DNA of 64,000 bases from Antedon mediterranea (Eukaryota > Animalia > Echinodermata): NCBI RefSeq assembly GCF_964355755.1, contig NC_092670.1:15362795-15426794 (forward strand). Reading direction: 5' to 3'. The position numbers and the translations under genes are program-made. How positions within the stretch are numbered: the first letter of the stretch is position 1; each line of letters opens with the position of its first letter. Of this stretch, positions 1 to 64,000 are shown piece after piece. The notes beneath the pieces were generated by a model. That model did not search any database, was not told the origin of the DNA, and saw only the letters and a list, made by a program, of their open reading frames with translations.

Positions 1-565
1 AGGTTCTTTCTTTGTGAATGAATACAGTATTGTATTTACGTGAATCAGGTTCGTCGTTTTGTTCATGGTGCTATTGAGTTCTTATGTACTTGTGACCTTT
101 ATTCTTTGGAAACACAACTAGATTCTGTCTCAGTAAACTTCTCAGGGAAGATTAATTTCACTCTTCGCTGATTCTACCATGTTTTTGTGAAAATTAAAGT
201 GTTAGTTTACAAAATCCTTTCTATTTCTACTATATATCGCATGATGCTTTGAGTGCATTCTAGTGAAATCTAAATCGATTTATACAGCGCCTAATATCGT
301 GAGACCTCCGTCTAAGCGCCGTATAAACCGGGGTAGGTGGGGGTTAAACAAATAAATTAAGAGAAAAAACATCCATGCAACAAAAAAATCTAAACTGAAG
401 TACTGTATGATCGTCGACTAGTTATGTCTCGGTCATCTTGGACTAGGGATTAAAGTTCCAACACCAGATGACCACTAACAAGTTTGGTTGCAAAATGTAT
501 GTGTGATTTACTCAGCCGAAGCATCATCATTGTTAGAGACATCTCCCCACAGATTGTGCAACCGT

Positions 566-2876
566 TTATTTCTTCTCTACGGTCATAGCATACGGTTTAG
601 GCATCCTAATGATACCGACGGTAACATCGTTAAGAGAAGGAGGAGATTGAGATTCAGGCACTTTGAAGGTAAACCTCTGAAGAAGGTTAATTGTCAATAA
701 GTAGATTTCCATCTTTGCTAGAAGTTGACCAATACATATCCGATCACCTTAAAATGAATGAAATAAAAGCAAGTTGTTTCATTTATTAAAACCTGGTTGT
801 GGTTAGTGGTACACGGTATCTGTTACCTGAAACTTTCGGTTACTTTAGGCCTATATAACAATGTCGGTTTTTAGAATTGTAAAACGATAATCCAATAGTT
901 AAGGTTGGTTCTCACTTAACGTAGTTAGTTGACCAATCACCAGCGACAGTTCGGATGGCCCATCACGCAGTAATTGCGTTCGTAGTAATCTATTATATCT
1001 ATACAAATAGATAAATAACTTATACAAACCTATTCCAAAAGGAATAAATGCTTCATTCTGTTTGATCGTCTTTCCATCTTCCTCTAGATGCCGCATTGGA
1101 TTAAATTCTTCGGGATTTTCCCAGAACTTTGGATCACGGTGCACAGCCCAGGAATTTAAAATAAATCGAGTATTTGCAGGAATTGTATATCCCTTTATCT
1201 TTACCTCTGATGTTGTACATCTAGGCACGTTACTATGAGCTACCGTTGCATGGCGCTGGACTTCCATAATCATTGCGTTGACATACGGTAGTTTATCTCG
1301 ATCAGACCAGCTAGGAGTTTGATCTCTGCCCAAGATTTCTTCGATCTCGTTTTGTGCCTAAAAAGATTAGATGAAATATTCTTTTTATCTTTCGTGGTTA
1401 ACCACTACCTTTATTCATTCAGTTTTTTTTTTTCAATTCAATTTTTTATACATCTTTCTTCGTAATATTCTGTTTTTGGATCTCTTTAATATTACTTTAG
1501 ATTAGATGGAATATCTAAAAAATATCTAGAAAAAATCGTAACGAATAAGATAAATAAAGCAATACGCCTATCATTGGATTATACCTTTTGATAAACTTCA
1601 GGATAATTTAACAGATACAGTAACATCCACATCGTAGTTGTTGTAGCAGTCTCTGTACCAGCCTGGAATAAATCCTGCACACCTCTCCAAATGACGCCTG
1701 AATCGAAGACTACCTCCTTCCTGTCTAACTTCTGCCGAATGATTTCGGCAATGTAATGGTCAATCATGTCTCGAATATCTTCCGGATTAAATGTTGATTT
1801 ATGTTTATCCACTATCTCAACAATGAAATTTCTGACAGTCGCTATTAACTTCCGTTCTTTTGATCTATACCGTGTATTCCACAGAAATGGGAAACAGTTG
1901 GATAGAGAAACTTGACCGATAGTCCCAAACACCTTGCTCAGTGATTCAAGCAAAACTTTAAATTCCGCATCTGAATACTCGTACCTCTGGCCAAAACTAA
2001 TAGAACAGATGATATTAGACACAGCATTGTTGATAAAATGGCAGGGGTCAAAAGTTGATGACGTATTTGCTTTCTTTTCGATTTCGTTACACATGTATCG
2101 TGCTTCTTCGTTTATCCGATTTTCTAGACTACGTTTTCCGACACCGAAGTTCCGGAAAGCTGTAAGCGCCCATCGCCGACGTTCTTTCCATACAGGTCCA
2201 TTTTCAAACACCAAACTTCCTATAAAAATGAAAATAAATTATGGAACTAAAATGATGATGCTTATATAAAATGAACAAAGGCTAATATATAAAAAGTAAT
2301 ACTCTTGGTTCTCACTGCTATGACGTAACGTAAAAACGTTGTATTATTTCTATTGTTTGGCTTATTTCTTATTCATAACTACAAATGCTTTATTTGGTCG
2401 ATTGTTTTGATCCGGGTAGACTTCTTTAGGAAACTTTTGATGACCAATCGAGAGTTCCAATTATCCGTCGCAATTCTGGTTATCAACATCATGGGTATGA
2501 AAAAAGGTATGTTCTACGTAGGCCTACCTGAAATCGAAAACCCATTTTTTAGATCAGGGAGAGCAGGTCGATCCGAGCAGACGTTTGCATTCTTTATGAA
2601 CGCTTCTTTCGCAACCTCAAAATCATTAAGTACTACAACATTCAATCCTGCGATTCGTATAGTAAAGATACTGCCATAATCTTTAGCCCACGATGCAAAT
2701 GTACGGTATGCTTCTTTGCCCAATCGAGGTGCTATACCAATTATGGGGAATCCCCATGGTCCTCCTGGTGGCAAGTTTTTAGGTGAGTTTATATATCGTA
2801 CTGTCACTAAAACCACGCAGAAGACGATTAGAAGACTCGATAAATTACAGTCAAAAACAGCTTCCAAGAACGACAT
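566..2876 (-). CDS. Cytochrome P450, CYP2 clan, copy 1 (4 exons: 2876-2528, 2219-1585, 1357-1030, 747-566; ~497 aa)
   Basis: Exons splice in frame at GT-AG sites. Motifs: N-terminal TM anchor plus LPPGGPWGFP, C-helix WKERR, I-helix AGTETATTT, K-helix EVQR, PMRH (PERF-like), heme motif PFGIGDRICIG spanning exons 3/4. Confidence 0.93.
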
Positions 2877-3531
2877 TTTGTTAAATGAACAGCACTGTGC
2901 TGCAATAACCAAGGCCTTGGCTGCTTATGGGCAGTCAACTGTAACATAGGAATAGAGTAATTGTATTTGTATAAAAGCTTTCTGGGGGCTTTATTAATAT
3001 CGTCAACAACGTTACGGTGGTCACGACGTCACGTGATATTCTGTTATTTGGATCATAATATCAAATATATTGCATTAAAACCTTAAGCTTTGTTGTATTT
3101 GGAAGTACCAAGCGCCCCATGAATATTTTGGCAGTTGTTTTCTATTGTGAAATTTAATTATATTATTAAAAGTGAATTATTATGTATACAATAATAAACA
3201 CGCCACACAAACGTAATATTCTTATTTTTTGCCTTCTTGTAAAATAAAGGATGGCCGTTAGCCAAAGTAATAATTTAAGAGAGATTTATTTTCTTGCAAA
3301 ATTGTCTTTTCTGTTTAATTCCCCCATTCGAATAGCCTAATAATAATTATAAGTAAGAAAGGTATTTTCATTTTAAAAGGGGTTCTTTTCCACAAAAGGA
3401 GCAAAAATCATCATGATCAACACTATAACCCCTCTAAGGGTACACCCCTATTAAAGGGACACTTTGTTTGGTCCTGAATGTATTCCCTTTATACGCCATT
3501 GCTCATATTTATATCTGTGTATTATTTTATC

Positions 3532-4962
3532 AAGCGACATCATCAAGCAAGGAGGGGAGGAGATAATCCAACAGCTAATAAAACTTTTCAACCAAATCTT
3601 AGTGATACAGAAGATACCAAGAGCATGGAAAGAAGCCAAGATCATTCTTTTGTTCAAGAAAGGGGACAAAGCAGATGTTAAAAACTACCGTCCCATTAGC
3701 CTCTTGTCTCATCTGTACAAAATCTTCACTAAAATAATCCATAACAGAATAAGAGATGTTTTAGACAACAACCAACCTAGAGAACAAGCAGGTTTCAGAG
3801 CAGGGTACTCGACAATAGATCATCTACAAGCAATAAACCAGCTAATTGAAAAGGCAAGTGAATACCAACTCAAACTCTGTCTTGGCTTTGTGGATTACCA
3901 AAAGGCATTCGATTCTATTGATCATTTGGATATGTTTGAGGCGCTCCGAAAAATAAATGTTGATGAAGATTACGTCAGAATCATAGAAGATATCTACACT
4001 GATGCAATAGCCAGAATCCATATTGATAATGATATATCAAGAGAGGTTCATATACAGAGGGGGGTACGACAAGGTGATACTCTGTCCCCAAAGATATTCA
4101 CAGCAACCATCGAAGAAGTATTCAAAAAGGCTCAGCTTAATGGAGGTATAACTATTGATGGAGAAATGCTTACAGACCTCCGTTTTGCGGATGACGTGGC
4201 ATTGATTTCAACATCAGTTGCAGATATGAAAAACCAACTCTCAAGTCTGAATAAGGAGAGTAAATCAATCGGACTAACTATGCACAAAGACAAAACAAAA
4301 TACATGACTAACTTTGACACACAGGAAGACATTGAAATAGAGGGCCGGAAACTAGAAAAAGTGGAAGAATATAAATATCTAGGACAAACACTGAAAATGG
4401 AAGACACCACGAAGGAAGAAGTTATGTTAAGAATAAAAGCAGGATGGATGAATTTTGGCAGACACAAACACATGTTGACTGACAAGAGTATACCAATGTC
4501 ACTGAGAAAGAAATTATTTAACCAATGTGTGCTATCAAGTATGACATATGGTTCAGAGACATGGGCAATAACAAAGGAACTTGAACAGAAACTTACAACT
4601 ACTCAAAGAGCAATGGAAAGGAAGATGATGAACTTATCGCTTCGAGACAGGGTAAATCATACAATCATAAGAAAAAAGACAGGTGTTACAGATATAATGG
4701 AGAAAGTAAGACAATCAAAATGGAGATGGGCTGGGCATGTGGCGAGATTTCAAGATAATAGATGGACATACAGATTAACAGAATGGCAACCAAGGGTAGG
4801 AAAGAGGAAAAGAGGAAGACAAAAAAAGAAGGTGGAGAGATGATCTAACAACATACATTGGAACGGCTGCATGGACTAGGACAGCAAGAATTAGACAGAA
4901 ATGGAAATGTTATGAGGAGGGCTTCATTCAACAATGGATGAACTAATTGCCTAGATAGATAG
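3532..4962 (+). mobile_element. 5'-truncated RTE-clade LINE (RT domain and C-terminus)
   Basis: ORF has NYRPISLL, QAGFR, FVDYQKAFDS, GVRQGDTLSP, LRFADD, YKYLG and WAGHVAR motifs. (TAGA)n tail at 4952-4962. Perfect 11-bp TSD ATTATTTTATC at 3521-3531 and 4963-4973. A +1 frameshift in the A-run near 4821-4827 hides the terminal RQKRRWRDDL...QQWMN* (stop 4944-4946). Confidence 0.93.
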
Positions 4963-5217
4963 ATTATTTTATCTCTGCTTTATACATTATAATTTATTTT
5001 TGAACAATTTATTGAGTTTAGCCTGTTCTTGTAGAATAATATACAAATAATGATGCAATTGTACCAATGCTTGTAATGGTACAAATAATTCCATGAGGTG
5101 AAAGCAAAGACAAAAGGTTCTAAACCATTCGAGAAAGCAGTGCTCCAATTTTGATTGGAGGCAGAGTAGAACAATTGTAGACAGTGTGACAGTACAGGTT
5201 AATAATTTATAAACACT

Positions 5218-5345
5218 ACTCTGTCTACACTATCAAACTAGTTTGACGACAAAAAAAAGTGTGATGTACCCAAATAAGGTAGTGATATGCCCAAATATGG
5301 TAGTGATATGACATCATCATGTCCATATATGGACACATCATATTC
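5218..5345. mobile_element. Partial MITE (family with TIR CTCTGTCTACACTATCAAAC)
   Basis: Same terminus and internal sequence as the complete copies at 15989-16116 and 38543-39004. Confidence 0.65.
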
Positions 5346-5604
5346 ATTTTTTCAATAATTTGCCTTTGGATTTATATATTTACATTATTTTCACCAAAAC
5401 GTCAAAGATTGTAGGGAATGGGTCTTTAAAGATGGAGCCCATCCATCATAAAAAGTTCCATACAACGTTGTTATGCTCTCTCTATCTTTAGTCATCATTT
5501 TTTTAGGATATGTCTGGCTACATGATTTTTTTGTTATTATGATTTAAATATAAACATATTTTTAATAGGGTTTATCTTTCTAACAAGCTGTTTTTTCGTC
5601 TTAG

Positions 5605-7047
5605 GTTCATCGTTTAATTATTGTTGATAATGAAGACCATTTGGTTGGTGTTGTATCGCTGTCTGATCTACTCAATCATTTGGTGCTGAAACCTGCAGGT
5701 AACAACAATATTTACTATTTTAGACTCAAAATAACCAAAACACATCCAATAAAATGGGAAGGATTTGAATACAGTAAAACATCTATTAAGGGGATACCTT
5801 TGAGACCCAAAAATTAATAGGGATTTTCACAGAAAAAAAAAACTAAAAACAAATATACCAAAATGAACAATAATTGATCTGGATTCAAGAAATTGAGAAG
5901 AATTGAAACTTTAGCAGCCAACATTTCACCAATGAAAACTGCAAGCCAGAGAAAGTATCATAGTTATTATCATATTTATTATGATATCCATTTTTGTATT
6001 AATAACGATATTATCTTGTGCCTGTGATATAAATGAATTTAATTATTTGGTCTTTTTTATTGAACAAAAACATTGTACCTTTAATATAGTAGTTGAATCA
6101 ACCAATCCTGTCCCCCTAGTGGGGGTGTCCCCAGAGTAGGGTTTTCCCATAGTTTTAAAACATCATTATTACCTCCGCCAAGGAGGTTATGTTTTCACCC
6201 CTGTATGTTTGTGGGTGTGTTTGTGTGTGTGTTTGTGTGTGTGTGTTTGTGTGTGTGTGTCTGTGAACAGCCTGGAGGCCACAGTTTTTATCCGATTCTC
6301 ACCAAATTTGGACACAATGATCTATGCCCAAAAAGCTCGGACGAGTTCGAATTTGAGGGGGAAAGGTCATAGGTCAAGGTCACAACTAAGAAAAAACTAT
6401 ATTACTGCCTAGAGACCACAGTTTTGATCCGATTCTCACCAAACTTAGCCACAATGATCAATGACTCATCATATAATTTTGGTTAAATTTTAAAGGGTCA
6501 GGGTTAAAAATCAAGGTCCACAACAAAAAAAACAATTAATAAAAAAAAAAAAAAAAAACTCTCTGCGGGACTTGAACCAGGGACCTTAACTGTGAGAGGC
6601 TGGATACATAACCATTACACCAAACTCTCATCCACAGCTTTGTAGTGTGCAGTTAGCCTATTTACACTTTAGAACTAATAAAAAAAATGTAAAAAAAAAA
6701 CATTTTGGGGGGGGGGGGAATTTTATGTAGGGGAATTTTACAGTAGGCGGAGGTTTGTACTCTCGGAGTACCCTCTAGTTTCCTCTTGTTTAATGTTTCA
6801 TGGGAAAGTGTCCATTTAATAGGCGTGTTCCAACGGAGGGGTTCTACTGTAGGCTAATTAATTTTGACAATAAAAGTAATTTCATTATTAAATCGAAAAT
6901 TAAATTGAATTTCCATTAGTCTATAAAAAGGATTGATTTATTTTGATTTGTTATATTTGTTTAGGTGTACCATCGAGGAACCCAAGTGGAAGTTCATCTG
7001 TCACTGGTCCAGATAGCAGTCCAACTCTAAACATGTCGCCAACCTAG
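5605..7047 (+). CDS. PRKAG: Last two coding exons of an AMP-activated protein kinase gamma subunit (CBS4 end): 5605-5698 and 6965-7047
   Basis: Exon 5605-5698 (AG/GT flanked) reads VHRLIIVDNEDHLVGVVSLSDLLNHLVLKPA, matching AMPK-gamma CBS4 (VHRLVVVD...GIVSLSDIL..LVL). It splices in phase 1 to GVPSRNPSGSSSVTGPDSSPTLNMSPT*. No earlier exons were recognised in the window. Confidence 0.82.
5772..6849. mobile_element. pogo/Tc1-mariner-like MITE (CAGTA...TACTG ends, TA TSD) hosting a nested element
   Basis: TA|CAGTAAAAC at 5770 and GGGGTTCTACTG|TA at 6838-6851. Related fragments at ~3430-3490, 16582-16634, 19558-19626, 37833-37865 and 48843-48915. Confidence 0.6.
6166..6780 (+). mobile_element. Helentron-associated (HINE/DINE-like) non-autonomous element
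   Basis: Subterminal inverted repeat ACCTCCGCC (6171) / GGCGGAGGT (6746), GT-rich microsatellite, internal direct repeat (CCACAGTTTT..ATCCGATTCTCACCAAA twice), 3' hairpin GTACTC-TCG-GAGTAC, and CTAGTT end. Confidence 0.7.
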
Positions 7048-7700
7048 TTACCATAGTATACTTTATTTATAATTACCGTATTTGTATAGAGCACAGTTGT
7101 TATCTGACAGAAATTAGCAATTGTATGACATTTTTTACGTCTTGGTAGCTTTTATTAAAATAACGTCAGTACAGAGCAAACTATTTAATTACAATCAGAA
7201 ATTGTTAAAACATGTTTTAATAAGGAAATAGAATCAAGATTTAATCCATAAAAAGTTAAATAGAAAAGTAAATATGGCTAGATCTTTGAATATATATACA
7301 GAAAATTAAGTTACACCATTTACCATCCATTACATATGACTAAAAAAAGTTTAACAACAAAGTATAACACATTGTCTACTGATAACATACATTATGTACA
7401 AAAATTAGATGAAAATGTCAAAGGTCATCTGCATCTTACGTTATTTTAAATGTAAATAAAAAGAGGAGTTTATTTAATCTAACATCATTCTAGATTAAAG
7501 TTTCTATCAATTTAAGAAAAAGGCGATATATTGCAAAATATGATTGTTGTAAATACTCCCATCACTTTAAAAAGAAAAAACATTTTGTTTTTCAATTAGA
7601 GGTTTTGTTGTTTTTTAAATAAGATTTTCTGTTTATTTTTCACTCGATCTTATTACAAACATATTTGCAGTTATTAAATTGTAAATGTATTAAACAAACA

Positions 7701-7931
7701 TACTCTTTACTGCAGTACGGCTACTGTTGCTACTCTTTACTGCAGTACAGCTACTGTTGCTACTCTTTACTGCAGTACAGGTACTGCTGCTACTTTTTTA
7801 CTGCAGTACAGGTACTGTTGCTACTCAATTTACTGCAGTACAGTTACCGCTGTTACTCTTTACTGAAGTACAGTTATCGCTGCTACATTTTACTGCAGTA
7901 CAGATACTGTTGCTACTCTTTACTGCAGTAC
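7701..7931. repeat. Minisatellite, ~30-bp unit TACTCTTTACTGCAGTACAGCTACTGTTGC, ~7-8 copies
   Basis: Directly visible tandem units, each containing the palindrome TACTGCAGTA. Accounts for the spurious ORFs at 7665 and 7727. Confidence 0.9.
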
Positions 7932-8885
7932 ATCCTTTGAGTGACATGTAGGTTTAACTTAGGTGATTGTTTTATAGCCTTGGTTTGCATTTTATTGTTA
8001 AGATACTGCAGTAATAGCATTAACCTACTGCATTAATCTTCATATCATATTTAAAATTATGTTCCATGGTTCATTTTTTTTATCAACTCCATTTTCGACC
8101 AACCTTAATAATGATTTGTACTTCACAAACAATCTTATAACTGTTTTATTATAATTGCAAAAAATCAATTTCTTCCAGGAAAAGGTAATTTTATTTACGA
8201 TTGGAATACCAAACATAAACTGTTGATTTAATTGCACTAGTAAACATTTACATACAACTCGTTATTGTAAAAAATACAAGGAAATTTATTTTTTAAATTT
8301 TAAATTCTGCACAGAATTTCAATCTTCCCAGATTTAAGAAAGTGTGTGTTTTGTAAATAATATAGAGCTGGATTTTAATGTGTATAGAAGTAATGTACGT
8401 CATTTTGTTCGTAAAATACACTAAACCCAGAAGTAACATAATTACCATGTTTGTTTTATTTATTAGGACTGTTTGTTGTTTGTACCGAAATTTGATTAAC
8501 TTTTTGAGTGTTCACACATTAATAAGTGACGACTTTGACATAAACGCGTTAAGTAGCATGTTGACGTGTTAAGTAGAATGTTGACGAACGCGTTAAGTAA
8601 CATATAAAAAAATTATAAATATGCTTATGAGCATTTTCATAAAACGCGCTCAGGATGGATAGAGCTTTCATGTATGACAAGCTTCGAGGTTTTCCGATTA
8701 CAGTCACCTTTCATAAATTGACCTTTAGGGTTCACACTTTGTCTTTTGTACAAGTGGAAATCTTTGCAGCAATTTAATCATTGCAAACGGCTTAGTCGCT
8801 TGATATAGGTCACCAGTAGACCACTGAAAAGGGAGAGAATAAAACGACTTAACAAAAGCTACTATAATTTGCATGAGAAGTTAAT

Positions 8886-11800
8886 GTTCTTTCTTTGTGA
8901 GTGAATACAGTATTGTATTTACTGTGAATCAGGTTCGTCGTTTTGTTCATGGTGCTATTGAGTTCTTATATACTTGTGACCTTTATTCTTTGGAAACTAG
9001 ATTCTGTCTCGGTAAACTTCCCAGGGAAGATTAATTTCACTCTTCGCTGATTCTACCATGTTTTTATGAAAATTCAAGTGTTAGTTTACAAAATCCTTTC
9101 TATTTCCACTATATATCGCATGATGCTTTGAGTGCATTCTAGTGAAATCTAAATCTATAGTATTCTGGTTATACAGCGCCTAATATCGCGAGACCTCCGT
9201 CTAAGCGCCATAGAAACCGGGGAGGGGAGGGGTAACACAAATTACCAAGAAAAAAACCATCTATGCAACTAAAAATCTAACTGAAGTACTGTATGGTGAT
9301 ACGTCGTCCAGTTATGTCTCGGTCATCTTGGACTAGGCATTAAAGTTCCAACACCAGATGACCTAACAAGTTTGGTTGCAAAATGTATGTGTGATTTTCT
9401 CAGCCGAAGCATCATCATTGTTAGAGACATCTCCCCACAGTTTGTGCAAATGTTTATTTCTTCTCTACGGTCATAGCATACGGTTTAGGCATCCTAATGA
9501 TGCCGACGGTAACATCGTTAAGAGAAGGAGGAGATTGAGATTCAGGCACTTTGAAGGCAAACCTCTGAAGAAGGTGGATTGTCAATAAGTAAATTTCCAT
9601 CTTTCCTTGAAGTTGACCAATACAAATCCGATCACCTTAAAAGTAAGTTATATAACGATATTTAATGAAACCCGTCTGAATAGGTTGTAGTAGATATTCG
9701 TTATCTGAAACTTTCGGTTACTTGATATAAGGATGTCGTATAGGTTCTTCGAATTGTAGAACGATAAACTTACTAATACGTAACGACGTAGGCGTAACGT
9801 AAATGAGTTGACCAATCACCAGCGACAGTTCGGATGTCCCATCGCGTGGTGATTGGTCGAATGACTTAGGTTCCGCTTACTTCATTACGTTACATCCTGA
9901 TGGAAAACCAAGCTTTAATAACCTATTACTACTAAACTATTAGGCTACAAACCTATTCCAAAAGGAATGAATGCTTCATTCTGTTTGATCGTCTTTCCAT
10001 CTTCCTCAAGATGCCGCATTGGATTAAATTCTTCGGGATTTTCCCAGAACTTTGGATCACGGTGCACAGCCCAGGAATTTAAAATAAATCGAGTATTTGC
10101 AGGAATTGTATATCCCTTTATCTTGACCTCTGATGTTGTACATCTAGGCACGTTACTATGAGCTACCGTTGCATGGCGCTGGACTTCCATAATCATTGCG
10201 TTGACATACGGTAGTTTATCTCGATCAGACCAGCTAGGAGTTTGATCTCTGCCCAAGATTTCTTCGATCTCGTTTTGTGCCTAAAAAGATTAGATGGAAT
10301 ATAATAAGATGCATTACTTGAAAATTGTAACGAATAAGAAATAAGATAAATAGCAATACACCTATCATTGGATTATACCTTTTGATAAACCTCAGGGTAA
10401 TTTAACAGATATAGTAAAATCCACATCATAGTCGTTGTAGCAGTCTCTGTACCAGCCTGGAATAAATCCAGCACACCTCTCCAAATGACGCCTGAATCGA
10501 AGACTATCTCCTTCTTGTCTAACTTCTGTCGAATGATTTCGGCAATGTAATGGTCAATCATGTCTCGAATATCTTCCGGATCAAATGTTGATTTATGTGC
10601 ATCCACTATCTGAACAATGAAATTTCTAACAGTCGCTATTAGCTTCCGTTCCTTTGATCTATACCGTGTATTCCACAGAAAGGGGAAAAAGTTGGATAGA
10701 GAAACTTGACTGAGAGTCCCAAACACCTTGCTCAATGACTCAAGCAGAACTTTAAATTCCGCGTCTGAATACTCAAACCTTTGGCCAAAACTAATAGAAC
10801 AGATGATATTAGACAGAGCATTATTGATGAAATGGCAGGCGTCAAATGTTGATGACGTGTTTGCTTTCTTTTCGATTTCGTTACACATGTATCGTGCTTC
10901 CTCGTTTATCCGATTTTCTAGACTGCGTTTTCCGACACCGAAGTTCCGGAAAGCTCTAAGCGCCCATCGCCGACGTTCTTTCCATACAGGTCCATTTTCA
11001 AACACCAAACTTCCTATTAAAATGAAAATAAATTATGGAACTAAATGATGATGATTATATAAATGTTTTAAAAAGTATAATACTGTTGGTTTTCATTGTC
11101 ACTTTTACGTAATAACGTACTATTTTATTTATTTTTGTTATTCTTAACTACAAACAAATGCTTTATTTGGTCGATTGTTTTGATCCTGGTAGACTTCTTT
11201 AGGAAGACCAATCGAGAGTTCCAATGTCCGTCGCAATTATATTAAATTAACGTCATGGATATGAAAAAAGGTATGTTCTACGTAGGCCTACCTGAAATCG
11301 AATACCCATGTTTTAGATCAGGAAGAGCAGGTCGATCCGAGCAGACGTTTGTACTCTTTATGAACGCTTCTTTCGCAACCTCAAAATCATTAAGTACTAC
11401 AACATTCAATCCTGCGATTCGTATAGTAAAGATACTGCCATAATCTTTAGCCCACGATGCAAATGTACGGTATGCTTCTTTGCCCAATCGAGGTGCTACA
11501 CCAATTATGGGGAATCCCCATGGTCCTGGTGGCAGGTTTTTAGGTGAGTTTATATATCGCACTGTCACTAAAACCACGCAGAAGACGATGAGAAGACTCG
11601 ATAAATTACAGTCAAAAACAGCTTCCAAGAACGACATTTTGTTAAATGAACAGTACTGTGCTGCAATAACCAAGGCCTTGGCTGCTTATGGGCAGTGAAC
11701 TGTAACATAGGAATAGAGTAATTGTATTTGTATAAAAGCTTCCTGGGGGATTTATTAATATCCTCAACAATGTTATGGGTAGGTCACGACGTCACGTGAT

Positions 11801-12105
11801 ATTCTGTTATTTGGATCATAATATCAAATCTATTGCATTAACCTTAAGCTTTATAACGTTGTATTTGGAAGTACCAAGCGCCCCATGACAATTTTGCCAG
11901 TTGTTTTCTATTGTGAAATTTAATTAATATTTTATTAAAACTGAATTATTATGAATACAATAATAAGCAAAGGTAATATTAGTCTTATTTTTTGCCTTCT
12001 TATGTAAAGTAAAGGATGTACTTTAGCCAAAGTATTAATTTAAGAGAGATTTCTTTTCTTGCATTTCATTGCATAATTCCCCCATTCGAATAGCCTAATA
12101 ATAAT
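8886..12105. repeat. Tandem segmental duplicate of 3-3347 (CYP gene with promoter and 3' flank)
   Basis: Colinear high similarity, including non-coding DNA, from GTTCTTTCTTTGTGA (3 / 8886) to CCCCCATTCGAATAGCCTAATAATAAT (~3347 / ~12105). Confidence 0.9.
9454..11637 (-). CDS. Cytochrome P450, CYP2 clan, copy 2 (4 exons: 11637-11292, 11013-10379, 10280-9953, 9635-9454; ~496 aa)
   Basis: Same exon sizes as copy 1 except exon 1 is 3 nt shorter. Canonical LPPGPWGFP, AGTETATTT, EVQR and PFGIGDRICIG motifs. Confidence 0.93.
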
Positions 12106-12184
12106 GATTAAATACAATAAAAGAAAATCAATAACAGAGAAAATTTTAATAACAATATCTTTAACTCGTTAAATGTGCATATAA

Positions 12185-12270
12185 ATTAATTATAAATATT
12201 CCACAAAATACTAAAACGATGAGACTTTGGAAATTGGTAAAACAACCAAATACAGCTTCCAGAACGACAC
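12185..12270 (-). pseudogene. Relic of exon 1 of a third, older CYP paralogue
   Basis: ACAGCTTCC-AGAACGACAC matches the CYP start region ACAGCTTCCAAGAACGACAT, with ATG changed to GTG and a 1-nt deletion. The restored frame reads (M)SFLEAVFGCFTNFQSLIVLVFCGIFII versus MSFLEAVFDCNLSSLLIVFCVVLV. Confidence 0.55.
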
Positions 12271-13386
12271 CTTTTTTACTGAATATTACTTAAGTACATT
12301 GTGTTGAAAATTGGCGGATGATGTGATCTTGTTTATATTATAAAGAATTAAATTCAAGCTACCTCGTCAACACAGGCCTTGTGCAATAATACGTTCTGAG
12401 AGAATAGTCGGCGAACAATAGAGTATCAGGATTTTAGGCAAAATAAAACAATGAGTTTCGGCTCCAGAATTAACTTTAGTTAATAATCGATGTGGTTTCA
12501 CAAACATGAGAATGATGAAAATCCAATCACTGGTGGTCACACATTGGAACACGACTCCGATACAATTTCGATGGAATTGAACGAATCTAAATAATGGTTT
12601 GAAAATTACCATTATAAAGAAAATTAAAATAATAGTTTTTAAAGTAGGTTTCTTTTCTGGGTAGTATTCTCTTCTGCTCGTCTTTAGAATGGTCTTCCGG
12701 CCACAAGCAATTTTAAAGAGGCGACATCAATCGATATTTACTTAGGTAACATCTTAGGTTCTCTTTGTCGATTTTTAAAATCTGTTTTGATTTTTTTTTT
12801 TTATTGGATAGGATAGTAGATATCGTTTTCACTCTAGCTCCTGTGAATTCTGTTTCGGGCGAGCTCTCATGGGAGCTTCAAGCGGGAGCGATGAAAACGG
12901 TCCCTCTTTCATCCTTTACTGGTGGTTAGTTTATGGACTGTTTTTTGTGTGGAAGCGCTAGTAGGCCTATTATAGGTAGTAGTATCCATGGAGGTATATA
13001 GTTTATCATAGTGTGGTGAGCTAATATAATATATAGACAAACAATTTCAAAATAATAGTGCATAAAATACTCTTGCTTTATCACCTTATAAATTAAATGA
13101 TATTTTTAATAATTGAAGTGGGAATGTTTGCAGGTTGGCAATTCGTTGCTAAACTTGTTTCTGGTCGGTAAACAAATATAAGAATTTTACAAAATGTATG
13201 TAGGCCTATGTCTAGTAATTCATTTTAAATTTAACGTTTAATTTTTTGTAATGCAAAACATTGAGAGATGTCAACAATTAGGAAATTGCTACTGCATTAG
13301 GCCTATCCATCGATGACGCAATAGGCCACACTTTATTTTATGCGCGCATGATCGATCATCGATGATATATCGACAAAAACAAGAAA

Positions 13387-16300
13387 ATGCAGAAGGCGAG
13401 TAGTGTAGAAGAAAGGAGATCAGTAGAAGAACTTATCTCTCTAAAAGAATTACAAAGTTTGATTCGTTATTTTTCTAAAAATGTATATAGAACACGGTGT
13501 ACTATTTCTGAGGTACTGTATGTCACATAAAATAGTCGAAATGATGGAGTAGATAGGCATTTACTTCTAGCCTAAAGCTAAGCCTAGCGTCTGAATGAGC
13601 ATGAAAATACGGCCACTTAACTTGGCTCGAGTTGCCTACTTGATTCCTGAGGCTGGTGGGACGTTGTGATAGGCCTAGCCTAGGCCCTGCATAAGCTCAA
13701 TCTAGGCCGAATAGATTAGTAGTAGGCCTGATTAGTACTACTACTAGTACTATGTCTACATTATAATTTGTGAATGCTTCTGTTTAATTAATTTTTAAGG
13801 TTACAGCATTTGAAGAAAAGTGTTTGATTTTATTTCGAAAAGACTACCATTTTTTTGTGAGTAATCTAAATTTGTATTTAGTAAAATTTAATTATGTGTA
13901 TAATAAAGGCCTATATTATTATTATTACAACTTATATTTATTATTATTATTATATTATATTAGTGTCATATTTAATTACTTATAAAAGTCCCACATTGGT
14001 CATGAAAGTTGAGGTTTAGGTAATTATATCGTTATATCAAAATATCTTGGCACATTTCAAATCAAATCCTGTTTTACTTTATCGTTTTGTTTTAACTCTT
14101 TGCTTATTTTATTTGTCTCCATTCAGATCATAGTTTTTTTTCTTTCAGTAATTTGCCATTTGATTCATAAAAATTATTAGTTATGTTTTTTTTCACCTTT
14201 GAAAAAAAAATATTTAGACTATACCAAATGCGAATGGAGAGTTATGTGGGCAATATCCAAAGAATCTTGTAGTACTGGAGTATGAACACAAGAATCATGC
14301 TGATACAAGCAGGTTTGTATTTCATGTCTTGTTCCTCTTCAGGATTTTTACAGGGGGTTCGTTTTTGTACAAAATGGACAACAATCATTAAAAAAAATCA
14401 ACCCTCGAACAAACCCCTTCCTTCAACCCACACCTTTCATCCCCTCTCTCATTTTGAAATTTAACTTCACATTTACAGTTAAGACTTTTTACTTTTAGTT
14501 GTTCCAAAAAGGGGTCGGCCAATGTCAATATTGAAACCAATGATCTGAAGATCTCTATCCTGTTTAGACCACTAAGTTTGCGCCAATGGCTACTGTACGA
14601 GTAATATCCTGGCAATTATAAACCACTGTATCACATGATAGCAATAGATAGTATATATTTCAATTTGTTGATGACTCAAAATGACTTTTTCTTTTCATAT
14701 CAGAGTTGAAAGTATCTATGATAAAAACAAATTAAGGACTTTATTTTCACAATCAAGTTTTGCGAGGTGCAGAGGGCGCTTTCCAATGCCGGTAATTCTT
14801 TACAATGGAAAGGTTGGTAGTTCAGTGTAATTTTGTCGTTTTTTAATTTATACGCTGGCATCATCCACATCATGCTTCATGGAAGATGGTTAAATTGTTG
14901 GATTTTTTATTTTAAATTTACAATTATAATTCGTTGAAATCTTTTTGTTTTTTTAACAGCACATTTGTCGATCAGCCACACTGTCAGGTGGAGCTGAAAT
15001 GTATGGCAGAACAAGTATGGGGTATTTATCAGGTAATACGCTTTTTTTATGAAACGGAAGACATTTTCATTTCACATGTACGAAGGTTATGGATGGTGTC
15101 CACTTAAGAAATGTGTATGCACATTAAGTTCAATTCCATTGAAAGATGTTTTTTGTGTTTATTGAATTGTTTTAAGTCGGAAACTTTATAATTTCTAAAT
15201 TTCTTTGCTTTAATTATATTTTGGACCTCAATGATAGGGAAAATGCTACTTAATAAATACTGAAAACTTATAATTTCTGAGGTGTCTTAATTGATTAGGT
15301 GTGTGCTGTTGTATTTTCAGTTTTTTCCTTTCTATTTAGTTTCTATTGATAGATATAGAAGGTACAGTAATTACTTTTTACTAACAATTCTTTTATGATT
15401 TCCTTGTTTTATCATTTTAGGTACAAAGGAAGTAGATTTTAGACAAATTGATGATGAAGAAATTCCTGTTAATTACAGTGAACGGTAATTATTTTTAATT
15501 TACCTTTTCGTAAATCTACTTTTAACATGCAATATGCGCACTTTGGTTTGAAATGGCACTTACTTCCTTCATTACAAAATATTTAAAAAATTAATTTAAA
15601 TAACTAAGTAAATAATTTTCTATTAAGCTAAAACACTTTAAAATTGCACCAAAAAAATTCACAATTTTAAAGGTTACACCTAAAAACAACATTTGAAACT
15701 ACACTATTATAATTACACTCTTGAATGAGAACATAGGGAAGTTCAACTGTAATTTGTTTGTTTTACAGCAATGATTGGCCATTGTTTGATAAATACCGAG
15801 GTCAGGATATTAAGTTGTTAAAATTTCTTGAAATTGAAAGTATTTGTGATTTGATGATGGAAAGAAAAAAAGTCAAATTTGGAATGAAGTAAGGTTTTTT
15901 TTAAAAACATTTGTATTGTCCTCAATCAAGTGGTAATTCTTAGGGACTATTAGAGCTGTTTTTAAATCTGTAGGCCATGCTTATATAAAACTCTGTCTAC
16001 ACTATCAAACTTTATGTGACAAAAAATATGATGTGCCCATGGACACAATGTGGACATCGTGTCATATCACTACCATATTTTGGCACATACACTAGTTTGA
16101 TAGTGTAGACAGAGCTTAAGAAATTACTTTGTTAAACACTATCTGATGATGTGAACTTGTAAAGACACTCATGTCTTTTAGCGTCCCTTGTCTTTTAGCG
16201 TCCCACTACACTAGTTATTTCCCAATTGCCCATCAATTTATAATTCAATATTTTCTATGAAAAGGGCAGAATAAAATAGAATAGACATGAGTATGGCTCC

Positions 16301-18673
16301 ATATTTGGAGTTGTCAGATGTTCTGTCCACATTACCTTAACCTTATAATTATTTTTTTCTAAGCCTTATAAATATTTGTTTTTGAAGACATGGGTGTATT
16401 CCATCATTGATGATTTGATTTATATTATGTTTAGTGTAACCTCGTCAGAGAAAGTTGACAAAGAAAAGCGATATCGAGATTTTAAAGTGATGTCAGTGCC
16501 TTATCCTGGTTGCGAGTTCTTCAGGGAATATCGGGAAGCAGGTTTTAGGGCAGAAGACCTTGTCTTTCAGTGGAACCAGGTCAGTGACCCTATTAAGGGG
16601 CCACTTTTTTAGGTCCCAAATAGGGGTTCTACTGTATAATGAGCCAATAGAAGTCAATTAACAACTCTACACATTTTTATTATTATTACTTTTTAACATC
16701 TCAATTTTACATACACCCAAACAGATGAACTAATACTTATAAATTACTTTGCTAATGTATTATCTTTTTTTTTAATAGCCATTTGTTGATGCAACTTTAG
16801 AAATTCCTGAATCTATGCAAGCTAGCATTCCTAAAGACTGGGATCATTATAAGGTATGTAGTACTAAAAGCCTGCAACATACCGGGATTCAATGTATAGG
16901 CCTATGGATCAAGAGCCTATTTACAACGGCTTAGGGCTGGCTCTGGGTCGGCAATAGAAAGCGTAAATATTCCACAAAGTAAGCCTTGGTAGTTTTTGGG
17001 AGACTGCCTTGATAGCAATAAGGTACTGTATTAGCATTTCTGGAGTTATTCATTTATTTTCTGATTTTTATCTTATAGAAATGGGATCTAGTTGACATTA
17101 CAAGAAACTATCTGAAATTATTTTTACATATTATTATGGAAGGTAAGTGCAAAAAAAATATGGTCACAATAGTAAATGGATGTATAGTACCTTTAATGCA
17201 TTTTAATCTTTGTTTTATTCTTTTTCTACAGAAGATAGTGGACTGTTGATTCACTGTATATCTGGTTGGGACAGAACGCCTCTTTTTATAGCTCTTACAA
17301 GAATAGTGTTGTGGGCGGTAAGTAGAGTACATTTGTGGTATTGACCCCTCCCATAAATACCTCACCATTTGGTCAAGAATAGTGTTATGGACGGTAAGTA
17401 CAGTACACTTGTGGTATTCACCCCTTCCATACAGTACCTCACCATTTGGTCAAGAATAGTGTTTTGGGCGGTAAGTAGCTTGTGGTCCTCTTCCTCTCTT
17501 ACCCTTCCCCCACATACATTATATACCTCATCATTTGGTTAGCTATAATAAAAATGTACTTATTGTTATCTGTGAATTGTTTCATATTTTTCAGGGTGGT
17601 TTTGTTCATGTTTCGTTAGGCTGTAATGAAATTTTATATTTGTGTGTAGCATACGACTGGCTTCTATTTGGGTAAATATTAAAATTATTCTTTATTGATA
17701 GATCATCCCTACATACTATCCAAAACATTCAATGCAGAAAATGTGAAATTCGAGTTTATCTAGTAGTTTTAACAAATAAGCTGGACACCTTTTCGAACTA
17801 CTTCCTTTGACCTAAAATTTAAATTGTATAAAATAAACAGAACAGGTATTTTGTTTATTTTAATTTCCAGACATAATCTTCCAGATAGGAACAGCAAAGG
17901 GGAAGTTGTAAGTACTGTACTACAGTATATTTACACAGTTTTATTAAAACTATTTAATATGATTTTTTCAACTTACTTTTTTTCTAATTTCTGCTCTTAA
18001 TTTTCTTTTTTTAGATTTTTTTCTTCTGTTTTAACTACTTGAAGTATTTGGGAACTGACATTTTCAGGTAAGAATAAGTAAAGACTAACAATCCTAACAC
18101 GATTTAGAAAACTGCTTACTGATTATTTATAAAAATTTTCTGAATTGCCAGAATATTTTCCAAACATCTCTTACAAAGGGTTACTGGTCTATGCTGCTAT
18201 TCCTATACCATAGTTACTCTGGCGCTACATCCACGACCTTTGAACTTTTGAAATTTGGGTCCATGATAGACGAGGACTGCATGTTTTGGATGGACCCACC
18301 CAATATTATTAATATTACTTGATGTTACTTTCTTTATGAAAGATATGCTTATATATTTGCTAATCTTTTAGTTTCACTAATAATTTAATACATTATTTGA
18401 AATCTTTGTTCAAAGTAGATTGTGTCCATAAACATTTTTTTCTATTTTGACCTCCATCCACACTTTTCCATTATTATAAATAATCTATTTAATATTTTTA
18501 GCCCAAGCTGTCATTTGAAGACAAGTCCTAGTGAATTTCGTCTTCGGCTTAGCGATGTGAGTAGCAGTTTTAACAAAGTCTACAGTGAGGTAGTGTCACC
18601 AACAGAACTGTCTGCCAGCTTAATAGATTCAATTAAATCAAAGCTAGGATTTAAGGAACCACTTGTAAGGTAG
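13387..18673 (+). CDS. MTMR14: Myotubularin-related protein 14 (Jumpy/EDTP), 15 exons, ~450 aa
   Basis: Exons 13387-13512, 13800-13856, 14218-14312, 14704-14812, 14960-15032, 15421-15484, 15769-15888, 16435-16579, 16779-16853, 17079-17142, 17232-17317, 17595-17671, 17871-17907, 18015-18067 and 18502-18673 splice in frame. Motifs: ARCRGRFPMPVI, HICRSATLS, KKVKFGMNVTSSEKVDK, PYPGCEFF, catalytic HCISGWDRTPLF, YDWLLFGH. Confidence 0.93.
15989..16116. mobile_element. PIF/Harbinger-like MITE (TIR CTCTGTCTACACTATCAAAC)
   Basis: CTCTGTCTACACTATCAAAC ... GTTTGATAGTGTAGACAGAG inverted ends with TAA/TTA-like flanks. Confidence 0.75.
17298..17540. repeat. ~76-77-bp tandem repeat (3 copies) that duplicates the MTMR14 exon-11 splice donor
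   Basis: CAAGAATAGTGTT.TGG.CG|GTAAGTA recurs with the GT at 17318, 17394 and 17471. Confidence 0.85.
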
Positions 18674-18960
18674 GCAGAGATGGAACCGAAGCAGCACTCT
18701 GCCTGGTGCCTGAGCAGGGGTGTCTTGGCTGTTATAGGCAGAGATGGAATCGAAACAGCGCTCTGCCTGGTGCCTGAGCAGAGGTGTCTGGGCTGTTATA
18801 GACAGAGAGGGAATCGAAGCAGCTCTGGCTGGTGCCTAAGCTGGAGGTGTCTGGGCCATTATAGGCATAGATGGAATCGAAGCAGTGCTCTGCCTAGTGC
18901 CTGAGGAGAGGGTGTCTGGGGCATAGGATTACGCAGCTATGCCTGGTGCCTGGCAGTGTC
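18671..18960. repeat. GC-rich ~64-bp minisatellite (4-5 copies) beginning at the MTMR14 stop codon
   Basis: Units start at 18671, 18735, 18799 and 18862 with TAGGCAGAGATGGAA(T/C)CGAAGCAGC.CTCTGCCTGGTGCCTGAG. Confidence 0.88.
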
Positions 18961-21900
18961 AGGGGGAGAATCAATAATTTGGTGCCTTGGTTGTGATTGT
19001 TCCTGGTCCAATGTTACAGAGAGCAATAGCCTAGACCGAGCTTCATAATATCAAACCATCACTTTCAAAGAGTCAATATAGTTTTATTATTTTTTAAAAA
19101 GCATTAAATTATATAATACTGTATTATATATAATTTTTTTAGTAAAAATTTTTATATTTTTAATGGAAATGTACTACCTAATTATGCAAATTTGAAATAA
19201 CGAATTGAATTTTAATATTTGATAATTTTATTCATACTGCCTTGTATCTAGCCAGTGGATTTTGAACAATCATACAAATATAGGAAATTTATTTGCAATA
19301 TGTTTGTCTACCTTATAGATTAGCAAAGCCATCATTGTGCAATACATTTTGGTTTTTTGATTTTCGTTAATCAGTACGCGCATTTTTAGGGCCATATCAC
19401 GTGATGTATAATGGATATTAAACACCTAAATTTATGTAGATTTCGTCCATACTATCTCTATCTGTCAAATAAAAATGTTATTTTCGTTGAATCACATTTT
19501 AAGACCGTGACATGCACCCATTATACGTGACAGTAGAAAAAGAGTAGAAACGGCCTAGTGAACACCCCTATTAAAGCGACATTTTTTTGTTCCCGAAGCT
19601 GTCTTCTTAGTAGGGGCTATACTGTATTTTATATATTGTATAATTTTTTTGTAAATTTTGCTTTTTATTTTAGTATCTTGTATACATGTGTATATTTTTA
19701 ATATTGAAAAGTTAGGTAGAGAATTTTGTTTCACATTTTATATAATTATATAAATTATGAGAAGATATTAAATACCATGTGCAGGTATAATATAAATATG
19801 AAAAGTGAATATTGTATGAATATGTATTTACTTATACAAAATAAGCAGTATCTTCATAACGATGACGATGAACGACAGAAACGTTACTTTATCGTCTCTG
19901 CGCATGTCAACAAACCAATCAGTTTTGTAAAATACTCCCAATCTGATACGAGTTACACTGCCTGCGCAATAAAATTTTGCGCAATAATCAGCTTTTGTTA
20001 ATCCTGTTTTCCATTATTCAAATTACATGCGAATGGAAAGTGTTGATTAATACGCATACGCATTGCTGTTTTCATCTACGTAATGTTCCGTGGTGTTACG
20101 ATGGTTATACATTCTGTCAACGCGTGTTTAAATCAACATGCCAGCAATTCGATGAATTACACTGCAGATAAAATTTTAATAAAGTCCGGAGGTCATGTTA
20201 TGTCCACCTCGTGCCAGTCGACATGTGAACGCATATTACATGTTACACGGATGGTAACATATTTCATAATTTTAGCCAATGGTATTTAACGTCCACACTT
20301 CTTTTGTTTGTTCACTTTATTTCAGAATAAATATTCTATATATACTATAATATCGGAACAAATAGTTCGTGGTACACATAACCAGATCGTTTTCCTATCG
20401 CATTTATACTTCAGTGAACAGTGGTCCTGAGCAATCTATTATTAGTGAGGGAATTTAATTGTTTACAGATATTATATGATAGAAAAAGCGCAGAATAGTG
20501 TATCGGCAACCGTGCACTAAGCACTGATGCAAGGTGGAAGAAATTGACGATTAATTAGGCCTATAACTTCAAAACGTAGGCCCAAAGTCTTGTCTTCTTC
20601 TCATAATCGTAAGACTGCCGTAAACCAGCAAGAATTATCGCTAGTAGGCCTACTGTACAGAGAAGTATCTCAGTAATATGTAAATATATTTTGTAGCATT
20701 GAATAATCACGACTTTCAATGATTGATGTAAAATTCCTTTTTTATATAATAAAAGTCATCGAAAACAAAAAATGTAATTTTGGAGATCATATCGTTTGGT
20801 GATTGCTTCTGTAGGCATAATAACAAGATAATCATAATCAGTTTCTTTCTCAAAAGGAATTTAAACACGTGACCAGAAAAAAATGAATTTTAAAGCGGGT
20901 TAAGGCGGACATAGGCCTACTTAACTGGAGGGTTCTATAAAGTGACGAATCTATATATAAATTTACGTAAGGGCAAAATTCGGTAAATCGCGCCTTACTT
21001 CTATAATGTTTACTCGATGGTATATAAAGTTGGTTCGTACTTTCGGTACTGATTTTAACCACCTGATGTAACCCTTTTTACTAATTAAATTGAGTCAGAT
21101 AATTAGTTATTGACAATTAAAACGAATTTAGGTTCAACGATTTGCCCCAAATAGGGATGTTTTCCGATCGTGGTATACACTGTCTAATACATGTCCATTG
21201 TGAAAAATACCCGCATACAATAATACGAGGATGCTTCGCATTTTCCTATCTCCTCCTAAGATAACTGTTTTTAATGACTGAAAACCGGTTGAACAGCTCG
21301 AGTACATCATCATAATGTTGAAGACAGGCCGATTTTCTTTAAAAAATACTATTTTGATAGATTTAATATACGTTTATAGAAATGTATTGATTTGCAATGA
21401 ATGGAACATTCCAAATTATTGCATACCTCCATGGTTTAACACAAGTAGGTAAATTTATAGACCCTTGGAGAATAAACAGAAATAGTATTGTAATGCTATA
21501 CAATACTGGAAATAGGTATTAACCACTTTTGATTGCCATTTGAATCAAAAGTGTGTTGGTACTGTTAGAATATAAACAAATATACTAATAAACGTTATCA
21601 CTGTGAGTGTGGGTAGCTCCTACTTTTAGATTATAAACACATAATATACTTTATTACTGTCAGTTGTTTCTCAACGTTTGTATTAATTAATAATTACAAA
21701 AATATAAACGTATTAGTGGTCTTTAAATGTATTTTACTATTTCAATCGACCATGAGACAGTGACAGTTTTAATAAATTATTAAATCGGAAATGTTTTACT
21801 CTATTTAGTGGTATATTATTTATAGGCCTATAAAAAAAATATTTCGTTACTGATTGGATAATAAAGAAATATAAAAAATAATTTAACAAAATTGGGTTTG

Positions 21901-24125
21901 CTTAAATGAGTTCAAATAACAAATTTCGACTCATTTTGTGACAAGTTTCTAGGTGCTAATTTTGGTTGACTACATAAATAATTGTGTCTATTTATTTGTT
22001 TCTGTAAACGACAATGTTTTATAGTCCTACCGTACGTACATTTGAAATCGCCAGTTTTTTTACGCTGAAATTACTATGTATTCGAGAACCATCTGTGGGC
22101 ACGAACTAGATGGTACGCGAGCGAAGCGAGCGTACCATCTAGTACTGTAAATTAAACTCAAAACTATTTTATCAATCAAGGGTTATCTTATGTAAATCGT
22201 CCGTTACGTATTAAAGAGCCATCACATAACATGTGGCGTGCATGAGATATGCATATCTCATTTGTCAATAAAATAAGGTTACATGTATTTGATAATTATT
22301 AGATAACAATTTAGCTAGATCGAATTGGGTAGACACGATTAATAACACTCACTTGGAGCATGAGAAGGAACCTGACAAGAGAATAAAATCACAATTGCTA
22401 GTAGCTAAATTAAAGGTAAGGACTTAGTTGCCTTGGTACAGAGTTAGGCCTATAATTAGTATTTGAGAAATATTATCTATCAGACCTGGTTATTTACCCG
22501 GGTAAGTTTGTGATGTAACACCAAAGTTAGCGATAATTGGTCTATCAAGCTTAAGTTTATCAGTTTAACTAAGTTGAATTATATAAGTAATGTTTGGTAT
22601 CTTATTCTTGGCCATTTTTGTGTCGTAGAAGGAGGAAAACTATCAACACAATTGTTGACAAATTATTATGCGAATAGAATCCTATTTATTAGGTTATATG
22701 CATTATTATGCAATCAGGCAATTTTAAGCGTTTAAAAAATTGCCAGATTTTTGCACGCGCACTGCGCGTTAAACGTTAATGCGCACTCTTTTTGCCCGAT
22801 TTCTATTTTAATAATATCATCATATTTGATTCACTTTTCAACTCAAAATTGCGTTATAGGAGCACGTCAAAAGTGACAGGCTACGCACGTACTATAAGTT
22901 AACAAAATGGTGAAAATAGGCTAAATTTTAAAATTAATATAATAATATCGTCAGAATGCTGGGGAACACCTATTTTTTATTTCATTTTCTTGAAGTGTAT
23001 GTATCATATTATGTATGATTTATTATCAAATTAAGAGAACAAAAGTTGATTACGGTAAGTCATCATTAATTGCATATTAAATTTTTTCAAAATAATTTTG
23101 ACAATCAAACAAATTATGACATTTTCTTATAGGCCGAAATAACAAACTTAACATTAACTTTCTTTCTTAAGAAGTTCATATATTAACGTTAAAAGTATAT
23201 AGTTTGACAGTGCATCATTTTTTTACATTTTTAAAGATGTCATCATAGTAAAAAATTTTAATTCATTGCGGTATGTAATAATCTATTTCCACCAAAGTGG
23301 TTACTGCATAGTAAATACACGGAGAATTTTTTTAGTCAGTTGTGTATGTATATGGCTCGGTGGTCTGTGCTCGTGTGTATATAGCATTCAAGGTACCGAG
23401 ATCGAGTCTCACCTTGGGAAACGAAATAAGATCTTTTTTTTTATTATCCGTATTGTTTGTTCAAATTTATTTCTTAGTGTATAGATTATACACATGGTTT
23501 ATAATGAAATCTAGATAAAAAGTAACTTATGTCTTTATTATTATGTAACAACAAATGTGGTTTGTGACATTATACATACGCATGTGGATCTTTGATCGGA
23601 TTGTGATACCGGCTATTGTATTCGCGTTAGCAAGGTCCTATCATATATTATAAATAATTAAAGATTCTGAGAAAATCAATCAATCAATATATCTTTTAAA
23701 AATCAATTATCTTTATTTAAATCAATGCATATAGCCTATAATTCGTCATAGTGACGAATTAAATCTAGTTATTATTGGGTGTGCCCAAACACTCGAGCAA
23801 TAGGTCAGACATTTCGTCGACCACCCACAATCCACATGATCGTACATACAACACACTCTCAACCAATCTCATTGGGCCTACACAGTTTCGCAAATGTGAA
23901 CATTCAGCACGTTCCTCTTTTGGACTTACGATTATATCATTGTCCGGCTGAAAAGATGCCCTAAATATTTTCGTAGACATCATGTTGAGATTTGACCTAA
24001 TATATTCTATTAATAAACCTCTTGTTTGTAGAAAATGAAGAAAGAGAATAATACATTTCTATAACAACTTAGTTACTGCAGTAAACTAAATGTTACTTGT
24101 CGTTATCGTTTAAATAGGATACAAA

Positions 24126-27100
24126 ATGGACGCTTATTACGATGACGCAGTGTGGATGATTGTAGTGGGTTTCATAACATCTTTCTTTCTCGCTTTTGCC
24201 GTCGGAGCCAACGATGTGGCCAACTCTTTCGGGACTTCTGTCGGGTCACGAGCACTAACGCTCGGACAAGCTTGTATTCTAGCGTCAATATTTGAAACAC
24301 TAGGAGCTATTCTTATTGGAGCAAAAGTGTCGGACACGATTCGAAAAGGTCTTTTTGATCCAACGTTGTACGAAGATGATCCATTGTTACTGATGGTTGG
24401 TCAGATATCAGCACTTTTAGGTACGTACAGTATGTTTTCTGTTTTGATGAGGTCGACATGAGTGGGACCGTGCTTAAGAGAAACCGTCCACGATTTATGT
24501 AATGTTTACACATTACAGCTCTCTGACTAGATTCAACTAAATTCACTGACATTTCTTTTAAATCTTTCAGCTGCAACTATATGGATATTCATCGCTACTG
24601 CCCTTAAACTGCCAGTGTCTGGAACACATAGCTCCGTGGGCGCGGTACTTGGTTACCATTTGGCGGCATTCGGTGGAAAAGGCGTGGACTGGATTGAGAT
24701 TATTAAAATAAGTAAATATTCAGGGTACTATTGAACTATAAAACGTCTGTCTGTCTACACCAGCAAACTTTAGTTTGAAAACTCAGCCCCGAGTGTTTGC
24801 AAACACACATTTGTTATTGTTTGCTAGTGTACCCTAAGTCATAAACCTCTTAACAAACTAGTTTGCTGAGATTTGTGAAATTCAAATAACAATCTCTGGT
24901 ACGTTTTGCATTTGATCCTCATAGACAAAATGGCAGCTTCTATTAACTAGTCTAGACAGAAATCTTGAACTAGACTTAGGCCTAAATTTAACAAAAGAAG
25001 GTTTTTGAAAATGTGTGAAAATATAACACCAGTTAACAAACTTTGGAAAACTTCAGTTGCAGAAAAATAGTTTGCAGACGTTAAACCATATGCCTTCTTG
25101 ACAAACTAATTAGCATGAGGTGGTTTTTTGTGAACTCATGCTCACTTTCAAATAATAGTCCTACAGATCAGTAATTACTGGAATTGCATCAAAGGCTTTT
25201 TTTTCCAAACAGTGGAAAACTCCGAGTATGCAAACAAAAATATTGTTTTATTTAAGTTTTCATTAGACAGGTTTAACTCGAGGTTATTAGTATTGGCGGA
25301 AGAAACTGATTTTGTAGATGAAGAAACATTTCATTTACCGATCTTTTATAAACGATTGCTTTATTCTTCAAATTTTTCCTTTAGTACTGTCTTGGTTTGT
25401 ATCACCGGTCTTAGCTGGTGCTGTATCAATATTTGTTTTTTGGATCTTTAGAGAAACCGTTATTAAAAAGGTAGGTCTCTTTACCATTTTATTAGACTTT
25501 TCCATCGTCTCTTAGTTATTGTTAGTTGTGTATGTACATACATACATGTTTGGTTTATAATGTTTATTTTATGTAGTTTAAGTTGACTGCACCACTAATA
25601 AAGCTTTTATCGTTAACATTGCCAAAAGTTTCTAAAATGTTTTGCTTCTACGTAGAAGAAAGGCCTACTTTCATTTACTATATAACTAAATATATTATGA
25701 GGTAGATGTTAAGATTAGAAGCTACTGAAAAGTCAATTCAAGTTTCAGCAAGGCCTTTAGGTATTTTGAACAAAAAAACGACATAAAACACGAAGATGTG
25801 TAACACGAAGTGAATAAGGTATCTATCCATCATGAGGAAACATGGAATAGGTACAGCTAATCTATGAACAGATTGTATTGTATTTTATTTATTCTTCTTT
25901 CAGGAAGAACCGCTCGAACCTGGTTTGATATCGATGCCTTTCTGGTATGCAGTTGTAGTTTTCATTAACTTTTTCTCGATATTCATCGACACTGAAGGAG
26001 GTACAACAACTCTTCATAGAATAATCAACACCAACTAAGTCCTGTGAATTTTTTTAGAAGGATGAGATTTATTATTGTTATGCTATGTTAAGCCTAAAGT
26101 CGTGTATGTTACGGAATTTTGATGTTTTTTGTGTTTTTTTTAAATATCTAATGCTATCAAACCAATATTTACTATCCATCATCGCAATGTTAAATACAGT
26201 CATTTAGATCAACAATCTGCAAAAAAATGTGCTTTTGTTTGCAGGAATGGAGGATTTACCGATATGGGCAATTTGTCTAATTAGTTTTGGTATTGGTTTT
26301 GTGATTGGACTTGTAGTTTGGTTTGTATTTGTTCCTATACTACGAAGAAGAATATTAGGTGAGATTACATACATTTATGTTGATGACCATCATTGCAAAT
26401 TACTTAACATTTTGGAGAGGTATGGTCTCAATTAATTGAATATGTATTTTTTTTTTCTTGTAGTAATGATGGCTGAAAATGACGGAATTAAAATACCAGA
26501 AAAAGTAGAAACGAAAGGTAAGATTTCAATGTATGTTTATCAAACGGTTAATTATTTCAGAAGTCAAACATTATTTGTTTGATATATAAAGCGTGTTTCT
26601 AATTGGTGTTATTTTGATATATTGATATTAGAGTTAAGTGGGTTAGACAATCCTGTAATGTTGAGCAGTTATACAAAGACGGACGCAGACAAAAATTACA
26701 CCGGTATGTATTACTATTATAATATTTTGTTTGTCATAATAGGACAACATTATATACATACGCTTGGATAAATATTTTTTGCCATTTTATTGTACAAAAT
26801 CCCTGCCCTCTTTCGAGAAAAAACTAAATAAAAACCGTTTATTCCAAAAATGTGCAACTACTGTATGAGTTTCTTGTCGCGTCCATGTCGAACTATTTGA
26901 GTAACCAAAGAAGAGTTGAATAATAATAATAATAATAACACTAACACTAATAATATAATAATCCTTATAATCTATGTTCGGTTATTGTGTTATAGAAACA
27001 ACAACAGAGTCTGTACAGATAGAATCTGTACAGATAGAATCTGTACAGATAGAGTCTGTCAGTAAATCTATTGAAACTAATCAAAATGGAGAGGCACCTC

Positions 27101-29367
27101 AAAGTACAGGTAAAAAAACATCACATCCAAACCTCCAAATTATGGTAAAATACAATTTATAACAAAATGCTAATTATATTTGTTACGTTTCTATTAATTT
27201 TCTTCAAATGGTACAAAATAGCCATTCTTATGCAAACTTTTTTAAACTATACATTTCTCTTCTTGGCCACTTGGCAACAACGCAATTGAGTTGACCATCA
27301 CAAACGACATTTTGGATGATACCTGTTCGTCAACTCACTACTGGTAGACTTAATTATGCCGTTGCTTTGCGTCCAAGTGGGAACCAAACTTGGTTCTTGT
27401 GATTGGTGACATAAAACCAAGACTTCATTTATTTCTTTCTTAGATGAGGTAACAACGGAACATGAAAAACACGAGGGGTGGGAAACATTGAAGGACATCC
27501 CATGTATACACAGATTGTGCATGCCTCTTCAGATTCTTTCATCTATATTTTCATCGTTTGCGCATGGTGGGAATGACGTCAGGTAAGCGTTGCAACGCCT
27601 ATCTTTTCGATGAAAACTGTTTAAGCCTGGTTCCCACTAGAACGTAACGCAAGGACGTAAACGCAACGCAAGCGTTTTAACCAATGAAAAGCGAAGTTAT
27701 AGACAGTTAGCCATCACAAGCGAATAAGCTATCGCTTGTGATTGGTCAATTCACTTGCGTTGCGTTACATCCTTGCGTTGCGTCGCTAGTGGGAACCACG
27801 CTTTAGTGTAAAGTAAATCATTATCACCACGTGGTACAATTGGTGTTACACATCGATAGTTCTAAACATCAACTTTAAAGCAAGAGTGAAGTAAGCAGTA
27901 AGGACGTGTAGCCTACCAACCACGACTAAAGAAATACACACGTGCTTTATTAATACGTAATGCATTTTCCGTGGTAGGCTACGTCGGTATGTTGTTGTTG
28001 CAAGGTTGATGCTTTCTTTCTATTAACACACGTAGTCTACCTCTTTCTACCGTTTGCCAAATTGGAGTTATCAGCGTTGAATGAAGAATGGCGGGTAATT
28101 TGAATCACAAAGCGAGACGCGTGCTGTTGCCGTAATTATAGTTCTGTACGAATTCCAACCACAATTTAAAACATTTATATTACAGTAATTCGATTGGCCC
28201 GTTCGTTGCCTTATTTGTCATCTATACCACTGGTGACGTCGAGCAAGAAGCTCCCGTTCCAGTCTGGATTCTGTTCTATGGCGCCGTTGGAATGACGATA
28301 GGATTGTGGGCTCTCGGTAGGCGAGTCATCGAAACTGTCGGAGACGACTTGACACCTCTCACTCCTTCAAGGTAAAATATTCTTTTATATTTAAGGATTT
28401 TTCTAAAAATTCTATTATATACCAACGATTATATATGCTGATTCATAGTTGTACGTTTTAAGCCCCAACTCTATTTTAAAATCCTAGATCTATCTGATCA
28501 ATAGGCAGTGTATGTTGTTAAAAAGATACAATATAATTTCTATGTAAAACGCCTTTGAGCATGAACACAATACTTTATGCGCTACGATCTAGTAAAATAA
28601 ACAAAATAAACTATTGCATTATAAATTAATGCCCAATGTGTTAGTTCACTCTTGTGATGATATGATTTTATAGACCCGGATAAGAGAGTGCTGACTAATA
28701 ATAATAATATGTAATGGTAATGATTATTCATAATAGAATGCTATATTATTATATAATAATAATATATTATAATATGTTTCTATTCATATTCTTCCAATGG
28801 TTCAAAATAGCCATTCTAAGCCAATCTGTCGATTATAAGAAGCCTATTCTAAAAAGTATGCATAAAATAAAAATGACCGTAACCTATAAAACTTTAATCC
28901 AATCATTAAGGACTTTCGATTTACACGTCCAGTCTATGTCGACTGATACCGTATTACGTCATTTTATTGATTAATATTGCGCTCTGACTGAAATACGAGT
29001 AGACGTATATATGACGTCATAGCAATAAAATAAATAACTTTTTATTTGTATATATAGTGGGTTTACAATCGAGCTTGGCTCTGCAACAACGGTTCTGACT
29101 GCGTCAAATCTAGGCCTCCCAGTGAGTACAACTCATTGTAAAGTCGGTGCAATAGTTGCTGTTGGATGGTTCCGAAATCGCACAGCTGTTGATTGGAAAC
29201 TTTTTAAAACTATATTTTTAGCCTGGATTGTTACATTGCCTGCTACTATTGGACTCAGTGCTGGATTCATGGCGTGTCTACAATTAACCATTCGAGACTA
29301 TGTATATCCAACACCTACCGGTGGTGAAGTTATTTTTAACGCCACACGATCGATGTTGTGGGAGTGA
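24126..29367 (+). CDS. SLC20A: Sodium-dependent phosphate transporter, SLC20/PiT family (11 coding exons)
   Basis: Exons 24126-24420, 24571-24711, 25385-25470, 25904-26000, 26245-26358, 26464-26517, 26632-26703, 26996-27109, 27444-27582, 28186-28371 and 29058-29367 splice in frame. Signatures: [63 protein letters not shown]. Confidence 0.93.
27624..27802. mobile_element. PIF/Harbinger-like MITE (TIR AGC(C/T)TGGTTCCCACTAG), TTA TSD
   Basis: Inverted ends flanked by TTA on both sides, with an internal palindromic structure. Near-identical copy at 44888-45066. Degraded copies near 9770-9915, 35460-35612, 36724-37087, 41279-41425, 44140-44370 and 56432-56550. Confidence 0.85.
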
Positions 29368-30174
29368 TACGACACGCGTCATACACGCGTGGGATATGCG
29401 TGGAACACTGTAGACAATGAAGGGGGCCAACTATAGTGAGGTGCAGAACATTTTTAGCCCTCGAGTTTAGCTCGAAAAGTCATTGACGCGTGCTATGGTA
29501 AATAATTCGTTGTAACTAAAGTGTTCACTGTTAGCACCTGTGAGGAGATAGCGTCCGTTTGTGTACAATTTCACCACCTGTAATGAGGCAGCCCCGGAAA
29601 AACCAGAGAGAGTTTAAACGGAGAAAACGCGGATCGACATATTATAATAGGAGTAGACTATCTTTAACAAATAAATGTGAAATTCAGTCTCATCATATAG
29701 GTGAAGGAATTGTTTTATTACTTTCTAATTTTTTTAAACATATTAGGCCTGACTGTAAGCTGGATATTAGATGTTGAAAGTAGGGGCGGGAGGATGGAAG
29801 GGAGAAAAGTTTGCGCATCAATACTAATAATAAAATATTGTAGAAACATTTATAGATCAGTATACCAAAAGCTGACTCTCAGATAAAATTACTGTAACAA
29901 TGACTTATTAATTATTATAATTAAACAGCAGTTTATTAAATAGATAGATAGATATAATTATAACATTTTATTCATAATAGTCATAGTCGTAAAATAAATA
30001 AAATTACATTATGAATTGTCTTCCTTGGCAAGAATATAAATATAAAAAGACCATATATAACATATTTAAAATAAAATTAATTACACAAAAATATTTATAA
30101 TATACTGCACAGGTATGAATAGTGAAGGCATCGGTATTACAAACTTCTCTTAAATCGTGAATTAAAAATATGAA

Positions 30175-30800
30175 TAGCATTAGGAACAAAGACTAAAGCG
30201 AACGTGAATTATTTGATCGTGGTGGTCTAACTCTCCCTGATCTATTTACAATAAATTCATTGTGTAATGAGTGAGAACTCTTTCCCATAATTTTTGTGAC
30301 TTTGCTCAACGTTTGTTTTTCATAAACACCATCAACATCTTTAACAATTGATTCTAGAAGCTGTTTTGCACACCTTCCTTAGTCGTATTCTTCTCTGTTA
30401 GATTCGCAAACCATGCTATACATGTTACAACTAAAATAGATTGGATGACCGATTCATAAAACAACTTAAGTCTGACATTTACTAACTTTAAAAGTATTAA
30501 GTTTTCTTAACCACTAGTACAGCCTTTGATTCCCTTTTTTAACAATCTCATCAGTATTGTTATCAAATTTCAATTTATCCTCTATGAACGTACCAAGTTA
30601 TTTATATTCATGGACACGTTCAACAACGTTCACGTCAAGTTTTAAGCATCCCTTATCATTCTCTTTTTTCCTGAAATCCCACACTATTTATTTAGTATTT
30701 TTAGCATTTATCTTCAATTAGTTTTCATCGCACCATGTAGTTAGCCTATCAAATTCATTATACACATGTTCAGTATTATCCCTCAAACAGACCAATCAAT
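30175..30800 (-). mobile_element. Degenerate non-LTR retrotransposon RT C-terminus (Rex1/Babar- or CR1-like)
   Basis: Minus-strand frames, interrupted by stops and frameshifts, give WCDEN.LKINAKNTK, VERVHEYKYL, KKGNQRLY..LRKLNTFKV, FYESVIQSIL and SFVPNAI. Confidence 0.7.
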
Positions 30801-31788
30801 GCCAGATCCATTATATATGGCCGGCTCTGATCAATGCCAATCAATAGCGCCCTCACAAGATAGAAAACTACAAACTTTTAGAGCGACGACAGGCTAGTAG
30901 GCTAGGCATGTGAACGAAACACATGTGTTTAGGCGGCCGACAGGCCTGAGCTGTGGTGGCATGGTCTTGTAGGAGGCGGACAGTGCATTGCAGCAGGACG
31001 GACATCCACACACCACCCATGATGGCGTCAGTTTCAAGAAAGAGTAGTAAAGGAAAGATTTCTGATCACAAACGAATGAATTTATCACGAGTTTTTGGAG
31101 ATAGTCAAGATTTTACATCGTATACAGTTTGGCAACTTTCACGTTATGCAAGATTTATTTATAACTCGGCAGAAAAAAACGAGCTTCAGGGAACGTGGAA
31201 AGTATGTCATTTTCATTCATTGTCTTGTTGCGGACTAGCGCCCTAGTAGTAGTACTAGCTCTAGGCCTAGGCTAGGCCTAGTAGACCTAGCCAAAGAATA
31301 TAATGGTTTAGGCTACCTAGTAGTACTAGTAGGCATAGCCTAGAAGTCCGATCCTACTACTAGACTATGTAAGGTATACTAGGAAGAGTATATGTCTTTA
31401 TGTATAGCCTATCTATAGGTTTAGGTAGAGGTAATTATTTGTTTATAAATTATATTCCCATTTGGTAATACTAATACTATTACTATTACTATTAGTCTAT
31501 TAGTATTACAATAATATGACAGGCTATACCACTACTAGGCATAGGGCTAGCTAGGCCCTAGTGTATGGCTAGGCCTAGAGCTAGATACAGATACATTATA
31601 AATAGACATAGCCTAGACCAACTATCAGTAGCAAGTTATTGTACTATTAAGTAAAATAGGCTTAATTAATTCTTTTTATTTATTACTTTATGTATTTTTT
31701 TTCTTATCTGACTCTCACTCTCTCAGTCTCGTATTTATATGCAAGTTTATACATTGCCTTACTATTTCATCATAATGTTATTCACATT

Positions 31789-33543
31789 CTAGGCTCGCGC
31801 TAACCGCTCGCCAATTCGCCAATGGCGACTGGAGTCTCCATTTGGCGAAAATAATTATTGCCTCGTTCGCCAAATTGGCGAAAATACATTTCCAAGCCTA
31901 GGCCTAGCCTGGTCGGCGTGACTTCTTATGGGAGCGAGAATTCGCCACACTTCGGTACTTTCTGACTCGGGTACACTTTTTACCACAACAGCATTTTATG
32001 TGACGACGTCACGATCGCCGTGTTCATTTTTTTAGTTCTGTTTAAACATGCGCAGAGCGTGCCTCGATGACGTTTTAATGACACACAGTTAATGTGATTG
32101 GTTCGTGGCCGGTCGTCGTCGACGTGATGATGAGCGAATAAAAGGGGAAGTCCCTATTCTTCGACGTAGAAAATGAACTTCGAGAAGAAAATGTAAACAG
32201 AAACATGTGGACGAATACTTCCGTAAACGAGGCTGTTCTGTTATTTAAAAAGGGAAATTTTAAATTTAACAAAGTAATTACCTCAATAGTATAATGTTAA
32301 CATGTTTAATTTTATTTCCCTTTTGATTATTCTAACCGAAAGTTGCGCTTTAAATTGAATAGCTAAGAAACAACGTATACTACAACGGCAACCCTGGCCA
32401 AAGCGCGTTTCGGCCGCCTACATAGAATGGGTTACGGCCGCTGCATAGCAAATTCAAAGCTTCTTAAATTTCTGTGGTACATTTCTTCCTAACGTACTTG
32501 TTTTGTTTTATATAATAGATTGATAAATATTCCACTTATTAAATAATTTAATAAATCGGTAAAATTGACGTTTCGAAGCAAGTATTCCATGATGAGAGGC
32601 GACATTTTTCGACATGCCTCGTGTGCGGCGAATACTAGTTCAGAAAATGGAACAGTCCACTGTGCGGGGGTTATCCAATCATTAATTAACGCGCTAATAC
32701 CTAGGCGACGGTAATTTAGTAATAAGCGGAGAACTGAATCCCCCGTAAGGAAAATGGTAAACACTGATATTTATGGTAGGGATTATTTTTTTCAGTGGTT
32801 GGTCTTGTTGGCTTCTTCGCACCAGGTCCACGCAAAGTCAAGTCAAATAAAACGATGTGGTTTATCAAACAGAAATATAAATTAGCTTTAATTCATTACT
32901 AAATTAGCCAGATTTTGATAATGAGAAAGGCTAAAAAATTGTTATCGTTAAAATTGACATATGAGGCGGATGTACATAATAATAATAACCGATTTACATA
33001 TCAAAATAAAGAGTATTTAAAGCCTGATAACATGCAACAAAAATTACTCCACCACCTATTATGGACCTCGTGCGATCGGGTGCGAAAATGGGTAGGTGTT
33101 TTCCAAAGTTATTTTTAGCGCGCAGATTTCGGCTCGCCGGCTTTTGTACCTCATTTTTAACTCGTGTTTTCTATTAAAATATTTAATAAACATAGATTAA
33201 AAATATATAAAAAAAATCCCTTAAACAAGATCTTTCCAGGCATATAATTTTTATTCTCATGGGTACATAAGAAATAGTATATTTTTAACTTCAAAGACAC
33301 GTCACTTTTTGAAATTTCACGAACGTGTTAAAATCGCGGTAACGAAAATCAGCTTCATTGGGATAAATAATAATAATATAAATGTAAAAGAAGTAAAATA
33401 ACAAACAAATACATGCATTATTTATTTAATAAACATTTTTGCGAATTTTTATGGTTTTTTAAATTTGGCTAAAGGATTTTCAATTTGGCTAATGTTTTTC
33501 AAAACCTTTCGAGAACGAAAATTTGACCTTAGCGCGAGCGTAG
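31789..33543. mobile_element. Non-autonomous DNA transposon with 15-bp TIR and 5-bp TSD (possibly hAT5-like)
   Basis: CTAGGCTCGCGCTAA ... TTAGCGCGAGCGTAG (1 mismatch), flanked by ACATT on both sides. Clustered TCGCCA/TGGCGA subterminal motifs. Confidence 0.65.
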
Positions 33544-34726
33544 ACATTGTATGTAGTGTTAGTTATATTGTGGAAATAAAATAGGAATTGAATTTAAACA
33601 TAGCTAGACTAAAGTAGGTCTAGTGAAGTAATAGGCCTAGTAAAGTAGGGATAGGACATACAATAAAAAAAAGTATATAATTTTTATTTTACGCTTATTT
33701 TAATTTAAACAAAAAAAAAAGTATTTTCATATTTAAGATTTATGAAAATAAGGATGGAAAACTTGAACTACATCTCAAAGATGACCAATTGATTGTAACA
33801 CAAGATGACCTCATATTGGTAACCATACTTTTTATTTCATCAATGAACTAAGTTTTGTAAAACTTAAAATAAACCTCTCACTGTCGCACTTAACTTACGT
33901 ATGAAAAATAACTAAGAATCTATAGGCCTAGTAGTATTCTGCCAAAAATTGTTTATACCCGGCCTAAATGTAAATGATAATTTCCACTAATCCATCATCA
34001 TATATTTTTGTATTTCTTACGAATGTAAAAGCGCAAGCAATGATAAAATTAATTTTATTATTTTGAGTACATTTACTCGAACACGTCTTTTCTGTATCTT
34101 CACATTTTATATAGGAAAGCTATTGCCTCAAATTAGCTGGAGACACTATCAGGGTACTCAGTAAAAGTGACAGTGCCCTCATATTTTGCCGAATCAATGT
34201 AAGTTATAGCCTCAAAAATAAGATCGTACAAAAATACGCGGCGTACACGTGACCCCCATTCTTGATACGAGCCAAAGAAACATTCCTGGAAAGTAACATA
34301 AACACATTGTAATAATTAGCCTACACTTTTTTCAGAGTGCGCATTTTCTATGACTTAATATAATGTTGATTGTTAGGCCTACTGTACCATTATATTATAT
34401 AGGAATTTCCAATCAAAATTATGATCAGTAGTTATGAGTTGGGGGTTGGGGATTGATTGTGTTGTCATATCTTGTTTGTTATCTTTGTTGTTCATTATAC
34501 AGCCTCTATTCCAATAATATATTAATAATGGTGTCAATGCATTTAATTTTATAGAATGAGAGTCGTAGATTTCGGCTTCAATTTGAATCGACCCCTGAAA
34601 CCACGACAAGCGCTCAGAATTGCGCAGACTTTCTTACCGCCATTCAGGGGTTTGTTAACTTTAGAAGTATGGAGACACATTTAGGAGAAATGGAAAGCGG
34701 AGACAAAAAGGTAGTATAGTAGTTGA

Positions 34727-35125
34727 GGATAACGACGACAATGCGATGGTACGTTCGTGGCAACGATGGCACATTCGGGGTAACGACGACCACGATTTTT
34801 ATGTTCGTGGTAACTATTATGACAACGATGGTATGATGACAACCATGGTACATTCGGGGTATAACGACGCGACGACAACGAATGTTCGTGGTAACGATGG
34901 CAAAACGATGGTACGGTCAGGGTAACGACGAAAACGGTGGTACGTTGGTGGTAACGACGACAACGATGGTACGTTGGTGGTAACGACGACAACGATGGTA
35001 CATTGGTGGTAACGACGACAACGTTAGTACGTTGGTGGTAACGACGACAACGATGGTACGTTCGTGGATAATGACGACAACGTTGGTACGTTCGTGGTAA
35101 CCATGGTACGTTCATGGTAACGATG
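34727..35125. repeat. Minisatellite, ~29-bp unit GGTAACGACGACAACGATGGTACGTTGGT, ~12 degenerate copies
   Basis: Visible tandem units. Accounts for the spurious ORFs at 34644 and 34681. Confidence 0.88.
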
Positions 35126-36817
35126 CAGTGGTAGATGTGAGGACAACGGCGGTGTAATGATCTGACGTTGACGGATTATAGTTTGAATTCTGTTTGATTT
35201 AAACTTTATGATTACTTCCTAATTCATTTTATTATGAGTTTAGACAGAAGAAATTTGGCGAGATTTAGATCAACCGTCGATGGACGAACCAGGTATATAA
35301 CGTACATTTGTATCTCTTTTATTTAGTTGAATAAACAGACTCTGCAAGGCGAAACTACATTGTCGAACATTGCAAAGGTAAACAATGACGTCATTGTACT
35401 ATACCCTTACATTGTCTCCATCATCGGACCATTGCTCAGTTGTTATAAAACGGAGTCAGTCTGCTTCCCACTTCATTGGACGCAATGAAGTACTTACATA
35501 AGCCCAACTAAGTAATTTGACCAATCACAACGCAATGGACAATCCAAACTTGTGATTGGTCAATTCACCGGCGTTGCGCCTACGTCGTTGTGGTGCGTCC
35601 AAGTGGGAACCATACTGTAGCGTTCCTATGTTTATACACGGAGTTACTTTTTTAATAGGGGTGTTCCGGGTTTAAAAAATAATTTGCGATATAAAAATAA
35701 TGTATTGGTGACTAGACTGCTGTAACATACTTTTAAACAAGAAAATATCAAAATTAATTCATTTCACTAAACATACTACTTTAAACATAAAGCAACAAGT
35801 TAATCTACATTATAATTCGTACAAACTATAACACAAAACAACATGTTGCAACATATGCACCAATGGAAAACATGTTTAAGGATATATGTCATATGATTTA
35901 CAAACGTATATCTTTACAATATTTTTTACTCTTTTTAACTGTAACTTTTTGATGGATTTGTACTAATTTTTAATTTGTACAAATCCACAATACAAGGGGT
36001 AGGTTAGGGTCTATTATACAGGAGTCACATGTGTTACACAGTAATATCATTTTGTATCATAGAATTTGTTACTGATACTTTGAAAAAATTGATACAGTAC
36101 CGAAAACCGGTTATTATTTCATGATGCGTGGTAGTCCTTTGTCGGCACGGAAGCAATGGTGTTCTATCAATGCGGATTTATAGTTGCTTATAAAAATTTT
36201 TTGGTGAAATCCTTTATTTATTGATAAAGGTCTTTCAACTTTTACGACAGCTAATTTGTGGAAGTTCGATTACAAGAAAAGTGTCTAAAGACACGACAGA
36301 TTTGAAAACAGTTTTATTGTTTGTAGACAGTGTTATTGTTTGTAGACACAAAATATTGTGATTTTGTTGTTTTTTTCTTTGCATGCCCGAGGCGTTTATT
36401 ACAAACACAACACAAACACCGTTGTATTCCGGCTAGTCAGCTTTATGTTTACATCTTTATACTGTACTTGCATAGGTTGAATGTACCGTAACCACTAAAT
36501 TACACTGTATGCTGACGCTAGACTTGCAACGAAGTCTGTTTAAAATTAATTGTACTATAATTGAGTATAATTTTACTTCCGGAAATCACGAATTAATTAT
36601 CTTGTTTGTAAACATAATTAATGATAACAAGACCGAAAATAATTGTATTTGAATTTTAGTGTTATTTTAAAATTGCGACTGCGGTTATTTTCAACCTAAT
36701 GTACGTTCGTAAAACCATCATTTTCTTGGTTCCCACTCGGAGGAAAACGCAATTACGTAAGCGCAACGCAAATAATTTGACCAATCATGATGCGATGGAT
36801 CGTCCCGACTGTCGATC

Positions 36818-36904
36818 TTTTGCGTTAAGGGTCTTTTACACAAGTTTCGGCATGGTTCCAGTCCGACGCCGTGAAACAGTACCGGAACAGGTGTGAAAGA
36901 CCCT
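36818..36904. mobile_element. Small Harbinger-like MITE (TIR AGGGTCTTT(C/T)ACAC) nested in an older MITE, next to a LINE/SINE 3'-tail fragment (~36922-37058, minus)
   Basis: AGGGTCTTTTACAC...GTGTGAAAGACCCT inverted ends. The adjacent (TTGAA)n tail carries a CAGTCAAAGACTG stem-loop. Confidence 0.55.
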
Positions 36905-38542
36905 TGAGTAGTGTTGCACTTAGTTGAATTGAATTGAATTAAATTGAAATATATATTTATACTGGGTAATCTCTTCAGTCAAAGACTGGTCTCCCAGAGG
37001 GCCCATTTGGTGATCAGTGGCTGTGATGTACTAATACACCGGGGTAACCCCCTAGTTCTTGCGTTGCGTCAGTGGGAACCAAGCTTTAACTACTGCCTGC
37101 ATACATACACACGACTGTGGAAATCCTCCCAATTGTATTGATACAATCGTGTGTTTTCTTGGTATAAATATAATTGAATTTTAAAATATGATTTTGCTAT
37201 AATTGGGAACGAACAATCAACCTGTCCCCACACGAACTTGTGGCTGTATTCTCCAATCACACCTACATTAAAAATGCTCGTATCATGTATCAAGTATCGC
37301 ACTGAAGTGTGTGGTTGGTGAATACGGCCACTTGTCTTATATTGTAACGACCGGCTATGAGACGTTAACAGCAACTCAATTATGTTTTTTCCCTCTCTTT
37401 TTTTTTTTAATTTAGGCTCTGACGACACCAGGCGAAGTTAATCTTCCACTCGCGTACAAGCATGCGCATATCGCAGATGGAGATCTACCCACACTAGTGC
37501 GCATGATACTCACTGACGCAAACTTTCCAGCGTTTGTCGGGGCTGTTGAACAGGAACTGAATGCTATAATGCAATAATTACTGCAGTAATCCGAACAAGG
37601 AAATGCAGTAACAGAGAAGACCGTACAAGAATTTGAGATAAGCTACTTTTATTTTAACAGCAGTTATGATTGGTTTTCGCCACTAGTACACTTTTTAGAG
37701 TAAATGTTTATAGCGTTGAGTTTTTCAAAAACCTTTGAAAAGATTTTATAACAAAGTAGAAAATGAAATTCGTACAGGGTATCCTCAGCCGTAACATGTA
37801 AACGGCATGATTGTTTAGATAGATTGTTTTAAATACAGTAGAACCTCTTCTTGAGAAACCCTTATACAGAGATTTCCCCGTTAAATAAGTGGGTAAGTAT
37901 ATGTTTAACACAATACGGTAAATCCCTATTCCCTGTTAACTTATAAAAGTGATAAAATAAACGGTTGAATTCAACCAAAAAACCCATTGGCTGGCAGCCA
38001 ATTTGACTATTTTTTGCTTTAAATTACAGTTTTTCGGGTAAATAATTTGTGAAGTGAATAACTATTATGTGACATTAAAATGGTATATTCAACAAAAACA
38101 TTATTTGTTCAAGGGGACAATGTATTAAGATGTTTATTACAATTGTGTAACATATTGGGTAAAATATTAATAGATGAAAAGAGAGCGAGAGGGGAGAATT
38201 TTGTAACTTCTGAACATCATTTAGGCTATCTTCTACCAATGAGATTTACCAGAAATGTACATATTCTAAGCTTTTTATGCGTCATACAGATACGGATTAC
38301 TGGAATTACAGTATTGTTTCGAGCGACAACAGGTCCGCTTACTACATTATACGGTACTTTTGGCATTGTTTGTTCGTAAATACAAGGTATAATGTACCGG
38401 TATCGGATACTGAAAAAACCTCATAGAAATCTCAGAAATGTTTCAACCTGTGATTTCTAATACGTGGTCGATCATCGTCGTGATAGGGCAAATTACTTGC
38501 GCTTACGTGCTTGCGTTGGGTCCTAGTTGGAACCAAGTTTAA

Positions 38543-39004
38543 AGCCCTGTCTACACTATCAAACGTCATGTGACAAAAGAATGTGATCTGTCCATGGACA
38601 TGATGTCAAGAAATTTATTGGTCCACCTCAAAATGGAATTTTTTTAATTGAATTGAACTGATCACTTTATTTCAGAATAAATATTCCACAATTCTATATA
38701 ACGGAAAATCACACTAAAATAGGATTTTCTCCCAAGTGAAGAGATTTGAATATCGTAACAGACACCTAACAAGATCATTTTCACTATTCAAAACTCTTAA
38801 TCTAAAGCCATAGACGCACTTGCGTACATGTGCTCGTAAAATTTGTTTTGCTTGGCATAATTAAGAAAATAAAACAACAAAGAAAAATACATCAAATTAC
38901 GGATTGCAAAAACGCCATATCACTACCGTATTTGGGAATATCATTGCCATATTTTGGTACATCACACATTTTTGTCAAACTAGTCTGATAGTGTAGACAG
39001 AGCT
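38543..39004. mobile_element. Longer copy of the CTGTCTACACTATCA MITE family
   Basis: AGCCCTGTCTACACTATCAAAC ... GTCTGATAGTGTAGACAGAGCT inverted ends, with TAA on the left and TTA on the right. Confidence 0.7.
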
Positions 39005-39022
39005 TTAGAAAAGGTATGTAAA

Positions 39023-39179
39023 GCCGATTTTCCACTAGGCGAATTTGTTCGCGCGAACCGAAATCGTCAGCTTATACGCATGTGTAGAAAGGTATTTGGA
39101 AGATGAAAATATGAATACGCATGCGTACAAGCTGGCGCTTTCGAATCGCGCGAACAAATTCGCCTAGTGGAAAATCGGC
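39023..39179. mobile_element. PIF/Harbinger-like MITE with ~34-bp perfect TIR
   Basis: GCCGATTTTCCACTAGGCGAATTTGTTCGCGCGA ... TCGCGCGAACAAATTCGCCTAGTGGAAAATCGGC, in a TAA-rich flanking context. Confidence 0.85.
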
Positions 39180-40614
39180 ATTAAGCGCTCGTAAATTTTC
39201 GCAGATAGATTTGTGCCATTTTTTCCTGTTATTACTGACGTTGTTTGTTAGATATGTTATAATTTTGGGCCTAGTTAGAGTAGGCCTAACACGTTGATTA
39301 TCTAGAAATTACCTAATGTAATCTGGTCCCCATTGTAATAATATTTTTGATTATTTTAGACCTAATGATTCCTCCTTAATTTAACAGATAAATAAATAAA
39401 TTCAAATATTTCATAATCCTGTGTGTCTGACAGGTGATTTACCATTGTTACCTTCCGCACCGGATTTTGGGTCGATAGTTCTTTTGAAAGTTAAACGATG
39501 TGTGAGATAATTTGGGATTTAATAACGGATTGTTAATTTATGTTGCGTGCATGCGGTTAGCCGACAGGTTAGTTCCGCATACACCGGACACTTACGTATC
39601 GAAGCACCGGACACATCGTTTTCAATCGTGTAACTTTAAGCCCATTAATAATTAATTTATCATTTTTGTGTATTTTCCCCTTTATCTTATTTTACCATGT
39701 ATTGTTAATGAACAGATGAATATATACTTCAAAATTTTCGTAGAGTCCGACTGTCGTTGGCAGCGAAATCGTGACGACTCGCATGTGAACACGATATACC
39801 TTATTCTATTTTTTTAATAAATATACTCTTAGGCATATAACAAATGATGATATGAATTTAAATGGAAAGACACTATACTGTTCTTGCTATTGATGGACAA
39901 AAATTATTTGGTTAATCCGTGTTACGTAATAATAATAAACAATATTTATATAGCGCCTAATGGATCACTGACCCCTCTAGGTGCTTTACACTACATTGGT
40001 GCACTGCACTTTTTCAAACATAGGCCTAACTATTTTGTTGTTTTTGGAAATATTGAATAATAATAATAAATATTTCTAATGCGCTACTTCTCCATCAAAG
40101 GTGATCAATGCACTTAATTGATTGCTTTAAAAAAGTGTTTAGCTGAACTGGCGTTAACTACAACGTCATGACAACTCACGTCTGAACGCTACGCTTATAA
40201 GAAAGCCTTATTTACAGTATTATTTTTAAAAGGGATAAATACAAATTTGGAAATTCAACTAGAATGAACTCGCGATGTGATGAGGTAATTCTATTAATCC
40301 AGTAACACGTGTTCCGTTGGTGCATTGCATTGTTTCACACGTAAATGTTTAAAAGACACTTATCAGTGACCATATTTCAACTTAAATACAGGGCGTGTTT
40401 TTATAAAAGTGCATTTAAACTAATCTAAGCTCGGCAGGCACTACCAGGTTATCTTCTGTGTTTAGAAATATACTCATTATTATAGGCCTAATACCCAAAT
40501 AAGGTATCAAGTCTGGTAGGTATACCTGGAATAGCGCCCAGCCAGGATATCGTCTCCGAAAAACAATAATATCGCTATCAATAGGATTTCTATTTTCGGA
40601 ATTTATTTAAAAGT

Positions 40615-40673
40615 TGAGTCATTGATGGTAAAGTTATTCATGTGTGAATAGATAGTTTTGCCGCGTATATAAA
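40615..40673 (+). promoter_or_regulatory. Putative MMP core promoter: AP-1 site TGAGTCA (40615-40621) and TATA box TATATAAA (40666-40673)
   Basis: Canonical motifs ~50 bp apart and ~150-200 bp upstream of the ATG, matching the AP-1/TATA layout of vertebrate MMP1/3/9/13 promoters. Confidence 0.55.
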
Positions 40674-40816
40674 CACGATAAAATGTCAACACTAAAACAT
40701 TACGATATCCTAGATCAAGTGTGCATAACAACACGCGAACAAATTGAAACTTTGTATTTCTTGGCCACTATTTTTACCAATCGTTAGATTTCGACTAACC
40801 CATAGTAAAATTAATA

Positions 40817-43800
40817 ATGTATTACACGGATAGCAGTCGAGCTTTATTAGGCCTACTAGTAATGACTCTTATTAGTGGGTTTAGCGCAGCTCCTGTGAAC
40901 AATCAACTTCGGCAAGCAGAGAGATTTTTTATGAAGTGCGGTTACCTGGCAACAGTTGCAGAGGAAGATCAGCACTATAACGATGACTTCATCATCAGTG
41001 CTCTTGCTAGGTTCCAGATGACTGTCGGACTTCCAGCAACCGGTAAGAAACTATTTTCTACATACTTTATTTTTAGGTTATTATAGTTTTCTTCTTTAAA
41101 GCTTGGTTCCCACTTGGACGCAATGCAATGACGTTTGTTATTTGTCGGAAAAGAAATGTTTATTAGTTTTCCACTTTTTTCATACATCCTAGATTATATT
41201 ATATTGGATTATAAACAGAATAATAAATACTCTTCGGTAGTATAATGTCGGAAAGCATTCTTCTGTTGATTGTAGTAAAGCTTGGTTCCCACTAGAGACC
41301 AACAGGAGTAACCACGCGCAAGCAAGTTGACCAATCAAAAAACAATTCTAATAATCCATCGCCCATGATTAGTCAAATCACTTACGCTGCGCTTACGTAA
41401 TCGTTTTTTGTAACTAGTGCGAAACCGTTGAAGTAATTTTTAGTTATACATACGTATTAAAATGTTACCAGGAACAGAAATATTAATTTTACTAGTTTAC
41501 CTGGTAAAAGGCATATTCGTATCTAGGTCATTGTGATTTTGGTACAAAACCAAAAATGTTAGTAAAGCACCGTGTATCATGCGTCCCCAACAGGTTATTT
41601 TCGTATTATTATCTAATCCATGACTTAGACTATAATGCAAAATTGGAGGACTTCCAAATACGAAAACAGATATTATACAAACAATGAATAAACAATATCA
41701 ATGGAAAGTCATCCAAGCAGAATATACGCCGACAAACTTCATACTAGATTTGAAATGTAAAAATACTTTCTATTGTATGCAGAAGACAAATTAGAAATCT
41801 TATTGTTCACTTGGTAAATTTTAACAGTTTTTTTTTTTACATTTCCGTTACCTTTTCAAAATAAATTCCAGAACAGAAAGAAGATTCATAACCCGATATT
41901 GCTTAATTGTTGTTATGTCATAACTGTAAATAAATGCCAATCCAATCCAATGCACACGATTAGATAATGGAGATGTTTTACATCTTCCTGACTAGATTAA
42001 TACTTGGAGCAGGCCTATAATACTTCAGTACTGAGCCAACAGTATTGATAGTCTGTGTGTACATAGAGTACGGTAAGCCTCTTATTATATGGGCCTCTTT
42101 CGGTTCCAAGAAAGGGAGGCTAATACCTTTCGATATAACCGGTTTTCTAAAGTGTTACATCAGGAGGAAAGTTCTCTCTTGTACAGCCATACATTAAAAC
42201 ATATTTTTATATATCGAGATTTAGGCAAATTGCCAAGGATGACAAAGCGAATGTATTCACTATCCTTCTTAAATGTGGCAATCCTGTTCACAAAGACAAA
42301 CATTATACATAAGATGCTCTACACATGCTCTTATTACAAGTGTTTGGGTGTGGAGTTATAAATTGTTCTTAGAAAATAAATCCTAACACTGACAGGACTT
42401 GAACCCTTGGATTGGTATAGCCGCGCATCATAACTACCAATCCACAAATCCAATATTATTATTATTATTATTATTATTCATAATTTTATGATTGATACTT
42501 CATTAGAATAATAGTGACGGGGCACATTTTTTGAAATTCCAGCTCCACTGAAAATTAAATGCTATATCACTAGACGATCCTGTTTTTATTTATTTATGTG
42601 TTTGTATATGGCTACCATTGTGTACAGTAAAGTTTATTTTACATATCTATATGTTTGAAATAAAGTAGAGTGAGTGAGCGACTGAATCAGCTTGCTAACA
42701 TGGTTAAATCTAATTTCCCTATTTTTAGGAACTTTTACGGAAGAAACGTTTGTTCGAATGGAAAACATGGAGTGCAATAATGAAGGAAAGAGAAGGAGGA
42801 GAAGTTCGATCCCTGTCACACACAGGTGGTCCTCTAATGAGATCACCTGGGACATAGCCAGTTATTCAAAATGGCTTAAAAACAGCCAGGTTGACGCGAC
42901 AACAGAACAGGCTTTACAGGTACATTAGTAGTTTAGGTTCAAGACGGGAAGATGGCGTTCTATGCGTTTAATACTGGAGCTGGAATCATATTGAAATCCT
43001 CTTTCGAAAAGAAGTCCATCTCGACAAGAAGTCCATCTCTTTAGTTTACAATATCTAGAAAAAAAAAACTAAAAAGAAGCCTGTAGGCCTTAGTCAAATT
43101 GAAACGCTTACTGGTGGACTAACAGAGACAGTCTACTATACTATACAGTCTACTAAATGTAGCGCAAACGATATTAGTTGCAGGATAGACTCACTTTAGC
43201 CGTGTAATAAATGTCATGTATTTTATCGTAATCATCTGTTAATTAATTTTGTTTAGATGTGGTCAGATGCAGCGGACTTGACCTTTAAACGCATGCGAGG
43301 TGAATCAAACGTCGACATCAAGATATCCTTTGTCGAGGGGGTTCATGAAGATAATATCGACTTCGGTGGAAGAAACAGAGCCGTTGCGCATGCGTTTTAT
43401 CCACCTTCATCATCATCAAACAGCATCCCACTATCGGGGGATGTGCACCTGTACGATGGAGTCGTGTGGACTGTAAATAGTGCTACAGGTAGGCCCACTA
43501 TGTAAGAAAGTATCACCCTTAAAATATGACCTATGACACTATGAAGCCACGGCGCGCTGTGACGTAAACCCGTACAATTAAATAATTAATTTCTATCTCT
43601 TCCATGGTTAAAAAGCTTAAACATAAAAAACAGGTCGGCTTATATCGCAAAGTTTATTTTCCAAAATTTCCAAAAAATAGCAGACTACATCGTTCTATTT
43701 TTGAATGAGTATAGTAACATCAATTAAAATGATGATGTGAAGCCATCAACCACTGGCGGACAAGGTGTGGGTTCTACACAAGGAAAGCCCCGACTCATTT

Positions 43801-46800
43801 TGATTTTTAAAGATACATTCTTTTCGAGATAAATTGAATTGGTAGTCGGGTTGAAACATGACCAACCGAACGTATTTTAATAATAAATAAAAAATTAAAA
43901 TTTGTTTTTGTAGGCAATAGTCTGATGGTGCATCTCCTGCATGAGATTGGCCATTCCATTGGTATCGAACATTCCAGCAACATGAATGACGTTATGCATA
44001 ACCCACCACCAGCTTACCACTCAGACATACAATTGTCTGAAAATGACAAAGAAGCGGCAAGAGAATTATACGGTAAGCTTATAGGCTCAGATCAAGAGCA
44101 CTAAACAGTTCATTTCACGCCGCGACCGCATTTGCAGAAAGCTAGCACTCTGGGAAGCAACGCAAGGATTTTGACCAACCGTCGTTTGTTATGCTTGTTT
44201 TCCCAGTAGGGACACAGCGCGAGGACGTATACGCGCAACGAAAGGGATTTGTGTGACCAATCACAAGGGCGACGGATTTAGAACTCAATTGATTACGTCT
44301 ACGTCCTTGCGTTGCGTCTCTAGTGGAAACCAAGTTTTATTGCTTTGCGTCCTAGTGGGAACCAAGCTTAAACTTGATTTGTGCCACAGTGCGCACAAAA
44401 ATCCATTAACTTGTGTGTGTTTATTTTTATGGTGCGCCAATTAAATACCTTTTTTGATTTCTTTCACAATCGCAGGTGCCCCAACAGAGAATCCGGAATT
44501 TCCAGGAAACCCCATTGCACCACCGGAGGTGGTGAATCTCCCGGTGGTTACCCAGGCTCCTCCTCCAGACTGCATTGAATCGTTTGATGCTGCCACACAG
44601 ATGCTTACGGGAGAGATTATTTTCACTAGAGGTACAGTATATACATTTCTTATTATCATAATACAGTAGTGCAATCTAAAGCTTAGTTCCCACTAGCAAC
44701 GTAACGCGCAACCTCAAAACGTAAGAAAATGCCCTTCCAATAATTGTGTTTTCCTCCCGCTTGCGTGAAATCAAACCTGCGATGTTTGCAGCACTGTTGC
44801 GTCGTCGTTTCTCATGTAATACAGCACTTTGCGTCAATAAGTCGCTGCGTTGCGTTACGTTGCGTCGCTAGTGGGAACCACGGTTAAAGCTTGGTTCCCA
44901 CTAGAACGTAACGCAAGGACGTAAACGCAACGAAAGCGTTTTAACCAATGACAAGCGAAGTTATAGACAGTTAGCAATCACAAGCGAATAAGCCATCGCT
45001 TGTGATTGGTCAATTCACTTGTGTTGCGTTACGTCCTTGCGTTCCGTCGCTAGTGGGAACCACGCTTAAGTCGCTGCATTGCGTTACGTTGCGCCGCTAA
45101 TGGGAACCACGCTTAATAGTCTTATGTTAGTTAAATTTTATTTTTAAGTTTACTGTTCATATATTTTGAGTATTTCTGCTTCAGTTTGTAACAAACAAAA
45201 TGTTGTACTTTGTAGGTAACAATATGTGGAAAATAGGCCTAGATGATATCTTAAACAATAACATTATAAAAGACCCTCCGGTACCAAATTCGTCGATATT
45301 TCCAGGATTACCCGGCGACATTGATTCGGCAATGACAGTGCCGGACCGCGTTGAATGGAGAAGCATAGCTGGAAAAACATATTTCTTTAAGGTAGGTTAA
45401 TTTTTCTATTCTTCTTCAAGATACTTTAATGTACAATGTATAATAGGAAGATTATAAATCGGCTGTAAACTCTAAAACTTTCGTTTGATTCCTGTTCCTA
45501 AGGACGTGCGTAATGGGGTATTAAAATAACCAGAATTGTAGGCCTACTCTGAGAATGTTTTAAACTAATCCTTTAAATCGAACCGAGAGAGGTTTGGGTC
45601 ACCGAGGGTTTGTGAGAATGAATGAATCGAAATGATCGGAAGTGTACGGGGAAGGTTTTAAACTACTTTAAAAAAGGAGGGGTTTGGTTATGTAGGGTTG
45701 GTCGGGTGAGATATCATAAAAGGTTTTAAACTACTGTACATTTGAAAACTGCCACGAAAAGGGGAGCGGTGAACAGTGGAAGTTTTGTTTTTCAACAATA
45801 TTTTACAAAGGTGATCAATCCAGCCGAAGCTGATCATTAGGTACCCTCACAAAAATAACATTTGACAAGACATTAACATACAACAATTACGAATTAGTAA
45901 ACAATAACGATAAATAGGTCTACCGTCGGTGCTAATCAGTTTACTGTATTGTTTACAGGGTAACCAAGTGTGGCGGTATACAGGTTACAGCCTAGATACC
46001 GGTTATCCATCGACGATTAAACAAGAATTCAACATGGATTATCCCATGATAGACGCTGCCTTTTCGCTTGGTGACACGCTAGGCCTTTATTTCATTACCG
46101 GTATGTACGTTATAATTACTAATATATGAAGGCAATTATCTTTTTTTATAATTCAATACAATACTGTTTGGACGATGTTTTTGCTGTTATGGATGGAAAT
46201 CTGTAATAGCCCTACATAAAATAAAAATGATAGTAGGACCGATATAAAAACACTGTGTTTAAATAATACAGAAAACAACTACAGAAAACAGCTAAGTTTG
46301 AATAATTGAAAAATGTTTAAAATGTGACAGGAGAAGAGGCTTAATTTAAGCCACGGTCTTCCAAGAAGCCACGCTTCTTTGAAAACGGCGCCGTTCCATT
46401 CTGTATATTATGCAACAACACGACACCGTCTTCTGTGAGAAGTGTGAATGGAGCTAGCTCAGCTCGTACTGTCTGATCGAGAAAAAAATCAACAGAAGGC
46501 AGAGATGGCGTTTCCTGAACAGAATGGAGAAATACCCGAGCACATTTCAATCAAAACCAACTGAGTGTCCGTTATGAGAGTCAAAGACAAGGCATTTTTT
46601 TTTGGTTTTCAAAAGTGCAAAAAGGACTATGCGAAAGATCAGATCACACTACTTAATTTAAAATTTAACTTTTGTTTCTTTTTTAGGTGATCAATACCGT
46701 CTTCAAACACCATATATTTACATCGAAAACCTGCCTACCAATAGTTTCACTGGTTTCACCACCAATGCTGCAGCTGCCATTAATGTACTTATTGATGGAC

Positions 46801-46907
46801 ATGACGTTATGTACTTGTTTGGAAAAGACGGTAACCATTACAAAATAATGCCTCCTAACTGGTCTGTAATTTCGTCTAGTTCAACCAATCTTCCGTGCAA
46901 TAATTAA
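40817..46907 (+). CDS. Secreted matrix metalloproteinase (M10A) with hemopexin domain, 8 exons, ~500 aa
   Basis: Exons 40817-41042, 42729-42919, 43257-43488, 43914-44072, 44476-44631, 45216-45391, 45959-46100 and 46687-46907 splice in frame. Signal peptide, prodomain ALARFQMTVGLPATG, KRRRR furin site, AHAFYP, zinc motif HEIGHSIGIEH, Met-turn, Pro-rich hinge, hemopexin repeats (C..SFDAA, GKTYFFKGNQVWRY, terminal Cys). Confidence 0.92.
44680..45113. mobile_element. Cluster of Harbinger-like MITEs in MMP intron 5 (variant 44680-44884; young copy 44888-45066 with TAA TSD; duplicated right end 45067-45113)
   Basis: Repeated GTTCCCACTAG / CTAGTGGGAACCAC termini. TAA flanks the middle copy on both sides. 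Confidence 0.8.
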
Positions 46908-47144
46908 TAGTTAAATAATATTTATTAATATTTATTTATTTAATTTATAAATCCCAAAGATACGATAGTTCGGATGTTTATAGCTGGCCTATAATATACA
47001 CATCCTTTTTAGCATAAATTATATACACAGTGTCATAATTGATTATATTATACTCTATCATTAATATTAACGACAAAAATGAAATATTCTGTCTCCATAA
47101 TAAAATAATCATTTACATGTTGCTATCAGATGGTGATTTAGTAA

Positions 47145-47280
47145 TTGTCACAAACGTTGTCATGTCACAAACGTTGTCATGTCACAAACGTTGTCATGTC
47201 ACAAACGTTGTCATGTCACAAACGTTTTCATGTCACAAACGTTTTCAGTAATTGCCACAAACGTTGTCAGTAATTGTCAC
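47145..47280. repeat. 17-bp minisatellite TGTCACAAACGTTGTCA, ~7 copies
   Basis: Visible tandem units downstream of the MMP gene. Confidence 0.88.
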
Positions 47281-50200
47281 CAAAGTTGTGACGTTTTGTT
47301 AAAATTATGATTATATTATTATACCACAGTGAGGCAGGTTTATTTGTTTCTTAAAGGTAAGCCTATATTTAACCGTACATGTGTAGGTATAGACGTGAGT
47401 ATCTCCTTTTGAGAGACACATGAAGTTACCATATTATAGCAATTATTCATCAATTTTAATAAAATTATGCAAAAATGTAAATATGCCTATTATATGTTTA
47501 CGCATTCTAAAATTGGTTAAAATTACAGTATCTTATTTGTATGGCATGAGTCTCTCCCTATTTAAAAAAAATGTAACTGTGTATAGACAACTGAAGAATC
47601 CCAATTGTTATAAATTATTAAAATATGTAACTGCAACTGTCCTCGGATTATCGTGTACGTGCCTAGACAGTGAGTAAGGTAAAAACACCTGTATTTTCCG
47701 TCTGTGGTTTTTACCAATTGGGACCACTCGACTCTGTAAGTTGACCGTATAAAGCTAAGCTATTATCAAAGTTGGTCAGACTTGAAATATATCCCGTGAT
47801 TTCCGTAACAAAAAATGTTTAGGCCTACAATACTGTATGTTATCAGTCATAGCTTATGGGCATATAAGATACCTTTGGGGAGGTATAAATGCAGTCCGAT
47901 GGAGGTAGTGGTGAATGGCCTAATAAGAATTATTGGGTGATAACCATAGGGGATAAACACAGCCTTAAAAATCCAGTAATAGTTTAATTCAATTCAATTC
48001 AATTTATTTGGTCAAACACAATAAACATGACTTGAAATTTGCCTTACAGGTTACGATATAACACAGAAAAAATCAATAATGGGATAAAATGGGTAAAATT
48101 ACTGACCATTATTGCATCACCAAAAAAAAGTTGAAAATCCAAATGCAACATGATCACAACAATATAAAAAGGAGTAGAAATACAGACAGTGTAGCAATTG
48201 GTAATAATATAAGTAGAAATATATCATTAAAAAGGTAAAAATACTGAAATATCATAAAACCGATTGGAGAGAATGACAGTTATAAGTAGAAACATTCACC
48301 TGACAAAGTTTACATTAAAACGAATTACGTAATCGATTTGTTTTTATTATTGTAGGAAAATGTATTCAGCTTCCACTTCTATGAAACACAACGTATTTAT
48401 TATTGCATTTTTTGTTTTTAAATACTCCTATAATTAATTAGAATATTTATTTAATATTATTCAAGAAACGGTGCATAATCTACTGTAACATTACATAATA
48501 ATGTATACATTATTTTGTAAATAAACTATGTTCACTTTAGATCTTATCGCAGTATTGTTCCGTGTAATTTATTTGTCGTTACGTTGTGCTAATTTGGCAT
48601 ATGATGTTTATACTGTACATTTTTTAACAGTGTCAGATTTCATTAAAAAATACTGATTAAACATAATCAATGTTGAGATACTTAAATTTAAGTTTCCTGA
48701 ATTAATTTATTATATCGGAAATATTAGTGCATTTTGGAAGTGGAACTACAAGTTTAGCCTTCAGAATCAATTGGAGATATTTATTATATTTTGAGTAAAT
48801 CATATCATCAGTTCAGCACAGTTTTGATGAATTCATGACACACAGTAAAAAAACCCCTATTTTATCGTCTATTACTGGAAACCTCTTAATAGAGGTGACT
48901 GGCCCTTGAATAGGGGTGTGAAATTATGAGGTTCCAGGGGCCGATTCAGGCTTATAGGGGAAGCGCTAAAGTATATTATTATGAGTATATCAAAAGTGGA
49001 TATAAACAATTAATAGATCATAATTTCATTATAGCTGTCAAAAGTGAAAGGAGGCCTAACCCAAAAGCACATCCCCAACCCGGCCACTCCCTGGGTTACC
49101 GTATACCAGCGATATATGTGAGTAGGCACACTTTTGAAGCTGGCAATACCTGACAATCAAAAATAATTTTTTTACGAAAATTGCCCGTGACTAAATCCCG
49201 TATACAAAACTCGAACTGAACCCCTAACAGTATTTGTATAATCACAAATTCATCTGATAAATAAACTTTTATATAAATCAGGCCTTGAGTAATAATTTTT
49301 TTACCGCGAAGAACCACGTATGTTTTTCAACTTAAAATCGTAGGCACACATTGTTGAAATACACGCACAATGACAAAAATCGTATTTTCGGCTGTGTAAT
49401 AATACACTTTGAAATTTAGACTACAAAATTGTATAAGTTAATTTTATAATATTAACGATTACGATTACATTGCCCAAGGATAAATCAGTTAAAGTCTCCA
49501 ATACAGAGCAAATTGACTATAATGTGTTATTATTAAACGTAGATACCGTTTACGGCATATTCACAGTAGGTAGATGCACGTTAGAGCATTAGTGGTGTCT
49601 CTTATTTCCAAATGCCGTGACTATCCAAAAGTATTTAAAGCAAACGTAGTTTTCGTAAATACAGATATTTTTTGTTGATGAAAAGCTTGGTTGAAGAAAG
49701 TACACCATTGCATTTATATTAGAATGGCATTAGTACAGTATTGAATTATTGTATCGTAATTATTTCACTGTATCCCCATATCCATATATCATCATCTCCT
49801 CCTCCTCTGACCAGGGAGTTGTTATTAGATGGAGTAACAACAAATTTATCAACTGATCTACAGCCAATAAGCGACGAGCGGTATACAGGAACCTCAAAGG
49901 ATTATGCAGTCAACTGGCACTAATTTCCTGCCTTTTGTTTGGAGTCTACTTTGCCGACGATGCCAGGCCCTCTATCGCCGGGATTCGTCCATTTTGAGTA
50001 AAGACTTTCGATGCATTCCTGACAAACAAACATTGTAGGCATGCGCAGATGATTCCTTCTTCGTCTATAGCTTTACAATTTGTTTACGTCATTAGAGAAT
50101 TCTGCAATATATATTTTACAAAAAACCGCTTTAAATTCCGACCTTTCGTTAAAAAGTTACGATAATTCAAAGTGTACGTTCATCTGTTTGTTTGTAGACC

Positions 50201-50783
50201 TTCTTTCGTGATTTTCAGAGACTTTTGGTAAGTTTTAAAGTTAATATTTGATATTTTCCGCACGTTTCTCCATTTTAACACCAGCGCTAATATTTAAAAG
50301 AGTATGTCTTCTATCATTCTCTTGATATCTTATTTTCTTACAGTTTCTTACATAATCGTAATTTTGGTTAAAATACAACATGTTTTTATAGGTGTGGGCA
50401 TGTTGTCAGTAGTGATAAACGCCAGCGTGTAATCTGGGTAATTAACACCCTCCGATCGTATGTTTGTTGGCGGCTGGAATCGCCGATTCTGGTGATGCAC
50501 TAGGTACACCACCAGGGCCTAGGCCTAGCCAGGGAGATGGTCTAATAACAAATCCCTGGCCTAGCCCTCTCCCATAAATAGGCCTAGGCCCCTGCACGTA
50601 TGCTAGGCGGGGAATTACCTATATAACTAAGCATAGCCTATAGAATAGGCCTATATAATTATAGGATGTCCACTATAAATAATAATTAATATTAATACAA
50701 TTCTATGACTATGTATGAATGTACTGACTGTAATTTGTTTTGTTGTCTTCCTTTTATTCATTATAGGAATTTGTACTGTAATA

Positions 50784-51135
50784 ATGGAAATACAGGCTAT
50801 TTGTCGTTTATGTGGGCGAGAGACTGCTGCATCTGACTCAAGACGTCTAATTTTGAAATCTGATTATTCAGATTTAATCCAGCGTGCACTACAACTTAAG
50901 TAGATGTGAACACGGATATTCTCCCACCATACAGTTGTAACAACTGTAGAGTAAAACTTGACACATGGAAGAAGAATATGCGCTCTAAAAAGAAGGATGT
51001 AAAAATTGGAATAAACCTTGCTGATTTTGATTCCAGTGAAAAACAGACAGAAGAATCTTTTTTCTGTGAGGCAGCAGTAGTTGCATTGCATCTCAAATGG
51101 GATACATTCTTTGGAAAGGAGAAGACAAACACATG
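50784..51135 (+). pseudogene. Frameshifted, truncated C4 zinc-binding domain (RAG1 N-terminal/ZAD-like), probably the transposase N-terminus
   Basis: MEIQAICRLCGRE...SDLIQRALQLK/(1-nt frameshift ~50898)VDVNTDILPPYSCNNCRVKLDTWKK. Preceded by a putative 5'UTR intron (donor GTAAGT ~50228, acceptor TTATAG 50766). Confidence 0.6.
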
Positions 51136-51298
51136 TTTACAAACATTGTTATTTGTACATGATTGTACATGTATTTATTTTTAAATATGTATTTAATACA
51201 ATACAAAGAATTAAAAAATGACTCAGTATATCGATTATTTTTATTTACAGTATATCATTCATTAAAAGCCTTGGTTACATTTAGATATACAGTACTGT

Positions 51299-52061
51299 TC
51301 AGTACTTGATTTTTCTTCTGCACTGTAGCCCCTTTCTTCCTGGTCTGTGCAGGAACATCTTTGTCTAGAATTGAAAAAAAAAACAATTAACATAACTCCC
51401 TGGTCATACATTTAATCAGGCGTTGTCAATTTAACTCCCGGCATTTGTTAACAAATGAAAAATACATAAATCTTCCCAATTGTCAGTAGTGACAGCCCAG
51501 GTCATAATTAATAAATGGAAATAATACTGCATCATCAGAAAGTTGTTTTTATTGGGGTAGGCCTAGCCCCTACTTGACCGTCCCTCCCTTCCTTCCTGAT
51601 GAAATATTAAAGTTCAATGAATAAATACCTGTAAAAAAAAGGCAACGTAAAAGGCCTCCTTTCTTTCCTAGAGATTCTAGCTAGGAACGGTAGGCTGCAG
51701 TAGTATCAAATATTGAATAGGCTACACCAGTTACTAACCTGTTTCTTGAGTAGTAGTACTACTACTAGGTCGCTTAACACTAGGCCTACTTGAGCCAGGC
51801 CTATGCCCAATATTATTAACGTCGTGTTGTTGACAGCATTGCTCACAAACCCATTTGCCAGCTGGAACTTCAGAAGATGTGAGCAGTGAGCTTCACACAT
51901 TCAAAATGGAACCATTCATTAGGACATGCTTTTCCTTCACAAGCGATCATTTGATCGTCAGAACTTTCCCCACATGGGCAATACATTGGCACATTTTCAT
52001 TTAGATCAACATCTTCTAAATCGCTATCATCGAAATCTAAATCGGAAAAGTCTACGTACAT
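51299..52061 (-). pseudogene. Acidic tract plus ING-type PHD finger gene inside the transposon (exon 52061-51739, probable last exon 51364-51299), frameshifted by a 7-bp insertion
   Basis: Removing the duplication at 51885-51891 restores YCPCGESSDDQMIACEGKACPNEWFHFECVKLTSSEVPAGKWVCEQC (C4HC3). Upstream DFSDLDFDDSDLEDVDLNE. A phase-1 splice leads to DKDVPAQTRKKGATVQKKIKY*, followed by AATAAA on the minus strand (~51239-51244). Confidence 0.75.
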
Positions 52062-52661
52062 CGGTATAGAAGTCGTCAGTTGTCATTGTGTGTCGCGATT
52101 GTATCATCTGGCTTTCTGAAACACCATGACGATGTGTGACGTAGGCCAGAGTTATTCAAGCGAAGCGAAGCAACTTTGACTTTTCTGCGCATGCGCGTGT
52201 CATTGATTACGTCAGGGAAAATTGTTTATTTGATGAGGAACTGTTTATCGGGGATTAAGTCTTATCTATTTTACTTCCTGTCGGAAAAGTAGACTGATCA
52301 AAAGAACATACTATGATGTTACTCCATCTAATAACAACTCCCTGCTCTGACTTTCTATACGCGTCCCATATCCGTCAGCAGTCAACATTTGAAGCGTAAG
52401 ATATCCACTGTAAAGACTACAGAAATAATTAGTACAATGGGGAATAATAGTAGCTAGGCCTATTATTTGTCCACCTGGTGTACCTCGGGTGGTAAAATTG
52501 ATCTCTCAGCTTTCATCCTTCACTGTGCCTTGATATTTGTTTCGTTTGTAGGTCTACTTCTATTATTACGTTACTCTTTATGTTTTCCGGGATATTGAAT
52601 ATGAAACTTAATGAACTAGTGAGTGAGATCCGCCAAATGAAGTTCTTATCACATGTGATAG

Positions 52662-55600
52662 TCAGGTGGAACCATTCCTTTTACTTGAACATACGTATGA
52701 CAGCATCATTTTAATTTCTTCCCGTACAACTAGGTCGTGTGGATGAACGTCAGACCCCGTATGGTGACAATTTGTCATATCCCAAACATCTATTATCACA
52801 ATATTTGGAACATCTTTCATAACGTCACGCATGATAGCATCCAATTTCATTACATACCAATCACTAAAATTAATTGTAGACGTTGGAGTGTAAGCGAAAG
52901 ACCGCGTATTAGCAGATTTAATTATCACTAACGTTTCTGGACTGCGTTGATAAAGTCTAGTCAACGCGTTTCGAACGCATATGAGACGCGATTGATAATC
53001 GTCCAACGTTACTCCTGTAAAATGTGCCCACATATTTAAAACAACCACTGTGTTTTTATCCGCTCTTAGTTTATCTATTTCATTGAACTCGTATTGTATA
53101 TTCTTAACTAGCATCCAAGTGTTTCGAATTGGAAGACCATGATGGAAAAACCTAGACGTAAAATTGTTCTTCGGATCCTCAGCCGTCAACGGACCGACTT
53201 TATAAGTAGATTTATGTTCATAGAACGTGACGTTATTTAACGTCGGTAAATACTCCAATAGGAAGTTATACCATTGACGTAATGTTGAGTCTCCGTAAAA
53301 ATATAAACGTTTGTTACGCAGACAAGACTGAACAGCTGCAGTACTTAAGTATCTGGCGTTACATACGTTAGAATGCCACACGTCTCTATAATAAAATCCC
53401 GAAGTCATGCTGGATGTAGGCCTACTACCTCCTGCAGACGATAAGCCTGGATTTCTCGCAGAAGGCCTAGGCCTACAGAACGGTAAATGTGCTTTGCATA
53501 GATGGTAGCCTTCCAGTTGTTCTGAAAATTAACAATAAGATTTAATCCGTAAGTTTTTACGTAGTCATAACGTTTTAACGGGATAACGTTTGGGTTCAAA
53601 ACTGTGTACCCGGAGCAACCATTTAAATGAGATATTTTGTTAATCAAGTACAAAAATGCCTTTTTATTTGGCACATGGATTGTTATTGGTCCTTCATGGT
53701 TCAACTTTATAAATGAAGTAGGCCTATTGGCTGCAACATTAGCCTTACATTAATATGTTAGTACGCGTTGTCTAGTGATCATTAAATCATAATCATCAAA
53801 TCAGATCTTTGTTAGTGTTGTTTTGATATCTTCTTTGTAAAATAATGTTATTGTTTGAAGCTTTAACGTTATTGTATCATAACTTTGTCAAAGATGCCGC
53901 TGATATAAAAGCATGTCAATATATCAATGAACTTTGTTAATAGTTTGCCTACCATTTGATTGCACTTTAATAGCCAATGGCTGAAGACGTCTTAAAACTC
54001 TTCGGATGTACTTTCTGGAAGTTTAATAATCACATGACAATGTCATTCAGATGCATTGAGTATGTAACGCTAAGTATAATGCATTTAATATTTGATTGAA
54101 ATACACCCTATTGATATTCAACCTATTTACCCTCCAAACCCTAAACTGACTTGGCCTCTACAGTACCAGCTTCAAGTGGTAGCGGAAAGGAGTTTTTTGT
54201 TTTCCAGCTCGATTTTGGAACCGTTTTGAGTTAGGCCTACCTTATTATTGTTATTCTTGCTGAATTCAAAATAGTAGGTGCTATTTGGATTTCATGGCCG
54301 AAACTCCGCACTAAACATGGTCATCCAAAAGTATCATTCGGTAATATTACACTGTTCATCTTATCCCATTACACCAATATTACAAAATGTATAGTTACAT
54401 ATAGTTATAATATTTACATTTGTTAGTTTTTGTTTGTTTTGGGGGGTTTTTTTTGGTAATGTTTCATGAAAAACTTACGTTTGAAATGCATCTTCCTCTC
54501 CCGGTAACAGTAGTTCATTTGTCCGTTTCTGTGTCAGTGCTGGGTTACCGTGGTGCTCTATCCAAGACGAACACGGTAGATTCTTTGGTTTTTCACAGAA
54601 CCATGGCTGCCCGGATAATTCATCGGTAAAATTGCACAATAGTCGAGATGAATCCAAATGTATATGACATTTTGTGATTTTTATCTTCTTTCCGGATTGA
54701 AACTTACCCTCGTAAACCATCCGATATGGATTCTCGTGGTATATTCTTTTTACAATTCTTATAACTTCACTTGGAATCATTAGCGTCACTTCAATATTCA
54801 CTAATCCTGTCCATGGTAACGTAAAATACGCGGAATACGTTCCATTCCCATGATCAATAATGTCTCCATTATTTGAAGAACTAGCATTTAAATTATCATT
54901 GTATATCCTGGCCCTGAAATAATCTCCACCATTTTGTTTAGGCCGGTTCCAGTCGTCACGTGCCTGGATAAAAACGTGTATTTTATCACATGTTACGTAT
55001 TTATTTTTCAAGTCAATGATCTCATATTTACTTTTTCTTGGACTTGTTATTTGGGAAGTTAGAAGGGTTGTTGTATCAATATTGTAATTATCGTTGTAGG
55101 CTGGTAAATCACGACCATATGTGACGAGGGAAGGAGGCGACTCGGGGCCCGTGGGGTACACATGACGTATAACGAATGGTGGATGTGTTGACTTCCTATC
55201 TGAATGTTTGTATTTCTCGTTGCTTGCGGATCTTGAAGAAAAACTGTTCTGATAAAATCCATTCTGTAATTAACAATAATAATTTGTAAGTATTTAAATG
55301 TGGTTTTAAAATACATCACAGATACATAACCTACATTATAACAAAAACAGAAAAAGTTAAATAAAATATAATAATTTAATTAATAATCTAATAATTAAAA
55401 GGCAAAAGAAAAATGTTAATTGTTCCGTTAATATAGGTAGAGAAATAACCATATCCTAATTTAGTAGTATCAAAATACTTTTATGTTCTATGCCATGGAG
55501 TAAAATTAAAAAAATCGAAACCGGTATATTTATCAATGATTCTCTGTCCTCGGATGTTTATATAGTTACTAAGCACAACGTAACGTTTGATCACTCATTG

Positions 55601-56089
55601 AGGAATGTCAACAATAATAAACCACCTCGACTTTATTCGGCAGTTAGACGTCGACATTATGCACGACGACGACGATCAAGCGTAAATGTTTGCAATTATA
55701 TCATGAGAGAGAGGCCACACTTGATTAATTACGAGCAATGATTTTAAAATATAGACTCTCTAAAACATCGCTATTCAAACGATCAACGAAAGGATGGCGA
55801 GTGTGTGTGGGTGGGGGCAGTGCATTGTTGGGTCCCATATGGGTCACCTTCTCAAAGAACTGCTGAAATTGAAAATCGGACGGTAACTATGCGCAGCTTA
55901 TGTTAAATTCCATGTCTTTATTGTGATGTAGGCCTACCATATTCTGAAAATACTAATGAGAGATGCATATTTACTCACCAAAGATACTGTCATTCGTTGT
56001 ACCCCCGTAGGCCTATACGACTTATAACAAATACCCGACAGCAAAATCATACACACAAGAATGCATTTACGAACACCACCAGTACTCAT
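52662..56089 (-). CDS. NXPE: NXPE family protein (neurexophilin/PC-esterase domain), 4 exons, ~605 aa
   Basis: Exons 56089-55979, 55263-54479, 54014-53953 and 53521-52662 splice in frame. N-terminal signal anchor, ARD...K..GGDYFRAR, DHGNGTYSAYFTLPW, PWFCEKPKNLPC, SGFYY..VW, catalytic GDSTLRQW and DVHP. Confidence 0.9.
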
Positions 56090-58647
56090 ATTTTTCCTGT
56101 TGAAATACAGTTTTACTGCTGAGTAAGTTCATTGTTAGACGACCGGTGTACATAACATCGGACCCCGCATCGGACCTATGATGAACAACTGATGCAGCGC
56201 GCACACAAACTATGCTCTGACGTCATGTTTAACACTCAGCATGCCTCCCAGGAGCGATGCTCTCTCGAAATTTAATAGACCTCTGTCTATCTGTGCTATA
56301 TCTTCTTTCAATCTGAGGTAAAGATAACATAAGAAGTAATGGTAATGTAAACACAAAACTGATAGTGACTTTAGTGTTCTTATTCTATTATTATCTTATC
56401 ATTATTATTATTTGCAACTATAAATCTGCTTAAGTCTGGTTTCTATTAAGACGCAACGCAATGACGTCGTCGTACGCGGTAGCGCAACACAAGACCAATT
56501 ACAAGCGATGGATTCAAATAATTTTTTTGTTCTCACGTTGCGTCCCATGAGAGCATTTTAATTCGTGCTTTACTTTTACACGGAGCTGCATCATCTTCAT
56601 TATCATTACTGGATAAATAAATCAAGTATCTGTTCTAAGCATATTATAACTTGACCCGTATTTTCAACAGGTATAACATCTATTTCCCCGTCTGTCAGTT
56701 AACACGTCGTGTTCTGTCCACAGGGACCCAATTCAACCCATATTATGATTTTAATGGCGCTCCTTATACGGACAAATGAAACTAACACAAATTATACATA
56801 ATCAGAAAAATGATTGAAGGAAGCGACCAATGATACCTGTTTCCGACGCATTATATGCGCATGCGCGTCTGCTTACATGCGGCGACTGGTCCTCAGTTAT
56901 TTCTTTGTGTGCAAATGGAATGACTGCGCAATTAGAACTATTGTAAATGAATAACACGATTCAATATGAAAGTTCTTCCTCCATAGCAATTAAAAGATTG
57001 AAGAAACTAAAATATGAGGCGCCATGATCGTAAATTCTGATTAGTTGTAAATGGATCGCCTTGTTTTAATTTCCTTTGATAGGAGAGCTTTGAAATACAC
57101 CAGGAACCAAGGGGCTTAGGCCTATCAAGAGAGGAGGGATAATTTGTCGGTTGACTTGAACTATCACATGGACTAACGTATGTTATGTATTAGTCAGCAA
57201 CATTAGGGTGAGGGGTTGGTTGTTTTTAGCCCTGAAAAGTCACTGGGAAATAAATAATGTTCACTGTTTGGTGGTTGAGATTCTCGGTTACTGCTCCTGG
57301 GTTCAAATCCCGTTATATGTCAGGATTATGATTTATTTTATTTTTTGTTTTATGTACAGTATTTAATGTGTATATGTGAACATTGAATCGCTTATGGTTA
57401 TTTATTCAATTTGCTTTTAGCAAAAAATAACACTTTAGATGAGAGGTTCCGCGCAAATGCACCATGTCGTACAGTCACGGCGCGGAAAGCGTTGGATGTA
57501 TAGTGTTGAATTTATATTAGTGAAATGTATAGACCTAATGTTATCAACTTCGTTTGATTCATCATGTGAGCTAATGTGAGAACCTTTTCCGGTACTTGAA
57601 TGTTAGAGATAACCTTTTTTCTTCTTTTATAGGATGCAAGCTTGATTGTTTTAGTTGGGTTTTTTTTTGGTCTTTGTATTTTGCTTTTGAATATGGACAA
57701 TTAAAAAAATAAAATTTAAATAAAAAAGTAGCTGATGATTTTCAGTGGAGAAAACACAAATTATTAGACAGTGCCTAAAATGCATTAATATGAAGGATTT
57801 CCAATTGTGAATAGGTCATTAAATTCGACCTTAATCGACACTCCCAAACCCGAATGCACTGAAAACAGGAACCTCATGCCTAACCCACCAAAATGATTTC
57901 CTTTTCTTCGCGAGACGATAAAATTAACATAATCGTATACTGTACTGCGAATCATCTGTCTTATTTCAATCATGAATAAAATACCAATGACCATCAATAA
58001 GTAAACGTGTCGTTATCGGTAAACTTGCGGTCCATAACGTTGCGTTCCGTCTAATTAGTGCGTGAACCAAAACAAAGCGTTAGCTTATTACCGCAGAAAC
58101 GAATAATCATATATCTTTCTACGTTTCAGAATGACGTCAACAAATTGTAATAACAAAACCCAACTTGGATTTTTGGAAGGAAAACGATAACGTCCAATCA
58201 TTACGCGGACCAGGCTACTTTAGCGTTACGTTTGGCATCCACTGAATCAGTGGATGACCTATCCCCTCAACATGTCAATTGTGGTATAAGTTGACAGGAA
58301 TAATACTCTGTGGTGTAATAAAAATGCCAGCGTGTTTATTTTAGATTGCAAGTGTTAAGAATAACTTGCTGTCAATTTTCAACTTCCTCTTACCAATGAC
58401 CAATAGCAAACAGGCACCGCTTGTCAATTTGGTCCTCACTGACTGGGTATTAACCAATCAATGTACTATTAGATAGGTCACTGATTTTATACAATAGTTC
58501 GCGGGAAATCTGATTTCCTTATACAATACTGTACAGGAATTTAATACTGTAGTGGTTGTTTATATCCAAATATTTCTCAATGCTGCTCTATGCAAAGCAA
58601 ATCAATTTAACTAGAACTACAGACACATTAAATAAATACTGTTAAAC

Positions 58648-61600
58648 ATGGACAATAGTGTTACTAGGGAATTGGGATGGCCGTGTGATATTCCATTCAT
58701 TAAATTTAATGGGAAAGTATATCTTTCACAAAATGACTCATTAAAATATCTTCGTATGTATGTCAGGCAGCGTTTTAAAGGCTGGAAGCCCTTTGATCGA
58801 TTTTGGGAACAAAATGGATTGATAGTCAATCATGAGGTACTTCCGAACAGTGCTATAAATGTATCACGAAAGCATATTAGTGTTTCATGTTTTATTCACC
58901 TGTTGTTGGGTGGTGGACATCTTGTAGACAATGTACAGCAGCAACAAACATATATAATTGATACAAATGAACACAATTTAAATTTGATAACTCTACGCGA
59001 TTTTATAAGAGATAAATGCGTAGACTCGGTCATGAACGACCATCTACTTGATAATATAAACGACGAGCCCGTGGTTGAAAATAAAAGACCTGGAAGAAAA
59101 TCTACAACAGAACTATTAGAAAGAATTAATCGCAAAAGGGTTAGGCCAGATATACCAGGAGTTCAAATATCCCCCGCCATTCCTCTTGATGGATCGAGGC
59201 GGCAGGCCTCAAAGCGATTTTCAAATCGAATGGAAGCACATCGAAAATCAATAAAAGATCTTTCTCGGAAGATTCATTGTGGAGGAAAATCTGACTTGCT
59301 GCATGCGTTCGCATGGTAGGTAGAAATAAACAGTTCCGATAAAAATAATTAACAAATTCTTATTCAATATATCTACGTAAATGTGTGAAGTTAGACTAAA
59401 TATGTCTTATTTACAGTATATCAGTAGGCCTAATATAGAATATTCGTATAAAAATATCAAAATATCCCGTAACATTTATACATATTGCAAGTGTACATAT
59501 ATCATATGGCCATTTTCACAACCATACCTAGGTTAAATCATAATAAAAATTGTTGCCAATATAATTACAACTTTTAGGGACCTAACACGTAAAAGTAAAA
59601 ACGACGGAGAAGCTGCAGGCGAATGGAATGGGGCAATATCGAAAGAAGATCTGGTGACTATCCTTACGGAAGCAAAGTCCCCCGATGATGAAGAAACGTC
59701 CGTGTTTGTAGAATTGATTCGGTATGTTATTTATAAATACCTATGTAGGCCTACCACAAAAATATAAGGTCCATCATCATAATATTATTATGTTGTATTC
59801 CACTTTGGGACATTCAGATCTCAGATATATCTGAGTTTTCTAGATTTAGAAAACGCAGATATATCTGATATCTGAATTTTCTAGATCTCAGTTTTTTATA
59901 TATACACCACACTTTATTTTATACATTTTATCATTTACAGAAAGGAAGCCGCTAATCATTTTTATATTAACGAGGAGGACCTGCTCTTTCTGGAAGACAC
60001 TGCAAACGTTGTAGGTGTACTTACATGGTTAAGAAAGCGACTTCCTGGATTTTTAGCATCTGAAAAAAGGGTGAGACTACTGAAGAAGAAGCAAAAGAGT
60101 GAATTTGAGAGAATTCTGCAGCCAAAAGCTATCCCAGGAGGAATAAAAATCGACATAGATGCGTTGCATGATACATTGATGCACGTTTACCATTACGTAA
60201 AAGGAAAGGAATGGTGGCGACTATATGGAGATGGTCGAATAATGGGAAAGCGGCAAACAACTGTACTTGGAATAACCAACATCAACAATGATCAAGCCCT
60301 ATTAGGCAAAGGTTTCCATAGTCCTCATGACTTTTGGAGAATTGCTGTATTTTACTTTGGAGACGATCGTGCCAACTTAGAAGCAAATCTACGTTGTGAT
60401 AATTCGCCATATTTAAATGACTGGGTTTGTAGAATGCAGCGAGATGGACATTACATATTTTTATCCTCAGATGCTAAATTTCAAGACGCAGTACTTGGAG
60501 GGAACATTGGTCCCCTAACAACTGATGGTTTCAACGTATATATTGAAACATCGAAAATTGAGAATAAAGATTATGATGCGACAACAGGCTTACGGTCAAC
60601 TATCAGAAAGTCAATCCAAAGAGAACATGATGAGCGCCTTCTAGAAATACCGATAGATCACTTTGGTGTATGTATTGACCATGGAATAACCAGAATCGTT
60701 GAGCATCAGCTTCGACTTCTCGTTCAGGAAATTCACTCGTAAGTATATTAAGTTATGTGTAGCTAAAAAAAATGAAATACGGTACTTTATTAAAAAATGA
60801 TACCCTTGTTATTATTTTCATTTGCAGTTTAATTTACCTCTTAACTTCCACATGTTTTTTTGTTTCAGTATTACTTCATTAATACCTGGAAATGAAGGTG
60901 TTGCACAGCGAAAAGTTAGACTGCAACATCTCGTTAGCAACATTAAAGCGCGGGGCGTAAACAGGAATAAGGATGGTGGATTCCATATCCAATTTGAAAA
61001 TGACCAACTGAAGCAAATTTCATTAAATAAACCATCTGCTCAGTTGATACTATACCCAGCCACCACAGAATTCTTTCAATATGACACGTCTGTTCCTTTC
61101 CCAGATATTTTCGATAATGTTCTGCCTGATACCCCATACCAAAAGGAGTTGCCAATTGATTTGCAGTCTAAACTAAATTTGCCATCTCCAATTATCACTG
61201 CCAAATACCTACAGCAGCAGATTTTTTACCATCTAGCATGCATGTATAAATTGCAAAGAGATGAACCGAGAAAATTAAAACCTGGTAAAGACCAAGGAAG
61301 TCTATCAGCTGACGATTACATCTGGGGGCACACGGATGATTCTATTACAAAATATACAAAACATGCCGACATGTTCCATCGCCTTATGGTATTTAAATAC
61401 GGCAATGTCTTCACGGGATATGAGATGAAATTTATAGATGTCGTACCGCAGCTTCTTCAATCAACCCCATTCCATTCAGTGATGCGGTTGACAACTGAAC
61501 AAGGAGAACGTTCACATTACATGGATATGTGCCGTTTTTATCAACATTCTACTAGAGGAGGCGGTATCCATAAACCCGATCCTATCCTAAAGTTGTTTGA

Positions 61601-62835
61601 ATGGCAATGGCGGATGATTCACCATCGAGTTAGAGATTGTCCTGTGGAAGTTCAACATCGATTTCATAATTTTATTGACAATAAAAATAGAGTTGAAGAA
61701 CAACCAGATTTGCATGCCAATGAAGAATCAGATATCGATGTTCTCGATGCCGATGGCGAACCCCCAAATGTCCGCTACGGCAATGAAGAACAGCCAGATC
61801 ATAACGAAGACATTACAGTAAATCCACCTATTGATGTCCTTGAAGGGAAATCAGTGGTTGTTGTGGGACGCCTATACAAACAGAAAGAATTAATAAAAAC
61901 TATTGTTGCTAAACATGGCGGTAGGGTTTGGACGAAAGTTCTCCCAAAGATGGGTATTCCCTTACCACACTTTTTAGTAATAACAACACAAGTGGAATGT
62001 GACAGAGAACCAAAACGAATTGCTATGCCACTTGCCGAATGTTTCAAAAGACGTGTGGATATTATAGGAGATACATTATTAAAAGATTTGGAAAATAATT
62101 CTTTCGCTGGAGATATTGATAATTATAGGCTCAATATTTCTAAATTAGAAAATGCACCATCGTATACAATCCAGGCAATACGACAAGATGCGAGTCTCCA
62201 GCAGTACAACAGGTTAGTATGCCATACATGAGCTAAATAAATAATTACTACAATAGTTTAATTATGCCATACGTGTAAAGATCAAACAAATACTTGTAAA
62301 AAAGCATCATATAACATGAAAAAACGCGTTAATCTTTTTCAGCAAATTACCGAGTGCATACACCTACCTTAAACGAAAGGAACGACAAGACAGAAAACCT
62401 CTTCAAGAAGTGAATCACGGACAAACTGCCCATGGGAAGAGAAAAAAGAAAATGAAGTCTGCCCCAAAAAGACGAAAATCCGGTTTCAACTTATTCACTC
62501 AATTGCATATGCCTCAGGTATTAAGATACGTCTTAAGTAAAATACCCTTAGATAAAAAGCATTATAATATGCTTATTACGTACTTCTTCTTTTCACTGCC
62601 TCTACCCCTCAAACTGTCCAAAAATGAGAGCTCAGCTATAATTAACATTGTGATGGATGTCTTTCCTTAGGTAATGCGTGAATATAAGGAGTTGTCATTG
62701 ACCGGTAAAAATGTAATTATTCATGACTTATGGACGCAATGTAGTGATGAACAACATACCGAATGGAATGCTCGTGCACTTCGATTAGTTCAGCCAGAAG
62801 TAGCAGAAAATGTACACAATGTCCAGGGAGAATAA
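58648..62835 (+). CDS. RAG1/Transib/Chapaev-like DDE transposase with C-terminal BRCT-like and HMG-box domains (6 exons, ~1097 aa)
   Basis: Exons 58648-59315, 59578-59721, 59941-60738, 60869-62212, 62343-62517 and 62671-62835 splice in frame with no stops. Motifs: RLYGDGR (D, 60230), FLSSDAKF (D, 60470), CIDH, FTGYEMKFIDVVP, TTEQGERSH (E, 61506), BRCT-like VLEGKSVVVVGRL..K..I...V.KHGGRV, HMG-box PKRRKSGFNLF...LWTQCSDEQHTEWNARA. Confidence 0.75.
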
Positions 62836-63590
62836 GGTTTACATAATTAGTACCAGATAGGCTAATCACTTGAATTTAAGTTTTAAATCGCATGATACTA
62901 TACTAAAAATCATCTTATCTTTCATTATTAATTCTCAAGCAGGATCTCAAAGATAATATTCAATTAAATTTGAACTGTCATAATATACCAACTTAAGCAG
63001 AAGGTTCAAATCTCAGTTAACGGGTTTTTCTCATTCATACAGGCTTGCTTATTTTGTTTACAATTTCTTCTGTGCCTGTTAATTATTATAATAATAATTA
63101 TTATATACATCTATATTATTATATTACAATTAATAAGAAAATAAACAAATTACAGCGAACCACTATTTATATTACAGTCGTATATACACAATTTCTTTGT
63201 GTTGTATTATACACATTTCATGATTTATTGCCTAGTATACCATAGTGGATTGATCGAATAAAGTTGAACATCACAGGCATAATTGTTTAGGACTGAAAAA
63301 TACAGGCTTACACTCCTTATACTGTATTAAGTTGAATCTGGTCAAATAAGACCACAAAAAACATTACTACAATTTATTAACATTTCTTTACTGCAAAAAC
63401 GTGGGCAGTGATACGGTACGTTATATTTTTCTTTATTGTAGTTTATTTTAATCCCTTGTTTATAATCGACTCTTCCACAAGTCAAATATTTGAGGTTAAG
63501 TTTTCCCACTGCTCAAAGAAATAGTTACACTACTACCAGATAGAATAGAACAGTATAACTATACTAATAAGCCTCAGAAACAACTTTAAT

Positions 63591-64000
63591 ATGGATTATT
63601 CTTATGTTAATGGAGAGCATGTTGAAGTGTTTGATGAAGAGTGTGGTATATGGAGATCGGCTAAGGTTATTAATATTAGCACGGATACCATAAGTGAACC
63701 TGGGATTTGTATTCATTATATTGGGTGGCAGCCAAAGCATAACACACTCATTTCAATTAAGAAACATATTCGCCCAGCAACACCATTCGTTACGGGAAAG
63801 AGAAAGCGAATTCCAAAAACGCACAGTGTTTCAAATTACTTTAAGACTGTGCCCGAAAATCTTGTTATTGAAGACCCTGTAAAATTTATGTACGATGGGA
63901 AACGGTTTCAGGGATTTGTCGTCGAAAATGACCCTTTTCTGAAAACAATGAAGGTTTCTTACGAGAACGGATATAAAGAAAAAGACATAACATATGCTGA
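63591..64000 (+). CDS. ORF with Tudor/chromo-barrel-like N-terminus, truncated by the window end (at least 136 aa)
   Basis: Open from ATG 63591 to the end of the window: MDYSYVNGEHVEVFDEECGIWRSAKVINI...ICIHYIGWQPKHNTLI...VKFMYDGKRFQGFVVENDPFLKTMKVSYENG. Absent from the ORF track because it has no stop inside the window. Confidence 0.6.
   Translation, partial: MDYSYVNGEHVEVFDEECGIWRSAKVINISTDTISEPGICIHYIGWQPKHNTLISIKKHIRPATPFVTGKRKRIPKTHSVSNYFKTVPENLVIEDPVKFMYDGKRFQGFVVENDPFLKTMKVSYENGYKEKDITYA

Follow-up and report, generated by a model that had tools for sequence, protein, structure and literature searches.

An intact transposase gene with a RAG1-like predicted fold and no C2/H2 zinc motifs in a likely mobile transposon of Antedon mediterranea

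Host HMGB1/2 bends DNA for RAG, and in the CMCT clade (Chapaev, EnSpm/CACTA, Mirage, Plavaka, ESTA and Lanisha) extra genes are common and a target-site duplication of 2–5 bp is expected. The Drosophila P element is not known to have a C2/H2 zinc site, and its ends start with CAT; neither P nor hAT transposases are known to have this site, and a C/D-x2-H motif occurs in both. Across the RAG1/Transib/CACTA clade, possession of the C2/H2 zinc site is taken as diagnostic. In RAGL/ProtoRAG the four zinc ligands come from ZnC2 and ZnH2 (PMC7204232), and Chapaev carries a Chapa zinc finger (PMC4411706). Transib elements are 3–4 kb long and encode a protein of ~700 aa with 206–214 aa between the second Asp and the Glu (D2-E) and an SxxCxxC motif, and they have a CACAATG heptamer and a 5-bp target-site duplication (PMC1131882). 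All named CMCT lineages are reported to have both motifs, C(2)C as well as H(3-4)H (PMC12730594).

Here we describe a locus in a 64,000-nucleotide stretch of the A. mediterranea genome (contig NC_092670.1; hereafter the window). It very probably holds the transposase gene, still intact, of a cut-and-paste transposon that likely moved recently and is more than 8.7 kb long, with CATTAC ends and a Tudor/Agenet-like second gene; the transposase belongs to a family with a RAG1-like predicted fold and no C2/H2 zinc motifs (Table 1). The original prediction had joined open reading frames through five canonical introns into a stop-free protein of ~1097 aa. Exon joining confirmed this: the five introns (262, 219, 130, 130 and 153 nt) are all GT..AG, and the spliced frame encodes 1097 aa without internal stops. 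The product is 58% identical over 1049 columns to XP_033095249 from the crinoid Anneissia japonica (P0001). Sixteen of 432 candidate donor/acceptor sets gave an open frame, differing from one another by a few residues. The chosen model is backed by the P0001 alignment, which crosses four of the five junctions without gaps and has a gap of a single residue at the fifth; P0001 is an automated NCBI annotation and serves as splice support, not experimental proof. Sequencing run X5, guessed to be RNA, covers intron sequence without splice joints and is silent on expression.

Table 1. Coordinates of the element and its genes within the window.
Feature	Position	Strand	Remarks
Left terminus, likely 32-bp terminal inverted repeat	58199-58230	+	begins CATTAC; contig depth, flank divergence
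5' segment common to abundant, frameshifted, likely non-autonomous derivatives	58199-59453	+	X1 depth
Transposase exon 1	58648-59315	+	includes predicted N-terminal Dachshund/Ski-like, Bro-N-like domain, aa 1-95 = 58648-58932
Transposase exon 2	59578-59721	+	
Transposase exon 3	59941-60738	+	D368 (60230), D448 (60470), aromatic motif at C2 site (60530), C515-x2-H518 (60671-60682)
Transposase exon 4	60869-62212	+	His-less H2-site motif (~61410-61440), E750 (61506), acidic linker, BRCT (aa 861-956, 61839-62126)
Transposase exon 5	62343-62517	+	basic stretch, HMG-like box helix 1
Transposase exon 6	62671-62835	+	remainder of HMG-like box, stop codon
HMG-like box	~62461-62790	+	exons 5-6; weak in window copy
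Second gene, two Tudor/Agenet-like barrels	63591-63998, runs off window	+	partner profile match

All of the motifs listed originally were found at their predicted spacings, giving catalytic candidates arranged as D368-80-D448-302-E750, a spacing that differs from RAG1. In aligned family segments, position 368 is Asp in 93/96, 448 is Asp in 93/96 and 750 is Glu in 112/112, and His occupies position 518 in 83 of 85 (98%). The fold was predicted for P0001, the 58%-identical relative, in place of the window's own spliced protein (pLDDT 81.9). This model matched RAG1 with a Z score of 21.2 (rmsd 3.9, 393 residues aligned), BbRAG1L with 19.4, the HzTransib hairpin complex with 19.0, the P transposase with 13.1 over 336 residues, and Hermes with 8.0. 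The family is thus predicted to have a RAG1/Transib-type fold. A Pfam scan of the window ORFs and P0001 found no match for the catalytic core. PDB sequence and profile searches gave no transposase among the matches listed (in one search, the best 60 of 83), so it is predicted structure and language-model features that tie the family to RAG1. D600, D708, H795 and E962 are the putative RAG1 counterparts of the window motifs; this proposed residue-by-residue equivalence follows from motif order, the fold searches giving aligned ranges only.

The original prediction also held that the RAG1 zinc ligands appear to be replaced, and this extends to the whole family, from whose sequences the canonical C2/H2 motifs are absent. 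CxxC occurs between the second Asp and the Glu in 0/50 complete cores, and H(3-4)H close to where it is expected before the Glu in 1 of 103 segments. At any place between these residues, H(3-4)H appears in 18 of 50 cores, at most five times at any single position. An aromatic/basic core (W/F-N-x-Y plus Y-M-x-K-x-x-D) may serve in place of zinc as the insertion domain's scaffold.

Compared with the RAG1 core and RAG1L of RAGL/ProtoRAG (PDB 5zdz, 4wwx, 6b40), the family shares the predicted fold over ~400 residues (Z 19–21), the DDE triad, a His following the second Asp, and a two-gene element with terminal inverted repeats (TIRs). However, identity is ~11%, the ZnC2/ZnH2 ligand set and the N-terminal zinc fingers are lacking, a BRCT domain and an HMG-like box are fused to the transposase, the CATTAC ends are not RSS-like, and the partner is Tudor/Agenet-like rather than a kelch RAG2L. 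With Transib (HzTransib, PDB 6pqx, 6pqn) it has in common the predicted fold, the triad and short TIRs starting with CA. In contrast to Transib, the element exceeds 8.7 kb and carries two genes, D2-E spans 289–309 aa in 48 cores with no CxxC, and the window's left end, which reads CATTACGC, lacks the CACAATG heptamer with spaced nonamer (definition in PMC1131882). The placement in a "RAG1/Transib lineage" therefore stands as a statement about fold, as seen in the P0001 model, and not beyond it: the features that define Transib and RAGL are lacking here, and Chapaev and EnSpm were compared by description only. Chapaev and the wider CMCT group resemble the family in their 5'-CA..TG-3' ends and in a RAG1-type core containing the triad, with the core fold here taken from the 58%-identical relative. 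The family differs, in a comparison by description, in having neither the C(2)C nor the H(3-4)H reported for all of them (PMC12730594).

The element begins sharply at 58199, where contig depth steps up in 4/4 sequencing runs. In all four runs the 32 bp of the left end also lead into a second inner sequence that is identical. One X1 contig departs from the window at 58198 into other sequence, and the contigs point to an apparent empty allele; the flanks differ in runs X5 and X9, and depth in the element's interior is about half that of the flank. X1 may be the sample from which the window came. Its depth in the 5' segment is 6,000–15,700 against ~245–305 in unique flank, where depth does not equal copy number, and exon 1 carries frameshifting indels in its high-depth contigs. 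CATTAC by itself is frequent: the window has 47 such sites. A site counted as an end only if its flanks diverged or it had an inverted partner. The terminal motif has one copy within the window, and because the right end lies more than 2,981 nt past the window's edge, we infer that the 32-bp repeat is likely a TIR.

Both ends were found in related locus L010, a 9,279-bp unit with inverted ends of 33 bp that are 97% identical (CATTAC..GTAATG). L011 and L016 also have CATTAC ends, L016 at its left, and the right end of L011 is the same as that of L010 with a different flank; no TIR pairs were found in other long related loci. No target-site duplication is visible in L010, the sole two-ended copy, which may be deleted or misassembled since it seems to be without a coding segment that L011 has.

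The second gene appears to encode a Tudor/Agenet-like protein that is found beside related transposases. When the 621 window ORFs were compared with a profile built on the partner genes of related loci, the ORF at 63591 was the sole match (E 1.4e-6); its 136 aa within the window matched Pfam Agenet below the cut-off (E 0.038). In a second organism, one contig joins the partner to the transposase 3' exons. It was found in 5 of 30 related loci, most of the others being short, with the L026 partner grouped by eye. The partner ORFs of L008 and L010 have Agenet matches (below the Pfam cut-off) and chromo-like matches, and contain no kelch (RAG2-like) domain. A BAH-like part of the partner, with an Atlas score of 0.79–0.82 only, is a lead.

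The transposase family comprises 291 representatives at E≤0.001 from crinoid, hemichordate, sea cucumber, lancelet and coral hosts, with named members in Anneissia, Glandiceps, Holothuria (13 of 44 rows in one search), Branchiostoma and Desmophyllum. None of 82 pattern matches in viral contigs and none of six in prokaryotic genomes were confirmed as relatives. In a quick tree without outgroups, which does not place the family itself, the window copy adjoins P0001.

The predicted BRCT-like domain is solidly assigned. Pfam gave E 0.21 on the window copy alone, a family profile that includes P0001 gave 1e-13, and the domain in the P0001 model matched MDC1 with Z 11.4 (rmsd 2.5, 93 aligned). PF16589 scored above cut-off in 12 of 30 relatives scanned. 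By in-house profiles with near-duplicate rows counted, BRCT was present in 44/44 family cores followed by 150 aa or more, and the N-terminal domain in 29/32 members with enough upstream sequence. For the N-terminal domain, the model (pLDDT 87.5) resembled Dachshund (Z 7.2) and Ski (Z 6.2), and named viral matches were mostly Bro-N and antirepressor proteins, each at E >0.05; the profile had no match among sequences of solved structures, and neither model had a match at E≤0.001 in a viral fold library. The N-terminus is thus predicted to be a Dachshund/Bro-N-like domain of DNA-binding type. The proposed HMG box is supported for the family, on sequence comparison, and weak in the window copy. 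The whole-family profile matched HMG boxes at E 4e-6 (NHP6A), or 0.004 with a second alignment, and most of 43 aligned family C-termini are HMG-like with a conserved Trp helix. In the window copy, 2/999 and 29/999 shuffles scored as well with two family profiles, and in relative P0011 the Pfam match was below cut-off (E 0.002).

The element may already be catalogued, for example in Repbase as Chapaev, EnSpm or unclassified, or be a Chapaev subclade minus its zinc ligands, which we regard as possible though doubtful. The family has members in Branchiostoma floridae, in whose genome repeats have been curated for a long time, the language-model search placed unnamed cnidarian clusters at the top and a DUF1280 cluster ninth, and the first-Asp and T-x-Y motifs presumably resemble those of Chapaev cores. 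However, named relatives are annotated only as hypothetical, uncharacterized or BRCT-domain proteins and one as an E3 ligase, and searches of the literature yielded no description of the family, which would be an undescribed branch of the RAG1 enzyme family. The N-terminus is also predicted to fold like Dachshund/Ski and not as a Chapa zinc finger, and Chapaev is reported to retain C(2)C as well as H(3-4)H (PMC12730594). A lineage nearer to P or hAT transposases, cutting without RAG-type flank hairpins, is improbable: the P transposase (PDB 6p5a) does share an RNase H core with a helical insertion, and the element's ends start CAT rather than CAC, but RAG1, RAG1L and Transib stand 6–8 Z units above it with lower rmsd, and no THAP domain was detected in window exon 1 or 30 relatives scanned. 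It is somewhat less improbable, yet still unlikely, that the enzyme retains a structural metal through other ligands and is not zinc-free. A different site could be built from conserved residues (C515 in 84%, H518, H763 in 94%, and His at 751, 756 and 616 in 73–78%), but the window copy has R, D and D at the last three, and Asp at 515 in 12/85 segments is expected of a C/D-x2-H active-site motif, not of a zinc ligand.

Whether the locus is active or domesticated had been left open. Five introns, an intact frame, an interior at single-haplotype depth and a 58%-identical crinoid counterpart would fit a host gene, a reading we consider very improbable given the intact terminus, relatives bounded by TIRs and many Holothuria copies. 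With an apparent empty allele and 5' derivatives that are abundant and frameshifted, the element looks mobile rather than domesticated. A far stronger contender, falling somewhat short of even chances, is that the accessory domains serve otherwise, with the single BRCT binding DNA or nucleosomes and the HMG-like helices, partly decayed in the window copy, a generic DNA anchor, so that host HMGB would still be needed. The second-best BRCT structure match, 7scy (Z 11.0), is a single BRCT on nucleosomal DNA, and the HMG region, besides scoring weakly in the window copy, is cut short in the annotated P0001 and P0010; its retention in most family C-termini and the family profile score argue against a generic anchor.

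For the mobile transposon that we favor, a transposase dimer would grip the ~32-bp terminal repeats via a helical pre-core region and the N-terminal domain, and the fused HMG-like box would bend the DNA of the ends in cis. Together with H518, the D368/D448/E750 site would nick and open the second strand in the manner of RAG1 and Transib and then join the cleaved ends at a new target site. The lone BRCT domain may hold broken ends or dock end-joining factors, and the partner may read methylated chromatin, steering insertion or shielding the element. Only tentatively would we go further, to a superfamily-level new lineage of RAG1-fold transposons that is zinc-free and without target-site duplication, has its own HMG bender in cis and a BRCT hand-off to end joining, and replaces RAG2's PHD with a Tudor/BAH chromatin reader. 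If true, a single element would bring along functions for which V(D)J recombination depends on its host.

An apparently mobile and widespread family that does without the zinc motifs would show another way for the fold to work, and bears on how the RAG1/Transib/CACTA clade relates to P and hAT enzymes. Its likely DNA-binding, DNA-bending and repair-docking domains would make it a more self-sufficient RAG1 branch, and their combination with a chromatin-reader partner makes it possible to test whether an element can encode the RAG host cofactors (HMGB1/2, end joining, histone reading). The enzyme is intact and one 32-bp end is defined, which makes an in vitro assay feasible; a compact transposase that bends DNA by itself could also serve as a tool.

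The window copy encodes no USP-like domain; many family members may also carry a deubiquitinase-like domain.

The reading frame through five canonical introns that had been read from the DNA held up on splice reconstruction. Sixteen of 432 candidate splice combinations are open, and these differ from one another by a few residues. The spliced protein aligns with P0001 (XP_033095249), an automatically annotated relative from Anneissia japonica, at 58% identity over 1049 columns; the alignment is gap-free across four junctions and has a single-residue gap at one, such that the predicted splice model agrees with P0001. The fold model was made from this relative (pLDDT 81.9) and is predicted to be of RAG1 type, as originally proposed. 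Structure searches matched it to mouse RAG1 (Z 21.2, rmsd 3.9, 393 residues), lancelet RAG1L (Z 19.4), the HzTransib hairpin complex (Z 19.0), P transposase (Z 13.1), and Hermes (Z 8.0), with sequence identity of about 11%. No Chapaev or EnSpm structures were among the matches, so RAG1 as the closest solved structure need not be the closest family.

Features of the window, with those assigned by eye marked as such
Feature	Position	Strand	Details
Transposase gene	58648 (ATG) to 62835 (stop)	+	six exons, five GT..AG introns, 1097 stop-free codons
N-terminal domain of transposase	aa 1-95		absent from the original prediction
Partner gene ORF	from 63591		profile E 1.4e-6
Small palindrome	58236-58256		immediately inside terminal repeat
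Palindromic MITE-like repeat	59812-59885		intron 2 of transposase, very high depth
NXPE/neurexophilin-family gene	52662-55269	-	upstream of element; Neurexophilin E 5.8e-25
Tandem duplication, ~8.8 kb	116-3017 and 8995-11778		94-99% identical; exons cytochrome P450-like (by eye)
462-aa ORF	3455-4843	+	LINE reverse transcriptase-like (by eye)
Exon	24114-24461	+	sodium-phosphate transporter-like (by eye)
Short dispersed MITE-like repeats	27355-27807, 35549-35619, 41096-41134, 44290-45116, 56429-56467	both	
Inverted pairs	49806-49842 / 52314-52350 and 5219-5310 / 38916-39002		may flank further non-autonomous elements
Tandem arrays	7676-7981, 34724-35143, 47129-47264		~30, ~29, and ~17 nt

By profile similarity, the transposase belongs to a large unnamed family with 291 representatives at E ≤ 0.001 in a full HMMER scan, 150 of which were retrieved. 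Members with organism names come from crinoid, hemichordate, sea cucumber (13/44 rows), lancelet, and coral, and relatives are present in 30 metagenome loci. The proposed catalytic residues are conserved family-wide (D368 and D448 each in 93 of 96 aligned segments, E750 in 112 of 112), and H518 is kept in 83 of 85; triad spacings are 75-101 and 289-309 across 48 cores. We take D368, D448, E750, and H518 to correspond to RAG1 D600, D708, E962, and H795 from motif order and RAG1 residue numbering, because the structure searches return ranges and no residue pairs. The RAG1-type zinc motifs are missing throughout the family, which extends the replacement first noticed in the window copy. None of 50 complete cores has a CxxC in the stretch from the second Asp to the Glu, and 1/103 segments has an H(3-4)H close to where it would be expected; these sites instead read W/F-N-x-Y and T-x-Y-M-x-K-x-x-D. 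Because further histidines are conserved, the enzyme may have a metal site of another kind. Some metagenome relatives are divergent and intron-bearing, with GC of ~50%; those of loci L017-L026 are possibly from a non-animal eukaryote, and minus-strand ORFs in L022 (3854-4780) appear Plavaka/CACTA transposase-like by eye.

The mechanism is likely RAG1/Transib-like by analogy. The proposed RAG1/Transib lineage is supported by the fold match, but not by the features that define the known families. Unlike Transib, this family has no Transib heptamer, Transib spacing, or CxxC (PMC1131882); unlike RAGL, it has neither the RAGL zinc ligands nor a RAG2L partner (PMC7204232); and unlike Chapaev, it has no Chapa domain (PMC4411706, bioRxiv 2026.01.24.700457). 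No description of this architecture was found in a literature search that covered neither Repbase Reports nor most subscription journals. Given that scope, an existing entry in Repbase or a similar catalogue is conceivable, though we consider it unlikely; members could also appear in the supplements of the RAGL and Transib surveys.

The gene very probably sits in a transposon. Contig depth rises stepwise at 58199 in all four sequencing runs, and the first 32 bp from there have two continuations, the window sequence or one other that is identical in 4/4 runs, as would two element ends with a common terminal inverted repeat. One X1 contig carries the left flank to 58198 and then different DNA, and X5 and X9 have flanks differing from the window's at the element end. 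X1 depth, which does not equal copy number, is 6,000-15,700 over the 5' 1.25 kb of the element (with frameshifting indels), about 245-305 in the flank, and about 160 in the interior, where a contig extends 2,981 nt beyond the window. We read the X1 data, possibly from the sample behind the window, as showing a full-length copy present on a single haplotype, together with an empty allele and numerous defective derivatives of the 5' part. Independent evidence comes from the metagenome loci: L010 holds a 9,279-bp unit bounded by 33-bp inverted repeats beginning CATTAC, L011 shares its right end but continues into a different flank, and homology of L016 to L010 begins within one base of CATTAC. 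No target-site duplication was found at the ends of L010, a single contig that may itself carry a deletion or be misassembled. High-depth terminal contigs of X1 and X8 (58197-58199) have two extra letters ahead of the CATTAC end, possibly a sign of target preference or of a subfamily with a longer end. Locus L003 (1-13152), in which no element ends were found, has the same coding repeat at both contig ends and is circularly permuted, whether from copies in tandem, from a circle, or from the assembly itself.

The BRCT assignment is firm. In searches with the P0001 model, this domain matched MDC1 (Z 11.4) and a single BRCT on nucleosomal DNA (Z 11.0), and an in-house profile found it in 44/44 cores with sufficient downstream sequence. 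The HMG box also put forward originally is supported at the family level, where the lysine-rich region matches NHP6A (E 4e-6; 0.004 with a second family alignment), but is weak in the window copy, which 2 and 29 of 999 shuffles equaled. The N-terminal domain, present in one to four copies across 53 sequences, is confidently folded in its model. Its best structural matches are Dachshund (Z 7.2) and Ski (Z 6.2), both middling, and Bro-N and antirepressor proteins dominate its viral matches, all non-significant. Of 32 relatives whose N-termini are long, 23 have a Cys/His protease-like domain (weak UCH, C98, and Josephin matches), which the window transposase lacks. Relatives with such an N-terminal domain include P0004, P0011, P0015, P0021, L003, and L007. 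Several relatives have an IQ-like motif ahead of BRCT, and P0011 has an additional ubiquitin-like domain.

The partner ORF is the sole match among 621 window ORFs to a profile built from L008, L010, L003, and L026, with the window row aligned along but excluded. The L010 partner matches those of L008 (1e-7) and L003 (2e-4); that of L026 was assigned by eye. Partner proteins have below-threshold Agenet and chromo-like matches and a common C-terminal domain, and the gene is found in 5/30 loci, most of the others being short. RAG requires HMGB1/2 for the paired complex, the RAG2 PHD reads H3K4me3 (PMC10536018), and RAG cleavage proceeds by nick, then hairpin, with repair left to end joining (PMC11844651). 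By analogy, the transposase would be a dimeric cut-and-paste enzyme, probably with RAG-type hairpin chemistry. The HMG-like box would bend the element's own ends, with action in cis slightly favored, and BRCT would hold the ends or dock repair proteins, the latter being a tentative suggestion. The putatively chromatin-reading partner would steer or protect the enzyme. Two Holothuria sequences, P0097 and P0183, match both the transposase and partner profiles and are possibly fused gene models.
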